The translations under genes and the position numbers were made by a program. A stretch of DNA of 64,000 bases. Source: Nitrospirota bacterium. GTDB taxonomy: Bacteria; Nitrospirota; UBA9217. A model generated the notes under the pieces. It searched no databases and was not told the DNA's origin. It saw only the letters and a program-made list of their open reading frames with translations. The DNA is taken from the NCBI GenBank assembly GCA_035516965.1, contig DATIZR010000093.1, forward strand, positions 43,255-107,254. The letters are read 5' to 3'. Position 1 is the first letter of the stretch, and every line of letters begins with the position of its first letter. Positions 1 through 64,000 of this stretch are shown in pieces.

Positions 1-702
1 CTGGACAGCCTGAAACAGCCGCCCAGCCGTGCCCATCTGCTCGGGACCGACGGCAAGGGCCGGGACATCCTCTCCCGGATTGCCGCGGGATCCCGAATCT
101 CCCTCGCCATCGGCATCATTGCCTCGGTGTCGTCCCTGGCCATCGGCATCGTTTTCGGATTGATCTCCGGCTATTTCAGCGGAAAGATCGATGCGGTCCT
201 GTCGCAGGTGTTCGATGTCTTTCTCGCATTTCCAAGCCTCCTCCTCGCGATCGGCATCAGTGCCGTCATCCCCCCCGGCCTCTTTTCCGCGATGCTCGCG
301 ATCACCCTCGTCGGCTGGGCGGGCTTTGCACGCCTGGTCCGCGGCATCACACTGTCCTTGAAAGAGCAGACGTATGTGGAAGCATCGAGGGCCCTCGGTG
401 CGGGTCCGGCCCGGATCCTTTCCCGGCACATCCTGCCGAACGCCCTTCCCCTGCTGCTGGTGGCAGGCAGCCTTCGCATAGGCGGATTCATCCTGCTTGA
501 AGCGTCGCTTTCGTTCCTGGGTCTTGGCGTGCAACCGCCGACCCCCACGTGGGGATCCATGATCAGCCTCAACCGGGCCTACATCAATTCGGCCCCCTGG
601 ATGGTCCTCTTTCCCGGTCTTGCCATCAGCGTCACGGTCATCAGCTTCAACATACTGGGAGACTTCCTGCGCGACAAGCTCGATCCAAGGCTACAGGTGT
701 AA
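1..702 (+). CDS. ABC transporter permease, DppC/OppC (BPD_transp_1) family, 5-prime partial (gene starts upstream of window)
   Basis: Frame 1 is open from nt 1. The translation has multiple TM helices and the conserved permease signature region (ITLSLKEQTYVEASRALGAGPARILSRHILPNALPLL) typical of dipeptide/oligopeptide permease C-terminal domains. Confidence 0.8.
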   Translation: MDSLKQPPSRAHLLGTDGKGRDILSRIAAGSRISLAIGIIASVSSLAIGIVFGLISGYFSGKIDAVLSQVFDVFLAFPSLLLAIGISAVIPPGLFSAMLAITLVGWAGFARLVRGITLSLKEQTYVEASRALGAGPARILSRHILPNALPLLLVAGSLRIGGFILLEASLSFLGLGVQPPTPTWGSMISLNRAYINSAPWMVLFPGLAISVTVISFNILGDFLRDKLDPRLQV

Positions 703-877
703 TACTGGCACGGCGGAAGGTCTCGGATGAGCGGATCAGAAGCAACGGGGAGGCACATCGAACGCATTTCCTGTTATGCGCCGGCATTGTATTTCCTCGC
801 GGTAAATAAGGTTCTCGCTTCTCATCCGTGGCTATTGATATCTGAATCCATGACCATACCGTGTCCAGCTTCCAAAT

Positions 878-1669
878 ATGACCACTCACATCCGCGCAAA
901 AAAGTCACTTGGCCAGAACTTCCTGCGTGATCCCCACTATCTCGGAAAGATCGTCAGTGCCGCGCATGTCGGGCCGGAGGACGGGATCATCGAAATAGGC
1001 CCGGGTCTTGGCCATCTGACCAGAGAGCTGGCCGCGATCGCCCGGAAGGTCGTCGCCCTCGAGCTCGATGAACGGCTGGTTCCCGGTCTGCGACAGGAGT
1101 TCAGGGACGCCCCTCATGTCGAGATCGTCCAGGCCGACGCGCTCGAGTTTGGTTATGAATCGCTTCCCGGCAGATGGAAGGTCGTTGCCAACCTTCCTTA
1201 TTATATTTCCACGGCCCTCATCCAGCAAATGCTTGCGAATCGCATGAAGTTCACGAGCCTCACCCTGATGCTGCAAAAGGAGGTTGCCGAGCGGATTGCG
1301 GCTCCTCCGGGAGGCAAGGAGTACGGGTTCCTTTCCGTGCTGGTTCAGCTCTATGCCGAACCCCGGATCGAATTTCTGGTGCCGCCGGGCGCTTTCACGC
1401 CGAAGCCGGACGTCGATTCTGCCGTCATTACCCTTGCCGTGCGAGACCGTCCTGCTGCAGCCGTGCGGGACGAGGCTTTTCTGGTCCGCGTGATCAAAGC
1501 AGCATTTTCCCAGCGGCGCAAGACGCTGCGGAACGCGCTCAAACCCCTCGGGATTCCCGTTGAAAAGATGGACCGCGTGATTGAAAAAACAGGGATAGAC
1601 CTCGGACGGCGCGCGGAGACCCTGACGGTAGTGGAATTCGGGCGGCTTGCCGATTTTCTCCTCCCCTGA
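878..1669 (+). CDS. rsmA: 16S rRNA (adenine1518/1519-N6)-dimethyltransferase RsmA/KsgA
   Basis: N-terminus KKSLGQNFLRDPHYLGKIV, SAM-binding IIEIGPGLGHLT, NLPYYIST motif; 263 aa, typical KsgA length. Confidence 0.9.
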   Translation: MTTHIRAKKSLGQNFLRDPHYLGKIVSAAHVGPEDGIIEIGPGLGHLTRELAAIARKVVALELDERLVPGLRQEFRDAPHVEIVQADALEFGYESLPGRWKVVANLPYYISTALIQQMLANRMKFTSLTLMLQKEVAERIAAPPGGKEYGFLSVLVQLYAEPRIEFLVPPGAFTPKPDVDSAVITLAVRDRPAAAVRDEAFLVRVIKAAFSQRRKTLRNALKPLGIPVEKMDRVIEKTGIDLGRRAETLTVVEFGRLADFLLP

Positions 1670-1770
1670 TATCCCGCATTCCCGATCAGCTCCTTTTTCT
1701 GAAAACCCATCGCTCACCTGCAAAGGGCCCGCACGAAGAGGCGCAGCGTCCTTGACTTCCCGTTTTTGCC

Positions 1771-1798
1771 TTGACATTTGCACCTCTTGCCCTATAAT
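1771..1798 (+). promoter_or_regulatory. sigma70-type promoter (TTGACA - 16 nt - TATAAT) upstream of gmhA
   Basis: ttgaca at 1771-1776 and tataat at 1793-1798, read directly from sequence. Confidence 0.6.
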
Positions 1799-1827
1799 AA
1801 ATGTCTGTTTTTTTGGAGACGAAACAC

Positions 1828-2406
1828 ATGAAGGAAACCATCGTCAGAATTTTCGAAGAGAGCGCAGAGGTCAAGGTCAGGTTCGCCAGGGAGAACGCCG
1901 ACAAGATCGTCGAAGTCGTCCAGCTCATCGCGCAGGCATTCCGGGAAGGCAGAAAAGTGCTCATCTTCGGCAACGGCGGAAGCGCCACGGACGCCTCGCA
2001 TATCGCTGCCGAGTTCGTGAATCGCTTTCTGATGGAGCGCCCCCCCCTGCCGGCGATCGCGCTCAATACCGATGTCGCGATCCTCACCAGCATCAGCAAC
2101 GACTATGATTTCACGCAGGTCTTCTCGAAGCAGCTGGCGGCGCTCGGCCATGAGGGAGATGTCGTGATCGGCATCAGCACGAGCGGCAATTCGGCGAATG
2201 TCATGAAGGCTGTCGAGGTCGCAAAGAAGAACAGGATGAAGACCGTCATTCTGACCGGGGGCTCGGGAGGCAAGCTTGCCGGCATGGCGGACTACACCTT
2301 CACGGTGCCCACCAAGCACACGCCGCGGATCCAGGAAACGCACATCACCCTCGGCCACACCATCTGCCAGATGGTGGATGAGGAGCTCTTCGGCAATTCC
2401 CATTGA
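1828..2406 (+). CDS. gmhA: D-sedoheptulose-7-phosphate isomerase (phosphoheptose isomerase), SIS domain
   Basis: SIS-domain signature (KVLIFGNGGSATDASHIAAEF, VVIGISTSGNSANV, TVILTGGSGGKLA). ORF track starts at 1801 but that ATG lies within or just after the -10 box. ATG at 1828 is preceded by GGAGACG RBS and is the likelier start. Confidence 0.85.
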   Translation: MKETIVRIFEESAEVKVRFARENADKIVEVVQLIAQAFREGRKVLIFGNGGSATDASHIAAEFVNRFLMERPPLPAIALNTDVAILTSISNDYDFTQVFSKQLAALGHEGDVVIGISTSGNSANVMKAVEVAKKNRMKTVILTGGSGGKLAGMADYTFTVPTKHTPRIQETHITLGHTICQMVDEELFGNSH

Positions 2407-2412
2407 CCAGCC

Positions 2413-3342
2413 ATGAAAAAGATTGACACCTCGAAAATCAGGACGTACTCGCTGAAAAGCCGGGAGAGCAAGGTGAGGATCGGCGACTTTGCAAAACCCG
2501 CTGCCAAGGCGGGCTCCTTTCATGATTTCTTTTCCTCCCTTCCGGATATCCTCGCGGCAAAACAGTTCAAGAGCGTAGTCGCTGCCATCGTCCAGGCCCG
2601 CAGGGACGGCCGCCCTGTCATGCTCGGCATGGGTGCTCATTCGATTAAGGTAGGTCTCAATCCGGTTCTCATCGATCTGATGGAGCGAAAGATCGTCACC
2701 AGTCTTTCCCTGAACGGAGCGGGCATCATCCATGATTTCGAGCTTGCCTATGTCGGCCAGACATCGGAGGATGTGGACAAGGAAATCCTGTCCGGCGCAT
2801 TCGGTATGGCCGAGGAGACCGGCCTCATGATCAATCAGGCGGTCCAATCGGCGGCCGAGGGCGAAGGAATCGGCTCGGCGGTCGGCAGGATGATCGAGCA
2901 GGGAGAATTTCCGAACAAGCGGATGAGCCTGCTCGCAGCGGGCTTCCGCCTGGGGGTTCCCATCACCGTTCATGTCGCCATCGGCACCGACATCATTCAC
3001 ATGCACCCGTCCTTCGACGGCAGGGCAACGGGTGCCGCTGCACAGAGCGATTTTCTGGCATTCTGCGCCCTTGTTTCCGAGCTCGAGGGCGGCGTTTACA
3101 TCAATCTCGGCTCTGCGGTGCTTTTACCGGAGATATTCCTGAAGGCGGTTACGCTGTGCAGGAACCTTGGAAAGACTTTGCAGCATTTTACGACCGTCAA
3201 CATGGACTTTGTGCAGCACTACCGGCCGCATACGAACGTCGTTCGCCGTCCTACCCAAGGCGGCGGGAACGGCTACGCATTGACGGGTCACCATGAGATC
3301 ATGCTCCCCCTCCTCGCCGCGGCCGTCATCGACCAGCTCTGA
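2413..3342 (+). CDS. deoxyhypusine synthase-like family protein
   Basis: 309 aa. Pattern GMGAHSIKVGLNPVLIDLMERKIVTSLSLNGAGIIHDFE resembles the NAD-binding core of the deoxyhypusine/homospermidine synthase family. Assignment from memory of family motifs only. Confidence 0.45.
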   Translation: MKKIDTSKIRTYSLKSRESKVRIGDFAKPAAKAGSFHDFFSSLPDILAAKQFKSVVAAIVQARRDGRPVMLGMGAHSIKVGLNPVLIDLMERKIVTSLSLNGAGIIHDFELAYVGQTSEDVDKEILSGAFGMAEETGLMINQAVQSAAEGEGIGSAVGRMIEQGEFPNKRMSLLAAGFRLGVPITVHVAIGTDIIHMHPSFDGRATGAAAQSDFLAFCALVSELEGGVYINLGSAVLLPEIFLKAVTLCRNLGKTLQHFTTVNMDFVQHYRPHTNVVRRPTQGGGNGYALTGHHEIMLPLLAAAVIDQL

Positions 3343-3893
3343 CCCCCTGGCCGCTCTCTTTTTGCATCAAACACCTCACTTCTTTGTACTCCCTGCTCTC
3401 TTTTATCCGCTCCTGTTCCTCGACCCCTCTCGTCAGCAGCCAACAATCAAAGGACACGGAGATCGACGGGCAGACGATCGTGCGTCCAGAAACCGACGGG
3501 ACCAACTCTCTGTTTTTTCGAGACTTGTCATGAATCCTTCGAAAAATGCGCTCACTTTTCGACAGCGGCCAAAACGTTCACTCTGGAACTGACCGATTAT
3601 ACAGGATAAACACCATGGCAGGAATATTGCAACCTATTGTGTATGATCACTGAGCTTCAGTCCTGCCATACTGGCAGGCTTGGAGTTTCCGGTGTTCTTC
3701 CCCCCTTGACGCCTGTGCGCTCCTGCTGCCGAAAGGGCACCAACACGGCTCTGGTGCGTACAGGCGCCCCTCCTTCCTTCGATGACCGAAGTCTTCCGGC
3801 AGTGCCTTGATTTCGCACCGGGACGTCGGTAGCCAGTCCGTGGGGTCGAAATACATTTACAAGCTCACCCGTTTTTATGTATGATATGACGAC

Positions 3894-4223
3894 ATGCAGA
3901 ACATTCCTCTCAATAAGGCAAAGCCCGGCATGGTCGTGGCCCGGGAGATCAAAGGCTCCGATGATCCGGCGAGTATGACCATCTGCGGGAAGGGTGTCAC
4001 GCTCTCGGAGTCCCTGATCAGCCGTCTCCAGCAGATGGGCATTCAGGCGGTCACCGTCGAAGGTCATCCGGTCCGGGTCGATGGAGAAGCGACGCTCGAG
4101 GAGATGCTGACTGCCCTTGATCAGCGCTTCAGGCACCTGGAGGATGATGTCCTCATGATGAAGATCAAAGAGATATACCGAAGACAGATACTGAGGAGCA
4201 TGGGGGAACCCGATGGGCGATAA
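3894..4223 (+). CDS. small DUF3391-like protein (domain usually found N-terminal to HD-GYP/HDOD proteins)
   Basis: IPLNKAKPGMVVAREI...LISRLQQMGIQAVTVE matches the DUF3391 pattern (L-x-PGM-hydrophobic ... L-x-x-L-G-I-x-x-V). 11-nt overlap with the downstream HDOD gene. Confidence 0.45.
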   Translation: MQNIPLNKAKPGMVVAREIKGSDDPASMTICGKGVTLSESLISRLQQMGIQAVTVEGHPVRVDGEATLEEMLTALDQRFRHLEDDVLMMKIKEIYRRQILRSMGEPDGR

Positions 4224-5076
4224 GCAGGTCGATTTCAGCCAGATCATCAGGGATACACGCTCCCTGCCCGCGCTGCCGGGGATCATTGCCAAGCTTGGCT
4301 CCCTGGCCGAGAACAACAAGACGTCGGTCCACGAGATGGCCCGGGTAGTCTCTTCTGACCAGGTCCTGTCCGCCAAGGTTCTGCGCCTGGTCAACTCCGC
4401 CTTCTACGGCTTTTCCGGCCGCATCTCGACCGTCTCGAACGCCCTGATCCTGCTCGGCGTAAACGTGGTCAAGAGCCTTGCCATCAGCAGCTCGATCTTC
4501 GAGATCATGGAAAAGAATGTCGTCGGCCTGTGGGAGCATTCCATGGGCGTCGCGGTGGCTGCAAACTCGATCACGAAGCGGCTGAAGCTGCCCGAACCCG
4601 AAGAAACGTCAACGGCCGCCCTCCTGCACGACATCGGCAAGGTGATCATCAAGATCAAGCTCGAGAACGAGTATACTGCCCTCACCTCTCTGATCGACCG
4701 GAAGGGCATCTCGATGCAGGCTGCGGAGCAGGAGATGCTCAATACCGACCACGCCAGGATCGGGGAATGGCTCGCCAGGACATGGCTCCTCCCGGAGAAG
4801 TTGATCGAACCCATCGCCTTTCACCATGACGTGGCAAAGTCAACGACCCAGCAGACAAAAACGGCGGTCGTCCACGTCGCCGATGTCCTGATCAAGGCGT
4901 CCGGCTTCGGGTTCAGTGGAGACGCACTCGTGCCCCGTATCCAGCCGGCCGCTTGGGACCGGCTCGGGATGAGCGAACAGGTGCTGGAATCCCTCGTGGA
5001 AGAGATCGAGGACAAGCTCGTCGAAGTTAAAAATTTCAGCCTCGAGATACAGACCGCCGATGAGCCAAAAGCGTAG
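4213..5076 (+). CDS. HDOD domain-containing signalling protein
   Basis: HDOD signature (LPALPGIIAKL, VLRLVNSAFYGFSGRISTVSNALILLG, WEHSMGVAVAA, LLHDIGKVII, FHHD). Confidence 0.85.
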   Translation: MGDKQVDFSQIIRDTRSLPALPGIIAKLGSLAENNKTSVHEMARVVSSDQVLSAKVLRLVNSAFYGFSGRISTVSNALILLGVNVVKSLAISSSIFEIMEKNVVGLWEHSMGVAVAANSITKRLKLPEPEETSTAALLHDIGKVIIKIKLENEYTALTSLIDRKGISMQAAEQEMLNTDHARIGEWLARTWLLPEKLIEPIAFHHDVAKSTTQQTKTAVVHVADVLIKASGFGFSGDALVPRIQPAAWDRLGMSEQVLESLVEEIEDKLVEVKNFSLEIQTADEPKA

Positions 5077-5983
5077 GATAGCGCTTCTTTCCCGCGATCC
5101 CGCGGTGCAGGACCGGTTGCGGCTGCGGCTCCAGAGCAGGGGGTACCAGGTCGTCGTTCTGCCGGAGCCGGCCCAGGTGCTGGGGTTCATCTATTCCGAT
5201 CCTCCCGATATCATGCTCGCCGACCTCTCGACGCCCGACCCGGCCTTTCAACAGATACTGCTGCAACTAAAGCGGGACAGCTACTTCAGTCTGATCCCGG
5301 TCATCGGCCTGATCAATGAGTCTGCAGTTGAGCGGATGGACTGGGAGCAGTATCCACTGGACGACTTTCTGACCCTTCCCGTCAACTATCCGGAGCTGTT
5401 CAGCCGGATCCTGCTCTCGTTCCAGCGGCTTCAACGCGTTCTTGACAACAACCCGCTCACCAAACTGCCGGGCAACACGTCGATCCACCAGGCGATCGAG
5501 CGAGCGCTCGGGTCTTCCCAGGCCGTCTGCTACGTCGACATCAACAATTTCAAGCCCTACAACGATACCTACGGCTTTTCCCGCGGCGATGAGGTGATCC
5601 GGATGGTTGCCCGGGTCATGTCGAACACCGTAAAGGAATCCATGGACAACGGATTCGTGGGTCATATCGGCGGCGACGATTTCGTTTTTATCGTGCCGCT
5701 GGAGAATGCCGAGCCGGTCTGCAAGACGATAATAGCCAACTTCAATGTCATCCTGTCCGACCTGTTCGGCGAGGAGGAAAAGTCCCGGGGATACTACCTT
5801 GCGAAGGATCGAAAGGGAGAGGTACAGAAGATCCCGCTCATCGGCATATCGATAGCGGTCGTGCCGACCAATAACTCCGCCATTCAGCATGCCGGCAAGA
5901 TCGCCGAAGTCGCCGCCGAGCTCAAGAAGCTTGCGAAAAAATCTCAGGAAAGCTGCTATGTGATCGATCGCCGGAAGACATAA
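5060..5983 (+). CDS. REC-like + degenerate GGDEF (GGDDF) domain protein, probably non-catalytic c-di-GMP-related regulator
   Basis: N-terminal receiver-like fold with weak acidic pocket. C-terminal GGDEF fold (YVDINNFKPYNDTYGFSRGDEVIRMVA, GHIGGDDFVFIV) with the signature motif altered to GGDDF. Confidence 0.7.
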   Translation: MSQKRRIALLSRDPAVQDRLRLRLQSRGYQVVVLPEPAQVLGFIYSDPPDIMLADLSTPDPAFQQILLQLKRDSYFSLIPVIGLINESAVERMDWEQYPLDDFLTLPVNYPELFSRILLSFQRLQRVLDNNPLTKLPGNTSIHQAIERALGSSQAVCYVDINNFKPYNDTYGFSRGDEVIRMVARVMSNTVKESMDNGFVGHIGGDDFVFIVPLENAEPVCKTIIANFNVILSDLFGEEEKSRGYYLAKDRKGEVQKIPLIGISIAVVPTNNSAIQHAGKIAEVAAELKKLAKKSQESCYVIDRRKT

Positions 5984-6679
5984 CCACAGCTGATAGCCTC
6001 CCTACGTCGTCACTCATACTGAACATGATACTAATATCGCAGACAGGAGAAACCTTCTGCGTTTTCACTTTTTGTTCACCGTGAAAATCACGTCATGAAA
6101 CCTTCTCATACCCTTTGACATCACCATTATCTATGCCCCTGCCTTCCCTCTATACGAGCGGCTTTATCGTCATAAATAAAAATACAGATCGAACTAATAT
6201 TTTATAACTACTTTTATCACCTGTAGGTTAAAACTTATGCCGCTCATCATATAATATTATGCAACAATATGCTGTCAATTTTTTCTATTAAGGCGCTTGA
6301 CAGATTCAAAGGAAGGGATTATCCTAACCAAAACTCAAACCAATTATTATTGGATTGGTTGGCGTAATCACGCTCCCGCTCTCTCAGCCGGCAAGAAGGA
6401 ACCTGGACCCGGATCCCATGAACTGAATTCATTAACAGGCCTCGAAAGGAGGCGAGTAGACTGAGTGCGAGGTTACTGAGGCTACTACTTATAGATTATA
6501 AATTATTATAGAAGAACCATGGCGTTCTTCTTTCAGGAGATGTGTACTGAACTTACCGGCTAACAATTAACCCGTAGTCCGGAGCAGGCTGAAGCAGGTG
6601 AAATCAACGAGCGGACGTGAGACGTAACGTACTGACTGAATATTTCTGACGGGCTGGATAACTCAAAAGGAGAATAATC

Positions 6680-7732
6680 ATGGAGCACGCGGGAACGTAC
6701 CGGGGGGAAGAAGTCAGAAGTGGCAGCGCGTTTGTCGAAGAAAGAGCAAAGAGATACGCAGAACTTCTTGGCGCAAAAACTGTGCAATATGTCGATCAGC
6801 TTAGAGACTTTGAGGTCAAATGTTCTCGGCCGGGCGCGGATGAGGAAATACTGTTCGAAGAACTTTCCACGCTGAACGACTCGATGCTCCAAGCCTGCGC
6901 ACAATTTGAACAGGACGTGGACGACACGTTCGCCATTCGGTCTGCTCAGGTCGATTTCCGGGAAAAAACAAATCCAATTCTGTCCCAAAGCTATGGTATC
7001 AACCGGGCCAGGATATGGCCGCAAGGTCATCAGGGAGATTATAACATACTGGAAATGGCGTACAAGAACTCACCGATGTCCGACGGCATGGGATATTATC
7101 TGGACAAGTACATGATGTCCACGGAAATTACAGTCGGCGTGAGAGAACGGATCGTAAAACTGCGGGAACTGCTGAGAAAAGAGCTCATAAACAGGCGCGA
7201 GACGAAGGTCCTCGACGTGGCTTGCGGTTCCTGCCGCGAGGTTTTCGAATTAGCCCCTGAGATCAAAGCTTCTGGCGCCAAGTTCACCTGTGTTGATCTG
7301 GATGCCGATGCTCTGAATTTCGCTCTCGATCGATTCGAGCATGCGGGCCTCTCGGAAGATCACGTGGAATTACGAAAATACAATGCGCTCAGGATATTCG
7401 ACTACGAGACGGCGGTTACTGAATTCGGGATGCAGGATATTATCTACAGTGTAGGCTATTTTGATTATCTCCCCGACGATTTCCTCGTGAAATTGTTGAG
7501 ATCCTTGTATAAGATGCTCACGCCTGGCGGAAAACTGATCGCGGCCTTTAAAGAAGTCAATCGTTACCGTCCGCAGTTTTTCCATTGGATGGTCAACTGG
7601 GATGGCTTCCTGCAGCGCACCGAGGATGATTTCGAAAGATTGCTGCGTCTTGCCAATATCCCCGAAAGCGCGATATCAATATCCCGGGTTGCGTCAGGCG
7701 TAATAATCTTCTATACCGTCACCAAGGAGTGA
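6680..7732 (+). CDS. class I SAM-dependent methyltransferase with about 180-aa N-terminal extension of unknown function
   Basis: Motif I VLDVACGSCREVFEL, motif post-I VDLDADAL, TPGGKLIAAF. Strong RBS aaaggagaataatcATG. Lower GC than flanks. Confidence 0.75.
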   Translation: MEHAGTYRGEEVRSGSAFVEERAKRYAELLGAKTVQYVDQLRDFEVKCSRPGADEEILFEELSTLNDSMLQACAQFEQDVDDTFAIRSAQVDFREKTNPILSQSYGINRARIWPQGHQGDYNILEMAYKNSPMSDGMGYYLDKYMMSTEITVGVRERIVKLRELLRKELINRRETKVLDVACGSCREVFELAPEIKASGAKFTCVDLDADALNFALDRFEHAGLSEDHVELRKYNALRIFDYETAVTEFGMQDIIYSVGYFDYLPDDFLVKLLRSLYKMLTPGGKLIAAFKEVNRYRPQFFHWMVNWDGFLQRTEDDFERLLRLANIPESAISISRVASGVIIFYTVTKE

Positions 7733-7936
7733 TGCACTCACGGCAGAGATGCCGGATGTCGTCGTACGCAGAAAGAAACTCCTCCCTTGAGTGAGTAAGT
7801 ATTGGCTTGCCCATCCGCACTGAAGCAAGGTTTTGACATTGTAAAGACGCGGGAAACATGGTATAAATGACAGGCTAGGCCAAACCATCCACTCTTTCGG
7901 GAGAAAAGCCTGAAGAAAAATTCGCTTCTCAATAAG

Positions 7937-8662
7937 GTGGCGCTTGTAACGGGTGGGACAAGGGGCATCGGCCGCGCCATCGTTCTTGCTGTGTGCGGCG
8001 AAGGTGCAGATTGCGCATTTACGTACAGCAAAAATCGTGCAACGGCAGAGTCTCTTGCTGAAGAAGTTCGCCAAATTGGCAGAAAAGCTCTGTCCTTTCA
8101 ACTTGATGTGCGGGACTTTGACGGCGCTAAAACGCTGATCGAAGAGATAAAGAAGGAATTCGGAAGGCTCGACATCCTCGTGAACAACGCGGGGATAACA
8201 AAGGACAAGTCCCTCATGATGATGAACAAGGAGGACTGGTCCGACGTAATAGACACCAATCTTACCGGAGTTTTCAACACTACCCGCGCGTGCATCATTA
8301 CCTTTCTTAAGCAAAAAAACGGAAACATCGTGAACATGTCATCGGTAAGCGGCATCCACCCTCTCCCCGGCCAAGTCAATTACGCCGCCGCAAAGGCAGG
8401 TGTGATCGGCTTTACCAAATCTCTGGCAAAAGAGGTGGCGCCCTACAACATCAGGGTCAATGCCGTTGCCCCCGGTTTCATTGAAACCGAGATGACGGCG
8501 GAGCTTGGCGATAAATCCTGGAAAAAATTCGTGAACATGATCCCGCTCCACAGATTCGGGACCTCCGATGAAGTGGCGAAGGCCGTACTCTTTTTACTCA
8601 GTGACGAATCGCAGTACATCACCGGGCAAGTACTGCAACTCGATGGGGGATTGGGGATTTAA
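7937..8662 (+). CDS. fabG: 3-oxoacyl-ACP reductase (SDR family, FabG-like), GTG start
   Basis: TGGTRGIGRAI Rossmann motif, NNAGI, catalytic S...YAAAKAG (YxxxK), PGFIETEMT. Confidence 0.85.
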   Translation: MALVTGGTRGIGRAIVLAVCGEGADCAFTYSKNRATAESLAEEVRQIGRKALSFQLDVRDFDGAKTLIEEIKKEFGRLDILVNNAGITKDKSLMMMNKEDWSDVIDTNLTGVFNTTRACIITFLKQKNGNIVNMSSVSGIHPLPGQVNYAAAKAGVIGFTKSLAKEVAPYNIRVNAVAPGFIETEMTAELGDKSWKKFVNMIPLHRFGTSDEVAKAVLFLLSDESQYITGQVLQLDGGLGI

Positions 8663-8671
8663 AATCCGGAA

Positions 8672-9907
8672 ATGAGCGAAAGAATAGTAATAACCGGCAT
8701 TGGTGTTCTCTCGCCTATTGCAATCGGCAAAGAAGCATACTGGGAAGGACTCCACCAGGGCAAAACTGGATTTCGACCAGTGACCCTCTTTGACACAACA
8801 CCCTTTAGTGTCCGCATTGCAGGCGAGATCACTGATTTTGATCCTCTCCCCTTTCTTGGGAAAAAAGGTTTGCGGGACCTGGACAGAAGCACAAGGCTGA
8901 TCAGCTCTGCAGCCAAACTCGCCATTGATGACAGCGGGATCGAGATCACTGAAGCTAATACGAATTCCATGGGGGTATCAATCGGGACGACGTTCGGCAG
9001 TCTCCACAGCATCTCGCAGTTCGACCGTTCCGGCCTCATAGAAGGGCCGCGGTTCGTCAATCCATCTCACTTTCCGAACACCGTCATAAATTCTCCTGCC
9101 AGCCAGGTGTCCATCAGGTTTAAGATTAAAGGGTTCAATACGACCATATCAACGGGCTTCTGCGCAAGCCTCGACGCTGTCTCCTATGCCGCGGACTTCA
9201 TAAAGTTAAACAGGGCCAACATTGTCCTTGCAGGTGGGGTCGAAGAATTGTGCGAGGAGACCTTTATGGGATTCCATACCCTCGGTTACCTCTCAGGAGC
9301 AGACGGCTCGGAACCCCGCTGCTGTCCCTTCGATGCGCGGAGAAACGGAATAATCCTCTCTGAAGGTGCGGCCGTTTTGGTTCTTGAAAATGAGGAGCAT
9401 GCGTTAAACAGAGGAGCTAAACTTCTCGCGAGTGTTCTGGGATATGCCAATGCCTTTGATCCCTCGGCAGACAGCAACTTCAAACACGCAGGTACAGGTC
9501 TGAAGAATGCCGTAAATCTTGCCTTAAACGACGCATCTCTTAAGGCTGATGACATCGACTATATCTGCTCCTGCTCCAACTCGACACAAGGACTCGACCG
9601 GATGGAAACGAAGGTCATCAAAGAAGTCTTCGGGCAACGTGCCTTCAACATACCCGTCAGCTCAATAAAGTCCATGGTGGGGGAATCGTATTCAGCATCC
9701 GGAGCGCTTTCACTTTCTGCGGCAATAGGCGCTCTCCGGAACGGATTCATTCCCCCCACGGTAAACTATCATGAAAAGGATCTTGCGTGCGATCTCGATT
9801 ACGTGCCCGGAATTGCGCGGGAGAAGCAGACGCGGAATGTGCTCGTAACCTCGGCGGACTCATACGGTCAAAACTCAGCAGTTATCATTGGCAGTTATAC
9901 CAGGTGA
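8672..9907 (+). CDS. beta-ketoacyl-ACP synthase-like protein (KAS II fold) lacking both catalytic histidines - KS partner/chain-length-factor-like subunit
   Basis: Thiolase/KS fold with Cys retained (STGFCASLDAV). The HGTGT motif is replaced by CSCSNSTQGLD and the KSxxGH motif by KSMVGESYSASG. Confidence 0.7.
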   Translation: MSERIVITGIGVLSPIAIGKEAYWEGLHQGKTGFRPVTLFDTTPFSVRIAGEITDFDPLPFLGKKGLRDLDRSTRLISSAAKLAIDDSGIEITEANTNSMGVSIGTTFGSLHSISQFDRSGLIEGPRFVNPSHFPNTVINSPASQVSIRFKIKGFNTTISTGFCASLDAVSYAADFIKLNRANIVLAGGVEELCEETFMGFHTLGYLSGADGSEPRCCPFDARRNGIILSEGAAVLVLENEEHALNRGAKLLASVLGYANAFDPSADSNFKHAGTGLKNAVNLALNDASLKADDIDYICSCSNSTQGLDRMETKVIKEVFGQRAFNIPVSSIKSMVGESYSASGALSLSAAIGALRNGFIPPTVNYHEKDLACDLDYVPGIAREKQTRNVLVTSADSYGQNSAVIIGSYTR

Positions 9908-9910
9908 TCG

Positions 9911-10351
9911 ATGCAACTTAACTTCGAAGAGATAAAGAAGCTCATTCCCCAGCGCTTTCCTTTTATCATGGTTGATAAGGTCCTTGAGATAGAGCCGGGG
10001 AAGCACGTAATAGCGGTCAAAAATATTTCTGGCAATGACATGGTTTTCATCGGCCATTTCCCCGAAAAGGCCATCATGCCCGGTGCTCTCATACTCGAGG
10101 CAATGGCGCAGACCGCCATTATCCTCTTTGCATCAAACAGAACAAGCGAAAATGGGGACAGAGGACCATTGTATTACTTCGGGTCGGTCAAAGCGAGATT
10201 TCTCCACCCCGCCGTTCCCGGTGATCAATTAATGATTAAAGTGGTCAATGTCAAGTCTTTACCGACCGGCGCCTACGTGTCCGGTGAAGCCTTTGTTGGT
10301 GATAGAAAAATAACTGAAGCGGATCTTGTATTCAGCACTCACAATGAATAA
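9911..10351 (+). CDS. fabZ: 3-hydroxyacyl-ACP dehydratase FabZ
   Basis: IPQRFPFIMVDKVLEIEPGK...FIGHFPEKAIMPGALILEAMAQ hot-dog fold signature. Confidence 0.85.
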   Translation: MQLNFEEIKKLIPQRFPFIMVDKVLEIEPGKHVIAVKNISGNDMVFIGHFPEKAIMPGALILEAMAQTAIILFASNRTSENGDRGPLYYFGSVKARFLHPAVPGDQLMIKVVNVKSLPTGAYVSGEAFVGDRKITEADLVFSTHNE

Positions 10352-11558
10352 AAGAGTTGTCATAACGGGACTGGGGGTTATTTCCTCACTTGGTATTGGT
10401 TGGGAGAAATTCTGGGACAGTCTCCTGAAAGGAAAATCTGGCATAAGCCCGGTTTCGTCAATTGATACGGCGAACCATTTTACCCATAATGGTGGCGAGG
10501 TTAGAAATTTTAAACCCGAGAATTTTATCCCCAACAATCAAATTCCTTTGCTCAGCAGAGCATCACAATTCGGCCTTGCAGCGGCAAAGCTTGCGTTGAG
10601 GGATTCTCGTCTATCCGGTGAGGACATTTCTCGTTCCAAAGCAGGCACATGCATTGGAATAACGTCAGGATCAATCCAGGCTATAGAACATATAGATGAG
10701 AAATTGATTGTAAAAGAGATCGTAAGTGCTGATCTAATGTATCAGCTTCCTGTCCACACGACGCCGGCAATTGTAGCAAAAGAATTAGGTTTTAACGGCC
10801 CGAATCTTCTTTTTTCTACGGCATGCGCTGCAGGGAATTATGCTATCGGTTATGGGTACGATTTGATTCGTTTTAACAGGGCGGATGTTGTTACCGCAGG
10901 AGGGGCAGATCCTTTTTCAAGGATATCATTTACAGGCTTTAATCAATTTTCAGCTGTTGCACCTGAAAAATGCCAGCCCTTTGATAAGAACAGAAAAGGA
11001 ATGATGGTAGCCGAGGGTGCAGGAATTCTTGTTCTTGAGTCTCTTGAGAGTGCCATTAAAAGAAAGGCGAATATCTATGCTGAAATTTTAGGGTATGGTC
11101 TCAGTTGTGATGCTTATCATATGACGACTTCCTCGATTGAGGGCATAGCAGCATGTATGAATAAGGCGCTATCTAGTACAGGCATCGCGATAGAAGCGGT
11201 GGATTATATCAGTGCACATGGCACGGGGACTCCCACCAATGATAAGAATGAGTGCGCTGCCATTAGGGAGGTCTTCGGGTCACGTTATAGACAAATACCT
11301 ACCAGCTCAATAAAGTCTATGCTCGGCCACACCATGGGCGCTGCCTCTGCGTTAGAAGCTCTCGCCTGCGCTTTGGCTGTAAAAAACGACATTCTTCCAC
11401 CGACGACAAATTTCGAAACTCCTGATCCGGAGTGTGATATTGACTGCGTGCCTAATCAAGCAAAGCGACACAGGGTTAATATAGCTCTGAATAACTCATA
11501 TGCCTTTGGAGGAAATAATGCATCATTGGTATTGAAGAAATATGCTGGCACTGACTAA
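10344..11558 (+). CDS. beta-ketoacyl-ACP synthase II-like (catalytically complete KS)
   Basis: Cys-His-His triad present (STACAAGNYA, SAHGTGTPTNDKNE, KSMLGHTMGAAS). ORF track gives a TTG at 10326. ATG at 10344 overlaps the fabZ stop and is preferred. Confidence 0.8.
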   Translation: MNKRVVITGLGVISSLGIGWEKFWDSLLKGKSGISPVSSIDTANHFTHNGGEVRNFKPENFIPNNQIPLLSRASQFGLAAAKLALRDSRLSGEDISRSKAGTCIGITSGSIQAIEHIDEKLIVKEIVSADLMYQLPVHTTPAIVAKELGFNGPNLLFSTACAAGNYAIGYGYDLIRFNRADVVTAGGADPFSRISFTGFNQFSAVAPEKCQPFDKNRKGMMVAEGAGILVLESLESAIKRKANIYAEILGYGLSCDAYHMTTSSIEGIAACMNKALSSTGIAIEAVDYISAHGTGTPTNDKNECAAIREVFGSRYRQIPTSSIKSMLGHTMGAASALEALACALAVKNDILPPTTNFETPDPECDIDCVPNQAKRHRVNIALNNSYAFGGNNASLVLKKYAGTD

Positions 11559-11757
11559 GCATGGCAGAGTAAACAGATGATGTCGCTTTTTGCAGCGAAG
11601 CATATCACTTAGACAAGATACAAACATTAAACATCTTAAGGGAGGACTCCGCCACTGCGTCGAGGATCAACCAGGCAAGATCCTTAGCCGGCAACCACTC
11701 CTGCAGAGTGGGCGGCAGCAGGGATTTGTGCGCAACAGGCTCAAGGAGGAAGGGAAA

Positions 11758-12021
11758 TTGAATACTAATGTTGAGAAGGAAATCATATCGATCATCTCAG
11801 ATGTGTCAGGATATGATGCAGAAGAAATTGCGCCTGAGAGTAATTTTTTTAAGGATCTAGAGGTAGATTCTATTAAAGCTATCGAGATCACCGTTGCCAT
11901 TGAAAAAAAATTTAAAATATCCGTGAGAGACGAGGACGTTCCAAAGTTAACAACTGTAAGGCAGGCAGTAGAACTGGTAGAAAATTTATTAGCACGCAGG
12001 GTGAATAATGTCAAAGTTTGA
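11758..12021 (+). CDS. acyl carrier protein
   Basis: DLEVDSIKAIE phosphopantetheine-attachment motif. About 87 aa from TTG at 11758, preceded by AAGGAGGA RBS. The longer ORF from 11590 is judged an upstream extension. Confidence 0.75.
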   Translation: MNTNVEKEIISIISDVSGYDAEEIAPESNFFKDLEVDSIKAIEITVAIEKKFKISVRDEDVPKLTTVRQAVELVENLLARRVNNVKV

Positions 12022-13426
12022 AAATGATACATACGATGTTGTCATAATAGGTGCGGGCATAGGCGGCCTTGTGTGTGGATGCTATCTTGCAAAAGCAGGC
12101 ATGAAGGTTTTGATTGTAGAGCAACACAATAAACCCGGTGGTTACTGCACTTCGTTCAAAAGGCGAGGTTATACTTTTGACGCAGCAGCCCATTCATTTG
12201 GAAGTTACCGAAAAGACGGTAACATGAGGCTTGTTCTAAAGGCTCTGAATTTAGATGAACGAATATGTATAAGGAGAACCACTCCTTCTGATATAGTTAT
12301 AACACCAGAACACAAAATTACTTTTTGGGCAGACATAGACAAAACCATTCGAGAGCTTCAGGATTCTTTTCCTAAAGAGGCCAATAATATCAAAAATTTT
12401 ATTCAGTATCTTACAACTTCCAGGCCAATTGATTTTGCTGCGCTACGAAAACAAAGCTATAAAGACTTTTTAGATCGCTATTTTTATGATTATCGCATCA
12501 AAACAATACTCTCCCTTCCTATACTTGGCAACGGAGGTCTGCCACCCTCATTGATTTCCGCCTTCACAGGTGCAAAGATATTCACTGAATTTATCCTTGA
12601 TGGCGGTTATTACCCTGAGGGAGGTATGCAAGCATTACCGGATATAATTGTTGATAGATTTAAAGAACTTGGCGGACATATAAAATTATCCTGTTTAGTT
12701 AAAAAAATTAGTGTAATTAATAATAGAGTTGAAGGTGCCGTTTTAGAAAAAATCGGCCTGGTACGGACGCGATATTTAGTCTCAAACTGTGATGCGAGGC
12801 AAACTTATTATGATCTATTAGGTAAACACCATGTCAAAAAGGAAATTTTCGACACCATCGATAGCCTGACTCCATCCCTCTCCACTTTTATTTTATACGT
12901 AGCTGTAGATAAACCTTTTAAATCGTTGCCTAAACCCGGAACGAATGTGTGGTTTCTGCCGTATTATGATTTAGAAAAAGCTTACTCATATGCCAAAAAA
13001 GGCAACATAGATAAAGTAGAGGGATTTATGGTACGGTTTTCACCTGATAAGAAAACCATTTTAGCATTTGTAAATGCACCCTTCAAAAATAAGGTGTACT
13101 GGGACAAGAATAAAAGTAAACTGCAAGAATCATTTATTCAAAGAATAGAAAAATATGTAATTCCAGATTTATCAAAGCATATTGTATATAAGGAAACAGC
13201 GACTCCACACACATTATATCGATACACTTTAAACTATCAAGGAGCTGCCTATGGTTGGGCGAGTACGCCTTCACAATTATTTACCCCCGAATTAAGACAA
13301 TCTACTTCAATAAGAGGTTTATACTTGACAGGACACTGGACTACCCAAACGCAGGGAATCCCCGGAGTTGCTTATTTGGGATTGGATACGGCAAAATTTA
13401 TACTTAGAAAAGAAATACTAAAGTAG
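12008..13426 (+). CDS. FAD/NAD(P)-dependent oxidoreductase, phytoene-desaturase (CrtI-like) family
   Basis: N-terminal dinucleotide-binding motif DVVIIGAGIGGLVCGCYLAKAGMKVLIVEQ...PGGYC. 472 aa, typical of CrtI/CrtD-like desaturases. Very AT-rich coding sequence. Confidence 0.75.
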   Translation: MSKFENDTYDVVIIGAGIGGLVCGCYLAKAGMKVLIVEQHNKPGGYCTSFKRRGYTFDAAAHSFGSYRKDGNMRLVLKALNLDERICIRRTTPSDIVITPEHKITFWADIDKTIRELQDSFPKEANNIKNFIQYLTTSRPIDFAALRKQSYKDFLDRYFYDYRIKTILSLPILGNGGLPPSLISAFTGAKIFTEFILDGGYYPEGGMQALPDIIVDRFKELGGHIKLSCLVKKISVINNRVEGAVLEKIGLVRTRYLVSNCDARQTYYDLLGKHHVKKEIFDTIDSLTPSLSTFILYVAVDKPFKSLPKPGTNVWFLPYYDLEKAYSYAKKGNIDKVEGFMVRFSPDKKTILAFVNAPFKNKVYWDKNKSKLQESFIQRIEKYVIPDLSKHIVYKETATPHTLYRYTLNYQGAAYGWASTPSQLFTPELRQSTSIRGLYLTGHWTTQTQGIPGVAYLGLDTAKFILRKEILK

Positions 13427-13448
13427 GTAAGTTTGGTAAAATTGCGCT

Positions 13449-15608
13449 ATGGAAATTGAAAAAAAGCCGTATATAACAGAACAAACTGAGAAGATAACTC
13501 AATCATGGGTTGGCATAAGCTCTATTCTTGGGACTGTTCTCTTCATGTCATTAGGGATTTTAGATTATTTTGTTACACCTGAAAACTTCAAAAGATTTTT
13601 GAGTTATAGGATTGCGGTCTCTTTATTTTTAATACTCCTCTTTTTTCTAAATAAGCTTAAACGGAAATTATATTACCAATATTTTATTGTTATCCTGGGA
13701 ATTATTTCTTCAGCAATTGCAATTGAAATAATGATACTCCACTTCGGGGGGCACACATCCACTTATTATGCTGGGATGACTTTGCTCATTGTATGTGTTT
13801 TGGGTGTTCTCCCAATTAATTTACCGGTGTCTTTTTTTGTAGCAATTACTTTGTATTTAATTTATCTATTCCCCATACTGATACTCGACAAGATAGTCTA
13901 TTGGGGTACTTTCATCACTAACAATGTTTTTACTCTTTCAATAATTTTTGTCGCTTTCACTTGGAGAATTTTGAGTCAAAAAAGCTTGAATAGAGAACTA
14001 GCTCTTAAATATGACCTTGCTCAGCAGAAAAAACAGCTTGAAATATATTCCCTCCAGCTAAAAGGCATGGTCGAGGAGAGGACGAAAGAGCTGCGGACTT
14101 CTGAGCAGTGGCACCGATCGCTTGTCGACAATGCGACGGACGGCATCATCGTTCAGGATGGAAGCGGCATTATCCTGAATGTGAACGACAGGGCCTGCGA
14201 GATGCACGGATTTCCCAAGGAGGTGTTGGTCGGGACCCATATCAGGCTGCTCGAGGACGGCTCCAGACAGGATGAGATAGCCGAGAGGATGCGTCGTCTG
14301 TTCGCCGGCGAATCGCTCGTCTTTGAGACCGTGCACCACAAGAAGGACGGAACACCCCTCTATCTCGAGATCAGCTCGAAGGCGATCACGATCGGCGAAG
14401 AGATGTTCATTCAGTCATTTTACCGTGATATCACGGAGAAGAAAAGGCTGCAGGAGCACCTCTTCCAGTCCCAGAAGATGGATTCCATCGGGGTCCTTGC
14501 CGGCGGCATCGCCCATGACTTCAACAACATCCTGACAGCCATCATCGGCCATCTGGAGATCATCCGGCGCACCGCACTCGATGAAAAGGCGCTCCGGAGC
14601 CTGAATGTCATCGAGGATGCGGCGCGCAGGGCGGGGAGGATGATCTCCAAGCTGCTCGGGTTCGCCCGGAAGAGCAATTTTGAGATCGTGCCGCTGAACA
14701 TGAATGACGTCATCTTCGACACGGTAAAACTGCTCGAACGGGTGATCGACAAGAAGATCAATGTGACCGTGGAGCTGGATAACCAGCTGCCGCTCGTCCA
14801 GGGCGACGTCAACCAGATCGAGCAGATCATCATGAACCTCGTCGTCAACGCCAGGGACGCCATGCCCGGCGGCGGACGCATTGTCATCAAGACGACGAGC
14901 CGTGAAATCGTCAGGGGCATGCCGGACGTGCCGGCCTACATTCTGCCCGGGCACTATGTCATCATGACCGTAACTGATACGGGCACGGGCATTCCGAAAG
15001 ACATCGTGAGCAAGATCTTCGAGCCCTTTTTCACGACCAAGGAGCGCGGAAAGGGCACCGGACTCGGCCTCTCGATGGTCTACGGCGTCATCAAGGAGCA
15101 CCGGGGGTACATCATGGTGCAGAGCGAGGAGAACAGAGGAACGGTCTTCACGATCTATCTTCCGGCCTCCCAGGCGGCCGTCGTAAAGAAAGAGATAAAG
15201 CAGCTGGCTTCGGTCAGCGGGAGCGAGACCGTACTGGTCGTCGATGATGAGCCGGACATCCTGCACGCGATCCAGGATACGCTGTCCAGTCATGGGTACA
15301 AAGTGTTTGCGGTAAGCGATCCGGTCTCGGCCATCAACATCTTCAAGAAGCTGTCCTCGGAGATCGACCTCGTCATTACGGACATCGTAATGCCGCGGTT
15401 GAACGGCAAGGAGCTGGTCGGCCAGATCAAGGCAATGAATGCGGATGTCAAAGTGCTCGCCATCTCGGGGTACACGAAATATGTGGCGCCCAAGGACGAG
15501 ATCGGAGAGATCAACGGATTTCTGCAGAAGCCCTTCGAGTCGTACTACCTCCTGACGGTCGTGCGGCGCATACTCGATGCCCATCCTCACGAGCTCATAC
15601 CCAACTAA
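13449..15608 (+). CDS. hybrid sensor histidine kinase: N-terminal multi-pass (about 7 TM) membrane domain, PAS, HisKA, HATPase_c, C-terminal REC
   Basis: About 7 hydrophobic helices in the first 180 aa. PAS ([13 protein letters not shown]), H-box ([13 protein letters not shown]), N/G boxes ([24 protein letters not shown]), REC ([11 protein letters not shown]...ITDIVMP). Confidence 0.85.
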
Positions 15609-15619
15609 TCCCCCCGGCG

Positions 15620-15883
15620 TCACACCTTGCCGCTCACTTTATACAGAAACGCCAGAATTTCCGCGACGGCCTTATACAGCTCTACCGGGATCTCTTCATA
15701 GAGGTCGAGGGTAGAGAGGATCTCTATCAGATGACGGTCGTCGTGCACCGGGACGCCGTGCTTTCGGGCGAGCGCAATGATCTTTTCCGCCACCATCCCC
15801 TTTCCCGTGGCAACGACCGCCGGAGCATGGTCCTTCCCTTGCCGGTACTTGAGCGCCACCGCTTTTTGCTGGCTATCCTTCAC
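15620..15883 (-). CDS. FlhB C-terminal domain-like small protein (EscU/YscU/FlhB family fragment)
   Basis: 87 aa. VVATGKGMVAEKIIALARKHGVPVHDDRHLIEIL resembles the FlhB C-terminal cleaved domain, a common stand-alone FlhB-C-like protein. Confidence 0.65.
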   Translation of the reverse strand: MKDSQQKAVALKYRQGKDHAPAVVATGKGMVAEKIIALARKHGVPVHDDRHLIEILSTLDLYEEIPVELYKAVAEILAFLYKVSGKV

Positions 15884-16089
15884 TACGCCCCTCTTCGTTT
15901 AATCATCTAGCCGGCTGCGAACATGAGCTCGGCCTTCCCGGCAGTTTAATCGATAATCCAGCGCCCGGATCATGTTCCATCCGGGAAACCCCTATCCGCC
16001 GATGATGCGGACCGAAACTGCTTTCACCTGTGATGGCAAAGCCCCTGTGCGCCCTTTTCCAGCATTCCTGGTTCCTGCCGGGACTGAAC

Positions 16090-17178
16090 TCATGCCCGGA
16101 TACTCAGCCCGGCCGGACCATGGGCGGCAAAATCGATCCGAGCCTCGTGCTGTATGGTCAAACCGCCCAGTCTCAAACCGGCCGATTCGAGCTGCTTCTC
16201 GAGCAAAGAGGAGCTTTCCTGCAGCAGCCCCGAGAAGGTCCTGTTCTCGGCTGCGCAGGAGACATGGACGCTCCCGGCCTGAAGCAGAAGGCGGACCTGT
16301 ACCTTTCCCGCACGCTCCAGGTCCAGGTTGATGCAGCAGGAGAAGGTCCGCTCGCCCGGACTCCCACGGTCGGACTGACGGAGGATCAGCTCCCCGTCCC
16401 GGAGCTCTTTCCACACAAGCGGCAGGAAGAGCTGCAGGGAGTCGGTCAGCTTCGACTGCAGCTGGTAGTACTCTATGTTCCGGAGGATGCCGTTGACCGC
16501 TTCGAGAAGACCCTTCCGGTCGAGAGCATTGCTGGAGGGAAATTCATCGAACCCTGGCTGGAGAAGCGTTTCCTTGAAGCGAAGCAGGGCGGCCTTCAGG
16601 TCGCCGGTGATGACGTGCTTGGCCTCGATGTTTGCAGCATCAGCGTCTGCCTCCATTCCCATCGCAAGGATACGGAGCTTCGTTTCAAAGAAAACCCCGC
16701 CATCCTGGACCGCTTCTTTCAAGGCTGACGCGGTCAGTTTGTTCAGGGGAATGAGAAAACGGTCGATCATGTCGACCTCGGGCATGTTCATCCTGAGGTC
16801 TTCGGGAATCCGGGAAAGAAGCCCGGAAAGACGCAGCATCCATTCAGCGGCGGGCTGGAGATCTTGAAGGTTTTCCAGGGCGGGCAGAATCGCATTCTTG
16901 ACGTTGTCAGCGGTTTCGACCGTGTTTCCCGCCAGCCTCAGGTAAATGACGCTTTCCTGCCGCTCCACCCGAAGGGACAAGAGATCCCCCATCTGGAGCT
17001 GCACTTCGGACTGCGCGGTAAGGACACTGTCATTCACCTTGATCGAAACGCTATTGTCCGGCCCGATGCCCACCACCTCGGCCTTCACCTCTGTCCCGGG
17101 CTTGAGCGCGAAGGCATCGTTGCCGCTTACAGAAAGCGCCAGGTTTTTCCCAACTGGCGGTACAGGACTGCTCTGCAT
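16090..17178 (-). CDS. flagellar hook-length control protein FliK-like
   Basis: C-terminal Flg_hook-like region (ELRDGELILRQSD...GKVQVRLLLQAGSVHVSCAAE...LEKQLESAGLRL). Adjacent to FlhB-C-like gene. Confidence 0.55.
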   Translation of the reverse strand: MQSSPVPPVGKNLALSVSGNDAFALKPGTEVKAEVVGIGPDNSVSIKVNDSVLTAQSEVQLQMGDLLSLRVERQESVIYLRLAGNTVETADNVKNAILPALENLQDLQPAAEWMLRLSGLLSRIPEDLRMNMPEVDMIDRFLIPLNKLTASALKEAVQDGGVFFETKLRILAMGMEADADAANIEAKHVITGDLKAALLRFKETLLQPGFDEFPSSNALDRKGLLEAVNGILRNIEYYQLQSKLTDSLQLFLPLVWKELRDGELILRQSDRGSPGERTFSCCINLDLERAGKVQVRLLLQAGSVHVSCAAENRTFSGLLQESSSLLEKQLESAGLRLGGLTIQHEARIDFAAHGPAGLSIRA

Positions 17179-17847
17179 GCCGTCTCCCTGTCAAGAGCAT
17201 TTAACATATGCATTTCATTATAGCAGATATAGCAAAATGACCCTCCCGGCAGAAGCCCGGAGGCTCACAAATCAATTTGTTAATCGCTGTTGCTCTTGAT
17301 CTTTTTAATTGGTCCTCTTCATAGACAAAAGTCCCCATTTCATTTAAGTCTGTACACGGTACACCGTAGTCTCGGGAACGGGTGCCCTCTTTGCTTGAGT
17401 ACGTCCTACGCCTAATGGAAATTTCTCCCCTTTGGCCAGCGTCAGGATTCTAATCTTTTATGTCGAGAACGTATCCCAGACCGTCAATACTTTTTTACTG
17501 CTACTGTTCAATGTGGTGAACAAATTTATATTCCCTTCAAACGTCGTATTTTTGACGATTCTCAACATCCCTGCGTTGTATTTTCATCTATTAACTTATA
17601 TTGTAATTCAATCAGTTATACCATGCGTTGAAGTCTTTTCCCTCCCTTCCCTCATGGTATTAACATTGCATAATAACGCATTACGAAGCATCTTTTTCTA
17701 TTCATAGTGTTTGATTGTTGCTTTATAAGGAAGTCGCTCCTTGCACTTATGAATAGTAACGGGATCAAGGGATGCCGTCTTACTATCATAATGAATGGCC
17801 CTGTTATCGGGCAGAATTCTACCCCATGGAAGCGGAAGAGGTCTCTG

Positions 17848-18447
17848 ATGAAAAGAGAGAATGTAGTCTGGTATGAGGCTACCGTTGTTCGAGAGCGCAG
17901 GGAAAAACTGAACGGTCATAAGAGCACTGTCGTCTGGTTCACTGGCCTGCCAAGTTCTGGAAAATCCACGATCGCTCATTGCGTCGAGGAAAAATTGTTC
18001 CAGATGGGCTGCCGGACCCTTGTTCTCGACGGAGACAATGTGCGGCACGGACTCTGCTCTGACCTCGGATTTTCCGCGGAAGACAGGGCCGAGAACATCC
18101 GCCGTATCGGCGAGGTGGCTAAGCTTTTTGTCGAGGCAGGAATAATCGTGCTGACGGCGTTCATCTCTCCCTTTCAGGCGAACCGCGACCAAGTACGGCA
18201 GCTGGTCGGAGACGTCAACTTCATCGAGATCTTCTGCGACTGCCCGATCGAGGTCTGTGAGGAGCGCGATCCCAAGGGGCATTACCAAAAGGCGCGTGAT
18301 GGCGTCATTCAACACTTCACCGGGATATCCGCGCCCTATGAAGCACCGGTCAACTGTCACCTCGCGCTGAAGACCGAACAGTATTCACCGGAAAAATGCT
18401 CAGCGCAGGTGATCGAGCTGCTCATGGAACGGGGTATTCTAAGTTAA
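17848..18447 (+). CDS. cysC: adenylylsulfate (APS) kinase
   Basis: P-loop WFTGLPSSGKSTIA, LDGDNVRHGL, FISPF motifs. ATG at 17848 with GGAAGAGG RBS (ORF track extends upstream to 17707). Confidence 0.85.
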   Translation: MKRENVVWYEATVVRERREKLNGHKSTVVWFTGLPSSGKSTIAHCVEEKLFQMGCRTLVLDGDNVRHGLCSDLGFSAEDRAENIRRIGEVAKLFVEAGIIVLTAFISPFQANRDQVRQLVGDVNFIEIFCDCPIEVCEERDPKGHYQKARDGVIQHFTGISAPYEAPVNCHLALKTEQYSPEKCSAQVIELLMERGILS

Positions 18448-18623
18448 GGACTGTCGATTATCGCCCAGCAAGGCACCGCTTATGACGACGCTTCATTGCA
18501 GATTGATCCGCAATACTTCAGCTGCGTTCATAAAAAAACCTAAAGTTTTCAGCCCGAATGCCGATACGCTAAATAGGAGCAGAAGTGAGAAACTAATACG
18601 CATGACAAAACCCGGGCGTTAAA

Positions 18624-19829
18624 ATGTCCATATCATCAGTAAGTTCAACAAATACGATCGCCGATGCACTCTTCTCGGCCATGAGCGACCAGCAAACGCA
18701 GCTGACAGCGTTGGCGCAGACCGCCCTGTCCACAGGTGCTGATCGCGCCATGAACGGCGATTACGAAGGCGCGACGCGAGAGTTCAGACGTTCCATCGGC
18801 CTGGATTCTTCTCCCCAGAATGCCGTGACGGCATATCATCTTCTTGCGACGTCCTATATTCAGATGGGGCGGACTGAGGACGCGATCAAGGCATATCAGT
18901 CATCGATCCGCATGGCGCCGACTGATGACACCGCTCACCTCAATTTAGGCAATATCTATTTCAGCCAGGGGCGCTACAACGAAGCTGAAGCAGAATATCG
19001 GTCTGCAGTGAGAAACAATCCGACTTCCTCTACAAATCTGTTTTCACTCGGTCAGGTGTATCTTGCCACTGACCGTAACCAGCTGGCGGAAACAACCTTT
19101 AAACGGGTGATCCAGATGGATGGTAGTCAATATGGCGGATATTATGCGCTGGGGCAGACTTACGCCAAGGCAGGAAGGCAGGAGGATGCAATCTCCGAGT
19201 TTCAAAAGGTCATCAGCCTGAAGAAGGATTTTTATCAGGTGCATGTGGATCTTGGATACGCATATGCTGACCTTGGCCAGACGTCAAAAGCAAAAGATGA
19301 ACTGAGCATTCTGAATGATAAAGCGCCGAACCTGGCCTCTGTTCTGAGCGGATACCTCGATCAGATCGCTAAACCAAAGATCCTTGCTGCATACAACGTC
19401 AGCGGATTTGCAAACACCCTTGGTCCCGGCACGAAAGTGTCCACAATGGACAAATCCTTAACAATGCCGGGTGCATCACACGAATTCAACATGGTATTCA
19501 TGTTCACGAAAGACATGGATCTCTCGTCAATTACGAATCCTTTTAACTGGTCCATTGCCAAGGCAGCCTATGGTGCTGCCGGAGGCCCCTACAACTGGGG
19601 ATTGCCGACACCTGCGACCGATGTCAACATATCGCCGGTACCGATACGTGTCACCTATGCGCCAGATGCCCGGTCCGCCACTGTTTCCTTCCTGATCAAG
19701 CAGAATGCCAGCGCCAATGGTACGATCGATCCATCGCACATTAGGTTCAAATTCAATGGCAAAGATGTTTATGGAAACACTATGGACACATCTGCAGACG
19801 AATATAGCGGCATTTCAAAGATCGTCTGA
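18624..19829 (+). CDS. TPR-repeat protein with C-terminal domain of unknown function
   Basis: Repeated A-x-x-Y/L-x-x-G-x-x-Y TPR units (AYHLLATSYIQMGRTEDAIKAYQ, HLNLGNIYFSQGRYNEAE, LFSLGQVYLAT, YYALGQTYAKAGRQEDAI). The C-terminal 150 aa has no recognisable motif. Confidence 0.55.
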   Translation: MSISSVSSTNTIADALFSAMSDQQTQLTALAQTALSTGADRAMNGDYEGATREFRRSIGLDSSPQNAVTAYHLLATSYIQMGRTEDAIKAYQSSIRMAPTDDTAHLNLGNIYFSQGRYNEAEAEYRSAVRNNPTSSTNLFSLGQVYLATDRNQLAETTFKRVIQMDGSQYGGYYALGQTYAKAGRQEDAISEFQKVISLKKDFYQVHVDLGYAYADLGQTSKAKDELSILNDKAPNLASVLSGYLDQIAKPKILAAYNVSGFANTLGPGTKVSTMDKSLTMPGASHEFNMVFMFTKDMDLSSITNPFNWSIAKAAYGAAGGPYNWGLPTPATDVNISPVPIRVTYAPDARSATVSFLIKQNASANGTIDPSHIRFKFNGKDVYGNTMDTSADEYSGISKIV

Positions 19830-20420
19830 TGGGCGCTGCGTCTGCTATGTGTAGCATAAAAACCTACTCCTCACATCGTGATCTGCGAATCTTAGTGTCA
19901 TTGTCCTTGCAGCTTAAGCCTTTCTGACTCAAAACATCACAGTACGTCACAACACAAGTTCTCGCGCAAAGCCGCCAAGGTCACAAAAAAACGGTTTTTT
20001 GATCCAATCGTTGTTCCGGCTTGCTCAGGTCAGTTCTAGTCGTTTATCGAGTCGACATGATACTGTTTACCGTAAGCTTATTTTAGCAAATTGAGAGTGC
20101 CAATATATTGTCAGCTCTTTCCGTTTTCTAGTAACCCTACCACATTTACCTAAGGCATATACAACATATTATTCCATATTTACAATTAGTTATAATCTAG
20201 GTTCCATATAACAAGTCTATTGTTATGTGGTATTAATGTTGCATCTAAGCATGATGACAGTATTATTTTGTTCCGGTTTTTGACAGATTCACTCATCTGA
20301 AATGCCTATCAAGTAGAAGCAAGAACGATCCTGAATCCAGAGATTTTCTTGAGATACAGAATGCGGGCGACGTTGACGTTCAATAATATCAGTCAGAATA
20401 TGGAAAAGTTGATGTAAAAA

Positions 20421-21227
20421 ATGAAAGAAAAAGTGGACAAATACCCAGTACGTCGCCATGACAAGCTGGTTAATTTTATCATTTGTGGTACGCAGAAGGG
20501 CGGTACTACTGCGTTGGATGAATATCTACGAGAGCACCCCGAGATATGCATGGCCGAAAAGAAAGAGGTACACTTTTTCGATCGTGAAAATTTTTTTCGT
20601 GATATGACGCCTGACTATGCCTGGTATCACTCCTCGTTCACCCCTCGAACGACGCATAAGGTGCTCGGAGAGGCAACGCCGATATATATGTATTGGAACG
20701 GCGCACCACGGCGGATCTGGGAATATAACCCTGCAATGAAGCTGATCGTCGTATTGCGAAATCCCATCGACAGGGCCTATTCTCACTGGAACATGGAGCG
20801 TTCCAGAAATGCCGATACGTTATCATTCTGGGATGCTATCCAAAAAGAATCGGAGAGATGTCGAGAAGCATTGCCATATCAACACAGGATCTATAGCTAT
20901 GTTGATAGAGGCTTCTATTTGGGGCAGCTGCGAAGACTTTGGCTGTACTTTAAAAAAGATCATGTCTTGATCCTGAAAAACGAGTATCTGAGGAATCGGC
21001 CGTATGAGGCACTTCGGGAGGTCTGCGATTTTCTTGAGGTCGCCTGTTTTGACCGGATCGCTATCAAGAACGTTCATTCGCGGCCTTATGAATCGACCAT
21101 GAGCACAAGAGAACGACATTTCCTGCAGAATATCTATGAGCATGAGATCCTCAGTATTGAGCGGGTTCTTGGATGGGATTGCAGCGACTGGCTCACCGCG
21201 GAATGCGGTACGGGAGAGAGCACATGA
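20421..21227 (+). CDS. sulfotransferase family protein (PAPS-dependent)
   Basis: 5-prime-PSB motif IICGTQKGGTTAL and 3-prime-PB motif VVLRNPIDRAYSHW. Confidence 0.8.
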   Translation: MKEKVDKYPVRRHDKLVNFIICGTQKGGTTALDEYLREHPEICMAEKKEVHFFDRENFFRDMTPDYAWYHSSFTPRTTHKVLGEATPIYMYWNGAPRRIWEYNPAMKLIVVLRNPIDRAYSHWNMERSRNADTLSFWDAIQKESERCREALPYQHRIYSYVDRGFYLGQLRRLWLYFKKDHVLILKNEYLRNRPYEALREVCDFLEVACFDRIAIKNVHSRPYESTMSTRERHFLQNIYEHEILSIERVLGWDCSDWLTAECGTGEST

Positions 21228-22081
21228 CATCAGGTCCGGCAGCTGAACTCGTCGAAAAAATACGGGACAAACAGTGCGTCTTCACCATTACCGCCGGACG
21301 TACCGGAACAAACTATCTTCAAAAACTATTCGCTCTCTTCCCTGATACGCTCAGTGTGCATGAAGGAGCGCCGGATTTCGTTCATGTATTAAGAAGAGCG
21401 CAGCAGAACCCTGAAGTTGCCTACAGCTTCTGCCTGCAGCATAAGCTGCCGTTCATCGCCGCTATCGATCAAAAAAGATACGTCGAAACCAGCCACCTGT
21501 TCTGTAAAGGCTTCGTCGAGTCGTTCCTGAAGTGCGGCGTTGTACCGCATATTATAATACTCAGAAGACCTCCTCGGGAGATTGCAGTGAGCAATCTTGG
21601 GCTGAGCACGGTCCCGTCACGCACCGTCCATGGATTAATGTATCTGCTGTCACCGGACGATCCGAATGTATTGCCGCTGCCTCAATGGCAATACCTGAAC
21701 GATTATCAACTATGCTTTTGGTACAGCCTGGAGATCGAAAGGAGGCAAAGAAATTATGCTGATATGTTCAGGCAGCTCGGCGCACGTGTCGTCGAGACGT
21801 CACTTTCCGAACTGCTTGATTTCAGCGCCTTCGTACTCGTTGCATCACAGCTGGGTTTCGAGGCTGACATTCATGATAGAAGCTTGAATGACAATTTTCT
21901 GGAACTCTCTGCCGTGAAACACAACGAAAAACAAAAAAATCCCATAACAGCGACGCCCGAGGAGTTTACGGCTGCCGAAGAAGAGGTCTGGGAAAAGATC
22001 TATTATTACGATCCCTTGCTAAGGGATAGAATTACACAGCAATATGAAAAACCGGTGGTAGGCAAAATGGCGGTTTACTAG
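21224..22081 (+). CDS. sulfotransferase-like P-loop protein
   Basis: TAGRTGTNYL P-loop-like PAPS-binding motif. 4-nt overlap (ATGA) with the upstream sulfotransferase. ORF track start at 21173 is an upstream extension. Confidence 0.55.
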   Translation: MTSGPAAELVEKIRDKQCVFTITAGRTGTNYLQKLFALFPDTLSVHEGAPDFVHVLRRAQQNPEVAYSFCLQHKLPFIAAIDQKRYVETSHLFCKGFVESFLKCGVVPHIIILRRPPREIAVSNLGLSTVPSRTVHGLMYLLSPDDPNVLPLPQWQYLNDYQLCFWYSLEIERRQRNYADMFRQLGARVVETSLSELLDFSAFVLVASQLGFEADIHDRSLNDNFLELSAVKHNEKQKNPITATPEEFTAAEEEVWEKIYYYDPLLRDRITQQYEKPVVGKMAVY

Positions 22082-22141
22082 CGCAGTTGCACCGTCTTTT
22101 CTGGTTTATAGCCGAAATTTAAGGTCAAACAACGTGCTCGT

Positions 22142-24901
22142 ATGATCCTTTCTCACAAATATAAGTTCATCTTTATTAAGACAAAGAAGACTGCGGGGAC
22201 AAGCATTGAGATCGCCCTCTCAAAGTTTTGTGGTCCCACTGACATCATTACTCCCATTACACCAGCTGATGAAACCATCAGAGCACGTCTCGGTTACAGG
22301 GGACCTCAGAATTACTCGTCATCTCTGGGACCGTTCTATAACCATATCTCGGCCAGGGAAATTGCAGAAAAAATAGATCCCGCCGTTTGGGAAACCTATT
22401 ATAAATTTTGTGTTGAGCGTAACCCATGGGACAAGGTCGTTTCGTGGTACTACTGGGAAAATAGGACAGAGCCGCGCCCCCCTCTATCCCAATTTATTCG
22501 TTCCGGACGGGCGGCTCTGGTTGGCGGACCTGGAGGCTTTAACCTGTATACAATCAATGACCGTATCGTTGTCGACAAGGTATTACTGTATGAAAATCTT
22601 CAACAGGAAATGGAAGCTCTTGCACTACGATTAAACTTGCCTGAAGTGCCTCAGTTACCGAATGCAAAAGCAGAGTTCAGGGTCGACAAGAAACCTGTTA
22701 CCGCATTCTATGGCGAGCAGGATCGGAACACAATTGCAACAATATTTTCCCGTGAAATTTCGCTTTTTGGATACGCATTCCCCCGGAAGAACGGCGAGGA
22801 GACTGCAGCTCAGCCGGTTGATTCGCGAAAAGGAATATTTTCTTTGGGAAAGAAAGGTCTTGATGAAAACGCTCTAGGGCACAATAGAGGATATCGCGGC
22901 GCCCCGGGTCAGCTCGATATGATCATTCACGAAGCTGACACGCTAAGCCAGGCGGGCGAAATAGACAAGGCGATCAAACTGCTCGCCGATTGGTTGTCGA
23001 AGGAGCCGCACACCACGGAGATCATTTATGTCATGACAGAGATTTTGCTGCGGGCCAAACATTGTAAAGAATCCCTTGAGGCGCTGAGCGCCCTTCCTGA
23101 TACCGAACGAAACACTACCAGGTTCCTCCTGCTGTCGGGCTATAGTAGGGAGGGATTGGGTGAATATTCAGAAGCAGAACGGCTGTTGAATATTGTACTG
23201 GCCAAGGAACCGCGTAATTCGGTCGCATTGAATCTGGCAGGTATCTTGGCCTATAGGGAAAATAAAAAGGATCTGGCAAACGGTTTCTTTCGTAAAGCAA
23301 TGGAAAGCGATCCGGACTATGGCGAACCATATACGAATCTTGGTGTTCTCGCGTGGGCATCAGGTGACAGGCCGGCAGGAATGGAACTACTGGAACGCGG
23401 CATGGCTCTTTGCCCCACCTCGCCGGACGCCGCGTCCTCCTATCATTCTGCGGCAGTAGCGTTATCCTCCTTCGCCCGCGCGGAGCAGGTATTTCGCAAG
23501 GCACTGACCTTGTTTCCCCTCAACAAGGCAATTGCGTTCTTTCTCATTGACCTCCTCATTCAACAGAGCAAATGGGAGCAGGCAATGCCGATCATCGAAC
23601 AGGCTATGGTCGATCATGGTATCGATGATGGCATCCTTGCTGCTGCCATCGAGGTCCGCAGAAGGACCGGACCGCAGGACTCGGTGCGCACGCACGATAA
23701 GAACAGTTCTCTGTCGCTCTGCATGATCGTAAAGAACGAGGAAAAGAATCTTGCCCGGTGCCTCATGAGCGTCAAACCTGTCGTCGACGAGATGATCGTG
23801 GTTGATACCGGTTCGAGTGACAAAACCCGCGACATCGCAACCGCGTTTGGCGCGAAACTGTACGATGTCCCCTGGACCGGCGATTTTTCCGAAGTGAGAA
23901 ACGCCTCCATCGCCAGGGCCTCGGGAGACTGGATCCTGATTCTGGATGGTGATGAGGTTATATCCCCCCGTGACCACCCGGAACTGATGCGATTGACCGA
24001 CACGACAGGTCGACCAGTATCCTATTCGTTTGTGACCAGGAACTATATTCCGCAGATCCACAAAACAGGCTGGACAGCCAATGACGGAACCTGCGGGGAG
24101 GAAGCGGGCGCTGGATGGCTTGGGAGTTCCAAAGTCCGGTTATTCCCTCGAGATGGCCGCATACAGTTCGTCAATCCTGTACATGAACTGGTGGAACCGT
24201 CACTCGGCAGGGCCGGTATTGGCATACAAAAATGCAGCATCCCGATCCATCATTATGGAAAGCTGGATCAGGAAAAGGTCAACGCCAAATGGGAGGAATA
24301 CTATATTCTTGGTAAAAGGAAGCTTGAGGCCGCCGGGGAAAATGCGGATGCCCTCAGGGAGTTGGCCATCCAGGCCGGAGAGCTAAAACGTTTTGGGGAG
24401 GCGGTAGATCTCTGGAAACGGGCCATCAAATTGCAGCCTCGAATGGAAAGCGCATACCTCAACCTGGCATCCGTCTATCTGCAGCAGGATAAGTTCAATA
24501 CCGCCCTCGCGGTCGCTGAAAAAGCGCTGGAAATAAATCCTGACTCAAAGGAAGTGCTCTGCAACTACGCGCTTTGCGAACTGTATTCAGGCAGCATAGA
24601 GCGTGCGAAAACGGTCCTCGGGGGAGTTCTGAGCAAGACTCCGGGATACCCGGCTGCTGACATCATGTTGGCAATAGCTCACCTCGTCTCAGGCAACAAG
24701 AATGAAGGGATCGCCGTATTCAACGGTCTCGGCATCTCAGGTCCTGCGCTTGTCGAATGCGTTTTGCCTTTTGCAGAAAAATTGCTGCGTGCCGGACGAA
24801 AAGGACCTGCGCATATATTGACCGAGATTGCACGCGAAGTTGAAAGCGCTATTGATGTGGATCTTGAAAGAATACACCTCGGAACATTCTCAAATACATG
24901 A
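22142..24901 (+). CDS. multidomain fusion protein: Sulfotransfer_2-like N-terminus - TPR repeats - family 2 glycosyltransferase - TPR repeats
   Basis: FIFIKTKKTAGTS (Sulfotransfer_2 start motif). TPR units. GT2 core LSLCMIVKNEEKNLARCL...VVDTGSSDKTRDIA...DGDEVI. C-terminal TPRs. Confidence 0.7.
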   Translation: MILSHKYKFIFIKTKKTAGTSIEIALSKFCGPTDIITPITPADETIRARLGYRGPQNYSSSLGPFYNHISAREIAEKIDPAVWETYYKFCVERNPWDKVVSWYYWENRTEPRPPLSQFIRSGRAALVGGPGGFNLYTINDRIVVDKVLLYENLQQEMEALALRLNLPEVPQLPNAKAEFRVDKKPVTAFYGEQDRNTIATIFSREISLFGYAFPRKNGEETAAQPVDSRKGIFSLGKKGLDENALGHNRGYRGAPGQLDMIIHEADTLSQAGEIDKAIKLLADWLSKEPHTTEIIYVMTEILLRAKHCKESLEALSALPDTERNTTRFLLLSGYSREGLGEYSEAERLLNIVLAKEPRNSVALNLAGILAYRENKKDLANGFFRKAMESDPDYGEPYTNLGVLAWASGDRPAGMELLERGMALCPTSPDAASSYHSAAVALSSFARAEQVFRKALTLFPLNKAIAFFLIDLLIQQSKWEQAMPIIEQAMVDHGIDDGILAAAIEVRRRTGPQDSVRTHDKNSSLSLCMIVKNEEKNLARCLMSVKPVVDEMIVVDTGSSDKTRDIATAFGAKLYDVPWTGDFSEVRNASIARASGDWILILDGDEVISPRDHPELMRLTDTTGRPVSYSFVTRNYIPQIHKTGWTANDGTCGEEAGAGWLGSSKVRLFPRDGRIQFVNPVHELVEPSLGRAGIGIQKCSIPIHHYGKLDQEKVNAKWEEYYILGKRKLEAAGENADALRELAIQAGELKRFGEAVDLWKRAIKLQPRMESAYLNLASVYLQQDKFNTALAVAEKALEINPDSKEVLCNYALCELYSGSIERAKTVLGGVLSKTPGYPAADIMLAIAHLVSGNKNEGIAVFNGLGISGPALVECVLPFAEKLLRAGRKGPAHILTEIAREVESAIDVDLERIHLGTFSNT

Positions 24902-24911
24902 GGCATGAGCT

Positions 24912-27900
24912 ATGACCATACATGACAGAAAAGACGATCGAATCAACGTGCCTGTCTGCATCGCGGGAATGCACCGTTCCGGGACTTCCATGGTGGCAAA
25001 ACTGCTTCATCAATCCGGGCTGTATCTGGGAAAGGATGATGAACTTCTTGGACCGGCGTCGGATAACCCCGATGGCTTCTGGGAAAATATTCAGTTCGTC
25101 AGGATAAATGACGAGCTCCTTTTGAAAGCGGGAGGAGCGTGGGATCTTCCGCCGGACATGCGAAATGGATGGGGAAATATTCCAGGCCTTGGATCTCTGA
25201 GGGAAAAGGCGCAAAAAACAGTTCATCAATTTGAAATGCATGGGCCCTGGGGATGGAAGGATCCGCGTAACAGTCTCACGGCGGAATTTTGGCAGGACAT
25301 AATCGGAAAAGAGCATTTACGCTTTGTCATTTGCGTAAGAAACCCGCTTGAGGTTGCGCGTTCGATCCACAAGCGCAGCTACAATTCGTTCATCTTCGGT
25401 CTTAATCTGTGGCATCAGTATAACCGCGCGGTAATGGACCTGACCAGCCCTTCGCAAAGGATGATCACCCATTACGACTCCTTTTTTTCGGATCCGGAAG
25501 AAGAATTGAACAGGCTGCTGGTATTTGCCGGGATCCCTGCAATGCAGTCGGCTGTTCGCAGCGCGTGTTCCCACATCTCCACCTCTCTTCGCCATCATTC
25601 CTCCAGCGGGCACGATCTCATCAAGGCAGGCGCATCGGCAAAACTTGTTGATCTCTACGAGGAGCTTTGCGCGCAGTCAGGTCCCGTGTATCAGAGGACC
25701 TGCAGCTCCGCGGTTTCAAAAACTGCGCCCCCCCCGGAAAGAACTATTTCTAACTTTCCCGGCAAGAAGGGTTTCATTTCAATCGTTATCCTCACCTTCA
25801 ATCAGCTTACCTATACAAGAGAGTGTGTTGAGAGCATCAGAAAGCACACGTCCGAACCCCATGAGATCATTTTTGTAGATAACGGGTCAACAGACGGAAC
25901 GGTGAAATGGCTGAAAGAGCTCATTAAAAAAAATGATAATTATGCACTGATTGAGAATACGACCAATCTCGGCTTTTCCAAGGGGTGTAACCAAGGCATC
26001 AAGGAATCTTCAGGCGAATACATCCTGCTCCTCAATAACGATGTCGTAGTTACCGAAGACTGGCTTTCCGGCATGCTGGAATGCCTGAACAACGCTCCCG
26101 ACGTCGGCATCGTGGGCCCCATGACGAACAGCATCAGCGGACCGCAGATGGTCGCGCATGTTGACTATTCCTCTCCGGACCAACTCGCGGCGTACGCAAG
26201 GAAGTTCAGGGATGAACACCGGCATCGCCGTATCCCGCTGCGAAGGATCGTCGGTTTCTGCATGCTCTTCAGGCGCGATCTTGTGGAAAGAATCGGATCA
26301 CTTGACGAAAGCTTTGGAACGGGCAATTACGAGGACGACGATTTCTGCCTGAGATCGGCATTGGCCGGCTGCCGGAATTTCATTGCCGGCGATGTGTTTA
26401 TCCACCATCACGGCAGCAGAAGCTTCGTCGGCAACAATATTCATTACGGGTCGGCCATGTCGGGCAACAGGAAGATCTATAATTCCAAGTGGGGCGCGGT
26501 CAGGGCCGATACGACGCCGGGGAAAAATCTCCTTGTGATCCAGGCCCTCGGAAAGGCCGATGAACTCCATCGCAAAGACCAGTCGGACACGGCGCTGACG
26601 GTCCTCATTGACGCGTTAAAGTACGCGCCCGACGACGGAAGGATCTACTCGCACCTTACAAACATCCTGCTTGAGATAAAGCAGTACGAACAGGCACTTG
26701 ACGTGATCGATCGCGCGCCTCATCATGACACCGACGCGCACTGGCTCTGCTTGGCGGGATATTGCAGGGAAGGACTCGCATCCTATGAAGAAGCTGCAGA
26801 GCTTGCTGCCCGCGCCCTCGCACTCCGGCCTGGTTATGCATCGGCATTGAACCTTCAGGGTGTGATCGCATTTAGAAACGAAGCGCGGGCTTCGGCAGAA
26901 CCGTTCTTCCGCCAGGCTATGGCAGCCGATCCCGGCTACGGAGAACCTTATACGAACCTTGGTGTCCTGCTCTGGTCCCAGGGAGATCAGCAGGCCGGCC
27001 TCAACCTGCTTGAGCGAGGGTTCATCCTTGCTCCTGTTTCGCCGGATGCGTCAACGCTTTATCATTCTGCTGCAACGGCATCAGGAGCGTTTAACGACGC
27101 CGAGAGGAACTTTCGAGAAGCCTGTTCGCTCTATCCGGACCTCCGGAGGACCTGTTTCCTTCTTATCGATCTTCTCCTGAAGCAGGACAAATACCGGGAA
27201 GCGCTGGCACTGACCCATGACGCAATGATAGCATTCGGCATCGACGACGGCATCCTGTCCGCAGCTCTTGACATCATATCAAAACTCGGGTCACCGGATG
27301 CCCTGCGTGCAAAAAAAGGTTCCGATACTCTTACGGTATGCATGATCGTCAAGAATGAAGAAGCTCATCTGCTGAAATGCCTTATGAGCATTGAGTCCCT
27401 GGCGGATGAGATCATTGTCGTCGATACCGGGTCAACAGACAGAACGAAGGGCCTTGCCCGGTCCTTTGGCGCAAAGGTCTTTGACGTTCCCTGGACCGGT
27501 GATTTTTCCGAGGCGCGAAATGTGTCCCTCGACAAGGCATCAGGAGGCTGGATTTTTGTTCTCGATGCCGATGAGGTGATATCGCCCAAAGACCATGATG
27601 CGATCAGAAAACTCATCAGCTCAACGAAAAAAGCTCCAGCTGCCTATGCTGTGACGACCCGTAATTATATTTCGGCGATGAATATCACGGGCTGGACAAT
27701 GAACAAAGGGGAATATCCGGCCGAGGAAACGGGCAGCGGCTGGAAACCGAGCACCAAGACCAGGCTTTTTACGAACGATCCGCGTATCCGTTTCGAGAAT
27801 CGCGTTCATGAGCTCGTCGAATCGTCTCTTGCAAAGATCGGGATCACTTCGAAGCCCTGCGATATTCCCGTCCATCATTATGGAAAGCTCAAGGAAGAAA

Positions 27901-28538
27901 CGGTGATGAAAAAAGGAGAGGATTATTTCCTTCTGGGGAGGGAAAAGCTCAAAGAAACGAGTGATCCTCAAGCCCTCTACGAACTCGCAGTTCAGGCGGG
28001 CGAGCTTGACCGGTTTGATGACGCCATTGAGCTGTGGGAACAATTTCTGGGCATGCGGGACGTTCCCCCTGAGCTTTTCCTGCGAGCACACATCAATCTG
28101 GGGTATGCTTTCGTTCAACGAGGGCGATACGATGATGCGTTTTCCATATCCAAAAAGGCGATAGCGCTTGCGCCGGATGCCCCGGGTGCTATCATGAACT
28201 ATTCGCTGGCGGAGCTTTGGCGGGGAGACCCGCAAAACGCCGTTCCGCTTCTTGAGGATCTTCTCAAATCCACACCGGATCATCCTCCCGCAATAGGAAT
28301 GCTTGCAATAGCCTCGCTCATAGCAGGGCAGGCCGATTCTGCACGGCGTTCCTTTGACCAATTACGAACCCAGGGCTTTCTTCATGAGCTTTATCTGCTG
28401 CATCATGTACAGAAGCTTACGGAAGCAGGGAGGACCGACCGCGCCATCGTGATGCTGGAGAACACCGCTGCTGCCGGCTTAGGAACGGCAAAACTGAATA
28501 CCGTGCTGGAGGAATGCCGGAGACGTTCTATGAACTGA
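24912..28538 (+). CDS. multidomain fusion protein: sulfotransferase - GT2 - TPR - second GT2 - TPR (1208 aa)
   Basis: IAGMHRSGTSMV P-loop sulfotransferase motif. GT2 #1 ISIVILTFNQ...FVDNGSTDGT...LLNNDV. TPRs. GT2 #2 LTVCMIVKNEE...VVDTGSTDRTKGLA...LDADEVI, paralogous to the GT2 of the upstream gene. TPRs. Confidence 0.7.
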   Translation: MTIHDRKDDRINVPVCIAGMHRSGTSMVAKLLHQSGLYLGKDDELLGPASDNPDGFWENIQFVRINDELLLKAGGAWDLPPDMRNGWGNIPGLGSLREKAQKTVHQFEMHGPWGWKDPRNSLTAEFWQDIIGKEHLRFVICVRNPLEVARSIHKRSYNSFIFGLNLWHQYNRAVMDLTSPSQRMITHYDSFFSDPEEELNRLLVFAGIPAMQSAVRSACSHISTSLRHHSSSGHDLIKAGASAKLVDLYEELCAQSGPVYQRTCSSAVSKTAPPPERTISNFPGKKGFISIVILTFNQLTYTRECVESIRKHTSEPHEIIFVDNGSTDGTVKWLKELIKKNDNYALIENTTNLGFSKGCNQGIKESSGEYILLLNNDVVVTEDWLSGMLECLNNAPDVGIVGPMTNSISGPQMVAHVDYSSPDQLAAYARKFRDEHRHRRIPLRRIVGFCMLFRRDLVERIGSLDESFGTGNYEDDDFCLRSALAGCRNFIAGDVFIHHHGSRSFVGNNIHYGSAMSGNRKIYNSKWGAVRADTTPGKNLLVIQALGKADELHRKDQSDTALTVLIDALKYAPDDGRIYSHLTNILLEIKQYEQALDVIDRAPHHDTDAHWLCLAGYCREGLASYEEAAELAARALALRPGYASALNLQGVIAFRNEARASAEPFFRQAMAADPGYGEPYTNLGVLLWSQGDQQAGLNLLERGFILAPVSPDASTLYHSAATASGAFNDAERNFREACSLYPDLRRTCFLLIDLLLKQDKYREALALTHDAMIAFGIDDGILSAALDIISKLGSPDALRAKKGSDTLTVCMIVKNEEAHLLKCLMSIESLADEIIVVDTGSTDRTKGLARSFGAKVFDVPWTGDFSEARNVSLDKASGGWIFVLDADEVISPKDHDAIRKLISSTKKAPAAYAVTTRNYISAMNITGWTMNKGEYPAEETGSGWKPSTKTRLFTNDPRIRFENRVHELVESSLAKIGITSKPCDIPVHHYGKLKEETVMKKGEDYFLLGREKLKETSDPQALYELAVQAGELDRFDDAIELWEQFLGMRDVPPELFLRAHINLGYAFVQRGRYDDAFSISKKAIALAPDAPGAIMNYSLAELWRGDPQNAVPLLEDLLKSTPDHPPAIGMLAIASLIAGQADSARRSFDQLRTQGFLHELYLLHHVQKLTEAGRTDRAIVMLENTAAAGLGTAKLNTVLEECRRRSMN

Positions 28539-28581
28539 CCTTGGAGGAAGAAGTTCTGGCAAGGTTGATTGTTCACACACT

Positions 28582-31500
28582 ATGTCACAGACCATTAAAA
28601 AATTGCTTTCCAAGGGCCTTTCACTGCACCGCAGCGGTGATTTTGTGCAGGCTGAGCGATCCTATCGCACCGTACTGTCTCAGGACCCTGGCCAGTCGGA
28701 TGCTCTCTACCTCCTCGGTATGATCGCACTGCAGCGTGCCGACAATGTCCGTGCTGTTGAGCTTATTTCGAAAGCACTTGAGCGGCATCGCACCACACCG
28801 GAATATCATGCGAACCTTGCCATAGCCCTTCACAGCCTCGGCAGGCATGAGGAGTCGGTTGTTCATTGCCGTGAAGCGCTTGCTTTTCGCCCGGACCAGT
28901 TTTCTGTCCTTAATACGCTGGGCAATGCTCTTATGGCACTAGAACAGCGTGAGGAGGCTCTTGAGTGCCTGCAGCGGGCAGTCAAGCTTAAACCCGACAG
29001 CCTAGAGATTAATTATAATCTCGCCAATGCGCTCAGAGTTATCGGACGATCTGAAGAGGCGGCAGAACGCTACGGTGTCGTGATAAATCTGAAGCCGGAC
29101 CACGTTGAGGCCATATATAACCTTGCAAATCTTCAGAGAAAGCTGTCTCAGCATGCCAATGCCCGGGACAGTTATCTTTCTGTTCTGGCCCTGAAACCGG
29201 ACCATGCAGATGCAATGTGCGGTCTGGCCGACATGCTCCACAAGTACGAGGAGTACGAAAAGGCGGAGACCTATTACCGATCTGCCCTATCCTTGAAGCC
29301 GGACACTGCCTTGGCATATAACGGACTCGGGAATACCTTGCGCCTGCTTGGGAAACTGGACGAAGCGCTGGACTGCTATCGCCGGGCACTGGAGGTCCAA
29401 CCCCAGGCGGTGGCATACTATTGCAATATCAGCAATGTGCTTTTTGACAGGGGACAGCTCGACGAGGCCGTTGAAAGTTGCGAGAGAGCGCTCACAATAC
29501 GGCCCGACTTTCCGGAGGCTCACTGGAATATGGGACCGGCCCTTGTGGCAAAAGGCGATCTTGACAGAGGGTGGCAGAAATATGAATATCGGTTGTCGAT
29601 AAAGGATGCTCAGACAACCTCATTCACCTATCCTGACTGGGACGGCTCCTCCCTTCAGGGAAAAACACTTCTTGTCTATACCGAGCAGGGCGTAGGCGAT
29701 GAGATAATGTTTGCCTCTTGCCTGCCGGATGTGATCAACGAAGCAGGGAGGTGTATTGTGGAATGCGATGCCCGCCTGGCACCACTTTTCAAGCGGGCAT
29801 TTCCCAGAATATATACGATCCAGCGAGGGAAAGGCGCTGACCACTACCCAAAGGAATTGCCGTTACCAAACTGTAAGGTGGCCATGGGAAGTCTTCCCCG
29901 TTTTTACCGGTCTTCGTTGAAGAGTTTCCCTCACCAACACCATTATCTGACAGCTGATCCTGCGGCAGTAGCACATTGGAAAGATCGGTTCAATTCCCTG
30001 GGTTCAGGGCTAAAGATCGGCATCTCGTGGCGAGGCGGGAAAATAGCCGTCGTACGCCGCACACGCTCGACCAGCCTCGATCAGTGGAAGGATTTATTGT
30101 TGATGAGGGATGCCTGTTTTATCAATCTGCAGTATGGCGACTGTAAAAATGAGATCCAGGACATTCACACAAAGTTGGGCGTAACGATCCATGACTGGGA
30201 TGATTCAGATCCGCTTACCAACCTTGATGATTTTGCGGCTAAAATATCTGCGCTCGATCTGGTCATTTCTGTGGACAACTCGACGGTGCACCTGGCCGGC
30301 GCTCTGGGTGTTCCTGTCTGGACACTCCTCACCTTTGGTTCTGATTGGAGATGGATGAGAGACGTTGAGGATACCCCCTGGTATCATTCCATGCGGCTCT
30401 TGCGACAGCCCGTTGCCGGAGACTGGGGCGCAGTTTTCAGCCGTGTTACTGCCGGTCTTACTCAAGCTCATGCGAATAGAAAGGTGGTAATGACCGTGGA
30501 ACGCTCCTTCAGAAACAGGAGCGGTTACCAGAATAGAAGCTGCGGCAGGGTTGGACTTTTGAACGACACAACGTACTGGTACCATTGGGGATGTACCGGA
30601 ACCAGCAGAGGGATACTCAGGGCGATCGCAGAACGGGGCTACGTGGTCAACAAAATACCGATAACGGGAATAGACCAGTGCACGCACACACCACAGAACA
30701 TACGCGACTTTGATGACCCCGAATTCTTTCGTGCTTTTTCCAAGGCGAACAGCTGGATGATGCGGGAACTCCGGGATGCGGACATTGTCGTGGTCAATGG
30801 AGAAGGGTCGCTGCATGGTATTAATTCATATACGCTAAAGCTTTTGTATCTCATCTATGCCTCAAAGATGCACCTCAAAAAACAGGTTCAGATAATAAAC
30901 CATTCGTGCTATCCCGACGATTCCCTTGAGGTCGTTGACCCGGCAGCCTGGAAGCTTTACAAAAAGGTATACAATGCAATTGATTTTGCGGCTATCCGAG
31001 AGCCGCTCAGCCATGAATTATTGACGCGTAACGGAGTTTCTGCGGAATTGAGCTTTGACTGCCTTCCTCTCTATATTAAGAAAACATATGACCGCTCTGG
31101 TGTTCAGTCGGACGGCTCGATCGTGATTGCCGGCTCGGTAATACTGAACGACTGCCTGCCATCCTTTGCCAAATTTCTCCGGATAATGCATGGCAAGGGG
31201 CATGTCATTAAAGTCCTGATCGGTGCAAATTTGCGTCCGGCACGGGATGATAAGCTTTTTGTTCAGGGGCTTACCGAGGCATGTCCGGATGCATGGTCCC
31301 GCGTTCGAGCTGAATCTCTTGATGCCTGGCTTGATACCATTGCACAGGCATCTGTCCTGGTCTCAGGACGCTTTCATCACACGATCGCGGCATCAATGCT
31401 GGGTACGCCCTGTATCCTGCTCGGGAGCAATACTCCGAAGAATGCGGCGCTTGCCCAGGTGGTCGGAATCGATCCGCCATTATCCTGGGCCGACCCTGCA

Positions 31501-31662
31501 CTTGCGGAAATACTGGTTACGAGAACCGAGGACGCGCTCAAACGGCCTGATCAGTTCAGGACCACCAATGATACCCGTGATCGCATGTGTCAACTCGCTG
31601 AACGGAACTTTATAGGGCTTGAGAAATTTAAGAGGGGATACGATATTCGTGAAGCCCGGTAG
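28582..31662 (+). CDS. multidomain fusion protein: TPR repeats - GT9-like (heptosyltransferase-fold) glycosyltransferase - polysaccharide pyruvyl transferase domain
   Basis: At least 8 TPR units. GT9 motifs [14 protein letters not shown] and [23 protein letters not shown]-terminal [10 protein letters not shown]...[20 protein letters not shown] matches PS_pyruv_trans (CsaB/WcaK) signatures. Confidence 0.65.
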
Positions 31663-33445
31663 AAATGATCCTTGCCCCTGCGGCAGCGGAAAAAAATACA
31701 AGAAGTGCTGCGAAGGCTACGACCGTGTCAAGGATGCTGCAGAAATTCGGCAACAACCTTCCGTGTCAAGCCTCCTTCAGAGGGCAGTTGATTCTCATAA
31801 TGCAGGCAGACTCTCTGAAGCAGAGGCAATTTACCGTGGTATTCTCGAAAAGGTCCCCCGAAATGCTGATGCCCTGCATCTTCTGGGGATGATTGCCCAC
31901 CAAAAAGGAAACAACGCCGAAGCTGAACAGATGATAAGAGCCGCCATATCTTTGGACAGCTCCGTTGCGGCATTCCATGTTAACCTTGGAAAGGTCCTCA
32001 AGAAGACGGACCGGAAACATGAATCTCTTGACTGCTATCGGAAAGCGCTGTTGCTTCAACCAAACATGACTGAAGCCATCTATAATCTGGCCAATGAACT
32101 CTGCGCACGGGGGGAATATGATGAGGCGGTACAGCATTACAGGAATGTCATCAACATTCAGCCCGATCATTCCTATGCGTGCAATAATTTAAGCCTTGCT
32201 CTCAGGAGCATGGGGCAAACAGAGGAAGCCCTGCACTATGTAACACGGGCATTGAACAGAGACCCGGGGAATGTTGAGGCGTATAACAATCTGGGAGTTC
32301 TCCTGTCAAACAAGGGACAGCTTGAGGCATCCATTGACGCTCTCAACAAGGCTATTTCGATCAAGCCCGACTACAAGGACGCGCATTGGAATCTGGCCCT
32401 GCCCTTGCTGCAACTGGGTGACCTCGACACTGGCTGGAAAAAATATGAACTGAGGGACCTCAAGAGGGATGCTTCTGCCAGGAAGTCATTCCCCTATCCA
32501 CGGTGGGACGGATCTTCATTGAACGACAAAACCTTGTTCGTTTATGCCGAGCAGGGAGTTGGTGATGAGATCATGTTCGCTTCAGTGTTGATCGACGTCA
32601 TACCTCGGACTAAACGGTGCATTGTTGAATGCAATGACCGTCTTGTTCCCCTTTTTTCGCGCTCTTTTCCTGAAGCACGGGTGATCCCTATGGTCAAAGG
32701 GGCACTTCCGGAGCTTCTGCATACTATCGACGTGTCGGCACCAATCGGCAGCCTGCCGATGCATCTGCGTCAGGACCTGAGAGGTTTTCCTCGACGGAGA
32801 TCATATCTGGTTGCAGACCCTGATAAGATCTCTGACTGGCAGAACCGCTTTCGGGCCCTCGGGGACGGCCTGAAGGTCGGCATATCGTGGAGAGGTGGCA
32901 GTGAGGCCAGCGTGCGACACTTGCGTTCAACAAAGCTTGACCAATGGACAGAACTTTTTAGAGTACCTGGCGCTCACTTCATTAACCTTCAATATGGTGA
33001 CTGCAGGCTGGAGATCGAAGAAGCAAAAGAACTCCTGGGGACAACTATTTACGATTGGAAAGATGCTGATCCCCTTAAGGATCTCGATAATTTCGCTGCC
33101 CAGATCTCGGCCCTTGATCTGGTCATTACCGTGGATAACTCGACCTTGCATATGGCGGGAGCTCTGGGCGTTCCTACCTGGGCAGTGATCCCTAAAGGAA
33201 ACAACTGGCGATGGCTGCAGGACGTCGAGGATACGCCGTGGTATCCCAGTGTGCGCCTATTCAGCCAGACGAAACTTCATAACTGGACAGACGCATTTTT
33301 ACGCCTAAGGGACTTGCTTCACCGTGCAGCAAGCGGCGGTACAACCATTGAACAGTTGACCAAGTCTGTGGCTGCTTCTTATCAAGATCGTCGGCCAGCT
33401 TTAGAATCAAACGTTGAGAAGACGCATATCAAAATGACCGCCTGA
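31649..33445 (+). CDS. SEC-C motif - TPR repeats - GT9-like glycosyltransferase fusion protein
   Basis: N-terminal [18 protein letters not shown] (SEC-C zinc motif), TPR units, [38 protein letters not shown] at 31649 overlaps the upstream stop (ORF track start ATG 31619 is an alternative). Confidence 0.65.
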
Positions 33446-33475
33446 TGATGTTGGCCTCAAGAGAGGATAGCTGAT

Positions 33476-36346
33476 ATGAGAACAGGAAGAAACGACCCTT
33501 GCCCATGCGGCAGTGGTAAAAAATTCAAAAAATGCTGCGAACCGACGGAAACGTCACCATCCGCGGCAGTCCCAGGCCCGGCTCACTCTTTGGCAGGCAT
33601 GCTCCGGGAAGCCATTGACCATCACCAGACAGGTAGGCTGGGTGATGCAGAAAGGCTCTACCGGTCCATCCTTGAGAAAAGACCGAACGACGCCGACGCA
33701 CTTCATCTCCTCGGCGTGATCTGCCACCAGATCGGCAACCTTGCTGAAGCTGAGACCCTGATCAAAAGAGCGATCGCTGTTGACAACAAGGCCGCGTTAT
33801 TCCATGTGAACCTCGGGAATGTGCTCAAACAACGAGGCAAGCAGGATGAAGCCATGGCCTCGTTCCGCAAGGCTCTCTCGCTTCAGCCTGATCTCGCCGA
33901 AGCGCACTATAACCTGGCAAACGAGCTTTACGCAAACAATGATGTGGAAAAGGCGGTTACCCATTACACAAAGGCTTTGCGGACGAATCCTCAAATGGCA
34001 GAAGCACATTATAACCTCGGCATCGCATTGCAGACGCAGGACAGGATAGAGGAAGCGATATCAAGCTATTCGCGCGCCGTCGCGATCCGGCCCGATCATC
34101 ACAATGCTCACTATAATCTCGGCATTCTCTTCCAGGAGATGGAAAGGTATAAGGATGCCGCAATGCACTATGACCGTGCCTTGAAATACGATCCGGGCAA
34201 TGCGAACGCGCACTATTATCGGGGCAATGCGTATCTGGAGCTCGATCGGTATGACACAGCCGAGGCATCCTTCAGATCTGCAATAGCACTTCGGCCGGAT
34301 TTTGCTGATGCCCACAACGATCTCTCGGTTGCCTTACGAAAACAGGGACGTACGGAAGACGCCCTTGCTTCCGCGCGACGCTCCCTGGAGATCACCCCCG
34401 GCTTTGCGGCCTATAATAATCTGGGCATAACATACCGGGAGGATGGAAGAATTGCAGAAGCTATCGAAAATGCTAAAAGAGCGATCGCACTAAAACCGGA
34501 CTCTCCTGATGTTCAATGGAATCTCGCGCTTGCCCTCCTGCATCATGGTGAACTCGCACCGGGTTGGCAAAGGTACGAATGCCGTGCTTTGAAAACTGAC
34601 TCTAGCCTGAGGGTGTTCCCCTATCCGCGCTGGGCTGGAAGCCCCCTGAAGGACAAGACATTATTTATCTTTGCCGAGCAGGGCATAGGCGATCAGATCA
34701 TGTTCGCATCCCTTTTTCCCGATATCATGCGGCGTGAGCCGAAACACTGCATAGCAGATTGCGACCCGCGGCTGGTGCCGCTCTTTGCCAGATCATTTCC
34801 CGGAGTAGCGGTCATTCCCGCGGCTAGAGAGACCCTGGTGGATAGACTTCCTGCCATTGATCTGGCCATCCCCATGGGCAGCCTTCCGATGCATCTGCGC
34901 CCTGATCTTATAAGCTTTCCGCAGCAACGCTCATTTCTGGTTCCCGATGCCGAAAAGGTCGCACTCTGGAGCAGCCGTTTCAACAGGCTCGGAACGGGGT
35001 TGAAGATTGGAATATCCTGGAGGGGAGGCAAGGATGCCAGCGTCCGCAATCTGCGCTCGACAACGCTTGCGCAGTGGTCCCGTCTTTTCACGGTGCCGGG
35101 TTTACAGTTCGTGAACTTACAATACGGGGACTGCGCTCAAGAGCTTCTGACCGCTAAAAAGGACCTTGGCGTCACGATCCACGATTGGGACGACGCAGAC
35201 CCGCTCAAGGACCTCGACGGCTTCGCGGCACAGATTGCGGCCCTGGACCTTGTGATCTCCGTGGATAACGCCACCGTGCACATGGCCGGAGCGCTTGGTA
35301 TTCCGGCATGGGTATTATTGCCCAGGGGCTGCGACTGGAGATGGATGAAGGACTTTGAAGACAGCCCGTGGTATTCTTCGGTCAGGCTGTTCCGTCAACA
35401 GGCGCACGGAATGTGGGGAGAGGTCTTCGAGCCGGTCGCCGAATCACTGAGAACAATGACTCCCCGGGCGCTGGCCTCAGGGAACAATGACTGTTTTTTA
35501 CCACCGGTCAAGAGGTCCTATCTGTCCGCAACATCATCAGTCGAAACGATGCATTCGAAAACAGCGATCAGCAATCTCAACCTGCGACTTTCTGAGATCA
35601 TGCAGAACAGGATATCGGTAAAAACAGCGGTCGAAGTTAGAGAAATAGATTCACTGTCCGCGACTGAGCAGAGCCTCTTTGACAGGCCTATCTTTATCCT
35701 TGGAGTGCCGCGTTCGGGGACCTCAATGGTTGCAGGCTTATTGCATGAATGCGGTGCATGGGCAGGGAAAACCGTGCTGGGATCACCGGAAAATCCGAAG
35801 GGGTTCTACGAGCATATTGTTCTAAGAGAAACGATGAATAAAAAAATTCTTTCTTCTCTTAACTGCGACCCCTTAGGGGTCAAGGCCCTCCCGGAAATTG
35901 ATCAACTGCCGGATATCCCGGATCTGGGCAATATCGTAAAGCAGGTTATTCAAGCTGAGGGCTACACTGAAGACAGGCCGTGGCTATTTAAAGATCCCAA
36001 GTTGTCCCTTATATGGCCTATATTGAGAGCGGCTTTTCCCTCCGCGCGTTGGATAATCGTGAGAAGAAAGAATGAGGATATTATCAGGTCATGCTTGAAC
36101 ACTCATTTTATGGTCCGTCATTCGACTGATCCGTTGTTCTGGCGCTCCTGGATCGATGAGTACCTCGATAGACTGGATAGGTTGAAAGGATCCGGCGTAT
36201 GGTGGAGAGAAGTATGGCCGCATGAGCTTGCCTCAGGAGACTTCGGCGTCCTGCATCAACTGATCAACGAACTTGATCTGAACTGGAACGAACAAATCGT
36301 CGAGGAATTTATTCTGCCGGGCTCATGGCATGCTTCAACAACATGA
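33476..36346 (+). CDS. SEC-C motif - TPR repeats - GT9-like glycosyltransferase - C-terminal sulfotransferase fusion protein
   Basis: [21 protein letters not shown] units, FAEQGIGDQIMFAS, ISVDNATVHMAGALGIPAWVLL, then PIFILGVPRSGTSMVAGLL P-loop sulfotransferase domain. Confidence 0.65.
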   Translation: MRTGRNDPCPCGSGKKFKKCCEPTETSPSAAVPGPAHSLAGMLREAIDHHQTGRLGDAERLYRSILEKRPNDADALHLLGVICHQIGNLAEAETLIKRAIAVDNKAALFHVNLGNVLKQRGKQDEAMASFRKALSLQPDLAEAHYNLANELYANNDVEKAVTHYTKALRTNPQMAEAHYNLGIALQTQDRIEEAISSYSRAVAIRPDHHNAHYNLGILFQEMERYKDAAMHYDRALKYDPGNANAHYYRGNAYLELDRYDTAEASFRSAIALRPDFADAHNDLSVALRKQGRTEDALASARRSLEITPGFAAYNNLGITYREDGRIAEAIENAKRAIALKPDSPDVQWNLALALLHHGELAPGWQRYECRALKTDSSLRVFPYPRWAGSPLKDKTLFIFAEQGIGDQIMFASLFPDIMRREPKHCIADCDPRLVPLFARSFPGVAVIPAARETLVDRLPAIDLAIPMGSLPMHLRPDLISFPQQRSFLVPDAEKVALWSSRFNRLGTGLKIGISWRGGKDASVRNLRSTTLAQWSRLFTVPGLQFVNLQYGDCAQELLTAKKDLGVTIHDWDDADPLKDLDGFAAQIAALDLVISVDNATVHMAGALGIPAWVLLPRGCDWRWMKDFEDSPWYSSVRLFRQQAHGMWGEVFEPVAESLRTMTPRALASGNNDCFLPPVKRSYLSATSSVETMHSKTAISNLNLRLSEIMQNRISVKTAVEVREIDSLSATEQSLFDRPIFILGVPRSGTSMVAGLLHECGAWAGKTVLGSPENPKGFYEHIVLRETMNKKILSSLNCDPLGVKALPEIDQLPDIPDLGNIVKQVIQAEGYTEDRPWLFKDPKLSLIWPILRAAFPSARWIIVRRKNEDIIRSCLNTHFMVRHSTDPLFWRSWIDEYLDRLDRLKGSGVWWREVWPHELASGDFGVLHQLINELDLNWNEQIVEEFILPGSWHASTT

Positions 36347-36375
36347 AAGCCCCTGCAAGAGAGAGGGGCTTCTTC
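36347..36375. terminator. candidate bidirectional hairpin between convergent genes
   Basis: aagcccct / aggggctt 8-bp inverted repeat with 9-nt loop immediately after the stop at 36346, followed by ttcttc. Confidence 0.3.
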
Positions 36376-36398
36376 AAGGCAGCATGTGACAGGGTACT

Positions 36399-36782
36399 TC
36401 AGATAGCAGCGGGTGAGCCTCTGAGACCAGCCGCAATATTGATGTTGATGTTGATAATGGCCGCAAGCTTTTCCGGAACGGGCTGCGCCATGACCTCGAG
36501 AATGCGTTTGTCGATGAAGAGACTGAGCGACAGGATGTCCTCCCGGATCTTTCTGGGCATCGCGTTGTCCGAACCGGCAAGCTCGCTCTGGAATATGCTC
36601 CAGATTCGCTGGTTATACCGGAGCGCCTCGTCGAGACGTGCATCCCGGTCGGTTGCATCCCAGTTATTCTGCACATTCTGCAGCATGAGGGCGGCTTTCG
36701 TCAATACCGACGCCTCCAGCTCACGACCTGACTGAGTTGTCTTTTGGACCGTCCGGTATGCTTCCAGTTGATTTGCGAGCAT
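36399..36782 (-). CDS. flaF: flagellar biosynthesis regulator FlaF
   Basis: LEAYRTVQKTTQSGRELEASVLTKAALML...RYNQRIWSIF matches the FlaF family pattern known from Caulobacter-type flagellin regulation. Overlaps flbT by 62 nt. Confidence 0.6.
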   Translation of the reverse strand: MLANQLEAYRTVQKTTQSGRELEASVLTKAALMLQNVQNNWDATDRDARLDEALRYNQRIWSIFQSELAGSDNAMPRKIREDILSLSLFIDKRILEVMAQPVPEKLAAIINININIAAGLRGSPAAI

Positions 36783-37161
36783 TGTTCAAGACCTCCTGTT
36801 CATATTCTATCAGTTTCTGCGTCAGCTTCAGCGCCTGGTAGTAACGGCTGCTCAGGATGTTTGCGCTGATCTGGTCTATCATGCCCAGCGTGCTGGGCGC
36901 CGCGGTCACAACATCCCGCACGAGCTTCCAGTAGCTGTTGTGGTGCACAACAAGGTTTTTCTCGTCCACATACATGAGCTGGACGGTGAAGTAGATGCGC
37001 TTGCAGGGCGTGTCCGCGTCCTGTTCGCGGAGAATGTCCTTGTCCCTCAGTATCGGAACATTGTTCTCGACCATCAGGTCGCACCGGCTTCCGCCGTTCT
37101 GGACGACCGCTCCGCCGATGATCAGACGTTCATGGGGTTTTAAATTGATTTTCAGGGCCAT
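36721..37161 (-). CDS. flbT: flagellar biosynthesis repressor FlbT
   Basis: MALKINLKPHERLIIGGAVVQNGGSRCDLMVENNVPILRDKDIL...ADTPCKRIYFTVQLMYVD is closely similar to the FlbT family N-terminus (MALKxxLKPGERIxxGxxVIxNG...VPILRxKDIM...ADTPxKRIYxxVQLMYID). Confidence 0.75.
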   Translation of the reverse strand: MALKINLKPHERLIIGGAVVQNGGSRCDLMVENNVPILRDKDILREQDADTPCKRIYFTVQLMYVDEKNLVVHHNSYWKLVRDVVTAAPSTLGMIDQISANILSSRYYQALKLTQKLIEYEQEVLNNARKSTGSIPDGPKDNSVRS

Positions 37162-37198
37162 AGCCTTCCGAATCCGTCAAACCGAAAATATATCAGCT

Positions 37199-37681
37199 TT
37201 ATATTTTTACATTCACGATAGTTCCATGCTGCACGTGGTCCGCTGTCTGCGCTCGCTTCGGACTGATCGTTTCCTTATATTGCTTGAGGTCCGCGAGGGC
37301 GGCCGAAACTTCCCTGTCCGTGGACTTATCCGTCAGTTTGTTCGCCGTCAGTTTTTCTTTTAATTCAGGTGGGAGGGAAGACTTCCCTATCTCTTCCTGA
37401 ACTCCCTTGATCCCCTTGATCAGATCGAGTCTCTGAGGACTTCCCAGAGGGAAGAACGGTGGAAAACTGAACATGATCGTTTTCAGCTGATCTTTAATGT
37501 AGTTGGTATTCGTCAAACTGGTCATTACCTGCGGCTCACGGATACCGGAGCTGCCTGTTGCTGATGAATTGAAGGTCTCCGATGATCTGGTCTGTGTTGA
37601 AACAGGTGAATTGCCCTTTCTCGCAGACAGTTGAGAACCATCCGCCTGGCTTGCCAGCATGTTAATGCCATTGATATCCAT
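37199..37681 (-). CDS. hypothetical protein (flagellin-locus associated, possibly FlaG-like)
   Basis: 160-aa ORF with low-complexity polar N-terminus and a conserved-looking C-terminal half. Sits between flagellin and flbT on the same strand. No confident family assignment. Confidence 0.4.
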   Translation of the reverse strand: MDINGINMLASQADGSQLSARKGNSPVSTQTRSSETFNSSATGSSGIREPQVMTSLTNTNYIKDQLKTIMFSFPPFFPLGSPQRLDLIKGIKGVQEEIGKSSLPPELKEKLTANKLTDKSTDREVSAALADLKQYKETISPKRAQTADHVQHGTIVNVKI

Positions 37682-37699
37682 AATTGCGCCTCCGGAGTT

Positions 37700-37732
37700 T
37701 AGAAGAAGACGGGAGGCGAATCACCTCCCGTC
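37700..37732 (-). terminator. intrinsic terminator downstream of flagellin gene
   Basis: Perfect 9-bp GC-rich inverted repeat gacgggagg / cctcccgtc (37708-37716 / 37724-37732) with 7-nt loop. On the minus strand the stem is followed by TTCTTCT. Confidence 0.55.
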
Positions 37733-37751
37733 TCGGTCCCAGATCCGTAAA

Positions 37752-38582
37752 CTAGGCAAACAGCCTCAGTACTGATTGCGCTGCCTGCGAAGAGAGGCTC
37801 AGTGCCGTTGTGCCCAGAGACTGCCTGGTCTGCAGCATCAGCATGTTCGCACCTTCTTCGTTCATGTCAGCGAGCGTCAAGCTGTCAGAGCCCGCGGTGA
37901 GGGTATTCACCATTTGGGTCGTGAAGTCCTGGCGTGCCTGAATGATGCTGAGACCGGCCGAAAGTGCACCAGAGGTCGTTCTCAGCGTGGTCTTCGCCGT
38001 ATTGAGCGCGGTTATGGTAGTATTGATGTCCGAAACACTCGAAGAGCTGGTTATGCCCACCGTACCGGTGTCGATCCCGAGGTCAGCCGATTTTGATGCA
38101 ATGGATTTAACGGTGAGCGATGAGGTATTGTCCTCGTTAAAGTTCACGACGAGATCGCTCGAACCATTCAGCAGGTTTACGCCCTGATAATTGGCGTCGG
38201 TGACAACCGTATCCAGCTGGGCCATGAGGGTCGAATACTGCATCCCGATGACCGACAGTGCCGTAGTATCCGTCGTGGAAAGTGCTTGCTGGGCAAGACC
38301 TTTGGCAGCATCGATAAGCGTGCTGATCGTCGTGATACCGTTGTTTGCGACCTGGATCGCCTGGATACCCTGGCCCATGCCGTCCTTCAGAGCGGACAGG
38401 TCCGCTGCGCGGCCGTTCAGGGCCTGTGCTGCAAAGAATGAAACGGGGTTATCCAGCGCGCTGTTGACCTTCTTGCCCGAGGACAAACGTTCCTGTGTCC
38501 TGTTGAGAAGATCGACGGTGCTCTGAAGGCTGACGAGGTTGCTGCGCATTCCTGAGGTTAAGGTGATGTCATTGATAGCCAT
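37752..38582 (-). CDS. fliC: flagellin (short, 276 aa, Caulobacter-type)
   Basis: Flagellin N-domain (RLSSGKKVNSALDNPVSFFAAQ...IQVANNGITT) and C-domain (ANMLMLQTRQSLGTTALSLSSQAAQSVLRLF). AAGGAGA RBS. Perfect sigma28 promoter upstream. Confidence 0.8.
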   Translation of the reverse strand: MAINDITLTSGMRSNLVSLQSTVDLLNRTQERLSSGKKVNSALDNPVSFFAAQALNGRAADLSALKDGMGQGIQAIQVANNGITTISTLIDAAKGLAQQALSTTDTTALSVIGMQYSTLMAQLDTVVTDANYQGVNLLNGSSDLVVNFNEDNTSSLTVKSIASKSADLGIDTGTVGITSSSSVSDINTTITALNTAKTTLRTTSGALSAGLSIIQARQDFTTQMVNTLTAGSDSLTLADMNEEGANMLMLQTRQSLGTTALSLSSQAAQSVLRLFA

Positions 38583-38752
38583 GATAGTGTTTCTCCTTTT
38601 CTGGGATTATTTCCCCGGCAATTCTTGCCAGGGTGTTTAAAGCTGCCGCGTTCGTTGCGGCTAACGTGCTAAAGGCATCTGAGGGGCCTGTGTTCTTTCG
38701 TCTCCTTTCCGCCCGTATTTTCTTTTGCCTTCGCTTTCTGCATTCGTCCCTC

Positions 38753-38779
38753 TTATCGGCCGCGGGAGGGAAAACTTTA
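38753..38779 (-). promoter_or_regulatory. sigma28 (FliA) class promoter for flagellin: TAAAGTTT-N11-GCCGATAA
   Basis: Reverse complement of 38753-38779 reads TAAAGTTTTCCCTCCCGCGGCCGATAA, an exact match to the enterobacterial sigma28 consensus. About 170 nt upstream of the flagellin ATG. Confidence 0.7.
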
Positions 38780-38904
38780 ACGAAAAGCGCGTGGATCGCG
38801 GCTGTCCTGCTTCCGACTCCCGGGAAAAACGCCTAAAGTTTTCCGCGAATCGTCCGATATGAGGACCAAAGGCATGGCCGGCCGCGGTGCCGGCGGAGGC
38901 GCAG

Positions 38905-39102
38905 ATGACCGTCTTTCCGTTTCAGTTAACCGAGGTGATGCACCTCTACAACAGGGTCTCCAAGCTCAAACCGTCAACGATCCTCGACAAAGAGCCCGGC
39001 GAACCGAAGGATGTCGTGAACATATCAGCCGAAGGGAAGAAGCGGCAGATCCTCGACCAGGCCCGGAACGAGGTGCTGGACCAGATCCGGAAGACGAAAT
39101 AA
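38905..39102 (+). CDS. small hypothetical protein (65 aa) divergent from flagellin gene
   Basis: ATG at 38905 preceded by GGAGG. No confident homology (weak resemblance to FlgM-like anti-sigma factors). ORF track starts at 38887. Confidence 0.35.
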   Translation: MTVFPFQLTEVMHLYNRVSKLKPSTILDKEPGEPKDVVNISAEGKKRQILDQARNEVLDQIRKTK

Positions 39103-39121
39103 TAACGGCGGACCATGAGAC

Positions 39122-39724
39122 TTGGATAAAAAAGCGTTTCGCATACTCGTTGCCGATGATGACGACATCGCCCTCGACGTCGTGAGCATGCTCCTCTCCC
39201 GGGAGGGCTACTCGGTCGCTCCCGTCAAGGACGGCCTGGAGGCCATCGACCGGCTCCGGCTTGAGGAGTTCCACCTGGTCATTACCGACCTGATGATGCC
39301 CGGGGCCGGCGGCATCGAAGTCCTGAAATATGCCTCCCGGAGCAATGCCGATATCGCCGTAGTCATCCTGACGGCCTACGGCACCCTCGATACCACGCTC
39401 GAGGCAATCAAGGAAGGGGCCTATGATTACCTCACCAAGCCCTTCCGGACCCAGGAGATCTCCATCATTGCCGAGCGCGCGTACCAGCGGGCCCTGCTCA
39501 TCGCAGACAACCGGGACCTGAAGCGGAGCCTGCGCGACACCTACCGTGATATGGAGATCATCAAGACGGTCGCCGCGAGCGGAAATCCCGAGGTGACCAC
39601 GGCCTGGCTCGAACGGATCGAGAGGCTCAGGACCATGAACGTGCTGCTCGCCGGCGAAGCCGAGGTGCTGAAGGAAAGGCTGGTCAGGGGAAATGGAAAA
39701 GGGCAGAATATTAATAGTGGATGA
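39122..39724 (+). CDS. CheY-like response regulator (stand-alone REC with C-terminal helical extension), TTG start
   Basis: ILVADDDDIALDVV...LVITDLMMPGAGG...LTAYGT...KPF receiver motifs. Confidence 0.75.
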   Translation: MDKKAFRILVADDDDIALDVVSMLLSREGYSVAPVKDGLEAIDRLRLEEFHLVITDLMMPGAGGIEVLKYASRSNADIAVVILTAYGTLDTTLEAIKEGAYDYLTKPFRTQEISIIAERAYQRALLIADNRDLKRSLRDTYRDMEIIKTVAASGNPEVTTAWLERIERLRTMNVLLAGEAEVLKERLVRGNGKGQNINSG

Positions 39725-41177
39725 TGATCCCCTCGTCCGGGACGTCCTGTCAGACATCTTCGAGCAGGCGGGGTCCTATGTGACCGAAAGCGCCCCGAAC
39801 GGGACGGAAGGCATACAGAAGGTCAAGGATCATGATTATGATGTAGTGTTCACCGATCTCACCATGCCGGGCATCACCGGCATTGACTTCATGCGTGAGG
39901 CCGTGAAGCTGCGCCCGGCCCTGCCCGTCGTCGTCATCACCGGCCATTCGACCATGGACAACGCGGTCAACGCCATGCGTGAGGGCGCAAAGGACTTCCT
40001 GAGCAAGCCGTTCACCATGGCGTCCGTCACGTCCGTCGCCGAGCGGCTGATCGGGGAGCGGCGCCTCCTGGCAAAGCTCGCGCCGGACGGCGGATATGAG
40101 ACCTGCATCGGCAGGCTGAACGCCGAGCTTTTCAAGAAACTTCAGGAAATAACCATCCTCCAGTCCATCAGCTCCGAACTCGACGCGATCTACGACAACA
40201 GGGAGGTCTACGAAAAGATCGTCGAGATGGCGTCGCGGCTGCTGCGCGTCAAGGAGGTCGCCTTCGGCATCGTCGAGGACGGGGTGTTCAGGGTCCGGTG
40301 CGCCGCCGGCGTTCCGGAGCGGGATTTCCCGGTGGCTGGCGGCATCTTTGAGCGTGTCGTTCGGACCCGTGAGCACTGCCTGTTCGGCATGGGCGACCGG
40401 AACCCGCACACGGGGAACCTGCTCGAATCCCCGCTCTTCGCGATCCCCTTCACCATCAATGGCGAGGTCTTCGGCATCGTCAGCCTCATGAACAAGGCCG
40501 ACGGCAGCGCCTTCACCGAGGACGAGGTCTCCCTCGCCCTGACCTTCGCGAAGAAAGCGGCCCAACGCATAGAGAACAATGCCCTGTACGAGGTGTTCTA
40601 CAATAATCTGATCAGTACGCTCAAGGCGCTCGTCATCAGCATCGAAGCGCGGGACTCCTACACCAAGCAGCATTCGGAGCGCGTGACGAACTACTCGCTC
40701 CAGGTCGCCGAAGCGATGGAACTCGGCGCCGAGGAGAAAGACGCGCTGCGGTTCGGGGGGTACTTGCACGACATCGGCAAGATCGGTGTTCGGGACACGA
40801 TCCTCCTCAAGCCGGAGAAGCTCACGGACGAGGAGAAGACGGAGATCAACCTCCACCCGGTGATCGGCGCGAACATCATCGAACCCCTGCGGTTCTTTCC
40901 GAAGGAGCGGGAGCTCATCATGCACCACCATGAGAACTTCGACGGGTCCGGATACCCCGATGGTCTTGCCGGGGAGCGGATCCCGATCGCGGCGCGCATC
41001 CTGGCCGTCGCCGACGCCTACGATGCCATGACGTCGTCGAGGCCCTACCGCGCGGCAAAAAGCAGGGCCTTCGCCGTCGAGGAGCTCAGGCGCTGCTCCA
41101 ACAGCCAGTTCGACGGTGAGGTCGTCCGCGTATTCCTGCAGACGCTGGGGGAAGGAGATCCGAGCCATGCCCATTGA
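39693..41177 (+). CDS. REC-GAF-HD-GYP response regulator (c-di-GMP phosphodiesterase)
   Basis: REC (ILIVDDDPLVRD...VFTDLTMPGITG), GAF region, HD-GYP (YLHDIGKIGV, HHHENFDGSGYPDGL). Confidence 0.85.
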   Translation: MEKGRILIVDDDPLVRDVLSDIFEQAGSYVTESAPNGTEGIQKVKDHDYDVVFTDLTMPGITGIDFMREAVKLRPALPVVVITGHSTMDNAVNAMREGAKDFLSKPFTMASVTSVAERLIGERRLLAKLAPDGGYETCIGRLNAELFKKLQEITILQSISSELDAIYDNREVYEKIVEMASRLLRVKEVAFGIVEDGVFRVRCAAGVPERDFPVAGGIFERVVRTREHCLFGMGDRNPHTGNLLESPLFAIPFTINGEVFGIVSLMNKADGSAFTEDEVSLALTFAKKAAQRIENNALYEVFYNNLISTLKALVISIEARDSYTKQHSERVTNYSLQVAEAMELGAEEKDALRFGGYLHDIGKIGVRDTILLKPEKLTDEEKTEINLHPVIGANIIEPLRFFPKERELIMHHHENFDGSGYPDGLAGERIPIAARILAVADAYDAMTSSRPYRAAKSRAFAVEELRRCSNSQFDGEVVRVFLQTLGEGDPSHAH

Positions 41178-41928
41178 GGCCGGCGTGCGGGTCGTCTTCC
41201 GCCTCATTGCGGAGTCGACGCTGCACCATGCGACGGTTGTCGCCATCGACGACAACGCGATAGTGCTCGAACCGGAATACAGCATTTCCGCCGACATCCC
41301 CCCCGGCCAGTATCTGCTCATCACGGGACCCGACACGGACATCGAGTATTACGGCGAGGTCATCGGCGGCGAAGGCTCGGCGCTGCGCCTCCGGCGCATG
41401 TGGACCGGCGAGCGAGGTTATTTCCGCGTCGATGATGTGTTCCCGTTCACGTGGCGGAAGATCCCGGAGGGCGAGCCGTACCGCGAGTCCTGCATCTTCT
41501 CAGGATACGGAATGGATGCGGCCGACCTGGAGCTCCCCGACGACAGCGCCAGCCCCCGGCTCTGGAAAATGCTGCTGGACATCAACGCGAAGCTCGACGT
41601 GGTCATCAGGCATCTGCATCTGGAGAGCGAAGGGCTCATCCGCGCCCGGGGCGTGCCGGTCAACCTCAGCGCGTCCGGTCTCCGCTTCAGGCTGGACAGC
41701 AGGCCGTCGATCGGCGACGATCTCGAGGTAAAAATACTGCTGCCGTCCTATCCGCCCGTCGGGGTGCTCGTGATCGGCCGGGTGGTCAGGATCGACGAAC
41801 ACGCGGCGGCCGGTTTCGACATTTCGCTCCATTTCATCGACCTGACCGATGAGGTGCGGGAAGTGATCATCCAGTATACGCTCAAGCGCCAGCGGGAGAT
41901 CCTCAGCCGCCAGCGCCGGCGGGAGTAG
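41167..41928 (+). CDS. PilZ domain protein (YcgR-like c-di-GMP receptor / flagellar brake candidate)
   Basis: PilZ motifs RLRRMWTGERGYFRV (RxxxR) and NLSASGLRF (D/NxSxxG). Located between the HD-GYP gene and motA. ATG at 41167 with GGAGA RBS. Confidence 0.65.
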   Translation: MPIEAGVRVVFRLIAESTLHHATVVAIDDNAIVLEPEYSISADIPPGQYLLITGPDTDIEYYGEVIGGEGSALRLRRMWTGERGYFRVDDVFPFTWRKIPEGEPYRESCIFSGYGMDAADLELPDDSASPRLWKMLLDINAKLDVVIRHLHLESEGLIRARGVPVNLSASGLRFRLDSRPSIGDDLEVKILLPSYPPVGVLVIGRVVRIDEHAAAGFDISLHFIDLTDEVREVIIQYTLKRQREILSRQRRRE

Positions 41929-41935
41929 GGGTGTC

Positions 41936-42706
41936 ATGGACCGGGCAAGCATCATAGGACTGTTGGTCGGCCTGACCGCGCTGTTCGGAGGAAACCTCCT
42001 GGAGGGCGGCAGGGTCGACTCGATCCTCCAGCCCACCGCCGCGCTCGTGGTCTTCGGCGGCACGCTGGGTGCCACGCTCCTGAGCTTCCCTGCGCGGGAT
42101 GTCTATAGTGCCGTGGCCGCTCTCCGGACCGTGTTCCGCGAGGACGGGTCGGAGGCCGAGGCCCTGATCCACGACATCATCCGGTTCTCCCATATCGCCC
42201 GCCGGAACGGCTTCGTAGCGCTGGAGCCCGAGGTTCCCCGGCATGCCAACGCCTGCCTCCGGAAAGCGCTCAAGCTGGCGATCGACGGCATGCTCCCGAA
42301 ACTCCTGACGGATACCATGGAGCGGGACAACGCGACCTACGAGGACCGGGAACGGCGCATTGCCAAGGTGTTCGAAACGGCCGGCGGCTTCGCCCCCACC
42401 ATCGGCATCATCGGCGCGGTCCTGGGGCTGATCCGCGTCATGGAGAACCTTTCCGATCCTGCGAAGCTCGGCGCCGGCATCGCCGTGGCCTTCGTCGCCA
42501 CGATCTACGGCGTCGCCTCGGCAAACCTTGTTCTCCTGCCCATCGCCCGCAAGCTCATGAACCGTGCAAACCGGGAGCTTGCGCTCCGCGAGATGATCCT
42601 GGACGGGGTGATCGGGATCCAGGCGGGCGTCAACCCGCACTATCTCGAGGAAAAGCTGAGGGCCTTCGTGGAACGTGATGGACATGCGAAAAAGCAGGAA
42701 GCATGA
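41936..42706 (+). CDS. motA: flagellar motor stator protein MotA (set 1)
   Basis: 4-TM MotA/TolQ/ExbB topology. Conserved C-terminal TM3-TM4 region (PTIGIIGAVLGLIRVM...AFVATIYGVASANLVLLPIA). Confidence 0.85.
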   Translation: MDRASIIGLLVGLTALFGGNLLEGGRVDSILQPTAALVVFGGTLGATLLSFPARDVYSAVAALRTVFREDGSEAEALIHDIIRFSHIARRNGFVALEPEVPRHANACLRKALKLAIDGMLPKLLTDTMERDNATYEDRERRIAKVFETAGGFAPTIGIIGAVLGLIRVMENLSDPAKLGAGIAVAFVATIYGVASANLVLLPIARKLMNRANRELALREMILDGVIGIQAGVNPHYLEEKLRAFVERDGHAKKQEA

Positions 42707-42836
42707 GGAGCGAAGGATGCGATAAGCCGCCGGTTTCCGGGTCGGGCACAGAATGACGGGTCGGGGTACAAGTCGTACGAACCATGACGTGGTGCATATT
42801 CTCAACGGTAACGCTTGAGAACCGCGGATACACGCT

Positions 42837-43526
42837 ATGCGAAGAAAGCGCAAAACCGAAGACCATGACAATCCCGACCGTTGGGTCGTGTCCTACGCCG
42901 ACTTCATCACGCTCCTGTTCGCCTTCTTCACGACGCTCTACGCGATCAGCCACGTCGATCTGGGCAAGCTGGAGCGGTTCACCGGCTCCATGCAGTCCGC
43001 GTTCAAGACGAAACAGCGCAACGCGATCGACACGACGGTGATCGATGGCATCAGGCCGCCGGTCTACGCCGATGTGCGGCTCGAAAAAGAGTTACGGGAG
43101 GAGATCGGGAAATCTGGTATAATAGAGGGCGTTGTCGTCAGCCGTGACGACCGCGGCGTCATCGTCTCGTTCGAGGACGCGCTGCTCTTCGAGAGCAACG
43201 AGGCGGCGCTCAAAAAATCGGCGCGGCCGATCATCGCGATCGTTGCCGCGGCCGTCAGGAAGGCGGGCCGGACGGTCGTCATCGAGGGGCATACGGACAA
43301 CCTGCCGCTCCGGAACAGCCGTTACTCGTCGAACATGGAGCTGTCGGCCGCCCGCTCCGCAAGCACCTTCGCCGCCCTGCTGAGCGAAGACCCCGGCGCA
43401 CAGGACCGGATTTCCACGGCGGGGTACGGCGAATACCGGCCAATCGCCTCAAACGCGACCTTCGAGGGCCGGGCGCGCAACAGGAGGATAGATATCATCT
43501 TTGTCTCCCGGAAGGACGGAACATAA
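42837..43526 (+). CDS. motB: flagellar motor protein MotB (set 1), OmpA-like C-terminus
   Basis: WVVSYADFITLLFAFF plug/TM with conserved Asp. OmpA-like peptidoglycan-binding domain (IEGHTDNLP...LSAARSAS...RNRRIDI). Confidence 0.85.
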   Translation: MRRKRKTEDHDNPDRWVVSYADFITLLFAFFTTLYAISHVDLGKLERFTGSMQSAFKTKQRNAIDTTVIDGIRPPVYADVRLEKELREEIGKSGIIEGVVVSRDDRGVIVSFEDALLFESNEAALKKSARPIIAIVAAAVRKAGRTVVIEGHTDNLPLRNSRYSSNMELSAARSASTFAALLSEDPGAQDRISTAGYGEYRPIASNATFEGRARNRRIDIIFVSRKDGT

Positions 43527-45006
43527 GATCCTCGTTGTCGAGGACCGGCCCGAACAGAGGTCCCGCATCAGCGCGGCCTTTGCCCTGCACGGGAAGGGCC
43601 TGGCACTGCAGTTCTCGCCGTCGCGGGCCGCGGCAGTGGAAGCCGTGAACCGGGAGAACATCGATGTCCTCTTCTTCGGCGGTGACGGGGCCGTGCCTGA
43701 TTTTGTGAGGAGCGTCCTCGCGGACGGCCAGCGGAACACGGTCCTCATCATGATAACCGGCACGGATGATGAAGCGGCAAGGCTGGCGGCGATCCAGTCC
43801 GGCGTGGATGACTGCGTGCCCGCCGGCGCTGAGGGCATCGCCGGCTTCCCGGATGCCGCCCGGCGCGCCCTCGCGCGACGCGACGGGGAGCGGCGGCGCG
43901 CGGAGGAGCTGGACCTCGTAATCCGGAGCCAGGTCCAGTGGATGGCGATCCTCGATGCCATCACCGATTATATATTCGTCATCGACGACCAGCAGCGGCT
44001 GCTCAAGGTGAACAGCGCCTTCGCGGCGGTTCTTCAGATGCACCCCCGCGACGTGGTGGGGAAAAAGTGCTCTGATTTCTTCGGCACCGAGATCCTGAGC
44101 GAGTGCTCGACAAAGGACCTCGAGCACGACGGTAAACCGCGTACCTATGAAAAGGCCATCGGCGAAGAGACGTACCAGATCAGTATCTTCCCCCTCCAGG
44201 AGGCGGATCGCAGCCTGTCGATCCAGGTCATGAAGAACATCACCGAGCTCAGACGGCTCAAGGACCAGCTGCACCACGCGGACAAGCTTGCCTCCATTGG
44301 CCTGCTCGTTTCCGGCGTCGCTCATGAGATCAACAACCCCTTGACCGGCACCATCGCCTACACCGAGCTGCTCACGATGAAGGTGCCCGACGAGAGCATC
44401 AAGCGGGACCTGAACAAGATCCTCGAGAGCGCGGAGCGGTGCAAGAAGATCGTCGACAACCTCCTCACCTTCTCGCGCCAGCGAACACCGGCGAAGAGCC
44501 TCGAATCCGTCAACGACATCGTTGACCGGGCAATCGAACTGCGGGGTTACTGGCTCCGTTCGAGCGGCATCGAGGTCGTAAAGGACTACGACGCCCTTAC
44601 CACGGTTTTCGTCGATGCGCAGCAGCTGCAGCAGGTCATCCTGAACATCCTGCTCAATGCGGAGCAGGCAATCGTCGGGGCCGGCCGGAACAGGGGCAGG
44701 ATCACGTTCACTACGCGGTACCAGCGGGCGGACCGCAGGATTTTCATCCGCATCGCCGACAACGGGCCGGGGATCCCGCAGCGCATCATCTCCCGGATCT
44801 TCGATCCCTTTTTCACGACCAAACCCGTCGGCGTGGGGACCGGTCTGGGGCTGTCCATATCCCACGGCATCGTGAGCGAGCACGGAGGGACCATCCGTGC
44901 CGAAAATCTTGAAGAAGGAGGCGCCGCGTTCATCATCGAGCTCCCGACGGGGGCAGGTACGCTCCAGGAGGGATCGGAGCAGAGACGAAGCGGTCCGCAC
45001 AAATAA
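43501..45006 (+). CDS. sensor histidine kinase with N-terminal REC-like domain and PAS domain
   Basis: ILVVEDRPEQR REC-like. PAS (ILDAITDYIFVID). H-box GVAHEINNPLTG. HATPase (LLNAEQA, DNGPGIP, GTGLGLS). Confidence 0.8.
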   Translation: MSPGRTEHKILVVEDRPEQRSRISAAFALHGKGLALQFSPSRAAAVEAVNRENIDVLFFGGDGAVPDFVRSVLADGQRNTVLIMITGTDDEAARLAAIQSGVDDCVPAGAEGIAGFPDAARRALARRDGERRRAEELDLVIRSQVQWMAILDAITDYIFVIDDQQRLLKVNSAFAAVLQMHPRDVVGKKCSDFFGTEILSECSTKDLEHDGKPRTYEKAIGEETYQISIFPLQEADRSLSIQVMKNITELRRLKDQLHHADKLASIGLLVSGVAHEINNPLTGTIAYTELLTMKVPDESIKRDLNKILESAERCKKIVDNLLTFSRQRTPAKSLESVNDIVDRAIELRGYWLRSSGIEVVKDYDALTTVFVDAQQLQQVILNILLNAEQAIVGAGRNRGRITFTTRYQRADRRIFIRIADNGPGIPQRIISRIFDPFFTTKPVGVGTGLGLSISHGIVSEHGGTIRAENLEEGGAAFIIELPTGAGTLQEGSEQRRSGPHK

Positions 45007-45009
45007 GCC

Positions 45010-45867
45010 ATGTTCGTCATTGTCGGAATAGGTATCGTGCTCGGGGCGGTCATCGGTGGCTTTCTCATGGAAGGGGGAAACCTGCACATTCTCTTCCAGC
45101 CCTCCGAGGTCGTCATCATTTTTGGCGCCGCCCTGGGCGGTTTTCTGATTTCCTCTCCGTCCAAGATCGTCGGCATCGTCTCGAAGAACGTCCTGACCAT
45201 CGTCGGCGGGAAGAGCCACTCCAAGCGGCAGTACCTCGAACTCCTGTCGCTCCTGTACCAGCTCTTCTCGAAGATCCGGAAGGAAGGGCTGGTCTCCGTC
45301 GAGTCAGACATCGAGAACCCCGACCGGAGCCCCATCTTCCAGAAATTCGGCAGCGTGCTGTCCAACCACCACGTGGTGAACTTCATCTGCGACAACCTGA
45401 AGGTGATCGTCACGGCAAACGTGCCTCCCCATGAGCTGGACAACCTCATGGAGATCGAGATCGACACCCATCACCATGAGGCAATGATCCCCTCGCACAG
45501 CGTCGCGCGCGTCGCCGACGCCCTGCCCGGCCTCGGCATCGTGGCGGCGGTCCTCGGCGTGGTGCTCACCATGGGCAAGATCGACCAGCCGCCGTCCGTG
45601 CTCGGCCACAGCATCGGCGCGGCGCTCGTCGGCACGTTCCTCGGCGTGCTCATGTGCTACGGGTTCGTCGGCCCCATTGCCGCCAATCTGGAGCACCAGG
45701 CCCAGGAGAAGGGCTTTTTCCTGCAGGTCATCAAGGTCGCCCTCGTGGCGTTCGTCGGCGGCTCCGCACCCCAGATGGCGGTGGAATTCGGCAGACGGGC
45801 GATCCCGGATGTTGAAAAGCCGACCTTCAGCGAGCTGGAAAACCAGGTCAGGGGCAAGGCAAAATGA
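45010..45867 (+). CDS. MotA/PomA-family stator protein (set 2)
   Basis: 4 TM helices, LPGLGIVAAVLGVVLTMG...GAALVGTFLGVLMCYGFVGP conserved MotA C-terminal channel region. Confidence 0.8.
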   Translation: MFVIVGIGIVLGAVIGGFLMEGGNLHILFQPSEVVIIFGAALGGFLISSPSKIVGIVSKNVLTIVGGKSHSKRQYLELLSLLYQLFSKIRKEGLVSVESDIENPDRSPIFQKFGSVLSNHHVVNFICDNLKVIVTANVPPHELDNLMEIEIDTHHHEAMIPSHSVARVADALPGLGIVAAVLGVVLTMGKIDQPPSVLGHSIGAALVGTFLGVLMCYGFVGPIAANLEHQAQEKGFFLQVIKVALVAFVGGSAPQMAVEFGRRAIPDVEKPTFSELENQVRGKAK

Positions 45868-46658
45868 GCGACCAGAAGTCCAAGATCATCATTAAAAAGG
45901 TGAAGAAGGTATCCGGCGGAGGAGGACACGGCGGGAGCTGGAAGGTTGCCTATGCCGACTTTGTGACGGCCATGATGGCCTTTTTCCTGCTCCTGTGGCT
46001 GATCACCATGGTCGCGCCCGAGAAGCGCGCGCGCATGTCGAACTACTTCAAGAGCTTCAGCATCTTCCAGCACAGCGGCACGTCGTTCATGGAGAAATCA
46101 AGCGAGCTGTTCAATCAGGCCGGCGAATCGCAGGACAAGCTCTCGGCCGACGCCCTGGCCAAGTTCCAGACCCGCAGCAAGGAGGAGGTCAAGGAGTCGA
46201 TCAAGAAGGCCATTGAGGTCAAGCTGGGGGATATCAAGGACCAGATCATGGTCGATGTGTTCGAGGGGGGGGTGCGGATCCAGCTGGTGGACAAGGCGGG
46301 CAAACCCATGTTCGACCTCGGCTCGCCCGAACCCACGCCGCTCGCCACCCGGATCATGCAGGTGCTGGGCGACCAGATCAAGGCCATGCCGAACCCGGTC
46401 TCCGTGGAGGGCCACACCGATTCCCTGGCCTTCCGGTCGTCAGCGACGCGCGGCAACTGGGAGCTTTCCACCGAACGGGCGCTCTCGGCAAAGAAGCAGC
46501 TCGAAGGCTACGGCCTGAACCCCAACCGCCTGACCCGGGTCGCCGGCTACGCCGATACGGTCCCTTTCATCCAGGAAGACCCCGAGGACCCGCGGAACCG
46601 CAGGATCAGCATCATTCTCCTCTTTCCCCAGGCCCCGCCCGCCATCTCTTCCCGATAG
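45864..46658 (+). CDS. MotB/PomB-family stator protein (set 2), OmpA-like
   Basis: WKVAYADFVTAMMAFFLLLW TM with Asp. OmpA-like (VEGHTDSL...LSTERALS...RNRRISI). 4-nt overlap with upstream motA-like gene. Confidence 0.8.
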   Translation: MSDQKSKIIIKKVKKVSGGGGHGGSWKVAYADFVTAMMAFFLLLWLITMVAPEKRARMSNYFKSFSIFQHSGTSFMEKSSELFNQAGESQDKLSADALAKFQTRSKEEVKESIKKAIEVKLGDIKDQIMVDVFEGGVRIQLVDKAGKPMFDLGSPEPTPLATRIMQVLGDQIKAMPNPVSVEGHTDSLAFRSSATRGNWELSTERALSAKKQLEGYGLNPNRLTRVAGYADTVPFIQEDPEDPRNRRISIILLFPQAPPAISSR

Positions 46659-46663
46659 GACAG

Positions 46664-49600
46664 TCAGCCTGCCTGCTCCCCCGGACTCCGATCCAACGCA
46701 CCCCGGACCTTCTTCAGAAGTTCGGACGGAGCAATGGGTTTCAGGATCATCTCGGCACCGTCTCCGAGGAGCCCCTTTTGCTTGATGACATCGGCCGGGT
46801 AGCCGCTCATGAACAGAATCCTGGTACCTGGCACCGTCTTCCTGACCGCGTTCATCACCTCGCCGCCGTTCATGCGCGGCATGATCGCGTCGCACAGAAC
46901 GAGCCGGATGCTGTCCCTGTTCTCCAGGAACCGCTCCAGGGCGTCTTTGCCGTCGACGGCCGTGATCACCGTGTAGCCGAATTCCGAGAGCGTCGCTTTC
47001 ACGAGCGCCCTCATGGCCTCATCGTCTTCCGCAACAAGAATGGTTTCAGTCCCCCGCAGATGATCGCCCGCCAGGGGTCGGGCTGCCTTCTCCACGCGGG
47101 CCTCGTCCGCTCTATCCAGGAGCGGCAGGTAGATCTTGAACGTCGTGCCCATTCTCGGCTCGCTGTAGCAATGGATGAACCCGCCATGCTGCTTAATGAT
47201 GCCATAGACCATCGAAAGGCCGAGCCCGGTGCCCCGCCCGAGGTCCTTCGTGGTGAAGAAGGGCTCGAAGATCTTTTCCCTGGTCTTCTCGTCCATGCCG
47301 GCGCCGGTGTCGGCGACAGAGAGTACGACGTATTTCGAATCCTTGCCGTTCCTTGCCTCTTCGCCGAGGGCATCGGATTCAACAACGGCCGTTTCCAGGG
47401 ACAAGAGACCCCCCTGTTGCATGGCATCGCGGGCATTCGTTGCCAGGTTCATCAGGACCTGCTCGATCTGGCCGGAGTCGGCATTCACGATGACCGGGCC
47501 GGGTGCCAGCGCGGTCCGGAGGTCGATGTCTTCGCCGATGATCCTCTGGAGCAGTTTTTCGACGCGCCTGATGTTCTCATTGATATCGATCGGTGCCAGG
47601 CTGGTTATCTGTTTTCTGCTGAAGGTCAGCAGGCTCCGGGTGAGGCTTGCGGCCCGGTCGGTTCCGGAGAGTATCTGGTCGACAAAAGGCCTGCCAGGGT
47701 CGTTCTCATGCATTCTCATGAGGAGCAATGAAGCATAGCCCACGATCGCGGACAGGATGTTGTTGAAGTCATGGGCGATGCCGCCCGTGAGCTGGCCGAC
47801 GGCCTCCATTTTCTGCGCCTGGCGGAGCTGGCTTTCGAGCTTCTTTTTCTCGGAGATGTCGAGGAGCGCCCCGATGATCGCCGGTTTGCCAAAATAAAAT
47901 GCTCGGGAGCCATACGTTTCGATATGGACGATTTCGCCCGTTGCCTTTTGCCCCCTGAATTCATAATTGGTGAACTGCTTCTCGCCGGAGATCCTTTTTT
48001 CAATGTTCTCCGTGACGATATGCCAGTCTTCGGGTACAACGAGATCCCGGGGTCTCTTATGCTCGATGATATCGTCAACACTGAAACCGAACATCTCCCC
48101 AAGCCGCGGGTTCACATACTTGAATGCATCGTCCTGTATGATGTACGTGCCTACCAGCGACTGCTCGGCCAGACTTCTGAATTTATTCTCCGATTCCTTG
48201 AGCTGTTCCTCGAAGAGCTTGTGCTCCGTAACGTCCGTCATGATATGAACGCCGCCGACAAGCCTGCCGGACTGGTCGATGATCGGATCGGCTGTGACGC
48301 TGAACCAGCGTCTGAGCATCTGCTGGACCGAGGTCTCCCTGCGGCGGGATCGCAGCATCTTCCGGAAAGGGCAGTCGTCGATACGTTCATCTGCGCCATG
48401 GATCACTTCCCAGCAGGGATGGCTGACGATCTCCTGCGGGTACCTGTCCAAGAGCTCGATCATTTCCTTGTTGCACCGCTGGATCGTTCCGTTCTGGTCT
48501 ATGATGCTGACCGCGTCATGGATGGCGTCAAAGGTGTTGTTCCACATCTGAACGGACGACCGGAGTTCCGCCTCCATCCGCTTTCGGGCTGTAATGTCCG
48601 CAAACATCCCCAGAAGGCACTCTTCGCCCGCAAGCTCGATCCGCTCTGCCGATATGAGCAGGTCTCCGGTTTCACCTGTCTTTCGGCGGAATTTCGCTTC
48701 AAGATTCTGGACGCGCCCCAGCTCGCGCAGCGTTTTCGCCATAGCTGCCCGGTCTTCGACATTGACCCATTGCTGAAGCTCGACCGATGTATGGCCGATG
48801 ACCTCCTGACGGTCAAACCCATAGACGCTCAGGAAAGCGTCATTCGCATCGTAGATCGTGCCGTCGGAAAGCCGGGAGATCACGATGCCGATCGGGCTGC
48901 TGTGAAAAACCGTCGAGAAACGCGACTCGCTCTCCCGCAGCGCATCCTCGGTGCGGAATTTCGCCAAAGCCACGGCAAGCTGGTCCGCCAGCCTCTCCCA
49001 GGCACTGATCGTCTCCCGGGAGAAAGCCCCTGTCCGTCGGTCGTTCAACTGCAGAAGCCCCAATCGCTGATCACCGAGGCGCAGGGGAAGCAGTGCCACC
49101 GACTCGTATCCCTCGCCGTTGCACCGGTTGCGCGTGCGCGCCTGCCGGTCCGCTTCGGTGGTGCTGCGCAGGAGCTCCGTTGTGTTGTTGCTCCAGAAGC
49201 TCCCGTGCTCCGTGAAGAACGGTTTTGAGGGGTTGAATCGCCCGCAGATCACCTTGCCGCACATGCATTCGAGAATGGGATTGCCTTCTTTGTCCCGGAT
49301 CATGCAGTCTGCACTGTCCCGTGCGCAGAGTCTGCTCTCCGCAAGGACGAATTCCTCGGGGAATCCCCGGGCCTCGAAGTAAGGATAGTCCTCACCTTCA
49401 CGCAGCCGGATGCCGACCGCCTCGCACCCGGATTGCTGCTGGAAAAAGGTCGTGGCCGCCCTGATCAGGTCCTGCGTCCCTGTGCTTTCATTCACCAGGC
49501 GAAGGAAATCAATCGTTCTCTCGCGCTCCTGCTCCGCCCGTTTGCGCCCGGTGATCACGTCGAAGACGGCCACGAAATGTTCCGGCTGGGGGCAATACAC

Positions 49601-51331
49601 GGAGATGGAGAACCACATCTGAAGTGCCGCGACGAACATTTCGAAGCGTTCGGGCGTTCCGGTCAGTGCGACCCTTCCATAGATCTCGAAGAGCTTCGGG
49701 TCGGCTTCGCGTATGCCCGGGATCACCTCCGTGACCTTTTTCCCGACGACGCTTGTCAACCCCGTTAAGCTTTCGAACGTCTTATTGACATCGAGATAAA
49801 TGAAGTCGGTCGGCTCTCCGTTCGCGAAGACCATTCTGCAGTGAGCGAATCCCTCGACCATGTTCTCGAACAATGACCTAAACCGTTTTTCGCTCTTGCT
49901 GAGGGCGTTCTCCGCCCGCTTGAATTCGGTGATGTCTTCAACCGCCTCAATAGCGGCCGAAACGGACCCGTCGGGCGCAAGAACCGGCGCGGAAATTACT
50001 TTGTAGTAGCGAATTCCTTCAGGAGTCGGCGTTTCGGTAATCGAGGCATGAATCTTCCCGTCCTGGAGAGAACGCACGGTGGGACAGTAAGAACAGACGA
50101 CTTTCCCGGGGGGAACATTGAAGCTTTTGTAGCAAATGGGCCGTTGGCCGTCATCCACATGGGGAAACCACTTTTTCATGACGGGATTCATGGAAACGAT
50201 CTCCATCTGTGGATTTATGAGGGCAATGCCGATGCCGATATTGACAAAGATCGAGGAGAACATTTCCTCGCTGGCACGCAATTTCTCTTCCGCGCTCCTG
50301 CGCTCGGTGATGTTGTCGAAAACGGCAACAAAATGTTCTTTCTCGGGACTGTAGACGGATGTCGTGAACCATTTTCCCAGCGCGTCAACGTATATCTCGA
50401 ACCGCTCAGGCCTGCCGGTCAATGCCACCCTTCCATAGACCTCGAACAAGTCGGGATGGGCCTCTCTAATTCCGGGGATGACCTCGCTGACCTTTTTTCC
50501 AACCACGTTCCTCAAACCCGTCAACCGCTCGAATGAGGGGTTGACATCGAGATAGACGAAATCCTGTGGCCGGCCCTCGTCATACAGCATGCGGCAGTAG
50601 GAGAAACCATCGAGCATGTTCTCGAACAGCGAGTGGTAGCTTCTTTCGCTCCCCTGCAGTTCGGCGGTCCGCTCGTCTACCAGTTCCTCCAGGTGATGAT
50701 GATGTCGCCTTAATTCGGCTTCCGCCTTCCTGCTCTCGGTGACATCGCGGATGATCGCCTGGGATATTTTCTTGCCGCCGTAATCAATGATCGTTATCGT
50801 GCCTGTTATCTCAACGGGAACTTTCGCGGCGTCCTTTCTCAATATATGGACATCGCTTATCACCACGCCGCCCCTCGCAACGGCTTCTGCGAACGAGCGG
50901 AGCGCTTTTTCGGCTTCATCTGCAGGATGGAGCCTCGAGATTTCCATGGCGATCAGCTCGTTCTTCGTGTAACCGGACAGTTCTTCCGCCCTGCGGTTGA
51001 CCTCGACAATTCTCCCGTCAAGGTCGGTCAGCAGTATTGCCTCTCCGGCATCTTTCATCAAGGCGCGGTATTTCTGCTCCGAATCCTGGAGCAGCCTGTC
51101 CGTGAGCCTGACCATGGATAAGAGGAGCGGAGCCACGAGCGAAGGGACAACGAATGCATCGATGGTGCCTATTTTGAGGAGGTCGTAGGAAACGCTTCCC
51201 CACCACAGCAACCCAAGAAAGGCGTTCATAAGCGCCGTAAAGATTTCCGAGGCAATGACGGCGATCAGGAGCAGCAGCCACATGTTTGTGGTCTTGATCT
51301 TCTGGAATATAAAGTGGGTAATGCTTCTCAT
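46664..51331 (-). CDS. very large (1555 aa) membrane-anchored multi-PAS/GAF hybrid histidine kinase with C-terminal REC
   Basis: Two N-terminal TM helices, at least 6 PAS/PAC units, a GAF domain, HisKA ([15 protein letters not shown]), HATPase (NARDAM, DTGAGM, GTGLGLS), REC ([11 protein letters not shown]...VLCDAIMP). Confidence 0.85.
49480..50650. repeat. internal tandem duplication of a PAS-domain coding unit inside the giant kinase gene (two units about 400 bp each, about 750 bp apart, about 70-85% identical)
   Basis: Protein segments ...[77 protein letters not shown]... and ...[77 protein letters not shown].... DNA near 50401-50460 versus 49651-49702 is near-identical. Confidence 0.7.
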
Positions 51332-51597
51332 GAATTGAGATTTACACCCGTTGTGGGGATTCGTGACCGGCAGGGAGCGCTGCAGATCCTGCCCCCACGC
51401 CTGCGGCAGTCACGATATCTTATCGGAATCGAAGAGGTAATTCTTTACCTGGTCATCAAAATATACTCCTGCGGGGCCACGTTGTCTGTCGGGGAGGTTT
51501 GACCCGGTATGAAGAATCCCGATTCATTTTGATGTAATGCTCTATGAGGTCGGAAACGCCGGCTTCAGGGAAGGATCGCCGGAAGGGCCGCCTGCTC

Positions 51598-52656
51598 TCA
51601 CAGGTTCCTGAGCAGGCCGACGATCTCGGCTTCGCGCTTCATCACGTATTTTGCGAGGTTTTCTTCGTCCCAGGGATGGGTCCTGATCTCGGCGCCGTAC
51701 CGGATGCCGTCGCCGCAGTCCTTTTTGAAGCGGATGGTCCCGTTCGTCACGACGACGGCCTGGGGATCGGGAAGCATGATCGTCATGCTGTACTCGCGGT
51801 CGACGGGCAGATCGCGGCTGCAGAGAAATCCGATCCCCCTCGTGCTGATGTCCATGACCCTGAACTGCGTGGTGGGCTCGTTTGGGATGTTCACGTAGAG
51901 GACGACGGGCCTGTTCGGGTTTGGCTGGATGCGCATCTCCCGCGTGATAAAGAGACTCGCCGGCACCGATATCGTCAGCTCCCCGGCGGCCACCTGGCGG
52001 ACTGAAACGCTCGAGCCGTGGTTCCTGTGTTTGTACGTGAAGTACACGCGGACCGGCATGTCCTTCTTCATACTGCGGAGCAGCAATGACTGCTTGAACT
52101 TGTGCAGGACGACTGCCTCGTTCAACACTTCCCTGATGGTACAGATGCCCCGTGCGGTGACCGCCTCGCCTTCCTGCCGGGTCTCGAACGCGAGAATGAC
52201 GGGCAGCGCCTTTTTCTGCACATGATCGAGCCGCTCCTGGATCGCCAGCACGTCGGTGATCGGTGCTTCATCCGACCGGTCCCCGGGGTCCCCGCAGGTG
52301 TTGTCATCCGCCCTGCCGTTCCGCTCGGCCGCGAGCTTGAGCACCACATGCACGATGTTCCTGACCTCGGCGCTTCCGATCCGCTTCAGGTCCAGGACCA
52401 GGGCGTTGTACCGATGCAGGTCTCCTGTAACGATGGTAGGTTCCTCGGCGATCAGCAGGATCGGGCCGCGAATACCGTGCTCCCGCGCGGTGGAGAGAAA
52501 GGTGAGGTAGTCGTCATCAAGTCCGATGACCGCGACGTCGCCGGGCGCCGACTGGGAGAGGAACAGGTCCCCGAGCTGGTCGCGGCGTTCGATCCGGAGG
52601 GGGAGCTCCGTGACGCGGAGCAGGTCGTTCATGGGGGATGTCGTCCAAACGTGCAT
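51598..52656 (-). CDS. REC-like + PilZ domain protein
   Basis: C-terminal PilZ signature (RxxxR...VMDISTRGIGFL). N-terminal receiver-like fold (VAVIGLDDDY...ILLIAEEP). Located immediately upstream of the fliJ-side of the flagellar operon. Confidence 0.6.
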   Translation of the reverse strand: MHVWTTSPMNDLLRVTELPLRIERRDQLGDLFLSQSAPGDVAVIGLDDDYLTFLSTAREHGIRGPILLIAEEPTIVTGDLHRYNALVLDLKRIGSAEVRNIVHVVLKLAAERNGRADDNTCGDPGDRSDEAPITDVLAIQERLDHVQKKALPVILAFETRQEGEAVTARGICTIREVLNEAVVLHKFKQSLLLRSMKKDMPVRVYFTYKHRNHGSSVSVRQVAAGELTISVPASLFITREMRIQPNPNRPVVLYVNIPNEPTTQFRVMDISTRGIGFLCSRDLPVDREYSMTIMLPDPQAVVVTNGTIRFKKDCGDGIRYGAEIRTHPWDEENLAKYVMKREAEIVGLLRNL

Positions 52657-52724
52657 GGTTCGTTCCGCGGGGATTTACGGGAGCTCGCATCCGTCGCCGG
52701 CGTCGGGTATATCACCTTGAGCAT

Positions 52725-53306
52725 TCATTCCTGTGCCCGTGCTTTGCCGTCTGCATTTTGACCTTTGGTATTTTTGACGCTGAGTGCGGTCATGCTCTTC
52801 GTGAGCGTTGCCGCCTTGCGGGGCTCCATGAGGGCGATGATGGCGCCGGCCTTCTTGCTCTTCATCCTCGTCATGATCAGGAGCGCCGTGTCTTCATCGA
52901 GCGCGGCGAGCCGTGGAGCGGCGTCCTCGGCAGGCATCACCTCGTAGGCCTTGACCACGTTCTCGATCTTCTCGCCCTTGATCTGCTCCACGCGCTTGAG
53001 GGCGGCTTCGACCTGGGCGAGCAGCCTCGTATAGGCCTCTATCTTCCCGTCCACTTCCTTTTTCAGGACGAGGAGCTGCTGCTCTTCCCGCTTCAGGGAC
53101 TCTTCCTTCTCCTTCAGCTCGACTCGCTTCTCCTCGATGATCCGGAGCATGTCGTCGGCGGCAAATGCGGAGGGTACCGGAAAATAGACTGCCACTGTCA
53201 GACAAAGACAAAACAGCAAGGCACCTCTGCGGTTCGTCTTCAGTCCATCTTCGATCTTCCGCCTTCCGTCCGCTGACGACGGTCTTCTATCCCCGATTCT
53301 CTTCAT
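52725..53306 (-). CDS. MotE/YlxF-like protein (MgtE-N-like domain, flagellar operon member)
   Basis: N-terminal signal/TM, coiled-coil, then VKAYEVMPAEDAAPRLAALDEDTALLIMTRMKSKKAGAIIALMEP (MgtE_N / MotE-like). Position between fliJ and downstream genes mirrors Bacillus fliJ-ylxF. Confidence 0.55.
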   Translation of the reverse strand: MKRIGDRRPSSADGRRKIEDGLKTNRRGALLFCLCLTVAVYFPVPSAFAADDMLRIIEEKRVELKEKEESLKREEQQLLVLKKEVDGKIEAYTRLLAQVEAALKRVEQIKGEKIENVVKAYEVMPAEDAAPRLAALDEDTALLIMTRMKSKKAGAIIALMEPRKAATLTKSMTALSVKNTKGQNADGKARAQE

Positions 53307-53743
53307 TGCGCCCCCCTCCGGGAGATGAACGCATAATCCTGCTCTTTCTGTTCCGCCTGGCCTGCCTGCCGGGCCTCGTGCCCCGCGATCCGGTCTTGCA
53401 GCTTGCCGACGAGGCGCTGCTCCTTATAGGCCTCGACCAGAGCCTGCTGCCGTACATCCACGTCTTCGCGGCGGATCTCCACGATCCTCTTCTGCTGCTC
53501 GATCTGCTTGCCCAGGTGCTTGATATAGACGTAGTAGAGCTCCATCTCCCGGACGGGAAGCATTCCCCGCGTCTGCCGGTCGGTAAACTCCCCGCAGGTC
53601 GTCCTATGCTGCTGCTCGAAGCCGTCCAGGGCCGCCTGCTCGTGGTCGAGCCGCTCCCGGGCCTTCTTCACCTCTGCTTCGAGCTGCTCCGTTGTGAACT
53701 CCTTGACTTCCAGCACCCGTGAGAGGATTTTGTGCCTGGTCAT
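53303..53743 (-). CDS. fliJ: flagellar export protein FliJ
   Basis: 146-aa coiled-coil protein immediately downstream of fliI. LEAEVKKARERLDHEQAALDGFEQQ pattern typical of FliJ. Confidence 0.7.
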   Translation of the reverse strand: MTRHKILSRVLEVKEFTTEQLEAEVKKARERLDHEQAALDGFEQQHRTTCGEFTDRQTRGMLPVREMELYYVYIKHLGKQIEQQKRIVEIRREDVDVRQQALVEAYKEQRLVGKLQDRIAGHEARQAGQAEQKEQDYAFISRRGAQ

Positions 53744-55059
53744 ACCCTGCCCTCTGCGTTCTCAAAGAGAAAATACAGCCCCTGGAGGCTGTCGCCGAAA
53801 TCCCGCCGCTCCTTCATGCCTTGTCTGAGATACGTCCTCAGCCGGTCGACCATCGAGATGGCGTGGTCCACCTTCGGATTCGATCCCGCCTTGTATGCGC
53901 CGAGGTTGATCATGTCCTCCACCCGTTTATAGTTCGCAAGGGTCTCCACGAACCGCGAGGCGAGCTCCTTGTGCTTCGCATCAACGATATCGGGCATCAC
54001 CCTGCTGATGCTCTGCAGCACGTCGATCGCCGGGTAGTGGCTCTCCATGGCGAGCTCGCGCGACAGCACGATATGCCCGTCCAGGATCGCCCGGGCCGAG
54101 TCCGCCACCGGCTCCTGCATGTCGTCGCCCTCCACGAGGACGGTGTACAGCCCGGTGATGCTTCCCGGCCCCTCCGAGGTCCCGACCCGCTCGAGCAGCC
54201 GCGGCAGCAAGGCGAAGACCGAAGGGGTGTAGCCCTTGGAGGTCGGGGGCTCGCCCGTGGCAAGCCCGATCTCGCGCTGGGCCATGGCCACGCGGGTGAG
54301 GGAGTCCATGAGCAGCAGGACGTCCGCGCCCCGGTCCCGGAAGTACTCGGCGATGGCCGTGGCAGCCAGGGCGCCGCGCACCTTGGCCAGCGGCGGCTGC
54401 TCCGATGTCGAAACGACGATGACGGACTTCTTCATGCCCTCTTCGCCGAGGTCCTTTTCGATGAACTCGCGTACTTCCCGGCCGCGCTCCCCGATCATCG
54501 CGATGACGTTCACCGCGGCGGCCGTGTACCGGGCCATCATGCCGAGGAGCACGCTCTTGCCCACGCCCGAACCGGCCATGATCCCGATGCGCTGCCCCTT
54601 GCCGCACGTGAGCAGCCCGTTGATGGCCCGGATGCCGAGATCGATGGGATCGGTGATGCGACGCCGTTTGAGCGGGTGCGGGGTCGTTGAGGAAAGGGGG
54701 TAGTCGATCCCCGTGATCGGGCCCTTGCCGTCGATCGGCTCGCCCCGGTCGTTGATGACGCGGCCGATGAGCGACGGCGAGACCCGGATCGAGACCTTTC
54801 TGCCCGCCGGCAGCACCCTGCTGCCCGGCCGGATGTCGGAAAGGTCCCCCACGGCCATGAGCAGCACCTTGCCGTCGCGGAACCCCACAACCTCGGCGTC
54901 GATGGAGACATGATCGGAGATGATGCGGCACGATTCCCCGATGCTCGCCTTGACGCCCGTGGCCTTGATGATGATGCCGGTGATCTCGATCACGCGGCCG
55001 TAGACCTTCATCGGCTCGGTCTCGGCGACTGCGCCAATATAGGAAGAAAGGTCGATCAT
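53740..55059 (-). CDS. fliI: flagellum-specific ATP synthase FliI
   Basis: Walker A GIMAGSGVGKSVLLGMM, Walker B VLLLMDSLTRVA, T3SS ATPase family C-terminus. Confidence 0.95.
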   Translation of the reverse strand: MIDLSSYIGAVAETEPMKVYGRVIEITGIIIKATGVKASIGESCRIISDHVSIDAEVVGFRDGKVLLMAVGDLSDIRPGSRVLPAGRKVSIRVSPSLIGRVINDRGEPIDGKGPITGIDYPLSSTTPHPLKRRRITDPIDLGIRAINGLLTCGKGQRIGIMAGSGVGKSVLLGMMARYTAAAVNVIAMIGERGREVREFIEKDLGEEGMKKSVIVVSTSEQPPLAKVRGALAATAIAEYFRDRGADVLLLMDSLTRVAMAQREIGLATGEPPTSKGYTPSVFALLPRLLERVGTSEGPGSITGLYTVLVEGDDMQEPVADSARAILDGHIVLSRELAMESHYPAIDVLQSISRVMPDIVDAKHKELASRFVETLANYKRVEDMINLGAYKAGSNPKVDHAISMVDRLRTYLRQGMKERRDFGDSLQGLYFLFENAEGRV

Positions 55060-55667
55060 GCCGTATCACCAGCCCCGCGGCGGTCTGCCATGTCCTTGAT
55101 CAGGTTTTTGAGCTGCTCGTCGATGTCGGTCACCACATCCTCGACCGGGCCCATCACGACCGTGCCGAATCGGGTCATGGCCGGGTCGGCGTCGAACACG
55201 ATGTCGGGGTGGATACGCGCCAGGTCCGGCTTGTGCTTCGAAAAGAAGTCGAACAGGGCAGGGTTCACTTTGATCGTGATCTGTCCTGTGCGCTCCAGCT
55301 TCAGGAGGCCCTCCTTCGCCATCGTGACGATCTGCTCGGGCTTCGCCGTGAGCTCGGCGACCACGATCTTCCGGGCGAGCGCCACGGCGAGCTCGACGCA
55401 CTGGGGCTCTGCCTCCTTCACGATCCTCTGCTTCAGCGACGCCAGTTCATCGATCAGCGACTCCAGCTTGCCGAGGAGCACCTGCGCCCGCTGCTCCCCC
55501 ATCTCGAACCCGGCCTTCTCTCCCATGGCGTACCCGCGCTCGTAGGCCTCCCGCTCTACGTGGTCGGCGCTGTGGCCGATCGAGGAGTCGCTCTTCAGCT
55601 TCGGCATGCTGAAAACCGTGACCATGTTCAATACTCCCGCCTCGCTTTTGCCCCTCACACGATCCAC
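55056..55667 (-). CDS. fliH: flagellar assembly protein FliH
   Basis: Position between fliG and fliI with 4-nt overlap with fliI. FliH-like C-terminal region (ELAVALARKIVVAEL...ITIKVNPALFDF). Confidence 0.75.
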   Translation of the reverse strand: MDRVRGKSEAGVLNMVTVFSMPKLKSDSSIGHSADHVEREAYERGYAMGEKAGFEMGEQRAQVLLGKLESLIDELASLKQRIVKEAEPQCVELAVALARKIVVAELTAKPEQIVTMAKEGLLKLERTGQITIKVNPALFDFFSKHKPDLARIHPDIVFDADPAMTRFGTVVMGPVEDVVTDIDEQLKNLIKDMADRRGAGDTA

Positions 55668-55694
55668 CCTTCCTCCGGCCCGGAGGCCGGCACC

Positions 55695-56678
55695 CTAGAC
55701 AACCACTTCCTCGCCGCCACGTCCCGCAAGCACGATCTTGCCTTCGGCCTCCAGCCGCCTGGCAATCTTCACGATGTTCTGCTGCGCCTTGTCCACATCG
55801 GACACCTTGACGGGCCCGCGCGTCTGCATGTCCTCCTTCAGGATCTGGGCGGCGCGCTGCGACATGTTGCGGAAGATCTTTTCCTTGAGCGCTTCCGACG
55901 CCGTCTTGAGCGCAAGCGTGAGCTCCTCGGAGCTGGCCTCCTTCAGGATCATCTGGATGCCGCGGTCGTCGACCTTCACGAGGTCGTCGAACACGAACAT
56001 GAGCTTCCGGATCGAATCGGCGAGCGTGTTGTTCTGCTCCTCGATCCTGCCGATCACAGACTGCTCCGTAGCCCGGTCGCACTGGTTCAGGATCTCGGCG
56101 ATCATACGGCTCCCACCCAGCTTTTTTCCCTTGCTCTTGCCGATCTCGAGCTGGCCCTTCAGCACTTCCTTCAGCTCTTCGATCGCGGTCTCCGGGATCC
56201 GCTCGGTCATCGCGATCCGCATGGCCACGTCCGCCTTCACCGTCTCGGGCAGGGCCGACAGCACCTCGGCGGCCTGGGCCGGTTCGAGCAGGCAGATGAT
56301 CAGCGCGATGGTCTGCGGGTGCTCCGTCACCAGGAAGGTCACCAGCGTCTTGGCGTCCACCCACCGCAGCGAATCGAGAGGGCCTTCTTTCGACGCCATT
56401 TCCATGATCTTCTGCGCGCCGTCCTCGCCCAGACCCTTGGACAGGATCTTCTTGATGTACTCCTCGCCGCCGACGCGCATGTCGCCGCGGGAGACCGTGT
56501 CGGAGACCTCCTGCAGCACGTTGTCGATCGCGACCTTGGTTACGGTCTTGAGCCTCGTCATCTGCATGGTAATCCTGCCGATCTCCTTTACATCGAGACC
56601 CTTCAGCACCTCGGCCGCCGCGTCTTCGCCGAGGGTGCTCAGGAAGATGGCTGCTTTTTCATATCCGCTTAACGGCAT
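55695..56678 (-). CDS. fliG: flagellar motor switch protein FliG
   Basis: GYEKAAIFLSTLGEDAAAEVLKGLDVKEIGRI N-domain, MFVFDDL, C-terminal torque helix region. 327 aa. Confidence 0.95.
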   Translation of the reverse strand: MPLSGYEKAAIFLSTLGEDAAAEVLKGLDVKEIGRITMQMTRLKTVTKVAIDNVLQEVSDTVSRGDMRVGGEEYIKKILSKGLGEDGAQKIMEMASKEGPLDSLRWVDAKTLVTFLVTEHPQTIALIICLLEPAQAAEVLSALPETVKADVAMRIAMTERIPETAIEELKEVLKGQLEIGKSKGKKLGGSRMIAEILNQCDRATEQSVIGRIEEQNNTLADSIRKLMFVFDDLVKVDDRGIQMILKEASSEELTLALKTASEALKEKIFRNMSQRAAQILKEDMQTRGPVKVSDVDKAQQNIVKIARRLEAEGKIVLAGRGGEEVVV

Positions 56679-56843
56679 GGAAGCTCCTGTCCCGGATAAA
56701 CCGGAAACAACACCTGTTAACCACGAAGCACGCGACGTTCACGAAAAAAGCAAAGAGAAAACAGCCAGAGGGTTAAAACTTCGTGGCTTTCGTGATCTTC
56801 GCGGTAAAATTTTGGCACTGCAACACGGGACCGTGCCGAATGA

Positions 56844-58376
56844 TTATTTCTCCTCAAGCCATCCCTTGATCAGGTTCGTGGCTTCTTTGGGATTGGCCTT
56901 GGCCCAGGCGACCAGCTGCTCCTGTGACGATCGCTCGGGCGCTCCGATGGCCTTCTGCTGCTCGGCCGCGATCTGGGGCGCGAGCACAGGCCTCTGCGCC
57001 GGCATCGATGTCAGCGTTTTCATGAGCGGCTTGATCACCATGACAAAGAGGAGGACAAGGCCGACGAGGGGAATGGCGAACTTTGCGCCGGTCATGATCA
57101 TCGGCATGGCGCTCTGCACACCGCCGCCGGTCTCGGCGATCTCCTCCTGAGGAGCCACCTCGAAGGGCATGTTCACGACCTTCACCTCGTCACCCCGGTC
57201 CTGGCTGTATCCCACGGCCTTCTTCACCATGTCCTCGAACTGCCGCACCTCTTCCTCGCTCCGGGGTGTGTATTTCTTGTCCGTCGAACCCTGCTGGGCG
57301 GCGTAGGTGCCGTCCACGAGCACGACGACGGAAAGCCGCTTGAGTTCGTTCGCCGGGCTCACGACGCGGCTGATCGTCTTGCTGACCTCGTAATTGATGG
57401 TCTCGCTCTTCTTTTCCGACATTCCCTGGGTCGTCGGCGATGCCTGGGCCGCCTGCTGTTTTCCCGGGAGGTTCGACGTCGTACCGGGTATGCCGCCGGA
57501 CGTGCCGCTCGTGGACTTCTCCGTGTTCCGCTGCTCGCTCCTCGCCACCTGGCTTTCGGGGTCGTACTTTTCCTCGGTCTTCTCCACTTTCGTGAAATCG
57601 AAGCTCGCCGCGGCCCGCGCCTTGATCTTGCCCTTGCCCACCACGGGCTCCAGCATGCCCGTGACACGCGTCTCGATCTCCTTTTCGAAGCTCCGCTGGT
57701 ACTCCAGCTGCCCGCCCGACGCGGCGAAGTTCTCGTCAACCACGGACGTGAGCATCTCTCCGGTGCTGTTCACGACCGACACGTCCCGCGCGTCAAGGCC
57801 TTCGACACTGCTCGAGACGAGGTGCACGATGCCCTGCACCTGTCCCGCGGACAACCGTTTTCCCGCCTTGAGCTTGATCAGGACCGAAGCCTTGGGCCGG
57901 TCCTCCTTCTGCATGAAGAGGCTTTTCTCGGGCACCACCAGATGGACCCGGCTCTGGTCGATCTCGGCCAGCGACCGTATGGTCCGGGACAGCTCCCCCT
58001 GGAGCGCCCGGCGGTAGTTCAGCTTCTGCACGAAATCCGTCATGGTGAAGCTGGTCTTGTCGAACAGCTCGAAGCCGACGCCGCCGCCCTGGGGCAAACC
58101 CTGCCCGGCCAGCTGGAGCCGGAGCTCATAGACCTTGTCGGCGGGGACCATGATCCCGCCCGCCGTCGTGGTATAGGGCACACGCATTTCCGTCAGCTTC
58201 TGGGCGATGGCTCCCGCGTCCTCTTCGGACAGGTTCGAATACAAGAGCTGATTGTCAGCCTTCTGGACCCATGTCGCCAGAAGGATCCCGGCAGTGATCA
58301 CCAGCCCAAGCACCACGAGCAGCGTGATCATTTTCTTCGGGGGCATTGTTCTTACCTGTTCCAGCAATTCAGCCAT
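56844..58376 (-). CDS. fliF: flagellar M-ring protein FliF
   Basis: N-terminal TM, RVPYTTTAGGIMVPADKVYELRLQLAGQGLP, SVVVLVDGTY, C-terminal TM. 510 aa. GAGG RBS. Confidence 0.95.
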   Translation of the reverse strand: MAELLEQVRTMPPKKMITLLVVLGLVITAGILLATWVQKADNQLLYSNLSEEDAGAIAQKLTEMRVPYTTTAGGIMVPADKVYELRLQLAGQGLPQGGGVGFELFDKTSFTMTDFVQKLNYRRALQGELSRTIRSLAEIDQSRVHLVVPEKSLFMQKEDRPKASVLIKLKAGKRLSAGQVQGIVHLVSSSVEGLDARDVSVVNSTGEMLTSVVDENFAASGGQLEYQRSFEKEIETRVTGMLEPVVGKGKIKARAAASFDFTKVEKTEEKYDPESQVARSEQRNTEKSTSGTSGGIPGTTSNLPGKQQAAQASPTTQGMSEKKSETINYEVSKTISRVVSPANELKRLSVVVLVDGTYAAQQGSTDKKYTPRSEEEVRQFEDMVKKAVGYSQDRGDEVKVVNMPFEVAPQEEIAETGGGVQSAMPMIMTGAKFAIPLVGLVLLFVMVIKPLMKTLTSMPAQRPVLAPQIAAEQQKAIGAPERSSQEQLVAWAKANPKEATNLIKGWLEEK

Positions 58377-58469
58377 AATTTACCTCGAGGTATCGCAAGG
58401 GGCAGAGCGCATGGCGCATGAAGCAAAAGACCAGTGCCTCTGCTCCACGCCCTCCCCTCAGCTGATTGA

Positions 58470-58760
58470 TTACACCTGCATCCGCATGATCTCTTCGTAC
58501 GCGGAGAGCAGCTTGTTCCGGACCTCCACCATGAGCTGGAAGTTCATGTCCGCTTTCTCCATGGAGATGATGGCCTGGGTCGGATCGCCGCCCGAGGCGA
58601 GCTCCTTGACGGCCTTTTCGGCGTCGGTCTGCACCTGGCTCAGCTTGCCCATCGCCTCCTGCATGATGTCTTCGAACCCCTTCCCCGCGTCCTTCGACGC
58701 CGGCTTGAGTTCGGGCAGCCCCGGGGCTGGTCCGAGACCATTGATTTTGAGATCAGACAT
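58470..58760 (-). CDS. fliE: flagellar hook-basal body complex protein FliE
   Basis: 96-aa product ending ...DMNFQLMVEVRNKLLSAYEEIMRMQV (FliE C-terminus). AGGAGG RBS before ATG at 58760 (ORF track extends to 58841). Confidence 0.85.
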   Translation of the reverse strand: MSDLKINGLGPAPGLPELKPASKDAGKGFEDIMQEAMGKLSQVQTDAEKAVKELASGGDPTQAIISMEKADMNFQLMVEVRNKLLSAYEEIMRMQV

Positions 58761-58875
58761 GAGAACCTCCTGAAGATTCGACACATGGTGTAACCAAAGA
58801 TGCACACAGGTTTCAGAAAAAGGACTGGCGTTGTCCTCCACTGCTAGCCGAGCTCATCTGTGGCAAAAACGGTTT

Positions 58876-59289
58876 TTACACTTTTCCCATCTCCAGCGTC
58901 TTCGCGAACATCGCCTTCGACATGTTGAATGCCGAGACCGAGGCTTCGTACGCCCGCGACGCCATCATCATGTTCACCATCTCCTCGATGACGTTCACGT
59001 TCGGCATTGCCAGAAATCCATCGGCATTCGCGTCGGGGTGACCCGGGTCGTAGATCATCTTGAAAGGGGACTCGTCGCGCACAATGGCGGTCACCTTCAC
59101 GCCTTCGAGCCCTGCCTGACCCCCGCCAAGGTTCTCGGTCGTGAAGACGGCGTCCTGCCTGCGGTAGGGTCCGCCCTCGGTGCTCCTCGTGGACTGGGCG
59201 TTCGCCAGGTTCGACGCGATGACGTTCATGCGCTGCCGCTGGGCGGCGAGCGCCGATGCGCTGACGTGAAACACTCCGAAAGAATCCAT
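58876..59289 (-). CDS. flgC: flagellar basal-body rod protein FlgC
   Basis: ASALAAQRQRMNVIASNLANAQST...NVNVIEEMVNMMMASRAYEASV rod-protein N and C motifs. Confidence 0.95.
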   Translation of the reverse strand: MDSFGVFHVSASALAAQRQRMNVIASNLANAQSTRSTEGGPYRRQDAVFTTENLGGGQAGLEGVKVTAIVRDESPFKMIYDPGHPDANADGFLAMPNVNVIEEMVNMMMASRAYEASVSAFNMSKAMFAKTLEMGKV

Positions 59290-59350
59290 GTGCCGGCCTC
59301 CTTAAATACGCTGCGCGGGGTCATGCTTCCCGCCCCGGGCCCGTGCTCCG

Positions 59351-59722
59351 CTAACCACTGGTCTTCATCGCGTTCTTATACATCTGTATCTTCTTCGTCA
59401 GGAGCGTGACCGCAGCCTCCATGAGCATGGCGTTCTCCGTCATCTTCGCCACCTCAAGGTCCATCTCCACGTTGTTCTTGTCAGCCCACGGCCGGCTGTC
59501 CTCGCCCTGCACTTCTCCGGCGCCGGCTGCGGACTCCCCGGCCTGCAGGTGCTGGGGGTCGGTCGTCACCATATGCATTTCGCTGCCCAGGACCTGGCCG
59601 AAGCTGACGTCCCTGGCCCGGTAATTGGGCGTGTCCACATTGGCGATGTTCGATGCAAGCACGCCATGCCTGATTCCCGTCTGCTGCACCAGGCGCTCGA
59701 GGATTTTCATACTGTCGGACAT
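59351..59722 (-). CDS. flgB: flagellar basal-body rod protein FlgB
   Basis: LERLVQQTGIRHGVLASNIANVDTPNYRARDVSF...NVEMDLEVAKMTENAMLMEAAVTLL. Confidence 0.9.
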   Translation of the reverse strand: MSDSMKILERLVQQTGIRHGVLASNIANVDTPNYRARDVSFGQVLGSEMHMVTTDPQHLQAGESAAGAGEVQGEDSRPWADKNNVEMDLEVAKMTENAMLMEAAVTLLTKKIQMYKNAMKTSG

Positions 59723-59879
59723 GAAATGCCTCCTTTATATATGAATCAATTACCATGCCAAAACCGGATGCTGCCTCTAACACGGATGAATACCGTAAAA
59801 TCTTAATGACATCCCGTTTTATTGATCCGTGTTTACCTGTGTTCATCTGTGGTTACAAATTGTCTTTCCGGCATTTTTT

Positions 59880-61211
59880 TCACCCTACCGGCAATTTTTG
59901 CCCGTATTCCTGCAGTTTGTTCCGTACCGTCCTGACGCTCACGCCCAGCAGCTTCGCGGCCATTGTCTTGTTCCCGTTCACTTCTTTGAGGGTTTTCAGG
60001 ATCATCTCCTTTTCCATGTCCGCGAGCTTGCCGTTCGCCGCAGCCCTCGGCTCCGCCTGGTCGAACATCAGGTGTTCGGGCGTGACGGCATCGCCCGCGC
60101 AAAGGAACACGGCGCGCTGCATGATGTTCTCGAGCTCGCGCACGTTCCCGCGCCAGGGCATACCCTTGAGCAGGTCCAGGGCTTCCCCGGCGCAGCCGCC
60201 GATGCTCTTGCCTGCCGCGGTGGAGCAGGCCTTGATGAAATGGTTCGCGAGCAGTTCGATGTCCTCGGGCCGCTCGCGGAGCGCAGGCACCTTCAGCGGG
60301 AACACGTTCAGCCGGTAGAACAGGTCCTCCCGGAACCTGCCCCCGGCGCACTCCTGCGCGAGGTCACGGTTCGTCGTTGCAATCACACGCACGTCGACGC
60401 GGACGGGCTCCCTGCCGCCGACGCGGTCGATCTCGCGCTCCTGCAGCACGCGGAGCAGCTTTGCCTGGAGCAGCAGGGGCATCTCTCCGATCTCGTCCAG
60501 CAGGATGGTGCCGGTGTCGGCCAGCTCGAGCTTTCCCTTCTTGCGCTCCACGGCGCCGGTAAAGGCGCCCTTCTCGTGTCCGAACAGCTCCGATTCGAGC
60601 AGGTTCTCGGGGATCGCGGCACAGTTCACGGCGATGAAGGGATTCTGCTTCCTCCTGCTCGAGCGGTGAATGTGGCGGGCGAGCAGTTCCTTCCCGGTGC
60701 CGCTCTCGCCCGTGATCAGCACGGTGATGTCGTTGCCCGCGAGATCGCCCGCGAGCCGGATGATCTTCTGCATCTCGCGGCTGCCGGTCAGCAGCTCCTT
60801 GTCCGCCGTGGTCCTGGTTATGATCCCCGCGATCATCTTGCCCAGGGTGTCGAAGGAAAAGGGCTTCATCAGATAATCGGTGGCGCCCTCTTTCATCGCC
60901 TCGACGGCGTTCTCTACGGTTCCGAAGCCGGTGATCACGAGCACTGGCACATTGCCCACGCAGCGCCGCACCTCCTTCAGGAACGAGAGCCCGTCCATGC
61001 GCGGCATCTTCATGTCTGTAACGATGAGCGAGCAGGCGCCCTTCTTCAGCTTCCCGAGGGCGTCTTCGCCCCCCTCGCAGAGCACGACGGGGTACCCCAG
61101 CCGCTGGACGGCCTCCCTGAGCGCCAGCCGCATCTGGGCGTCATCATCGACGACGAAGACCGGTTTTGCAATCGTTGCATTCACGACAGAGCTCCTTTCA
61201 AAGGTCCGCAT
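59880..61211 (-). CDS. sigma54-dependent response regulator (NtrC/FlrC/FleR family) heading the flgB operon region
   Basis: REC (VFVVDDDAQMR...IVTDMKMP), AAA+ sigma54 activator (LITGESGTGKELLA, GAFTGA, ESELFGHEKGAFTGA), C-terminal HTH (MAAKLLGVSVRTVRNKL). Confidence 0.9.
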   Translation of the reverse strand: MRTFERSSVVNATIAKPVFVVDDDAQMRLALREAVQRLGYPVVLCEGGEDALGKLKKGACSLIVTDMKMPRMDGLSFLKEVRRCVGNVPVLVITGFGTVENAVEAMKEGATDYLMKPFSFDTLGKMIAGIITRTTADKELLTGSREMQKIIRLAGDLAGNDITVLITGESGTGKELLARHIHRSSRRKQNPFIAVNCAAIPENLLESELFGHEKGAFTGAVERKKGKLELADTGTILLDEIGEMPLLLQAKLLRVLQEREIDRVGGREPVRVDVRVIATTNRDLAQECAGGRFREDLFYRLNVFPLKVPALRERPEDIELLANHFIKACSTAAGKSIGGCAGEALDLLKGMPWRGNVRELENIMQRAVFLCAGDAVTPEHLMFDQAEPRAAANGKLADMEKEMILKTLKEVNGNKTMAAKLLGVSVRTVRNKLQEYGQKLPVG

Positions 61212-61231
61212 TCCGAAATCCGCTTTTCACG

Positions 61232-62500
61232 TCAAAACGAATAATAGGCAAGCCCGTATTTGGCATCGGGCTCGGGCAGCTGCTCTGAATGTTCGGTATC
61301 GACCAGCTCGACGGTTCCTTCTCTTCCGGCGTCCCGATGACAGATCGGCTCTTCGTTCAGGGGAAAAGAGAGGCGAAACGTGCTGCCTTCCCCGGGCTCG
61401 CTGCTCACGTTGACGAAGCCGTTGTTTGCCTGCATGATCGTGTTGACGATAGCCAGTCCCAGACCCGTGCCCTCATCCTTGGTCGTAAAGAACGGATCGA
61501 AGATTTTTTCAATGTGCTCCGGCGCGATGCCGGCGCCCGTGTCGCGGATGATGACGGCAGCCCGGCCTCCCTCCCGCTCGATGCGCGCGTCGATGAAGCC
61601 GCCATCCGGCATAGCCTGGACCGCGTTGATCAGCAGGTTCAGGAACACCTGCTTCAGCAGCTCGGGGTCGCCGGCCATCTCGCAGGGGGGGGCGTCCAGC
61701 GAAAGCCGCACCCTCCGCGAGTCGAACATGGCCTGGAGCAGTCCGACGCTGTCCCGGAGGACCTCGTCGAGCCGCATCGGGGAAAGAGTGGGCTTGTTGG
61801 GACGCGCAAAGAGCAGCATGTTCGTCAGGATGCTGTTGATGTTCCCGATGCCGGCCGTGATCCCCTGGGCGAGCCCCCGGTGTTCCGGTGCTGTCAGCTC
61901 CCGTTCAATCATGCTCGAAAAAAGCTCGATGCTGCAGAGGGGGTTCCGGATCTCGTGCACGAGCCGGGCGGCCATCTCTCCCATCGCGATCAGCCGCTGG
62001 TTGCGCTCGTGAAGCTGCTCCAGTTCCCGCATCCGTGTAATGTCCTTGATCAGGATCACGCGGCCCCGAAGGCATCCCTCCGCGTCAACGACATCGGACT
62101 GGGAAAGAATGACGGAGTACCGTCTGCTCCCCGCCTCAAGCCAGATGCCGTTCGCGTCCTCGTTCATCGTAAAGGGGAGCGACGTGAAGGGCATGCCGAT
62201 CGCCTCGCCCAGGCTGGTCTGCAGGAGCTCTTCCGCGGACCGGTTCATGGTCGTGACCCTGCCCTCGGGGTCGACCGCGATGATCGCTTCCTCGAGGTTA
62301 TAGAGGACGGCCTTGAGATAGTCCTTGTTCCGCTCCGCATCGGCGAGCGCATCGTTCAACTGCCGGTTGCGGACCTCGAGCTCGCCCGTGAGGTGCACGA
62401 TCCGCTCCTGAAGCTGCTGGTAGTAGGACTCCAGGCTCTTCGAGGCCGAGGCAAAGTTCTGAAAGGCCTCGTTCAACCGCTCCACGTTCATCTGTGCCAT
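61232..62500 (-). CDS. PAS sensor histidine kinase (FlrB/FleS-like partner of the sigma54 regulator)
   Basis: PAS (LEEAIIAVDPEGRV), H-box AARLVHEIRNPLCSI, HATPase (LINAVQAM, DTGAGIAPEH, GTGLGLAI). Confidence 0.85.
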   Translation of the reverse strand: MAQMNVERLNEAFQNFASASKSLESYYQQLQERIVHLTGELEVRNRQLNDALADAERNKDYLKAVLYNLEEAIIAVDPEGRVTTMNRSAEELLQTSLGEAIGMPFTSLPFTMNEDANGIWLEAGSRRYSVILSQSDVVDAEGCLRGRVILIKDITRMRELEQLHERNQRLIAMGEMAARLVHEIRNPLCSIELFSSMIERELTAPEHRGLAQGITAGIGNINSILTNMLLFARPNKPTLSPMRLDEVLRDSVGLLQAMFDSRRVRLSLDAPPCEMAGDPELLKQVFLNLLINAVQAMPDGGFIDARIEREGGRAAVIIRDTGAGIAPEHIEKIFDPFFTTKDEGTGLGLAIVNTIMQANNGFVNVSSEPGEGSTFRLSFPLNEEPICHRDAGREGTVELVDTEHSEQLPEPDAKYGLAYYSF

Positions 62501-62501
62501 A

Positions 62502-63947
62502 TCACTCGACCTTCCTGCGCAGCGCCGCGCTCCTGAGCTCCGCCTCGGCGAAGCGACCGACGGCTCCCGTGGACGTCCGGAGGGACTTCAGCGATTCGGC
62601 CCGCTCCGCGCCCCCCGAGAGTTCCGCAATGCGGTAGTGTGCCCATTCCCGGTCGCTGCGCTGACCGCTACCGGGAACGCTCTTCTGATCGAGAGCCTCC
62701 TTGTAGTAGCGGACCGCTTCCTTCCGCTGCCCCGCTTCGACGAGCAGGTCCGCAAGCCGGATATACACGGGGAGCGTGCCCGGCGACTTTTTGAACTGCC
62801 GGTCGCAGTAATCGACGGCGCTTCGGACGCGCTTCGGGTCCGCCAGTCTGACTGCATCCAGGAGCAGCAGAAGGTCATCCTGCCCGGCCTCCCGGAGGGT
62901 CATGAGCCCTTCCGCGGCGGACGCCGGTTTTCGGTTCGCCAGATCGATCCGCGCCCTGACACGGACCGCTTCATCGCTGTGCCCTTTGACCCGGGCGCGC
63001 GCCAGGTAGCTGGAGGCTGTCGCCGTGTCGCCCAGGCCGGCATAGAAATCGGCGAGCAGCAGGCGCGCCTGGGTTTTCGCGTCGCCGGGGCCGTATCTGA
63101 TCAGCCACGTGCACACATCGATGAAAGGCTTGCCGGTGTGACGCAGCCCCCTCGCGATCCTGACCAGTGTCGGCGACCGCGTGGGCTCGAGGAGCCAGCG
63201 GCCGCCGATGCTCCAGAGTTTGACCATATCGGCCGACTTCCCGCCTGCGGCCTCGAGCAGGATCGTCTCGAGCTCGTCTAGGGCGGCTCCCGACGGAGTT
63301 CTCCGGTAGATGAGTTCCTTCAGGAGCCGCAGGGAATCCTCGTACCGGCCCTGTTCCCGGTACAAGCGGGCGAGCAGCAGCGCCGCCCTGTCGTAGGCGC
63401 TGCCGTAGGGATAGTTTTTCCGAATCCCCTGGAGCGCGGCCTCGGCCTCCTTATAGCTTCCGAGTTTGGTGAAGGCCTCCGCCTGCAGCAGAATCGCCTC
63501 CCGCCTGATGGTCCGCTCGGGCGATACCGACGCGGCACGGAACTGTTCTGCAGCCCTATCGTATGACCGCTCGTCCATCGCGATCATGCCCAGGCCCAGG
63601 GATGCCTTGTATTTGAAGGCGTCGTCCTTGACGGCATTGAAATAGATCCGCGAATCATTGAGGTTCCCCGACTGGCGGAAACTCTCTGCCATGTTGTACA
63701 GCGTCTCGCCGGGGGAGTTCAGGATGTTCGGGTCCTCCTTGAGGAGCCGCTGGTAGATCTCATGGGCCTCCGCGCTGCGGCCGAGCCTCTGGAGAGCGCC
63801 GGCCTTGCCATAGCTCGCCCGCAGTGATGTGCCGGACTTCTCGAAATGGGCGAGGGACTCACGGTATTCGCCGAGCCGGTAGCGCGCCTCCGCGATGCCC
63901 AGCTCTGCCTGCTCGGTGAGGGAGGATTTCGGAAACGTCTTGAGCAA
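62502..63947 (-). CDS. TPR-repeat protein (flagellar-cluster associated), possibly 5-prime extended beyond the annotated start
   Basis: Multiple TPR-like units (AEARYRLGEYRESLAHFE, AHEIYQRLLKEDP, YNMAESFRQSGNLNDS, EAEAALQGIRKNYP, LLLARLYREQGRYEDSL). Confidence 0.55.
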   Translation of the reverse strand: MLKTFPKSSLTEQAELGIAEARYRLGEYRESLAHFEKSGTSLRASYGKAGALQRLGRSAEAHEIYQRLLKEDPNILNSPGETLYNMAESFRQSGNLNDSRIYFNAVKDDAFKYKASLGLGMIAMDERSYDRAAEQFRAASVSPERTIRREAILLQAEAFTKLGSYKEAEAALQGIRKNYPYGSAYDRAALLLARLYREQGRYEDSLRLLKELIYRRTPSGAALDELETILLEAAGGKSADMVKLWSIGGRWLLEPTRSPTLVRIARGLRHTGKPFIDVCTWLIRYGPGDAKTQARLLLADFYAGLGDTATASSYLARARVKGHSDEAVRVRARIDLANRKPASAAEGLMTLREAGQDDLLLLLDAVRLADPKRVRSAVDYCDRQFKKSPGTLPVYIRLADLLVEAGQRKEAVRYYKEALDQKSVPGSGQRSDREWAHYRIAELSGGAERAESLKSLRTSTGAVGRFAEAELRSAALRRKVE

Positions 63948-64000
63948 AACATCGAGGCAAACGGCAGCCTCCGTATCGTAGCCCAGGCGGGAGTATGTCT

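Follow-up and report, generated by a model that had tools for sequence, protein, structure and literature searches.

Why should two predicted glycosyltransferases encoded close to a flagellin gene begin with a metal-binding domain (MBD) of the kind found in the translocase ATPase SecA? The question is raised by a 64,000-nucleotide stretch of a Nitrospirota genome (hereafter the window), whose plus strand carries ORF A (31649..33445, 598 aa), composed of an MBD, a linker, ~7 TPRs and a GT9-like GT-B domain, followed by ORF B (33476..36346, 956 aa), in which an MBD, a linker, ~10 TPRs and a GT9-like domain are joined to a sulfotransferase. BLASTP aligned ORF A with ORF B at E = 0 and 44% identity, with gaps that arise because the numbers of TPRs differ. 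A preliminary description had been right to call these genes near-tandem paralogues and to give the second a C-terminal sulfotransferase (35687..36175, + strand, residues 738–900; Sulfotransfer_3, E 4e-9 to 4e-10). A third paralogue upstream, ORF C (28582..31662, + strand, 1026 aa; 40% identical), combines TPRs and a GT9-like domain with a polysaccharide pyruvyl transferase and lacks the MBD.

The placement of both genes in the preliminary description was upheld, with one change to the start of ORF A: the codon that agrees with all homologues is the GTG at 31649, not the TTG listed at 31619. This GTG is also the start of the JGI gene call P0001 (598 aa), overlaps the stop of ORF C by 14 nt and lies 10 nt downstream of a ribosome-binding site read from the sequence (AAGAGGGGA, 31630..31638, + strand). 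The ATG of ORF B at 33476 is the earliest start codon past the upstream stop, and a second ribosome-binding site, read in the same way (AGAGAGGA, 33460..33467, + strand), precedes it by 8 nt.

Both starts lead directly into the MBD, at 31658..31711 in ORF A (predicted ligands C9, C11, C20 and C21) and 33485..33538 in ORF B, both on the plus strand. Scanning the first 40–41 residues with PF02810 (SEC-C) gave 44.4 bits for ORF A (E 1.5e-11) and 45.6 bits for ORF B (E 6e-12), well above the gathering score of 20.4 and in agreement with the SEC-C motif that had been claimed for the start of each protein; a regex search across all six frames of the window found two genuine SEC-C motifs only, those of ORF A and ORF B. 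The shared sequence CPCGSGKK[YF]KKCC contains the CXCX8CC ligands, the conserved serine and the aromatic residue, matching the family features described for MBDs (CXCX8C[CH] ligands, a conserved serine after the second cysteine and an aromatic residue; bioRxiv 10.1101/613315). It is identical at 17/19 positions to the solved zinc domain of E. coli SecA (1sx0, E 1.1e-7), and also matches 1tm6, the H. influenzae SecA peptide in complex with SecB (1ozb) and the C-terminal domain of YchJ (9l6b). Moreover, the consensus of 21 N-terminal MBDs, most of them on TPR enzymes, equals that of 37 SecA C-termini recovered in the same scans, and this equality extends to non-ligand surface positions, as a common binding partner would predict. 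At the level of sequence, these results confirm that ORF A and ORF B open with a genuine, canonical SecA-type MBD at their true N-termini, and each is predicted to bind metal.

An artefact or neutral relic, with the motif lying 5' of where translation really begins or persisting as a functionless leftover, would remove the question altogether. Two public gene calls do omit the motif: P0024 corresponds to ORF B from Met42, and P0032 (locus L008) begins 3' of an in-frame SEC-C. The preliminary description had likewise allowed that translation might begin downstream of the cysteines. Yet the sequence M-K-x-G-R-N stands exactly 8 residues ahead of the first cysteine in every homologue, which places the motif at residue 9 throughout; no start codon is available 5' of the ORF B ATG; and ribosome-binding sites precede both starts. 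Synonymous changes also far exceed non-synonymous ones, with 8 synonymous and 1 non-synonymous codon differences between the MBDs of ORF A and ORF B and 549 versus 255 among 13 homologues compared. Finally, the GT-domain subclade that holds ORF A and ORF B, and from which ORF C is excluded, keeps the MBD in 10/12 members, while its full-length proteins are ~40–76% identical to ORF A and the C-terminal addition changes from none to a sulfotransferase, methyltransferase, GT2 or pyruvyl transferase. The codon patterns and fixed spacing show, as far as sequence comparison can, that the MBD is translated and under purifying selection, and its distribution in the subclade shows that it has outlasted gene duplication and exchanges of the C-terminal domain; an artefact or relic was already disfavoured and is, in our estimate, highly improbable.

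We then turn to how the MBD is attached. An AlphaFold2 model of ORF A has an overall pLDDT of 91.5, compared with 54–71 for the MBD and below 50 for linker residues 25–33. The linker (31712..31762, + strand, residues 22–38) has counterparts among homologues that are unconserved in sequence, variable in length and rich in Ser, Thr and Pro. In the predicted structure, the MBD is thus tethered rather than packed, on a disordered linker of ~17–26 residues, ahead of a TPR superhelix (31763..32461, + strand, residues 39–271) and the GT9-like GT-B catalytic domain (32462..33403, + strand). Foldseek matched the overall fold to SPY and OGT, protein O-glycosyltransferases built of TPRs and a GT-B domain (E 1e-18), and the solved fold nearest to the catalytic domain is a GT9 structure (PDB 3tov). 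PF01075 (GT9) scores 16.7 bits in ORF A and 14.2 bits in ORF B (aligned at 34559..35515, + strand), both below the cut-off of 22, which ORF C alone reaches (23.3 bits); PF13844 (Glyco_transf_41) gave no match to the catalytic regions of ORFs A, B and C at E up to 0.1.

How widespread is this arrangement? Within the wider GT9-like family, the MBD occurs in 3/100 complete ORFs and in 20 of 288 distinct domains. Its absence from ~93–97% of the family, and from ORF C in the same operon, counts against a docking role and argues that the domain is accessory, unneeded for catalysis or flagellin recognition. The MBD-linker-TPR head is also found on GT41, GT2-like, GT4, SAM methyltransferase and sulfotransferase domains. 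Its carriers include Gallionellaceae, Moraxellaceae and many metagenomic clusters, which extends it to other phyla and sometimes to non-flagellar loci, such as L011 of a Moraxellaceae genome. The MBD had been described as unusual on glycosyltransferases; this holds within the GT9-like family, but the head recurs on several other enzyme types. Judged from these domain combinations, the MBD-linker-TPR head is a modular architecture and not a one-off.

The surroundings of ORF A and ORF B are flagellar. The pair converges on flaF (36399..36782, − strand; PF07309, E 3.5e-33), 52 nt from the end of ORF B, followed by flbT (36721..37161, − strand; PF07378, E 9e-44) and a flagellin gene (37752..38582, − strand, 276 aa; Flagellin_N E 2.8e-16, with matches to NCBIfam flagellin subfamilies), whose product has a Ser/Thr-rich central region and is the presumed substrate. 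An MBD gene adjoins flaF-flbT-flagellin in the window and in three related contigs (the P0034 contig, L002 and L006), and in L148 a distant SEC-C member lies directly 5' of fliC-flaG-fliD; of the 38 family loci that span 10 kb or more, 11 contain flagellin, FlaF or FlbT genes. MBD genes are thus linked to flagellin genes, as had been proposed, and judged by gene neighbourhood flagellin would be the acceptor. ORF A and ORF B belong to a large flagellar region that also contains fliI, fliF, fliK and motAB, and the upstream part of their operon (17707..28538, + strand) encodes an APS kinase, a TPR protein, two sulfotransferases and two large sulfotransferase/GT2/TPR fusions, so that the operon as a whole is rich in sulfotransferases and GT2 domains and includes one pyruvyl transferase. 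No Pse/Leg synthase genes, which would point to pseudaminic or legionaminic acid as the donor, were present among the window ORFs scanned, which were a part of the total; such genes may be encoded in another part of the genome.

Our leading explanation, held tentatively, is that the MBD acts as a portable module for docking on the ribosome, a SecB-type chaperone or both, and so places an FlmG-like flagellin modifier beside its nascent or unfolded substrate. Under this model, ORF A and ORF B would modify proteins in the cytoplasm in the manner of FlmG and OGT: the TPR superhelix would hold a protein substrate, for which the neighbouring flagellin is the likeliest candidate; the GT-B domain of GT9-like fold would transfer a sugar; and the fused sulfotransferase of ORF B would decorate that sugar. 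By analogy, the MBD would probably present the same partner surface as those of SecA, YecA/AscA and YchJ-C, and so bind the ribosome and, where present, an acidic chaperone of the SecB type. Docking would concentrate the enzymes around flagellin that is still being made or has yet to fold; the near-exact copies of the SecA knuckle suggest that they are parked where their unfolded target first appears, and we infer that Ser/Thr modification would precede capture of the subunit for type III export. That flagellin does not travel by the Sec route speaks against this explanation. In its favour, SecA and AscA/YecA use their MBDs to bind both SecB (Kd about 150 nM) and 70S ribosomes, and MBDs have been called an 'evolutionary toolkit' that is found on proteins with 18 or more functions, methionine aminopeptidases included; against it, one MBD protein is reported to bind ribosomes with no better than micromolar affinity (bioRxiv 10.1101/613315; 10.1101/2020.07.21.215244). 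The tethering to the ribosome or an export chaperone that the preliminary description had raised would agree with this published work. SEC-C domains may also have other roles, as the C-terminal cysteines and lysines of YchJ serve redox-triggered dimerisation and DNA binding (PMC13377102).

The partner might instead be a chaperone alone, with the MBD binding a SecB-type or other acidic export chaperone (such as FliS, or FlaF with flagellin) rather than the ribosome, and the enzymes acting after translation on unfolded flagellin held by it. The MBDs of ORF A and ORF B have almost the same sequence as the SecA peptide in the SecB crystal structure (1ozb), and the AscA MBD binds SecB, at the affinity given above, more tightly than it binds the ribosome (bioRxiv 10.1101/613315; 10.1101/2020.07.21.215244); FlaF, adjacent here, has been described as a flagellin-binding secretion factor (PMC7591256), and in mycobacteria the surface display of a leaderless exported protein requires Rv0613c/MSMEG_1285, a SEC-C and TPR protein that binds it (PMC6032435). 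We nonetheless consider this hand-off unlikely; the MBD-TPR head also occurs at the non-flagellar locus L011. The same locus argues for a generic partner and weighs against localisation to the membrane or export gate, in which the basic MBD would bind anionic phospholipids or a type III gate component (FlhA, FliJ) and concentrate the enzymes at the pole or basal body. The SecA C-terminus has been reported to contribute to lipid binding, the MBD is strongly basic (KK-KK) and the genes share their region with the flagellar genes named above; neither sequence nor context, however, points to a gate component, and the non-ligand residues are exactly those of the SecA consensus, fitting a universal rather than a flagellum-specific partner. 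The tethering to the export gate suggested in the preliminary description thus found no support, and localisation of this kind seems to us very unlikely.

An intramolecular role for the MBD is also conceivable: the domain and its linker could fold back into the TPR groove and act there as autoinhibitor or pseudo-substrate, or could tune activity as a switch that responds to metal (Zn or Fe) or redox state. Precedents exist in the MBD-bearing tail of SecA, which autoinhibits until SecB or the ribosome binds, in the iron bound by MBDs in vivo (bioRxiv 10.1101/613315) and in the C-terminal cysteines of YchJ, which sense ROS (PMC13377102), and the Ser/Thr/Pro-rich linkers could mimic an acceptor peptide. 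The AlphaFold2 model, by contrast, has no confident docking of MBD or linker on the TPRs, linker sequences are unconserved, and a purely intramolecular role would leave the conservation of the SecA-type surface unexplained, making regulation of this sort quite unlikely. A broader claim, that the MBD-linker-TPR head defines a class of bacterial ribosome-tethered, co-translational modifiers of proteins and glycans (GT9-like, GT41, GT2 and GT4 enzymes, methyltransferases and sulfotransferases), strikes us as doubtful. If it held, cytoplasmic O-glycosylation and sulfation of flagellin would begin on the nascent chain at flagellar loci, a previously undescribed bacterial counterpart of co-translational modification.

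ORF A and ORF B can be compared with several known systems. Their knuckle resembles the MBDs of SecA, YecA/AscA and YchJ in its ~20 residues, CXCX8C[CH] ligands and conserved serine, aromatic and basic residues, and the SecA tail is likewise a flexible tether; but the SecA MBD is C-terminal whereas theirs is at the extreme N-terminus, and the MBDs compared here are attached to a translocase ATPase (SecA), a UPF0149 chaperone or an NTF2-like domain rather than to TPRs and a glycosyltransferase. OGT and SPINDLY (GT41), from eukaryotes and bacteria, are alike in architecture only, given the missing Glyco_transf_41 match, while true GT41 enzymes do carry the same MBD-TPR head elsewhere (L011, P0242, P0309, P0311, P0329 and P0343). 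The GT9 heptosyltransferases (WaaC/WaaF; PDB 3tov) share the fold of the catalytic domain, but ORF A and ORF B score below the Pfam cut-off and are fused to TPRs; their surroundings are flagellar and not LPS-related, with no lipid A-core context. The protein-heptosylating TibC/Aah family is related to GT9 heptosyltransferases. Matching in layout, by description, is FlmG of Caulobacter and Brevundimonas, a protein of 596 aa (598 in ORF A) with an N-terminal TPR domain, the half that binds flagellin, and a C-terminal GT-B domain (PMC7591256). Like ORF A and ORF B as predicted here, FlmG is cytoplasmic and tied to flagellin genes in genomes that use flaF/flbT; unlike them, it has not been described with an MBD (PMC7591256; bioRxiv 10.1101/2022.03.25.485807), which tells against docking. 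The mycobacterial protein Rv0613c/MSMEG_1285, also compared by description, lacks a glycosyltransferase domain and differs in domain order and phylum, but it shares the pairing of SEC-C with TPRs, binds the leaderless, Sec-independent HBHA and is required for its correct surface display (PMC6032435).

SecA-type metal-binding domains (MBDs; SEC-C, PF02810) are zinc knuckles of ~20 residues, and the preliminary description had recognised one at the start of each of two tandem paralogues, ORF A and ORF B, in which TPRs are joined to a GT9-like GT-B domain. The domain model bears this out: on the first 40–41 residues, PF02810 (gathering score 20.4) scored 44.4 bits for ORF A (E 1.5e-11) and 45.6 bits for ORF B (E 6e-12), and the segment matches solved SecA domains, being identical to the zinc-binding domain of E. 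coli SecA (1sx0, 1tm6) at 17 of 19 positions. Further matches are the SecA peptide of H. influenzae in its crystal structure with SecB (1ozb) and the knuckle at the C-terminus of YchJ (9l6b). Both proteins have the ligand pattern CXCX8CC of a putative metal site, and both contain the serine and the aromatic residues singled out in the SecA literature (bioRxiv 10.1101/613315). The resemblance includes non-ligand positions: 21 N-terminal MBDs (most on TPR enzymes, three not) have the same consensus as 37 SecA C-termini from the same scans. A six-frame scan revealed these two as the only genuine SEC-C instances in all 64 kb.

The knuckle lies at the true N-terminus of both proteins. ORF B (33476–36346, + strand, 956 aa) begins at an ATG that is the first start codon past the upstream stop and is preceded by the ribosome-binding site AGAGAGGA. 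ORF A (+ strand, 598 aa), which is directly tandem with ORF B at a distance of 30 nt, was originally listed from TTG 31619; this start was dropped in favour of GTG 31649 on several grounds: firstly, the N-termini of homologues, since M-K-x-G-R-N stands exactly eight residues ahead of the first cysteine in every motif-bearing one; secondly, the ribosome-binding site AAGAGGGGA, 10 nt 5′ of this GTG; thirdly, a JGI gene call (P0001, its protein identical to ORF A) that begins at the same codon. With these starts, both proteins open with (M)K/R...[YF]KKCC. The motif is coding sequence kept by purifying selection: its 18 codons differ between ORF A and ORF B by eight synonymous changes and one conservative non-synonymous change, and codon differences among 13 homologous genes are 549 synonymous versus 255 non-synonymous. 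This pattern argues against translation from a later start codon, a doubt that the preliminary description had raised, and together with N-terminal conservation it led us to reject Met42, where an ENA call (P0024) starts ORF B. A second public call, P0032 in the homologous locus L008, also clips the motif, starting at 2182, 3′ of an in-frame SEC-C at 2044–2082. Because gene callers sometimes clip the domain in this way, the frequency of N-terminal MBDs in databases is under-counted.

ORF A was modelled with AlphaFold2 from an alignment of 45 sequences; the model has a mean pLDDT of 91.5 and a pTM of 0.85, with low confidence in the MBD (pLDDT 54–71), linker residues 25–33 (below 50) and the C-terminal tail. 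From the low pLDDT of MBD and linker, the knuckle is predicted to hang on a disordered tether and not to pack on the body. Assignment of the catalytic domain to GT9 is weak by sequence, as PF01075 scored 16.7 bits for ORF A and 14.2 bits for ORF B, below its cut-off of 22; sequence comparison of this domain with the PDB gave nothing meaningful, and it was placed by fold comparison only. The whole ORF A model most resembles SPINDLY and OGT, protein O-glycosyltransferases of the TPR-plus-GT-B type (Foldseek E 1e-18 to 1e-13). Neither ORF matches GT41 by sequence. TPRs are more numerous in ORF B than in ORF A, and ORF B ends in a Sulfotransfer_3 domain, in agreement with the sulfotransferase previously assigned to the second paralogue. 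A third paralogue upstream, ORF C (28582–31662), lacks an MBD; it joins TPRs to a GT9-like domain and a polysaccharide pyruvyl transferase. NCBIfam gave only sub-threshold TPR matches on the three paralogues.

The MBD is uncommon within the TPR-GT9-like family, which is very large (2,822 matches among 8,000 candidates scored) and often massively paralogous. An N-terminal MBD is present in 9 of the 120 best family matches, in 3 of 100 5′-complete ORFs that a metagenome scan found with the catalytic domain as its sole seed, and with 20 of 288 distinct catalytic domains. A neighbour-joining tree of these 288 domains places ORF A and ORF B in one compact subclade, where 10 of 12 members bear the MBD and the C-terminal extension differs between members (sulfotransferase, methyltransferase, GT2, pyruvyl transferase or nothing). 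MBD-bearing members outside this subclade are dispersed over the tree, which requires a minimum of 10 state changes; most simply, the domain was acquired once before ORF A and ORF B arose by duplication and has been kept since, with several independent gains elsewhere. The closest named homologue (76% identity) comes from a Thermodesulfovibrionales MAG. Two homologous proteins (P0260, 1347 aa; P0379, 1102 aa) carry one N-terminal MBD and then two complete TPR-GT9-like modules in a single polypeptide. At another locus (L130, 1–16241), the family has expanded to an extreme, a flagellin gene being followed by seven tandem TPR-GT9-like genes, none with an MBD.

The MBD-linker-TPR head is modular and is not restricted to the GT9-like catalytic domain. 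Representative proteins, 1.84 billion in all, were searched exhaustively; multi-TPR giants dominate the result, and filtering by regex for MBD-bearing matches gave, among the 150 best, 18 additional clusters (50% identity) that begin with an MBD followed by TPRs. The C-terminal domain, checked in 15 of the 18, is GT41 in five, GT9-like in four, a SAM methyltransferase in three, and GT2-like, GT4 or a sulfotransferase in one each, the last by sequence similarity to a Gallionellaceae locus (L009). A reference-genome scan whose pattern fell on the SEC-C stretch yielded mostly SecA C-termini, with a GT9-like domain in none of 80 loci; the same scan exposed MBD-TPR-sulfotransferase proteins in Gallionellaceae (L009, L012) and MBD-TPR-GT41 proteins, four of which are tandem paralogues of ~625 aa each in Moraxellaceae bacterium AER2_44_116 (L011, 8059–15742). 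These four genes neighbour rpoN, rapZ and darP, and their locus is not flagellar. When the first 110 residues were used as a protein query, the matches were for the most part YchJ proteins and short fragments at contig ends.

In the window, ORF B is convergent, over 52 nt, with flaF, which is followed by flbT, an unannotated ORF and a gene for a 276-aa flagellin. This synteny of the MBD-bearing gene is conserved: it adjoins flaF-flbT-flagellin in L002 and on the contig encoding the homologue P0034, and flaF in L006. L004, L005 and L008 likewise contain MBD genes in tandem pairs, and a distant MBD-bearing member (L148) lies directly 5′ of fliC-flaG-fliD, a different type of flagellin locus. Across the family, flagellin, FlaF or FlbT genes are found in 11 of the 38 loci at least 10 kb long. 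The unannotated 160-aa ORF between flbT and flagellin (37199–37681, − strand) has no Pfam or NCBIfam match, and we detected no similarity between it and the 267–270-aa gene, also without a Pfam match, in the same slot of related contigs.

On their other side, the three paralogues close a tightly packed same-strand gene run (17.7–36.3 kb) in which an APS kinase and a TPR protein are accompanied by two sulfotransferases and two giant fusions of sulfotransferase, GT2 and TPR domains. As an apparent 18.6-kb operon (17707–36346, + strand), it combines APS kinase, at least five sulfotransferase domains, several GT2 domains, the three TPR-GT9-like enzymes and a pyruvyl transferase; this content, beside a flagellin gene, predicts a sulfated and pyruvylated flagellin glycan. 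The window ORFs scanned include no Pse or Leg synthase gene. The remaining window holds fliK, two separate motA-motB pairs with a hybrid histidine kinase in between (41936–46658, + strand) and, beyond these, fliI (53740–55059), fliF (56844–58376) and sigma-54 activators, one at 59880–61211. Clustered beside the flagellar region are genes for a methyltransferase, a short-chain dehydrogenase and two beta-ketoacyl synthases (6680–11558, + strand) that could make an acyl substituent, proximity alone tying them to the flagellin genes. A stretch of 36% GC (12001–14000) in a 50–60% GC background may have been acquired recently; within it lies a flavin amine oxidase gene (12008–13426), just 5′ of a PAS histidine kinase.

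The MBDs of SecA and YecA/AscA mediate binding to SecB and the 70S ribosome, many bacterial methionine aminopeptidases have the same MBD, and such domains have already been proposed to form a portable toolkit, joined to proteins with many different functions (bioRxiv 10.1101/613315; 10.1101/2020.07.21.215244). In the TPR-plus-GT-B enzyme FlmG, a flagellin O-glycosyltransferase of Caulobacter and Brevundimonas, the TPR half binds flagellin, which is glycosylated in the cytoplasm (PMC7591256). The best-supported reading of our analysis is that ORF A and ORF B are FlmG-like modifiers of flagellin or of its glycan, whose N-terminal knuckle would dock them on the ribosome and/or a SecB-type chaperone, where they would meet flagellin while it is still unfolded. 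The MBD would be an accessory in this process, because it is missing from most of the family, from ORF C and from published descriptions of FlmG.

Other readings differ in what the knuckle would do. It might serve in chaperone hand-off only; the MBDs of SecA and YecA/AscA bind SecB, and the ribosome affinity reported for an MBD protein is modest, which also limits the reading of docking on the ribosome (bioRxiv 10.1101/613315; 10.1101/2020.07.21.215244). It might instead act as an autoinhibitory or redox switch, and YchJ illustrates that SEC-C-like domains can serve other roles (PMC13377102). The MBD could also target the enzymes to the membrane or the export gate; a tether to the flagellar export gate, one of the options in the preliminary description, found no positive support, and the presence of the same head in the non-flagellar L011 counts against it. 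That the motif is an artefact is disfavoured by start-site conservation and the synonymous excess.

Each component of the proposed docking of flagellin modifiers is already known: the SecA-type MBD, TPR-guided protein glycosyltransferases and flagellin glycosylation islands. To our knowledge, the way in which O-glycosyltransferases of the cytoplasm reach flagellin during the brief period after its synthesis and before type III export is not understood; FlmG-type enzymes recognise their substrate through TPRs, and we know of nothing on where or when they meet it. The SecA-type knuckle that some of these enzymes carry would, as a docking site, provide a testable handle on where and when cytoplasmic flagellin modification occurs and extend the portable-toolkit proposal from Sec accessory factors to post-translational modification enzymes; it is also a hint of a wider class of modification enzymes tethered to the ribosome. 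In the literature searched, we did not find a combination of SEC-C with a glycosyltransferase, flagellin or TPRs described as an architecture of this kind; the closest precedent is mycobacterial Rv0613c/MSMEG_1285, which has SEC-C and TPRs and assists a leaderless exported protein (PMC6032435).

Follow-up and report, generated by a model that had tools for sequence, protein, structure and literature searches.

To our knowledge, experiments on FlbT and FlaF have been confined to Alphaproteobacteria, and we know of no non-alphaproteobacterial case; our literature search found no paper in which FlbT occurs together with 'Deltaproteobacteria'. In Caulobacter, FlbT requires a specialised flagellin, FljJ. 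According to PMC3930126 and to Schoenlein & Ely 1989 as cited in PMC7591256, Caulobacter flaF and flbT are separate contiguous transcription units, with FlbT constant and FlaF cell-cycle regulated. Transcription of the flagellin genes of Caulobacter depends on sigma-54 and FlbD (PMC3930126). FlaF, described as an activator in the first-pass annotation of the DNA studied here, is currently seen in Caulobacter as a flagellin secretion chaperone and not a simple activator (PMC7591256, citing Ardissone 2020). The functional model of FlbT and FlaF used below is taken from PMC7591256 and PMC3930126, and the pair has been considered possibly analogous to CsrA-FliW (PMC4894983).

Identity and layout of the flbT-flaF locus

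The locus lies in a 64-kb window, which is the whole stretch of DNA analysed; the genes and elements located below are on its minus strand, the convergent gene cluster excepted. The first-pass annotation had treated it as an alphaproteobacterial-type locus. However, the host is a Nitrospirota MAG, and flbT precedes flaF, opposite to the arrangement in Alphaproteobacteria. The assignment of the two ORFs to the FlbT and FlaF families, for which a profile search had been suggested, is borne out by such a search. FlbT (36721..37161, 146 aa) matches PF07378 with 148.9 bits and an E-value of 9.1e-44, its residues 3-125 aligning with positions 1-125 of the 125-position profile, and FlaF (36399..36782, 127 aa) matches PF07309 with 114.4 bits and an E-value of 3.5e-33 (residues 7-120, profile positions 3-113 of 113). 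FlaF also passes the NCBIfam equivalog cutoff NF009435 (127.7 bits vs 91). FlbT falls below both NF009432 (134.9 vs 153) and NF001995 (104.9 vs 125), and identical function is therefore not guaranteed. FlbT is 100% identical to a Nitrospirota MAG protein that NCBI calls FlbT and shares about 30-41% identity with alphaproteobacterial FlbT; judged by sequence, it is a divergent, non-alphaproteobacterial branch. A screen for toxin-antitoxin systems (PMC2446400) once picked up FlbT as a false positive, and we rejected a toxin-antitoxin reading on that account.

A PDB sequence search returned no solved relative of either protein. In the AlphaFold model of FlbT (mean pLDDT 84.6), the folded part spans approximately residues 1-132, and residues 133-146, with pLDDT below 50, form a predicted disordered tail that is encoded in the overlap with flaF. 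FlaF was modelled as an antiparallel four-helix bundle (pLDDT 82), whose best natural PDB matches are FliS structures (5maw_E, 1orj, 1ory and 5xef; TM 0.60-0.72), a match to be read with its weak Foldseek E-values of 0.09-0.3, the equal scores of de novo designed helical bundles and the commonness of four-helix bundles.

Upstream of flbT, on the same strand, lies a short flagellin gene (37752..38582, 276 aa; Flagellin_N 2.8e-16, Flagellin_C 1e-3), which FlbT presumably targets and whose product is presumably the client of FlaF. Its stop codon is directly followed by a 13-bp G+C-rich hairpin with a weak U-tract (37706..37734), predicted by folding (-36.8 kcal/mol, z = -4.27), which probably serves as a leaky terminator or stabilises the 3' end; a match of this hairpin to sroE over the same positions was discarded as spurious (21.7 bits vs a gathering score of 51). 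Between the flagellin gene and flbT is ORF160 (37199..37681, 160 aa), a conserved hypothetical gene with the motif FPPFFPLG. It has no Pfam match even at E <= 5 and no NCBIfam match, all of its 15 relatives are named 'hypothetical', and in about 14 loci a homologue immediately precedes flbT; it is the probable third gene of the transcription unit. Promoter scans of the window found no sigma-28 match near ORF160-flbT-flaF at up to 3 mismatches, and sigma-54 consensus matches at chance level, with none within 35.7-42.0 kb. The single sigma-70-like match considered as a promoter for these genes was rejected, as it falls inside flaF.

Downstream, a terminator-like hairpin (36350..36366) occupies the interval between the flaF stop and a convergent TPR-sulfotransferase gene, which faces the pair from a cluster of TPR, GT2, sulfotransferase and pyruvyl-transferase genes at 18.6-36.3 kb. 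The pair had been described as sitting between this glycosylation island and the short flagellin; both do flank it, but ORF160 separates the flagellin gene from flbT. Translational control of flagellin may be tied to its glycosylation, the grounds for this being gene neighbourhood and shared sigma-28-like promoters.

The flbT-flaF pair is widespread in Nitrospirota and Desulfobacterota, with at least 586 species-level matches. The two genes are adjacent in 75 of about 80 species loci, nearly all of which carry a flagellin gene upstream on the same strand. Both the window and 75/75 related loci have flbT first and flaF second.

The embedded flaF start and the length of the overlap

The 62-nt coding overlap reported in the first-pass annotation (36721..36782, in different frames) was recovered both from the ORF listing (36721..37161 and 36399..36782, giving 146 and 127 aa) and from independent gene calls, identically in the source contig and in a relative of 78% identity. 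It encodes FlbT residues 127-146 plus the stop in one frame and FlaF residues 1-21 in the other. The ATG at 36782, the earliest start codon of the flaF ORF, lies 379 nt after the flbT ATG at 37161, in the +1 frame relative to flbT. It is preceded within flbT by an AGGAGG Shine-Dalgarno (SD) sequence (36792..36797, at -15 to -10, 9-nt spacing), encoded by Gln122-Glu123-Val124 in the conserved FlbT stretch Tyr-Glu-Gln-Glu-Val. Across the 75 species loci, the flaF start (ATG in 37, GTG in 38) falls 376-400 nt after that of flbT, with a mode of 379, and an SD core is found 9-12 nt upstream of it in 74/75. Furthermore, the FlbT Glu codon within the SD is GAG in 71/75 loci, whereas 60/75 have GAA for the Glu just before it; synonymous third-position G reaches 97% and 95% at the two SD codons, compared with 19% (14/75) at that preceding codon. 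Conservation covers FlaF residues 1-26, of which Y9, T16, R20 and E23 are invariant, and it can come only from the flaF frame because in most loci flbT is over by FlaF codon 10. Since the embedded start is kept throughout Nitrospirota and Desulfobacterota, flbT and flaF always overlap.

Whether the overlap was real or reflected a mis-called flaF start had been left undecided in the first-pass annotation; the first start codon, the internal SD and the biased synonymous codons show it to be real. If initiation instead occurred after the flbT stop, at TTG27 or ATG33, there would be no coding overlap. The TTG at codon 27 (36704..36702) has GGAGG 8 nt upstream, and AlphaFold confidence is low at FlaF residues 1-6 and 11-18. 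However, the 26 residues lost would include all four invariant positions, the Pfam and NCBIfam profiles align from FlaF residues 5-7, and the downstream candidates are not conserved, codon 27 being a start (TTG) in only 10/58 loci and codon 33 (ATG, GTG or TTG) in 9/58. The upstream start and its SD, with their synonymous-site bias, recur in 74/75 loci, and in short-overlap loci the conserved region codes in the flaF frame only, so that we regard a downstream start as highly improbable. Programmed +1 frameshifting into a FlbT-FlaF fusion protein, for which the overlap and the +1 frame of flaF might speak, is scarcely credible: flaF owns a conserved start codon and SD, the junction alignment contains no conserved slippery or shift-prone site, and about 3,700 homologues include no fused FlbT-FlaF, 'FlaF' entries of 173-180 aa being N-terminally extended gene calls.

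The presence of an overlap is thus constant (75/75 related species loci), but its length is not: it runs from 8 to 131 nt with a mode of 29, the lengths found being 8, 11, 20, 26, 29, 32, 38, 41, 44, 47, 62, 107, 113 and 131 nt. The flbT stop is formed by the wobble T of a flaF codon and a following AA, AG or GA. FlaF Tyr9 is encoded here by TAC-CGG, in place of the usual TAT-AGR stop site, and FlbT consequently runs on to CGT-GAG (Arg20-Glu21), gaining 11 residues that are predicted to be disordered and carry no sign of selective constraint. Wobble entropies at FlaF codons 6, 8, 9, 12, 16, 19 and 20 are 1.0-1.96 bits, matching those of non-overlapping codons. Because the flbT stop drifts with the flaF wobble T, the 62-nt length looks like a neutral accident, a by-product of wobble choices, and the selected feature is the embedded flaF ribosome-binding site, which implies that the two proteins are made from one transcript with closely linked translation. 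The overlap is correct but fairly ordinary, an overlapping junction being the rule among related bacteria.

The suggestion that the overlap perhaps implies antagonistically tuned translation is not supported by these data. An adaptive long overlap would imply either a functional FlbT tail or a FlbT:FlaF ratio tuned antagonistically by ribosome interference. Elongating flbT ribosomes must indeed cross the flaF initiation site, and the 146-aa FlbT is kept within the clade down to about 78% identity and is also present in a third species (L028). Nevertheless, ribosomes cross the flaF start in every relative, whatever the overlap length; the lengths of 8-131 nt are phylogenetically inconsistent across species; and conservation of the FlaF frame accounts for the sequence of the tail, FlbT itself varying from 128 to 192 aa among relatives with conservation absent past approximately residue 130. 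With the tail predicted to be disordered and the FlaF wobble positions (first codon positions in FlbT) unconstrained, we consider an adaptive length improbable and retain the neutral reading.

Overlaps of translationally coupled genes are typically 1 or 4 nt (ATGA, TAATG). With at least 8 nt in this family and 62 nt in the window, reinitiation at the AUG after termination is unlikely, and an flbT stop lying 60 nt past the flaF AUG is unsuited to it. Moreover, folding of the RNA at the flaF start shows no excess of structure over shuffled sequence (z = +0.86) and no occluding structure at the ribosome-binding site, so that coupling through ribosome-mediated unfolding is not indicated. The 'coupling' of flbT and flaF may be just co-transcription plus independent initiation.

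The flagellin leader and a proposed model of FlbT/FlaF control

The flagellin gene is preceded by a sigma-28 (FliA)-type promoter, TAAAGTTT-N11-GCCGATAA (38753..38779), with 0 mismatches to the consensus. The window holds 3 sigma-28 matches at up to 3 mismatches vs 0.21 expected by chance, and about 45 species loci have the same promoter 120-160 nt before the flagellin ATG. In the window, 170 nt separate the flagellin ATG from the end of the -10 element, in agreement with the long leader of about 170 nt first noted; the leader RNA itself is predicted at about 160 nt (38583..38745). Its length and conservation are consistent with the post-transcriptional control that had been proposed.

The 5' part of the leader contains an AAAGGAG box (38708..38702) followed by a variable hairpin. 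Further downstream is hairpin P3, with stem CCCUGGCA/UGCCGGGG and loop AGAAU, then an unpaired CCCAGAAAAGGAGAA Shine-Dalgarno block. P3 is situated 26-34 nt upstream of the flagellin AUG, and its AGAA(U) loop lacks GGA. RNAalifold predicted no pairs from complete leaders roughly aligned with MAFFT, the arms being misaligned; the structure and its covariation were obtained from a gapless sub-alignment and covariance model R1. Covariation was seen in 7/7 pairs of the hairpin. R1 scores 59.4 bits at 38583..38635, its sole match in the window, and matches 70 related loci, the hairpin and SD block being conserved across two phyla. For the 5' helix around the GGA box, with mostly GGUC/GACC or GGUC/GGCC arms, the heuristic search was too noisy to assess covariation. 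A cmscan of 36200..39200 against Rfam (E <= 1) gave no match to the leader, its sole hit being the spurious sroE one. The leader is a candidate cis-regulatory RNA absent from Rfam and the most novel by-product of this analysis.

The explanation that we favour, and judge to be quite probable, is a genuine embedded-start flbT-flaF pair with an overlap of neutral length, which would exert a Caulobacter-like FlbT/FlaF control of flagellin. By homology with Caulobacter, sigma-28 would transcribe a flagellin mRNA carrying the approximately 160-nt leader; FlbT, with unexported flagellin as co-repressor, would bind this leader and block translation; and FlaF, acting as a FliS-like chaperone, would bring flagellin to the export gate and relieve the repression. 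The conserved, structured leader of the neighbouring flagellin gene gives indirect support to the proposed role of FlbT. The ORF160-flbT-flaF genes, for which no separate promoter is recognisable, probably owe their expression to transcription that reads through the hairpin behind the flagellin gene. No second (FljJ-like) flagellin was found in the 64-kb window. As a tentative extension, which we find plausible though short of an even chance, the leader of about 150 nt with its sigma-28 promoter, AAAGGAG box, covarying AGAA(U) hairpin and CCUAGAAAAGGAGAA SD would form a cis-regulatory RNA family not described before and would be the FlbT operator in Nitrospirota and Desulfobacterota, the junction would fix the repressor:chaperone ratio, and ORF160 or a divergent flagellin-like gene would fill the FljJ slot.

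The leader could also be bound by another factor, for instance CsrA. CsrA-FliW control of flagellin mRNAs works through GGA-type sites, and 35/40 leaders have the AAAGGAG box, mostly unpaired in minimum-energy folds, at a distance of 21-27 nt from the predicted +1, with a second GGA in the flagellin SD. The leader might then be a CsrA/FliW-type target, or an mRNA-stabilising element (an SD-like 5' box of the STAB-SD kind plus hairpins), and not an FlbT operator. Against this, it is present on every flagellin paralogue beside flbT-flaF (for example, in three copies in locus L086), and the best-conserved structured element, P3, is the one without GGA in its loop. In addition, no csrA was found in the window or the locus flanks, which cover a small part of each genome, and the match of the FlbT N-terminus to CsrA was not significant (hhalign probability 0.24%). 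We hold a role of the leader apart from FlbT to be less likely than not, and keep the FlbT operator as our tentative proposal.

Significance and comparison with known systems

If true, the proposed model would describe a version of the FlbT/FlaF checkpoint that is driven by sigma-28 and lies outside Alphaproteobacteria. In Nitrospirota and Desulfobacterota the module is common and stands apart: its gene order is inverted, the flaF start is embedded in every case, sigma-28 takes the place of sigma-54 at the flagellin promoter, and the structured leader is deeply conserved. With the leader there is now a concrete candidate for the RNA site bound by FlbT, which is still poorly defined, and the variable overlap lengths, which can be a neutral outcome of wobble choices in the downstream frame, provide a natural experiment on the importance of long overlaps. 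Genome annotations should leave the 62-nt overlap in place and not 'correct' it.

Among other systems, generic overlapping and translationally linked gene pairs resemble flbT-flaF in lying on the same strand, with the flaF start and SD inside flbT and the arrangement conserved across species; the overlap (8 nt at minimum, 62 nt here) is nevertheless far from their typical 1 or 4 nt. The modelled four-helix bundle of FlaF recalls the FliS chaperone at the TM scores and weak Foldseek E-values given above, although FlaF has no sequence similarity to FliS. CsrA-FliW, acting on Bacillus subtilis hag and Campylobacter jejuni flaA, would be analogous in placing a small RNA-binding repressor on a flagellin leader, with relief by export, and GGA boxes do occur in the window leader and its SD; in contrast, the protein families are unrelated by sequence, the window has no csrA, and the P3 loop has no GGA.

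Further likenesses are found in Alphaproteobacteria. Chromid or plasmid operons of Azospirillum argentinense, Salipiger abyssi and Sulfitobacter pontiacus also have the FlaF/FlbT pair behind a flagellin gene of the same strand, with tight junctions (an 11-nt overlap, a 32-nt overlap or a 5-nt gap). Different from the window, their order is flaF then flbT, and leader model R1 has no match in these three loci. Caulobacter crescentus shares the Pfam families PF07378 and PF07309, the placing of flbT and flaF side by side next to a short flagellin gene (about 275 aa), and nearby TPR and glycosyltransferase genes that are reminiscent of FlmG (PMC7591256). The window differs in belonging to another phylum, with about 30-41% FlbT identity and reversed gene order, and in lacking an FljJ-like second flagellin. 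Unlike the separate transcription units and sigma-54/FlbD-dependent flagellin genes of Caulobacter, it has the flaF ribosome-binding site embedded in flbT and a flagellin promoter of perfect sigma-28 consensus.

The flaF start inside flbT

In the ORF listing of the window, flbT (37161..36721, minus strand, 146 aa) and flaF (36782..36399, minus strand, 127 aa) share a stretch of 62 nt. FlbT covered the entire Pfam profile PF07378 (148.9 bits, E 9.1e-44), and FlaF residues 7-120 matched positions 3-113 of PF07309 (114.4 bits, E 3.5e-33), so that both genes had been correctly named in the first-pass annotation. In NCBIfam, FlaF scored above the equivalog cutoff of NF009435 (127.7 vs 91), and FlbT scored below both FlbT cutoffs (134.9 vs 153; 104.9 vs 125), which marks it as belonging to a divergent branch. 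The identical overlap was found in independent gene calls for the public source contig and for a relative with 78% FlbT identity, confirming the initial observation of 62 nt shared in different frames.

As an alternative to a genuine overlap, the first-pass annotation had considered a mis-called flaF start. The ATG at 36782 is the first start codon in the flaF ORF, and a Shine-Dalgarno (SD) sequence, AGGAGG (36797..36792, minus strand), was seen 9 nt upstream of it. Across 75 species-level loci, the flaF start (ATG in 37, GTG in 38) lies 376-400 nt past the flbT start (mode 379), in the +1 frame without exception, and an SD core precedes it by 9-12 nt in all but one (74/75). This SD is coded by a conserved FlbT Tyr-Glu-(Gln/Glu/Lys)-Glu-Val; the two codons within it have G as third base in 73/75 and 71/75 loci, and the Glu codon just before it is GAA in 60/75, a synonymous-site bias for which selection on the SD is the best explanation. 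Furthermore, FlaF residues 1-26 are conserved among relatives, with Y9, T16, R20 and E23 invariant; because flbT has ended by FlaF codon 10 in most loci, this conservation must come from translation in the flaF frame. The sole alternative starts, at FlaF codons 27 (TTG in the window) and 33 (ATG), are start codons in only 10 and 9 of 58 loci, respectively, and so are unconserved in that role. Together, these five lines of evidence indicate that the overlap is real. Many public 'FlaF' entries are 172-180 aa long (e.g. P0129, P0133, P0138 and P0147), probably because the called N-terminus extends too far, through flbT sequence read in the flaF frame; the databases therefore hold an annotation error opposite to the one suspected.

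Overlap length and the FlbT tail

All 75 loci overlap, by 8, 11, 20, 26, 29, 32, 38, 41, 44, 47, 62, 107, 113 or 131 nt, most commonly 29 nt (23/75). A codon-by-codon table showed that the flbT stop is composed of the wobble T of a flaF codon plus AA, AG or GA from the next codon, most frequently at the invariant FlaF Tyr9, where TAT precedes a codon for Lys, Arg, Glu or Asp. The window has TAC CGG for Tyr9-Arg10, which gives no stop; FlbT ends instead at CGT-GAG (FlaF Arg20-Glu21), as in two more species (loci L005 and L028). FlbT ranges from 128 to 192 aa in relatives, with conservation ending at about residue 130. In its AlphaFold model (mean pLDDT 84.6) the final helix ends at residue 132, and residues 133-146 fall below pLDDT 50. 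FlaF wobble positions in the overlap are FlbT first codon positions, and their variability is equal inside (e.g. Leu6 1.85, Ala8 1.79, Arg20 1.90 bits) and outside it (e.g. Ala24 1.95, Leu34 1.85 bits). By these sequence and model data, the FlbT extension appears to have no function. Selection acts on there being an overlap, whereas its length appears neutral, and the 62 nt carry no demonstrable meaning.

Flagellin leader and genomic neighbourhood

A perfect sigma-28 consensus, TAAAGTTT-N11-GCCGATAA (38779..38753, minus strand), lies 170 nt from the flagellin ATG, in agreement with the leader of about 170 nt proposed initially; the same promoter stands 120-160 nt ahead of flagellin in about 45 species loci, drawn from Nitrospirota as well as Desulfobacterota. 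Three elements are common to the leaders (window, 38583..38745, core 38583..38635, minus strand): an AAAGGAG box near the 5' end, 21-27 nt past the predicted +1 (35/40 leaders); a hairpin 26-34 nt before the AUG, whose loop is AGAA(U) and whose stem occurs in many compensatory versions (CCGGC/GCCGG, UUGGC/GCCAA, CUGAC/GUCAG, CCUGC/GCAGG, GGCC/GGCC, GGCG/CGCC); and the SD block CCUAGAAAAGGAGAA. R1, a covariance model of hairpin and SD block, matched the 64-kb window once, exactly at 38583..38635, and 70 related loci (e.g. L048 1249-1301, L040 1238-1290), including all flagellin paralogues of multi-flagellin loci, and none of four alphaproteobacterial loci. In an alignment fitted to R1 itself, 89.7% of cells were paired vs 77.1% in shuffles (0/500 attained the observed value) and 22-45% in slid controls, and all seven stem pairs showed two-sided changes. 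No Rfam family matched. The leader, with a hairpin that has covariation support, is conserved across Nitrospirota and Desulfobacterota and missing from the alphaproteobacterial loci that were inspected. It may serve FlbT, a CsrA-like factor or a stabilising role; csrA was not found within the window, and FlbT has no significant sequence similarity to CsrA.

Between flagellin and flbT lies ORF160 (37199..37681, minus strand, 160 aa), which matches nothing in Pfam or NCBIfam and whose relatives are all named 'hypothetical'. Its conserved motif [YF]PPF[FL]PxG recurs at this position in Syntrophorhabdus, in mini-proteins of 63-67 aa (L023-L025, L037). In other lineages, the place directly before flbT is taken by a protein of 245-315 aa whose termini resemble those of flagellin (N-terminal LxTGKKIN, C-terminal QSQLLxLL; L009 2156-2998, L014 1252-2088, L017 2123-2998, L020 2267-2998, L026 2118-2993, L005 3251-3997), which could be a counterpart of the Caulobacter regulatory flagellin FljJ. 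The leader and the unannotated ORF160 are most worth following up.

The window is a flagellar region, carrying fliK, an 18-kb transferase block, flaF, flbT, ORF160, flagellin, response regulators, two motAB pairs (41936..43526 and 45010..46658, plus strand, flanking a PAS histidine kinase gene at 43501..45006), fliI, fliG, fliF and a sigma-54 activator. The block (18624..36346, plus strand) encodes very large multidomain proteins (401 to 1208 aa) with TPR repeats, GT2 glycosyltransferase, sulfotransferase and pyruvyl-transferase domains and N-terminal SEC-C motifs. Their combination of TPR and transferase domains resembles that of FlmG-class flagellin glycosyltransferases, and the presence of sulfotransferase domains hints that flagellin glycans may be sulfated. 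Two more sigma-28-like promoters (plus strand; 18541..18567 and 38834..38860, with 1 and 2 mismatches) were found, one preceding the first TPR gene of the island, the other divergent from the flagellin promoter and followed by a 71-aa ORF, a response regulator and a response-regulator-GAF-HD(HD-GYP-like) gene, which suggests that the late flagellar regulon includes both the island and a possible c-di-GMP module. At 12001..14000, G+C drops sharply to 0.36, from 0.50-0.64 in the rest of the window; this stretch surrounds an amine-oxidase/FAD gene (12008..13426) and may be foreign DNA.

Expression of the pair and comparison with Alphaproteobacteria

Promoter searches ahead of ORF160 and flbT yielded neither a sigma-28 nor a sigma-54 promoter, nor a convincing sigma-70 one, and just after flagellin there is a 13-bp hairpin (z = -4.27) whose U-tract is poor; read-through into ORF160-flbT-flaF is the simplest inference. 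Folding indicated no RNA structure at the flaF start (z = +0.86), and the flbT stop lies 60 nt beyond the flaF AUG; ribosomes therefore probably initiate flaF directly from the strong SD and not through unfolding or termination-reinitiation. What was observed directly is the family of each protein, the start and SD of flaF inside flbT, and the gene neighbourhood; beyond this, homology (PMC7591256, PMC3930126) suggests that FlbT with unexported flagellin would repress flagellin translation via the 5' UTR, that FlaF would act as a flagellin secretion chaperone, and that export would lift the repression. The modelled FlaF structure (pLDDT 82) forms a four-helix bundle; among natural PDB entries it is matched best by FliS chaperones (TM 0.60-0.72, with weak E-values of 0.09-0.3). 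Taken as a whole, the initial interpretation is partly supported: both gene identities and the overlap hold up, but the host belongs to Nitrospirota and not to Alphaproteobacteria.

The window FlbT is 100% identical to a MAG protein listed by NCBI as 'flagellar biosynthesis repressor FlbT [Nitrospirota bacterium]'. Scanning one genome per species gave more than 586 matching places, the best 80 of them in Nitrospirota/Thermodesulfovibrionales and many Desulfobacterota (Syntrophales, Smithella, Syntrophorhabdus, Desulfobacterales, Geobacteraceae). Given this distribution and the flagellar setting, calling the pair an alphaproteobacterial hallmark was too narrow; gene order differs as well. Among 71 alphaproteobacterial records (28-41% identity; tblastn, plasmids and chromids), annotated examples run flagellin, flaF, flbT, whereas flbT precedes flaF in the window. 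Their flaF/flbT junctions are an 11-nt overlap in Azospirillum, a 32-nt overlap in Salipiger and a 5-nt gap in Sulfitobacter; both clades thus have a tight junction between the two genes, with the order inverted. For Caulobacter, PMC3930126 and a work cited in PMC7591256 describe flaF and flbT as separate transcription units, with constant FlbT levels and cell-cycle-regulated FlaF. For the window-type pair, the flaF ribosome-binding site embedded in flbT argues for a fixed co-expression regime.
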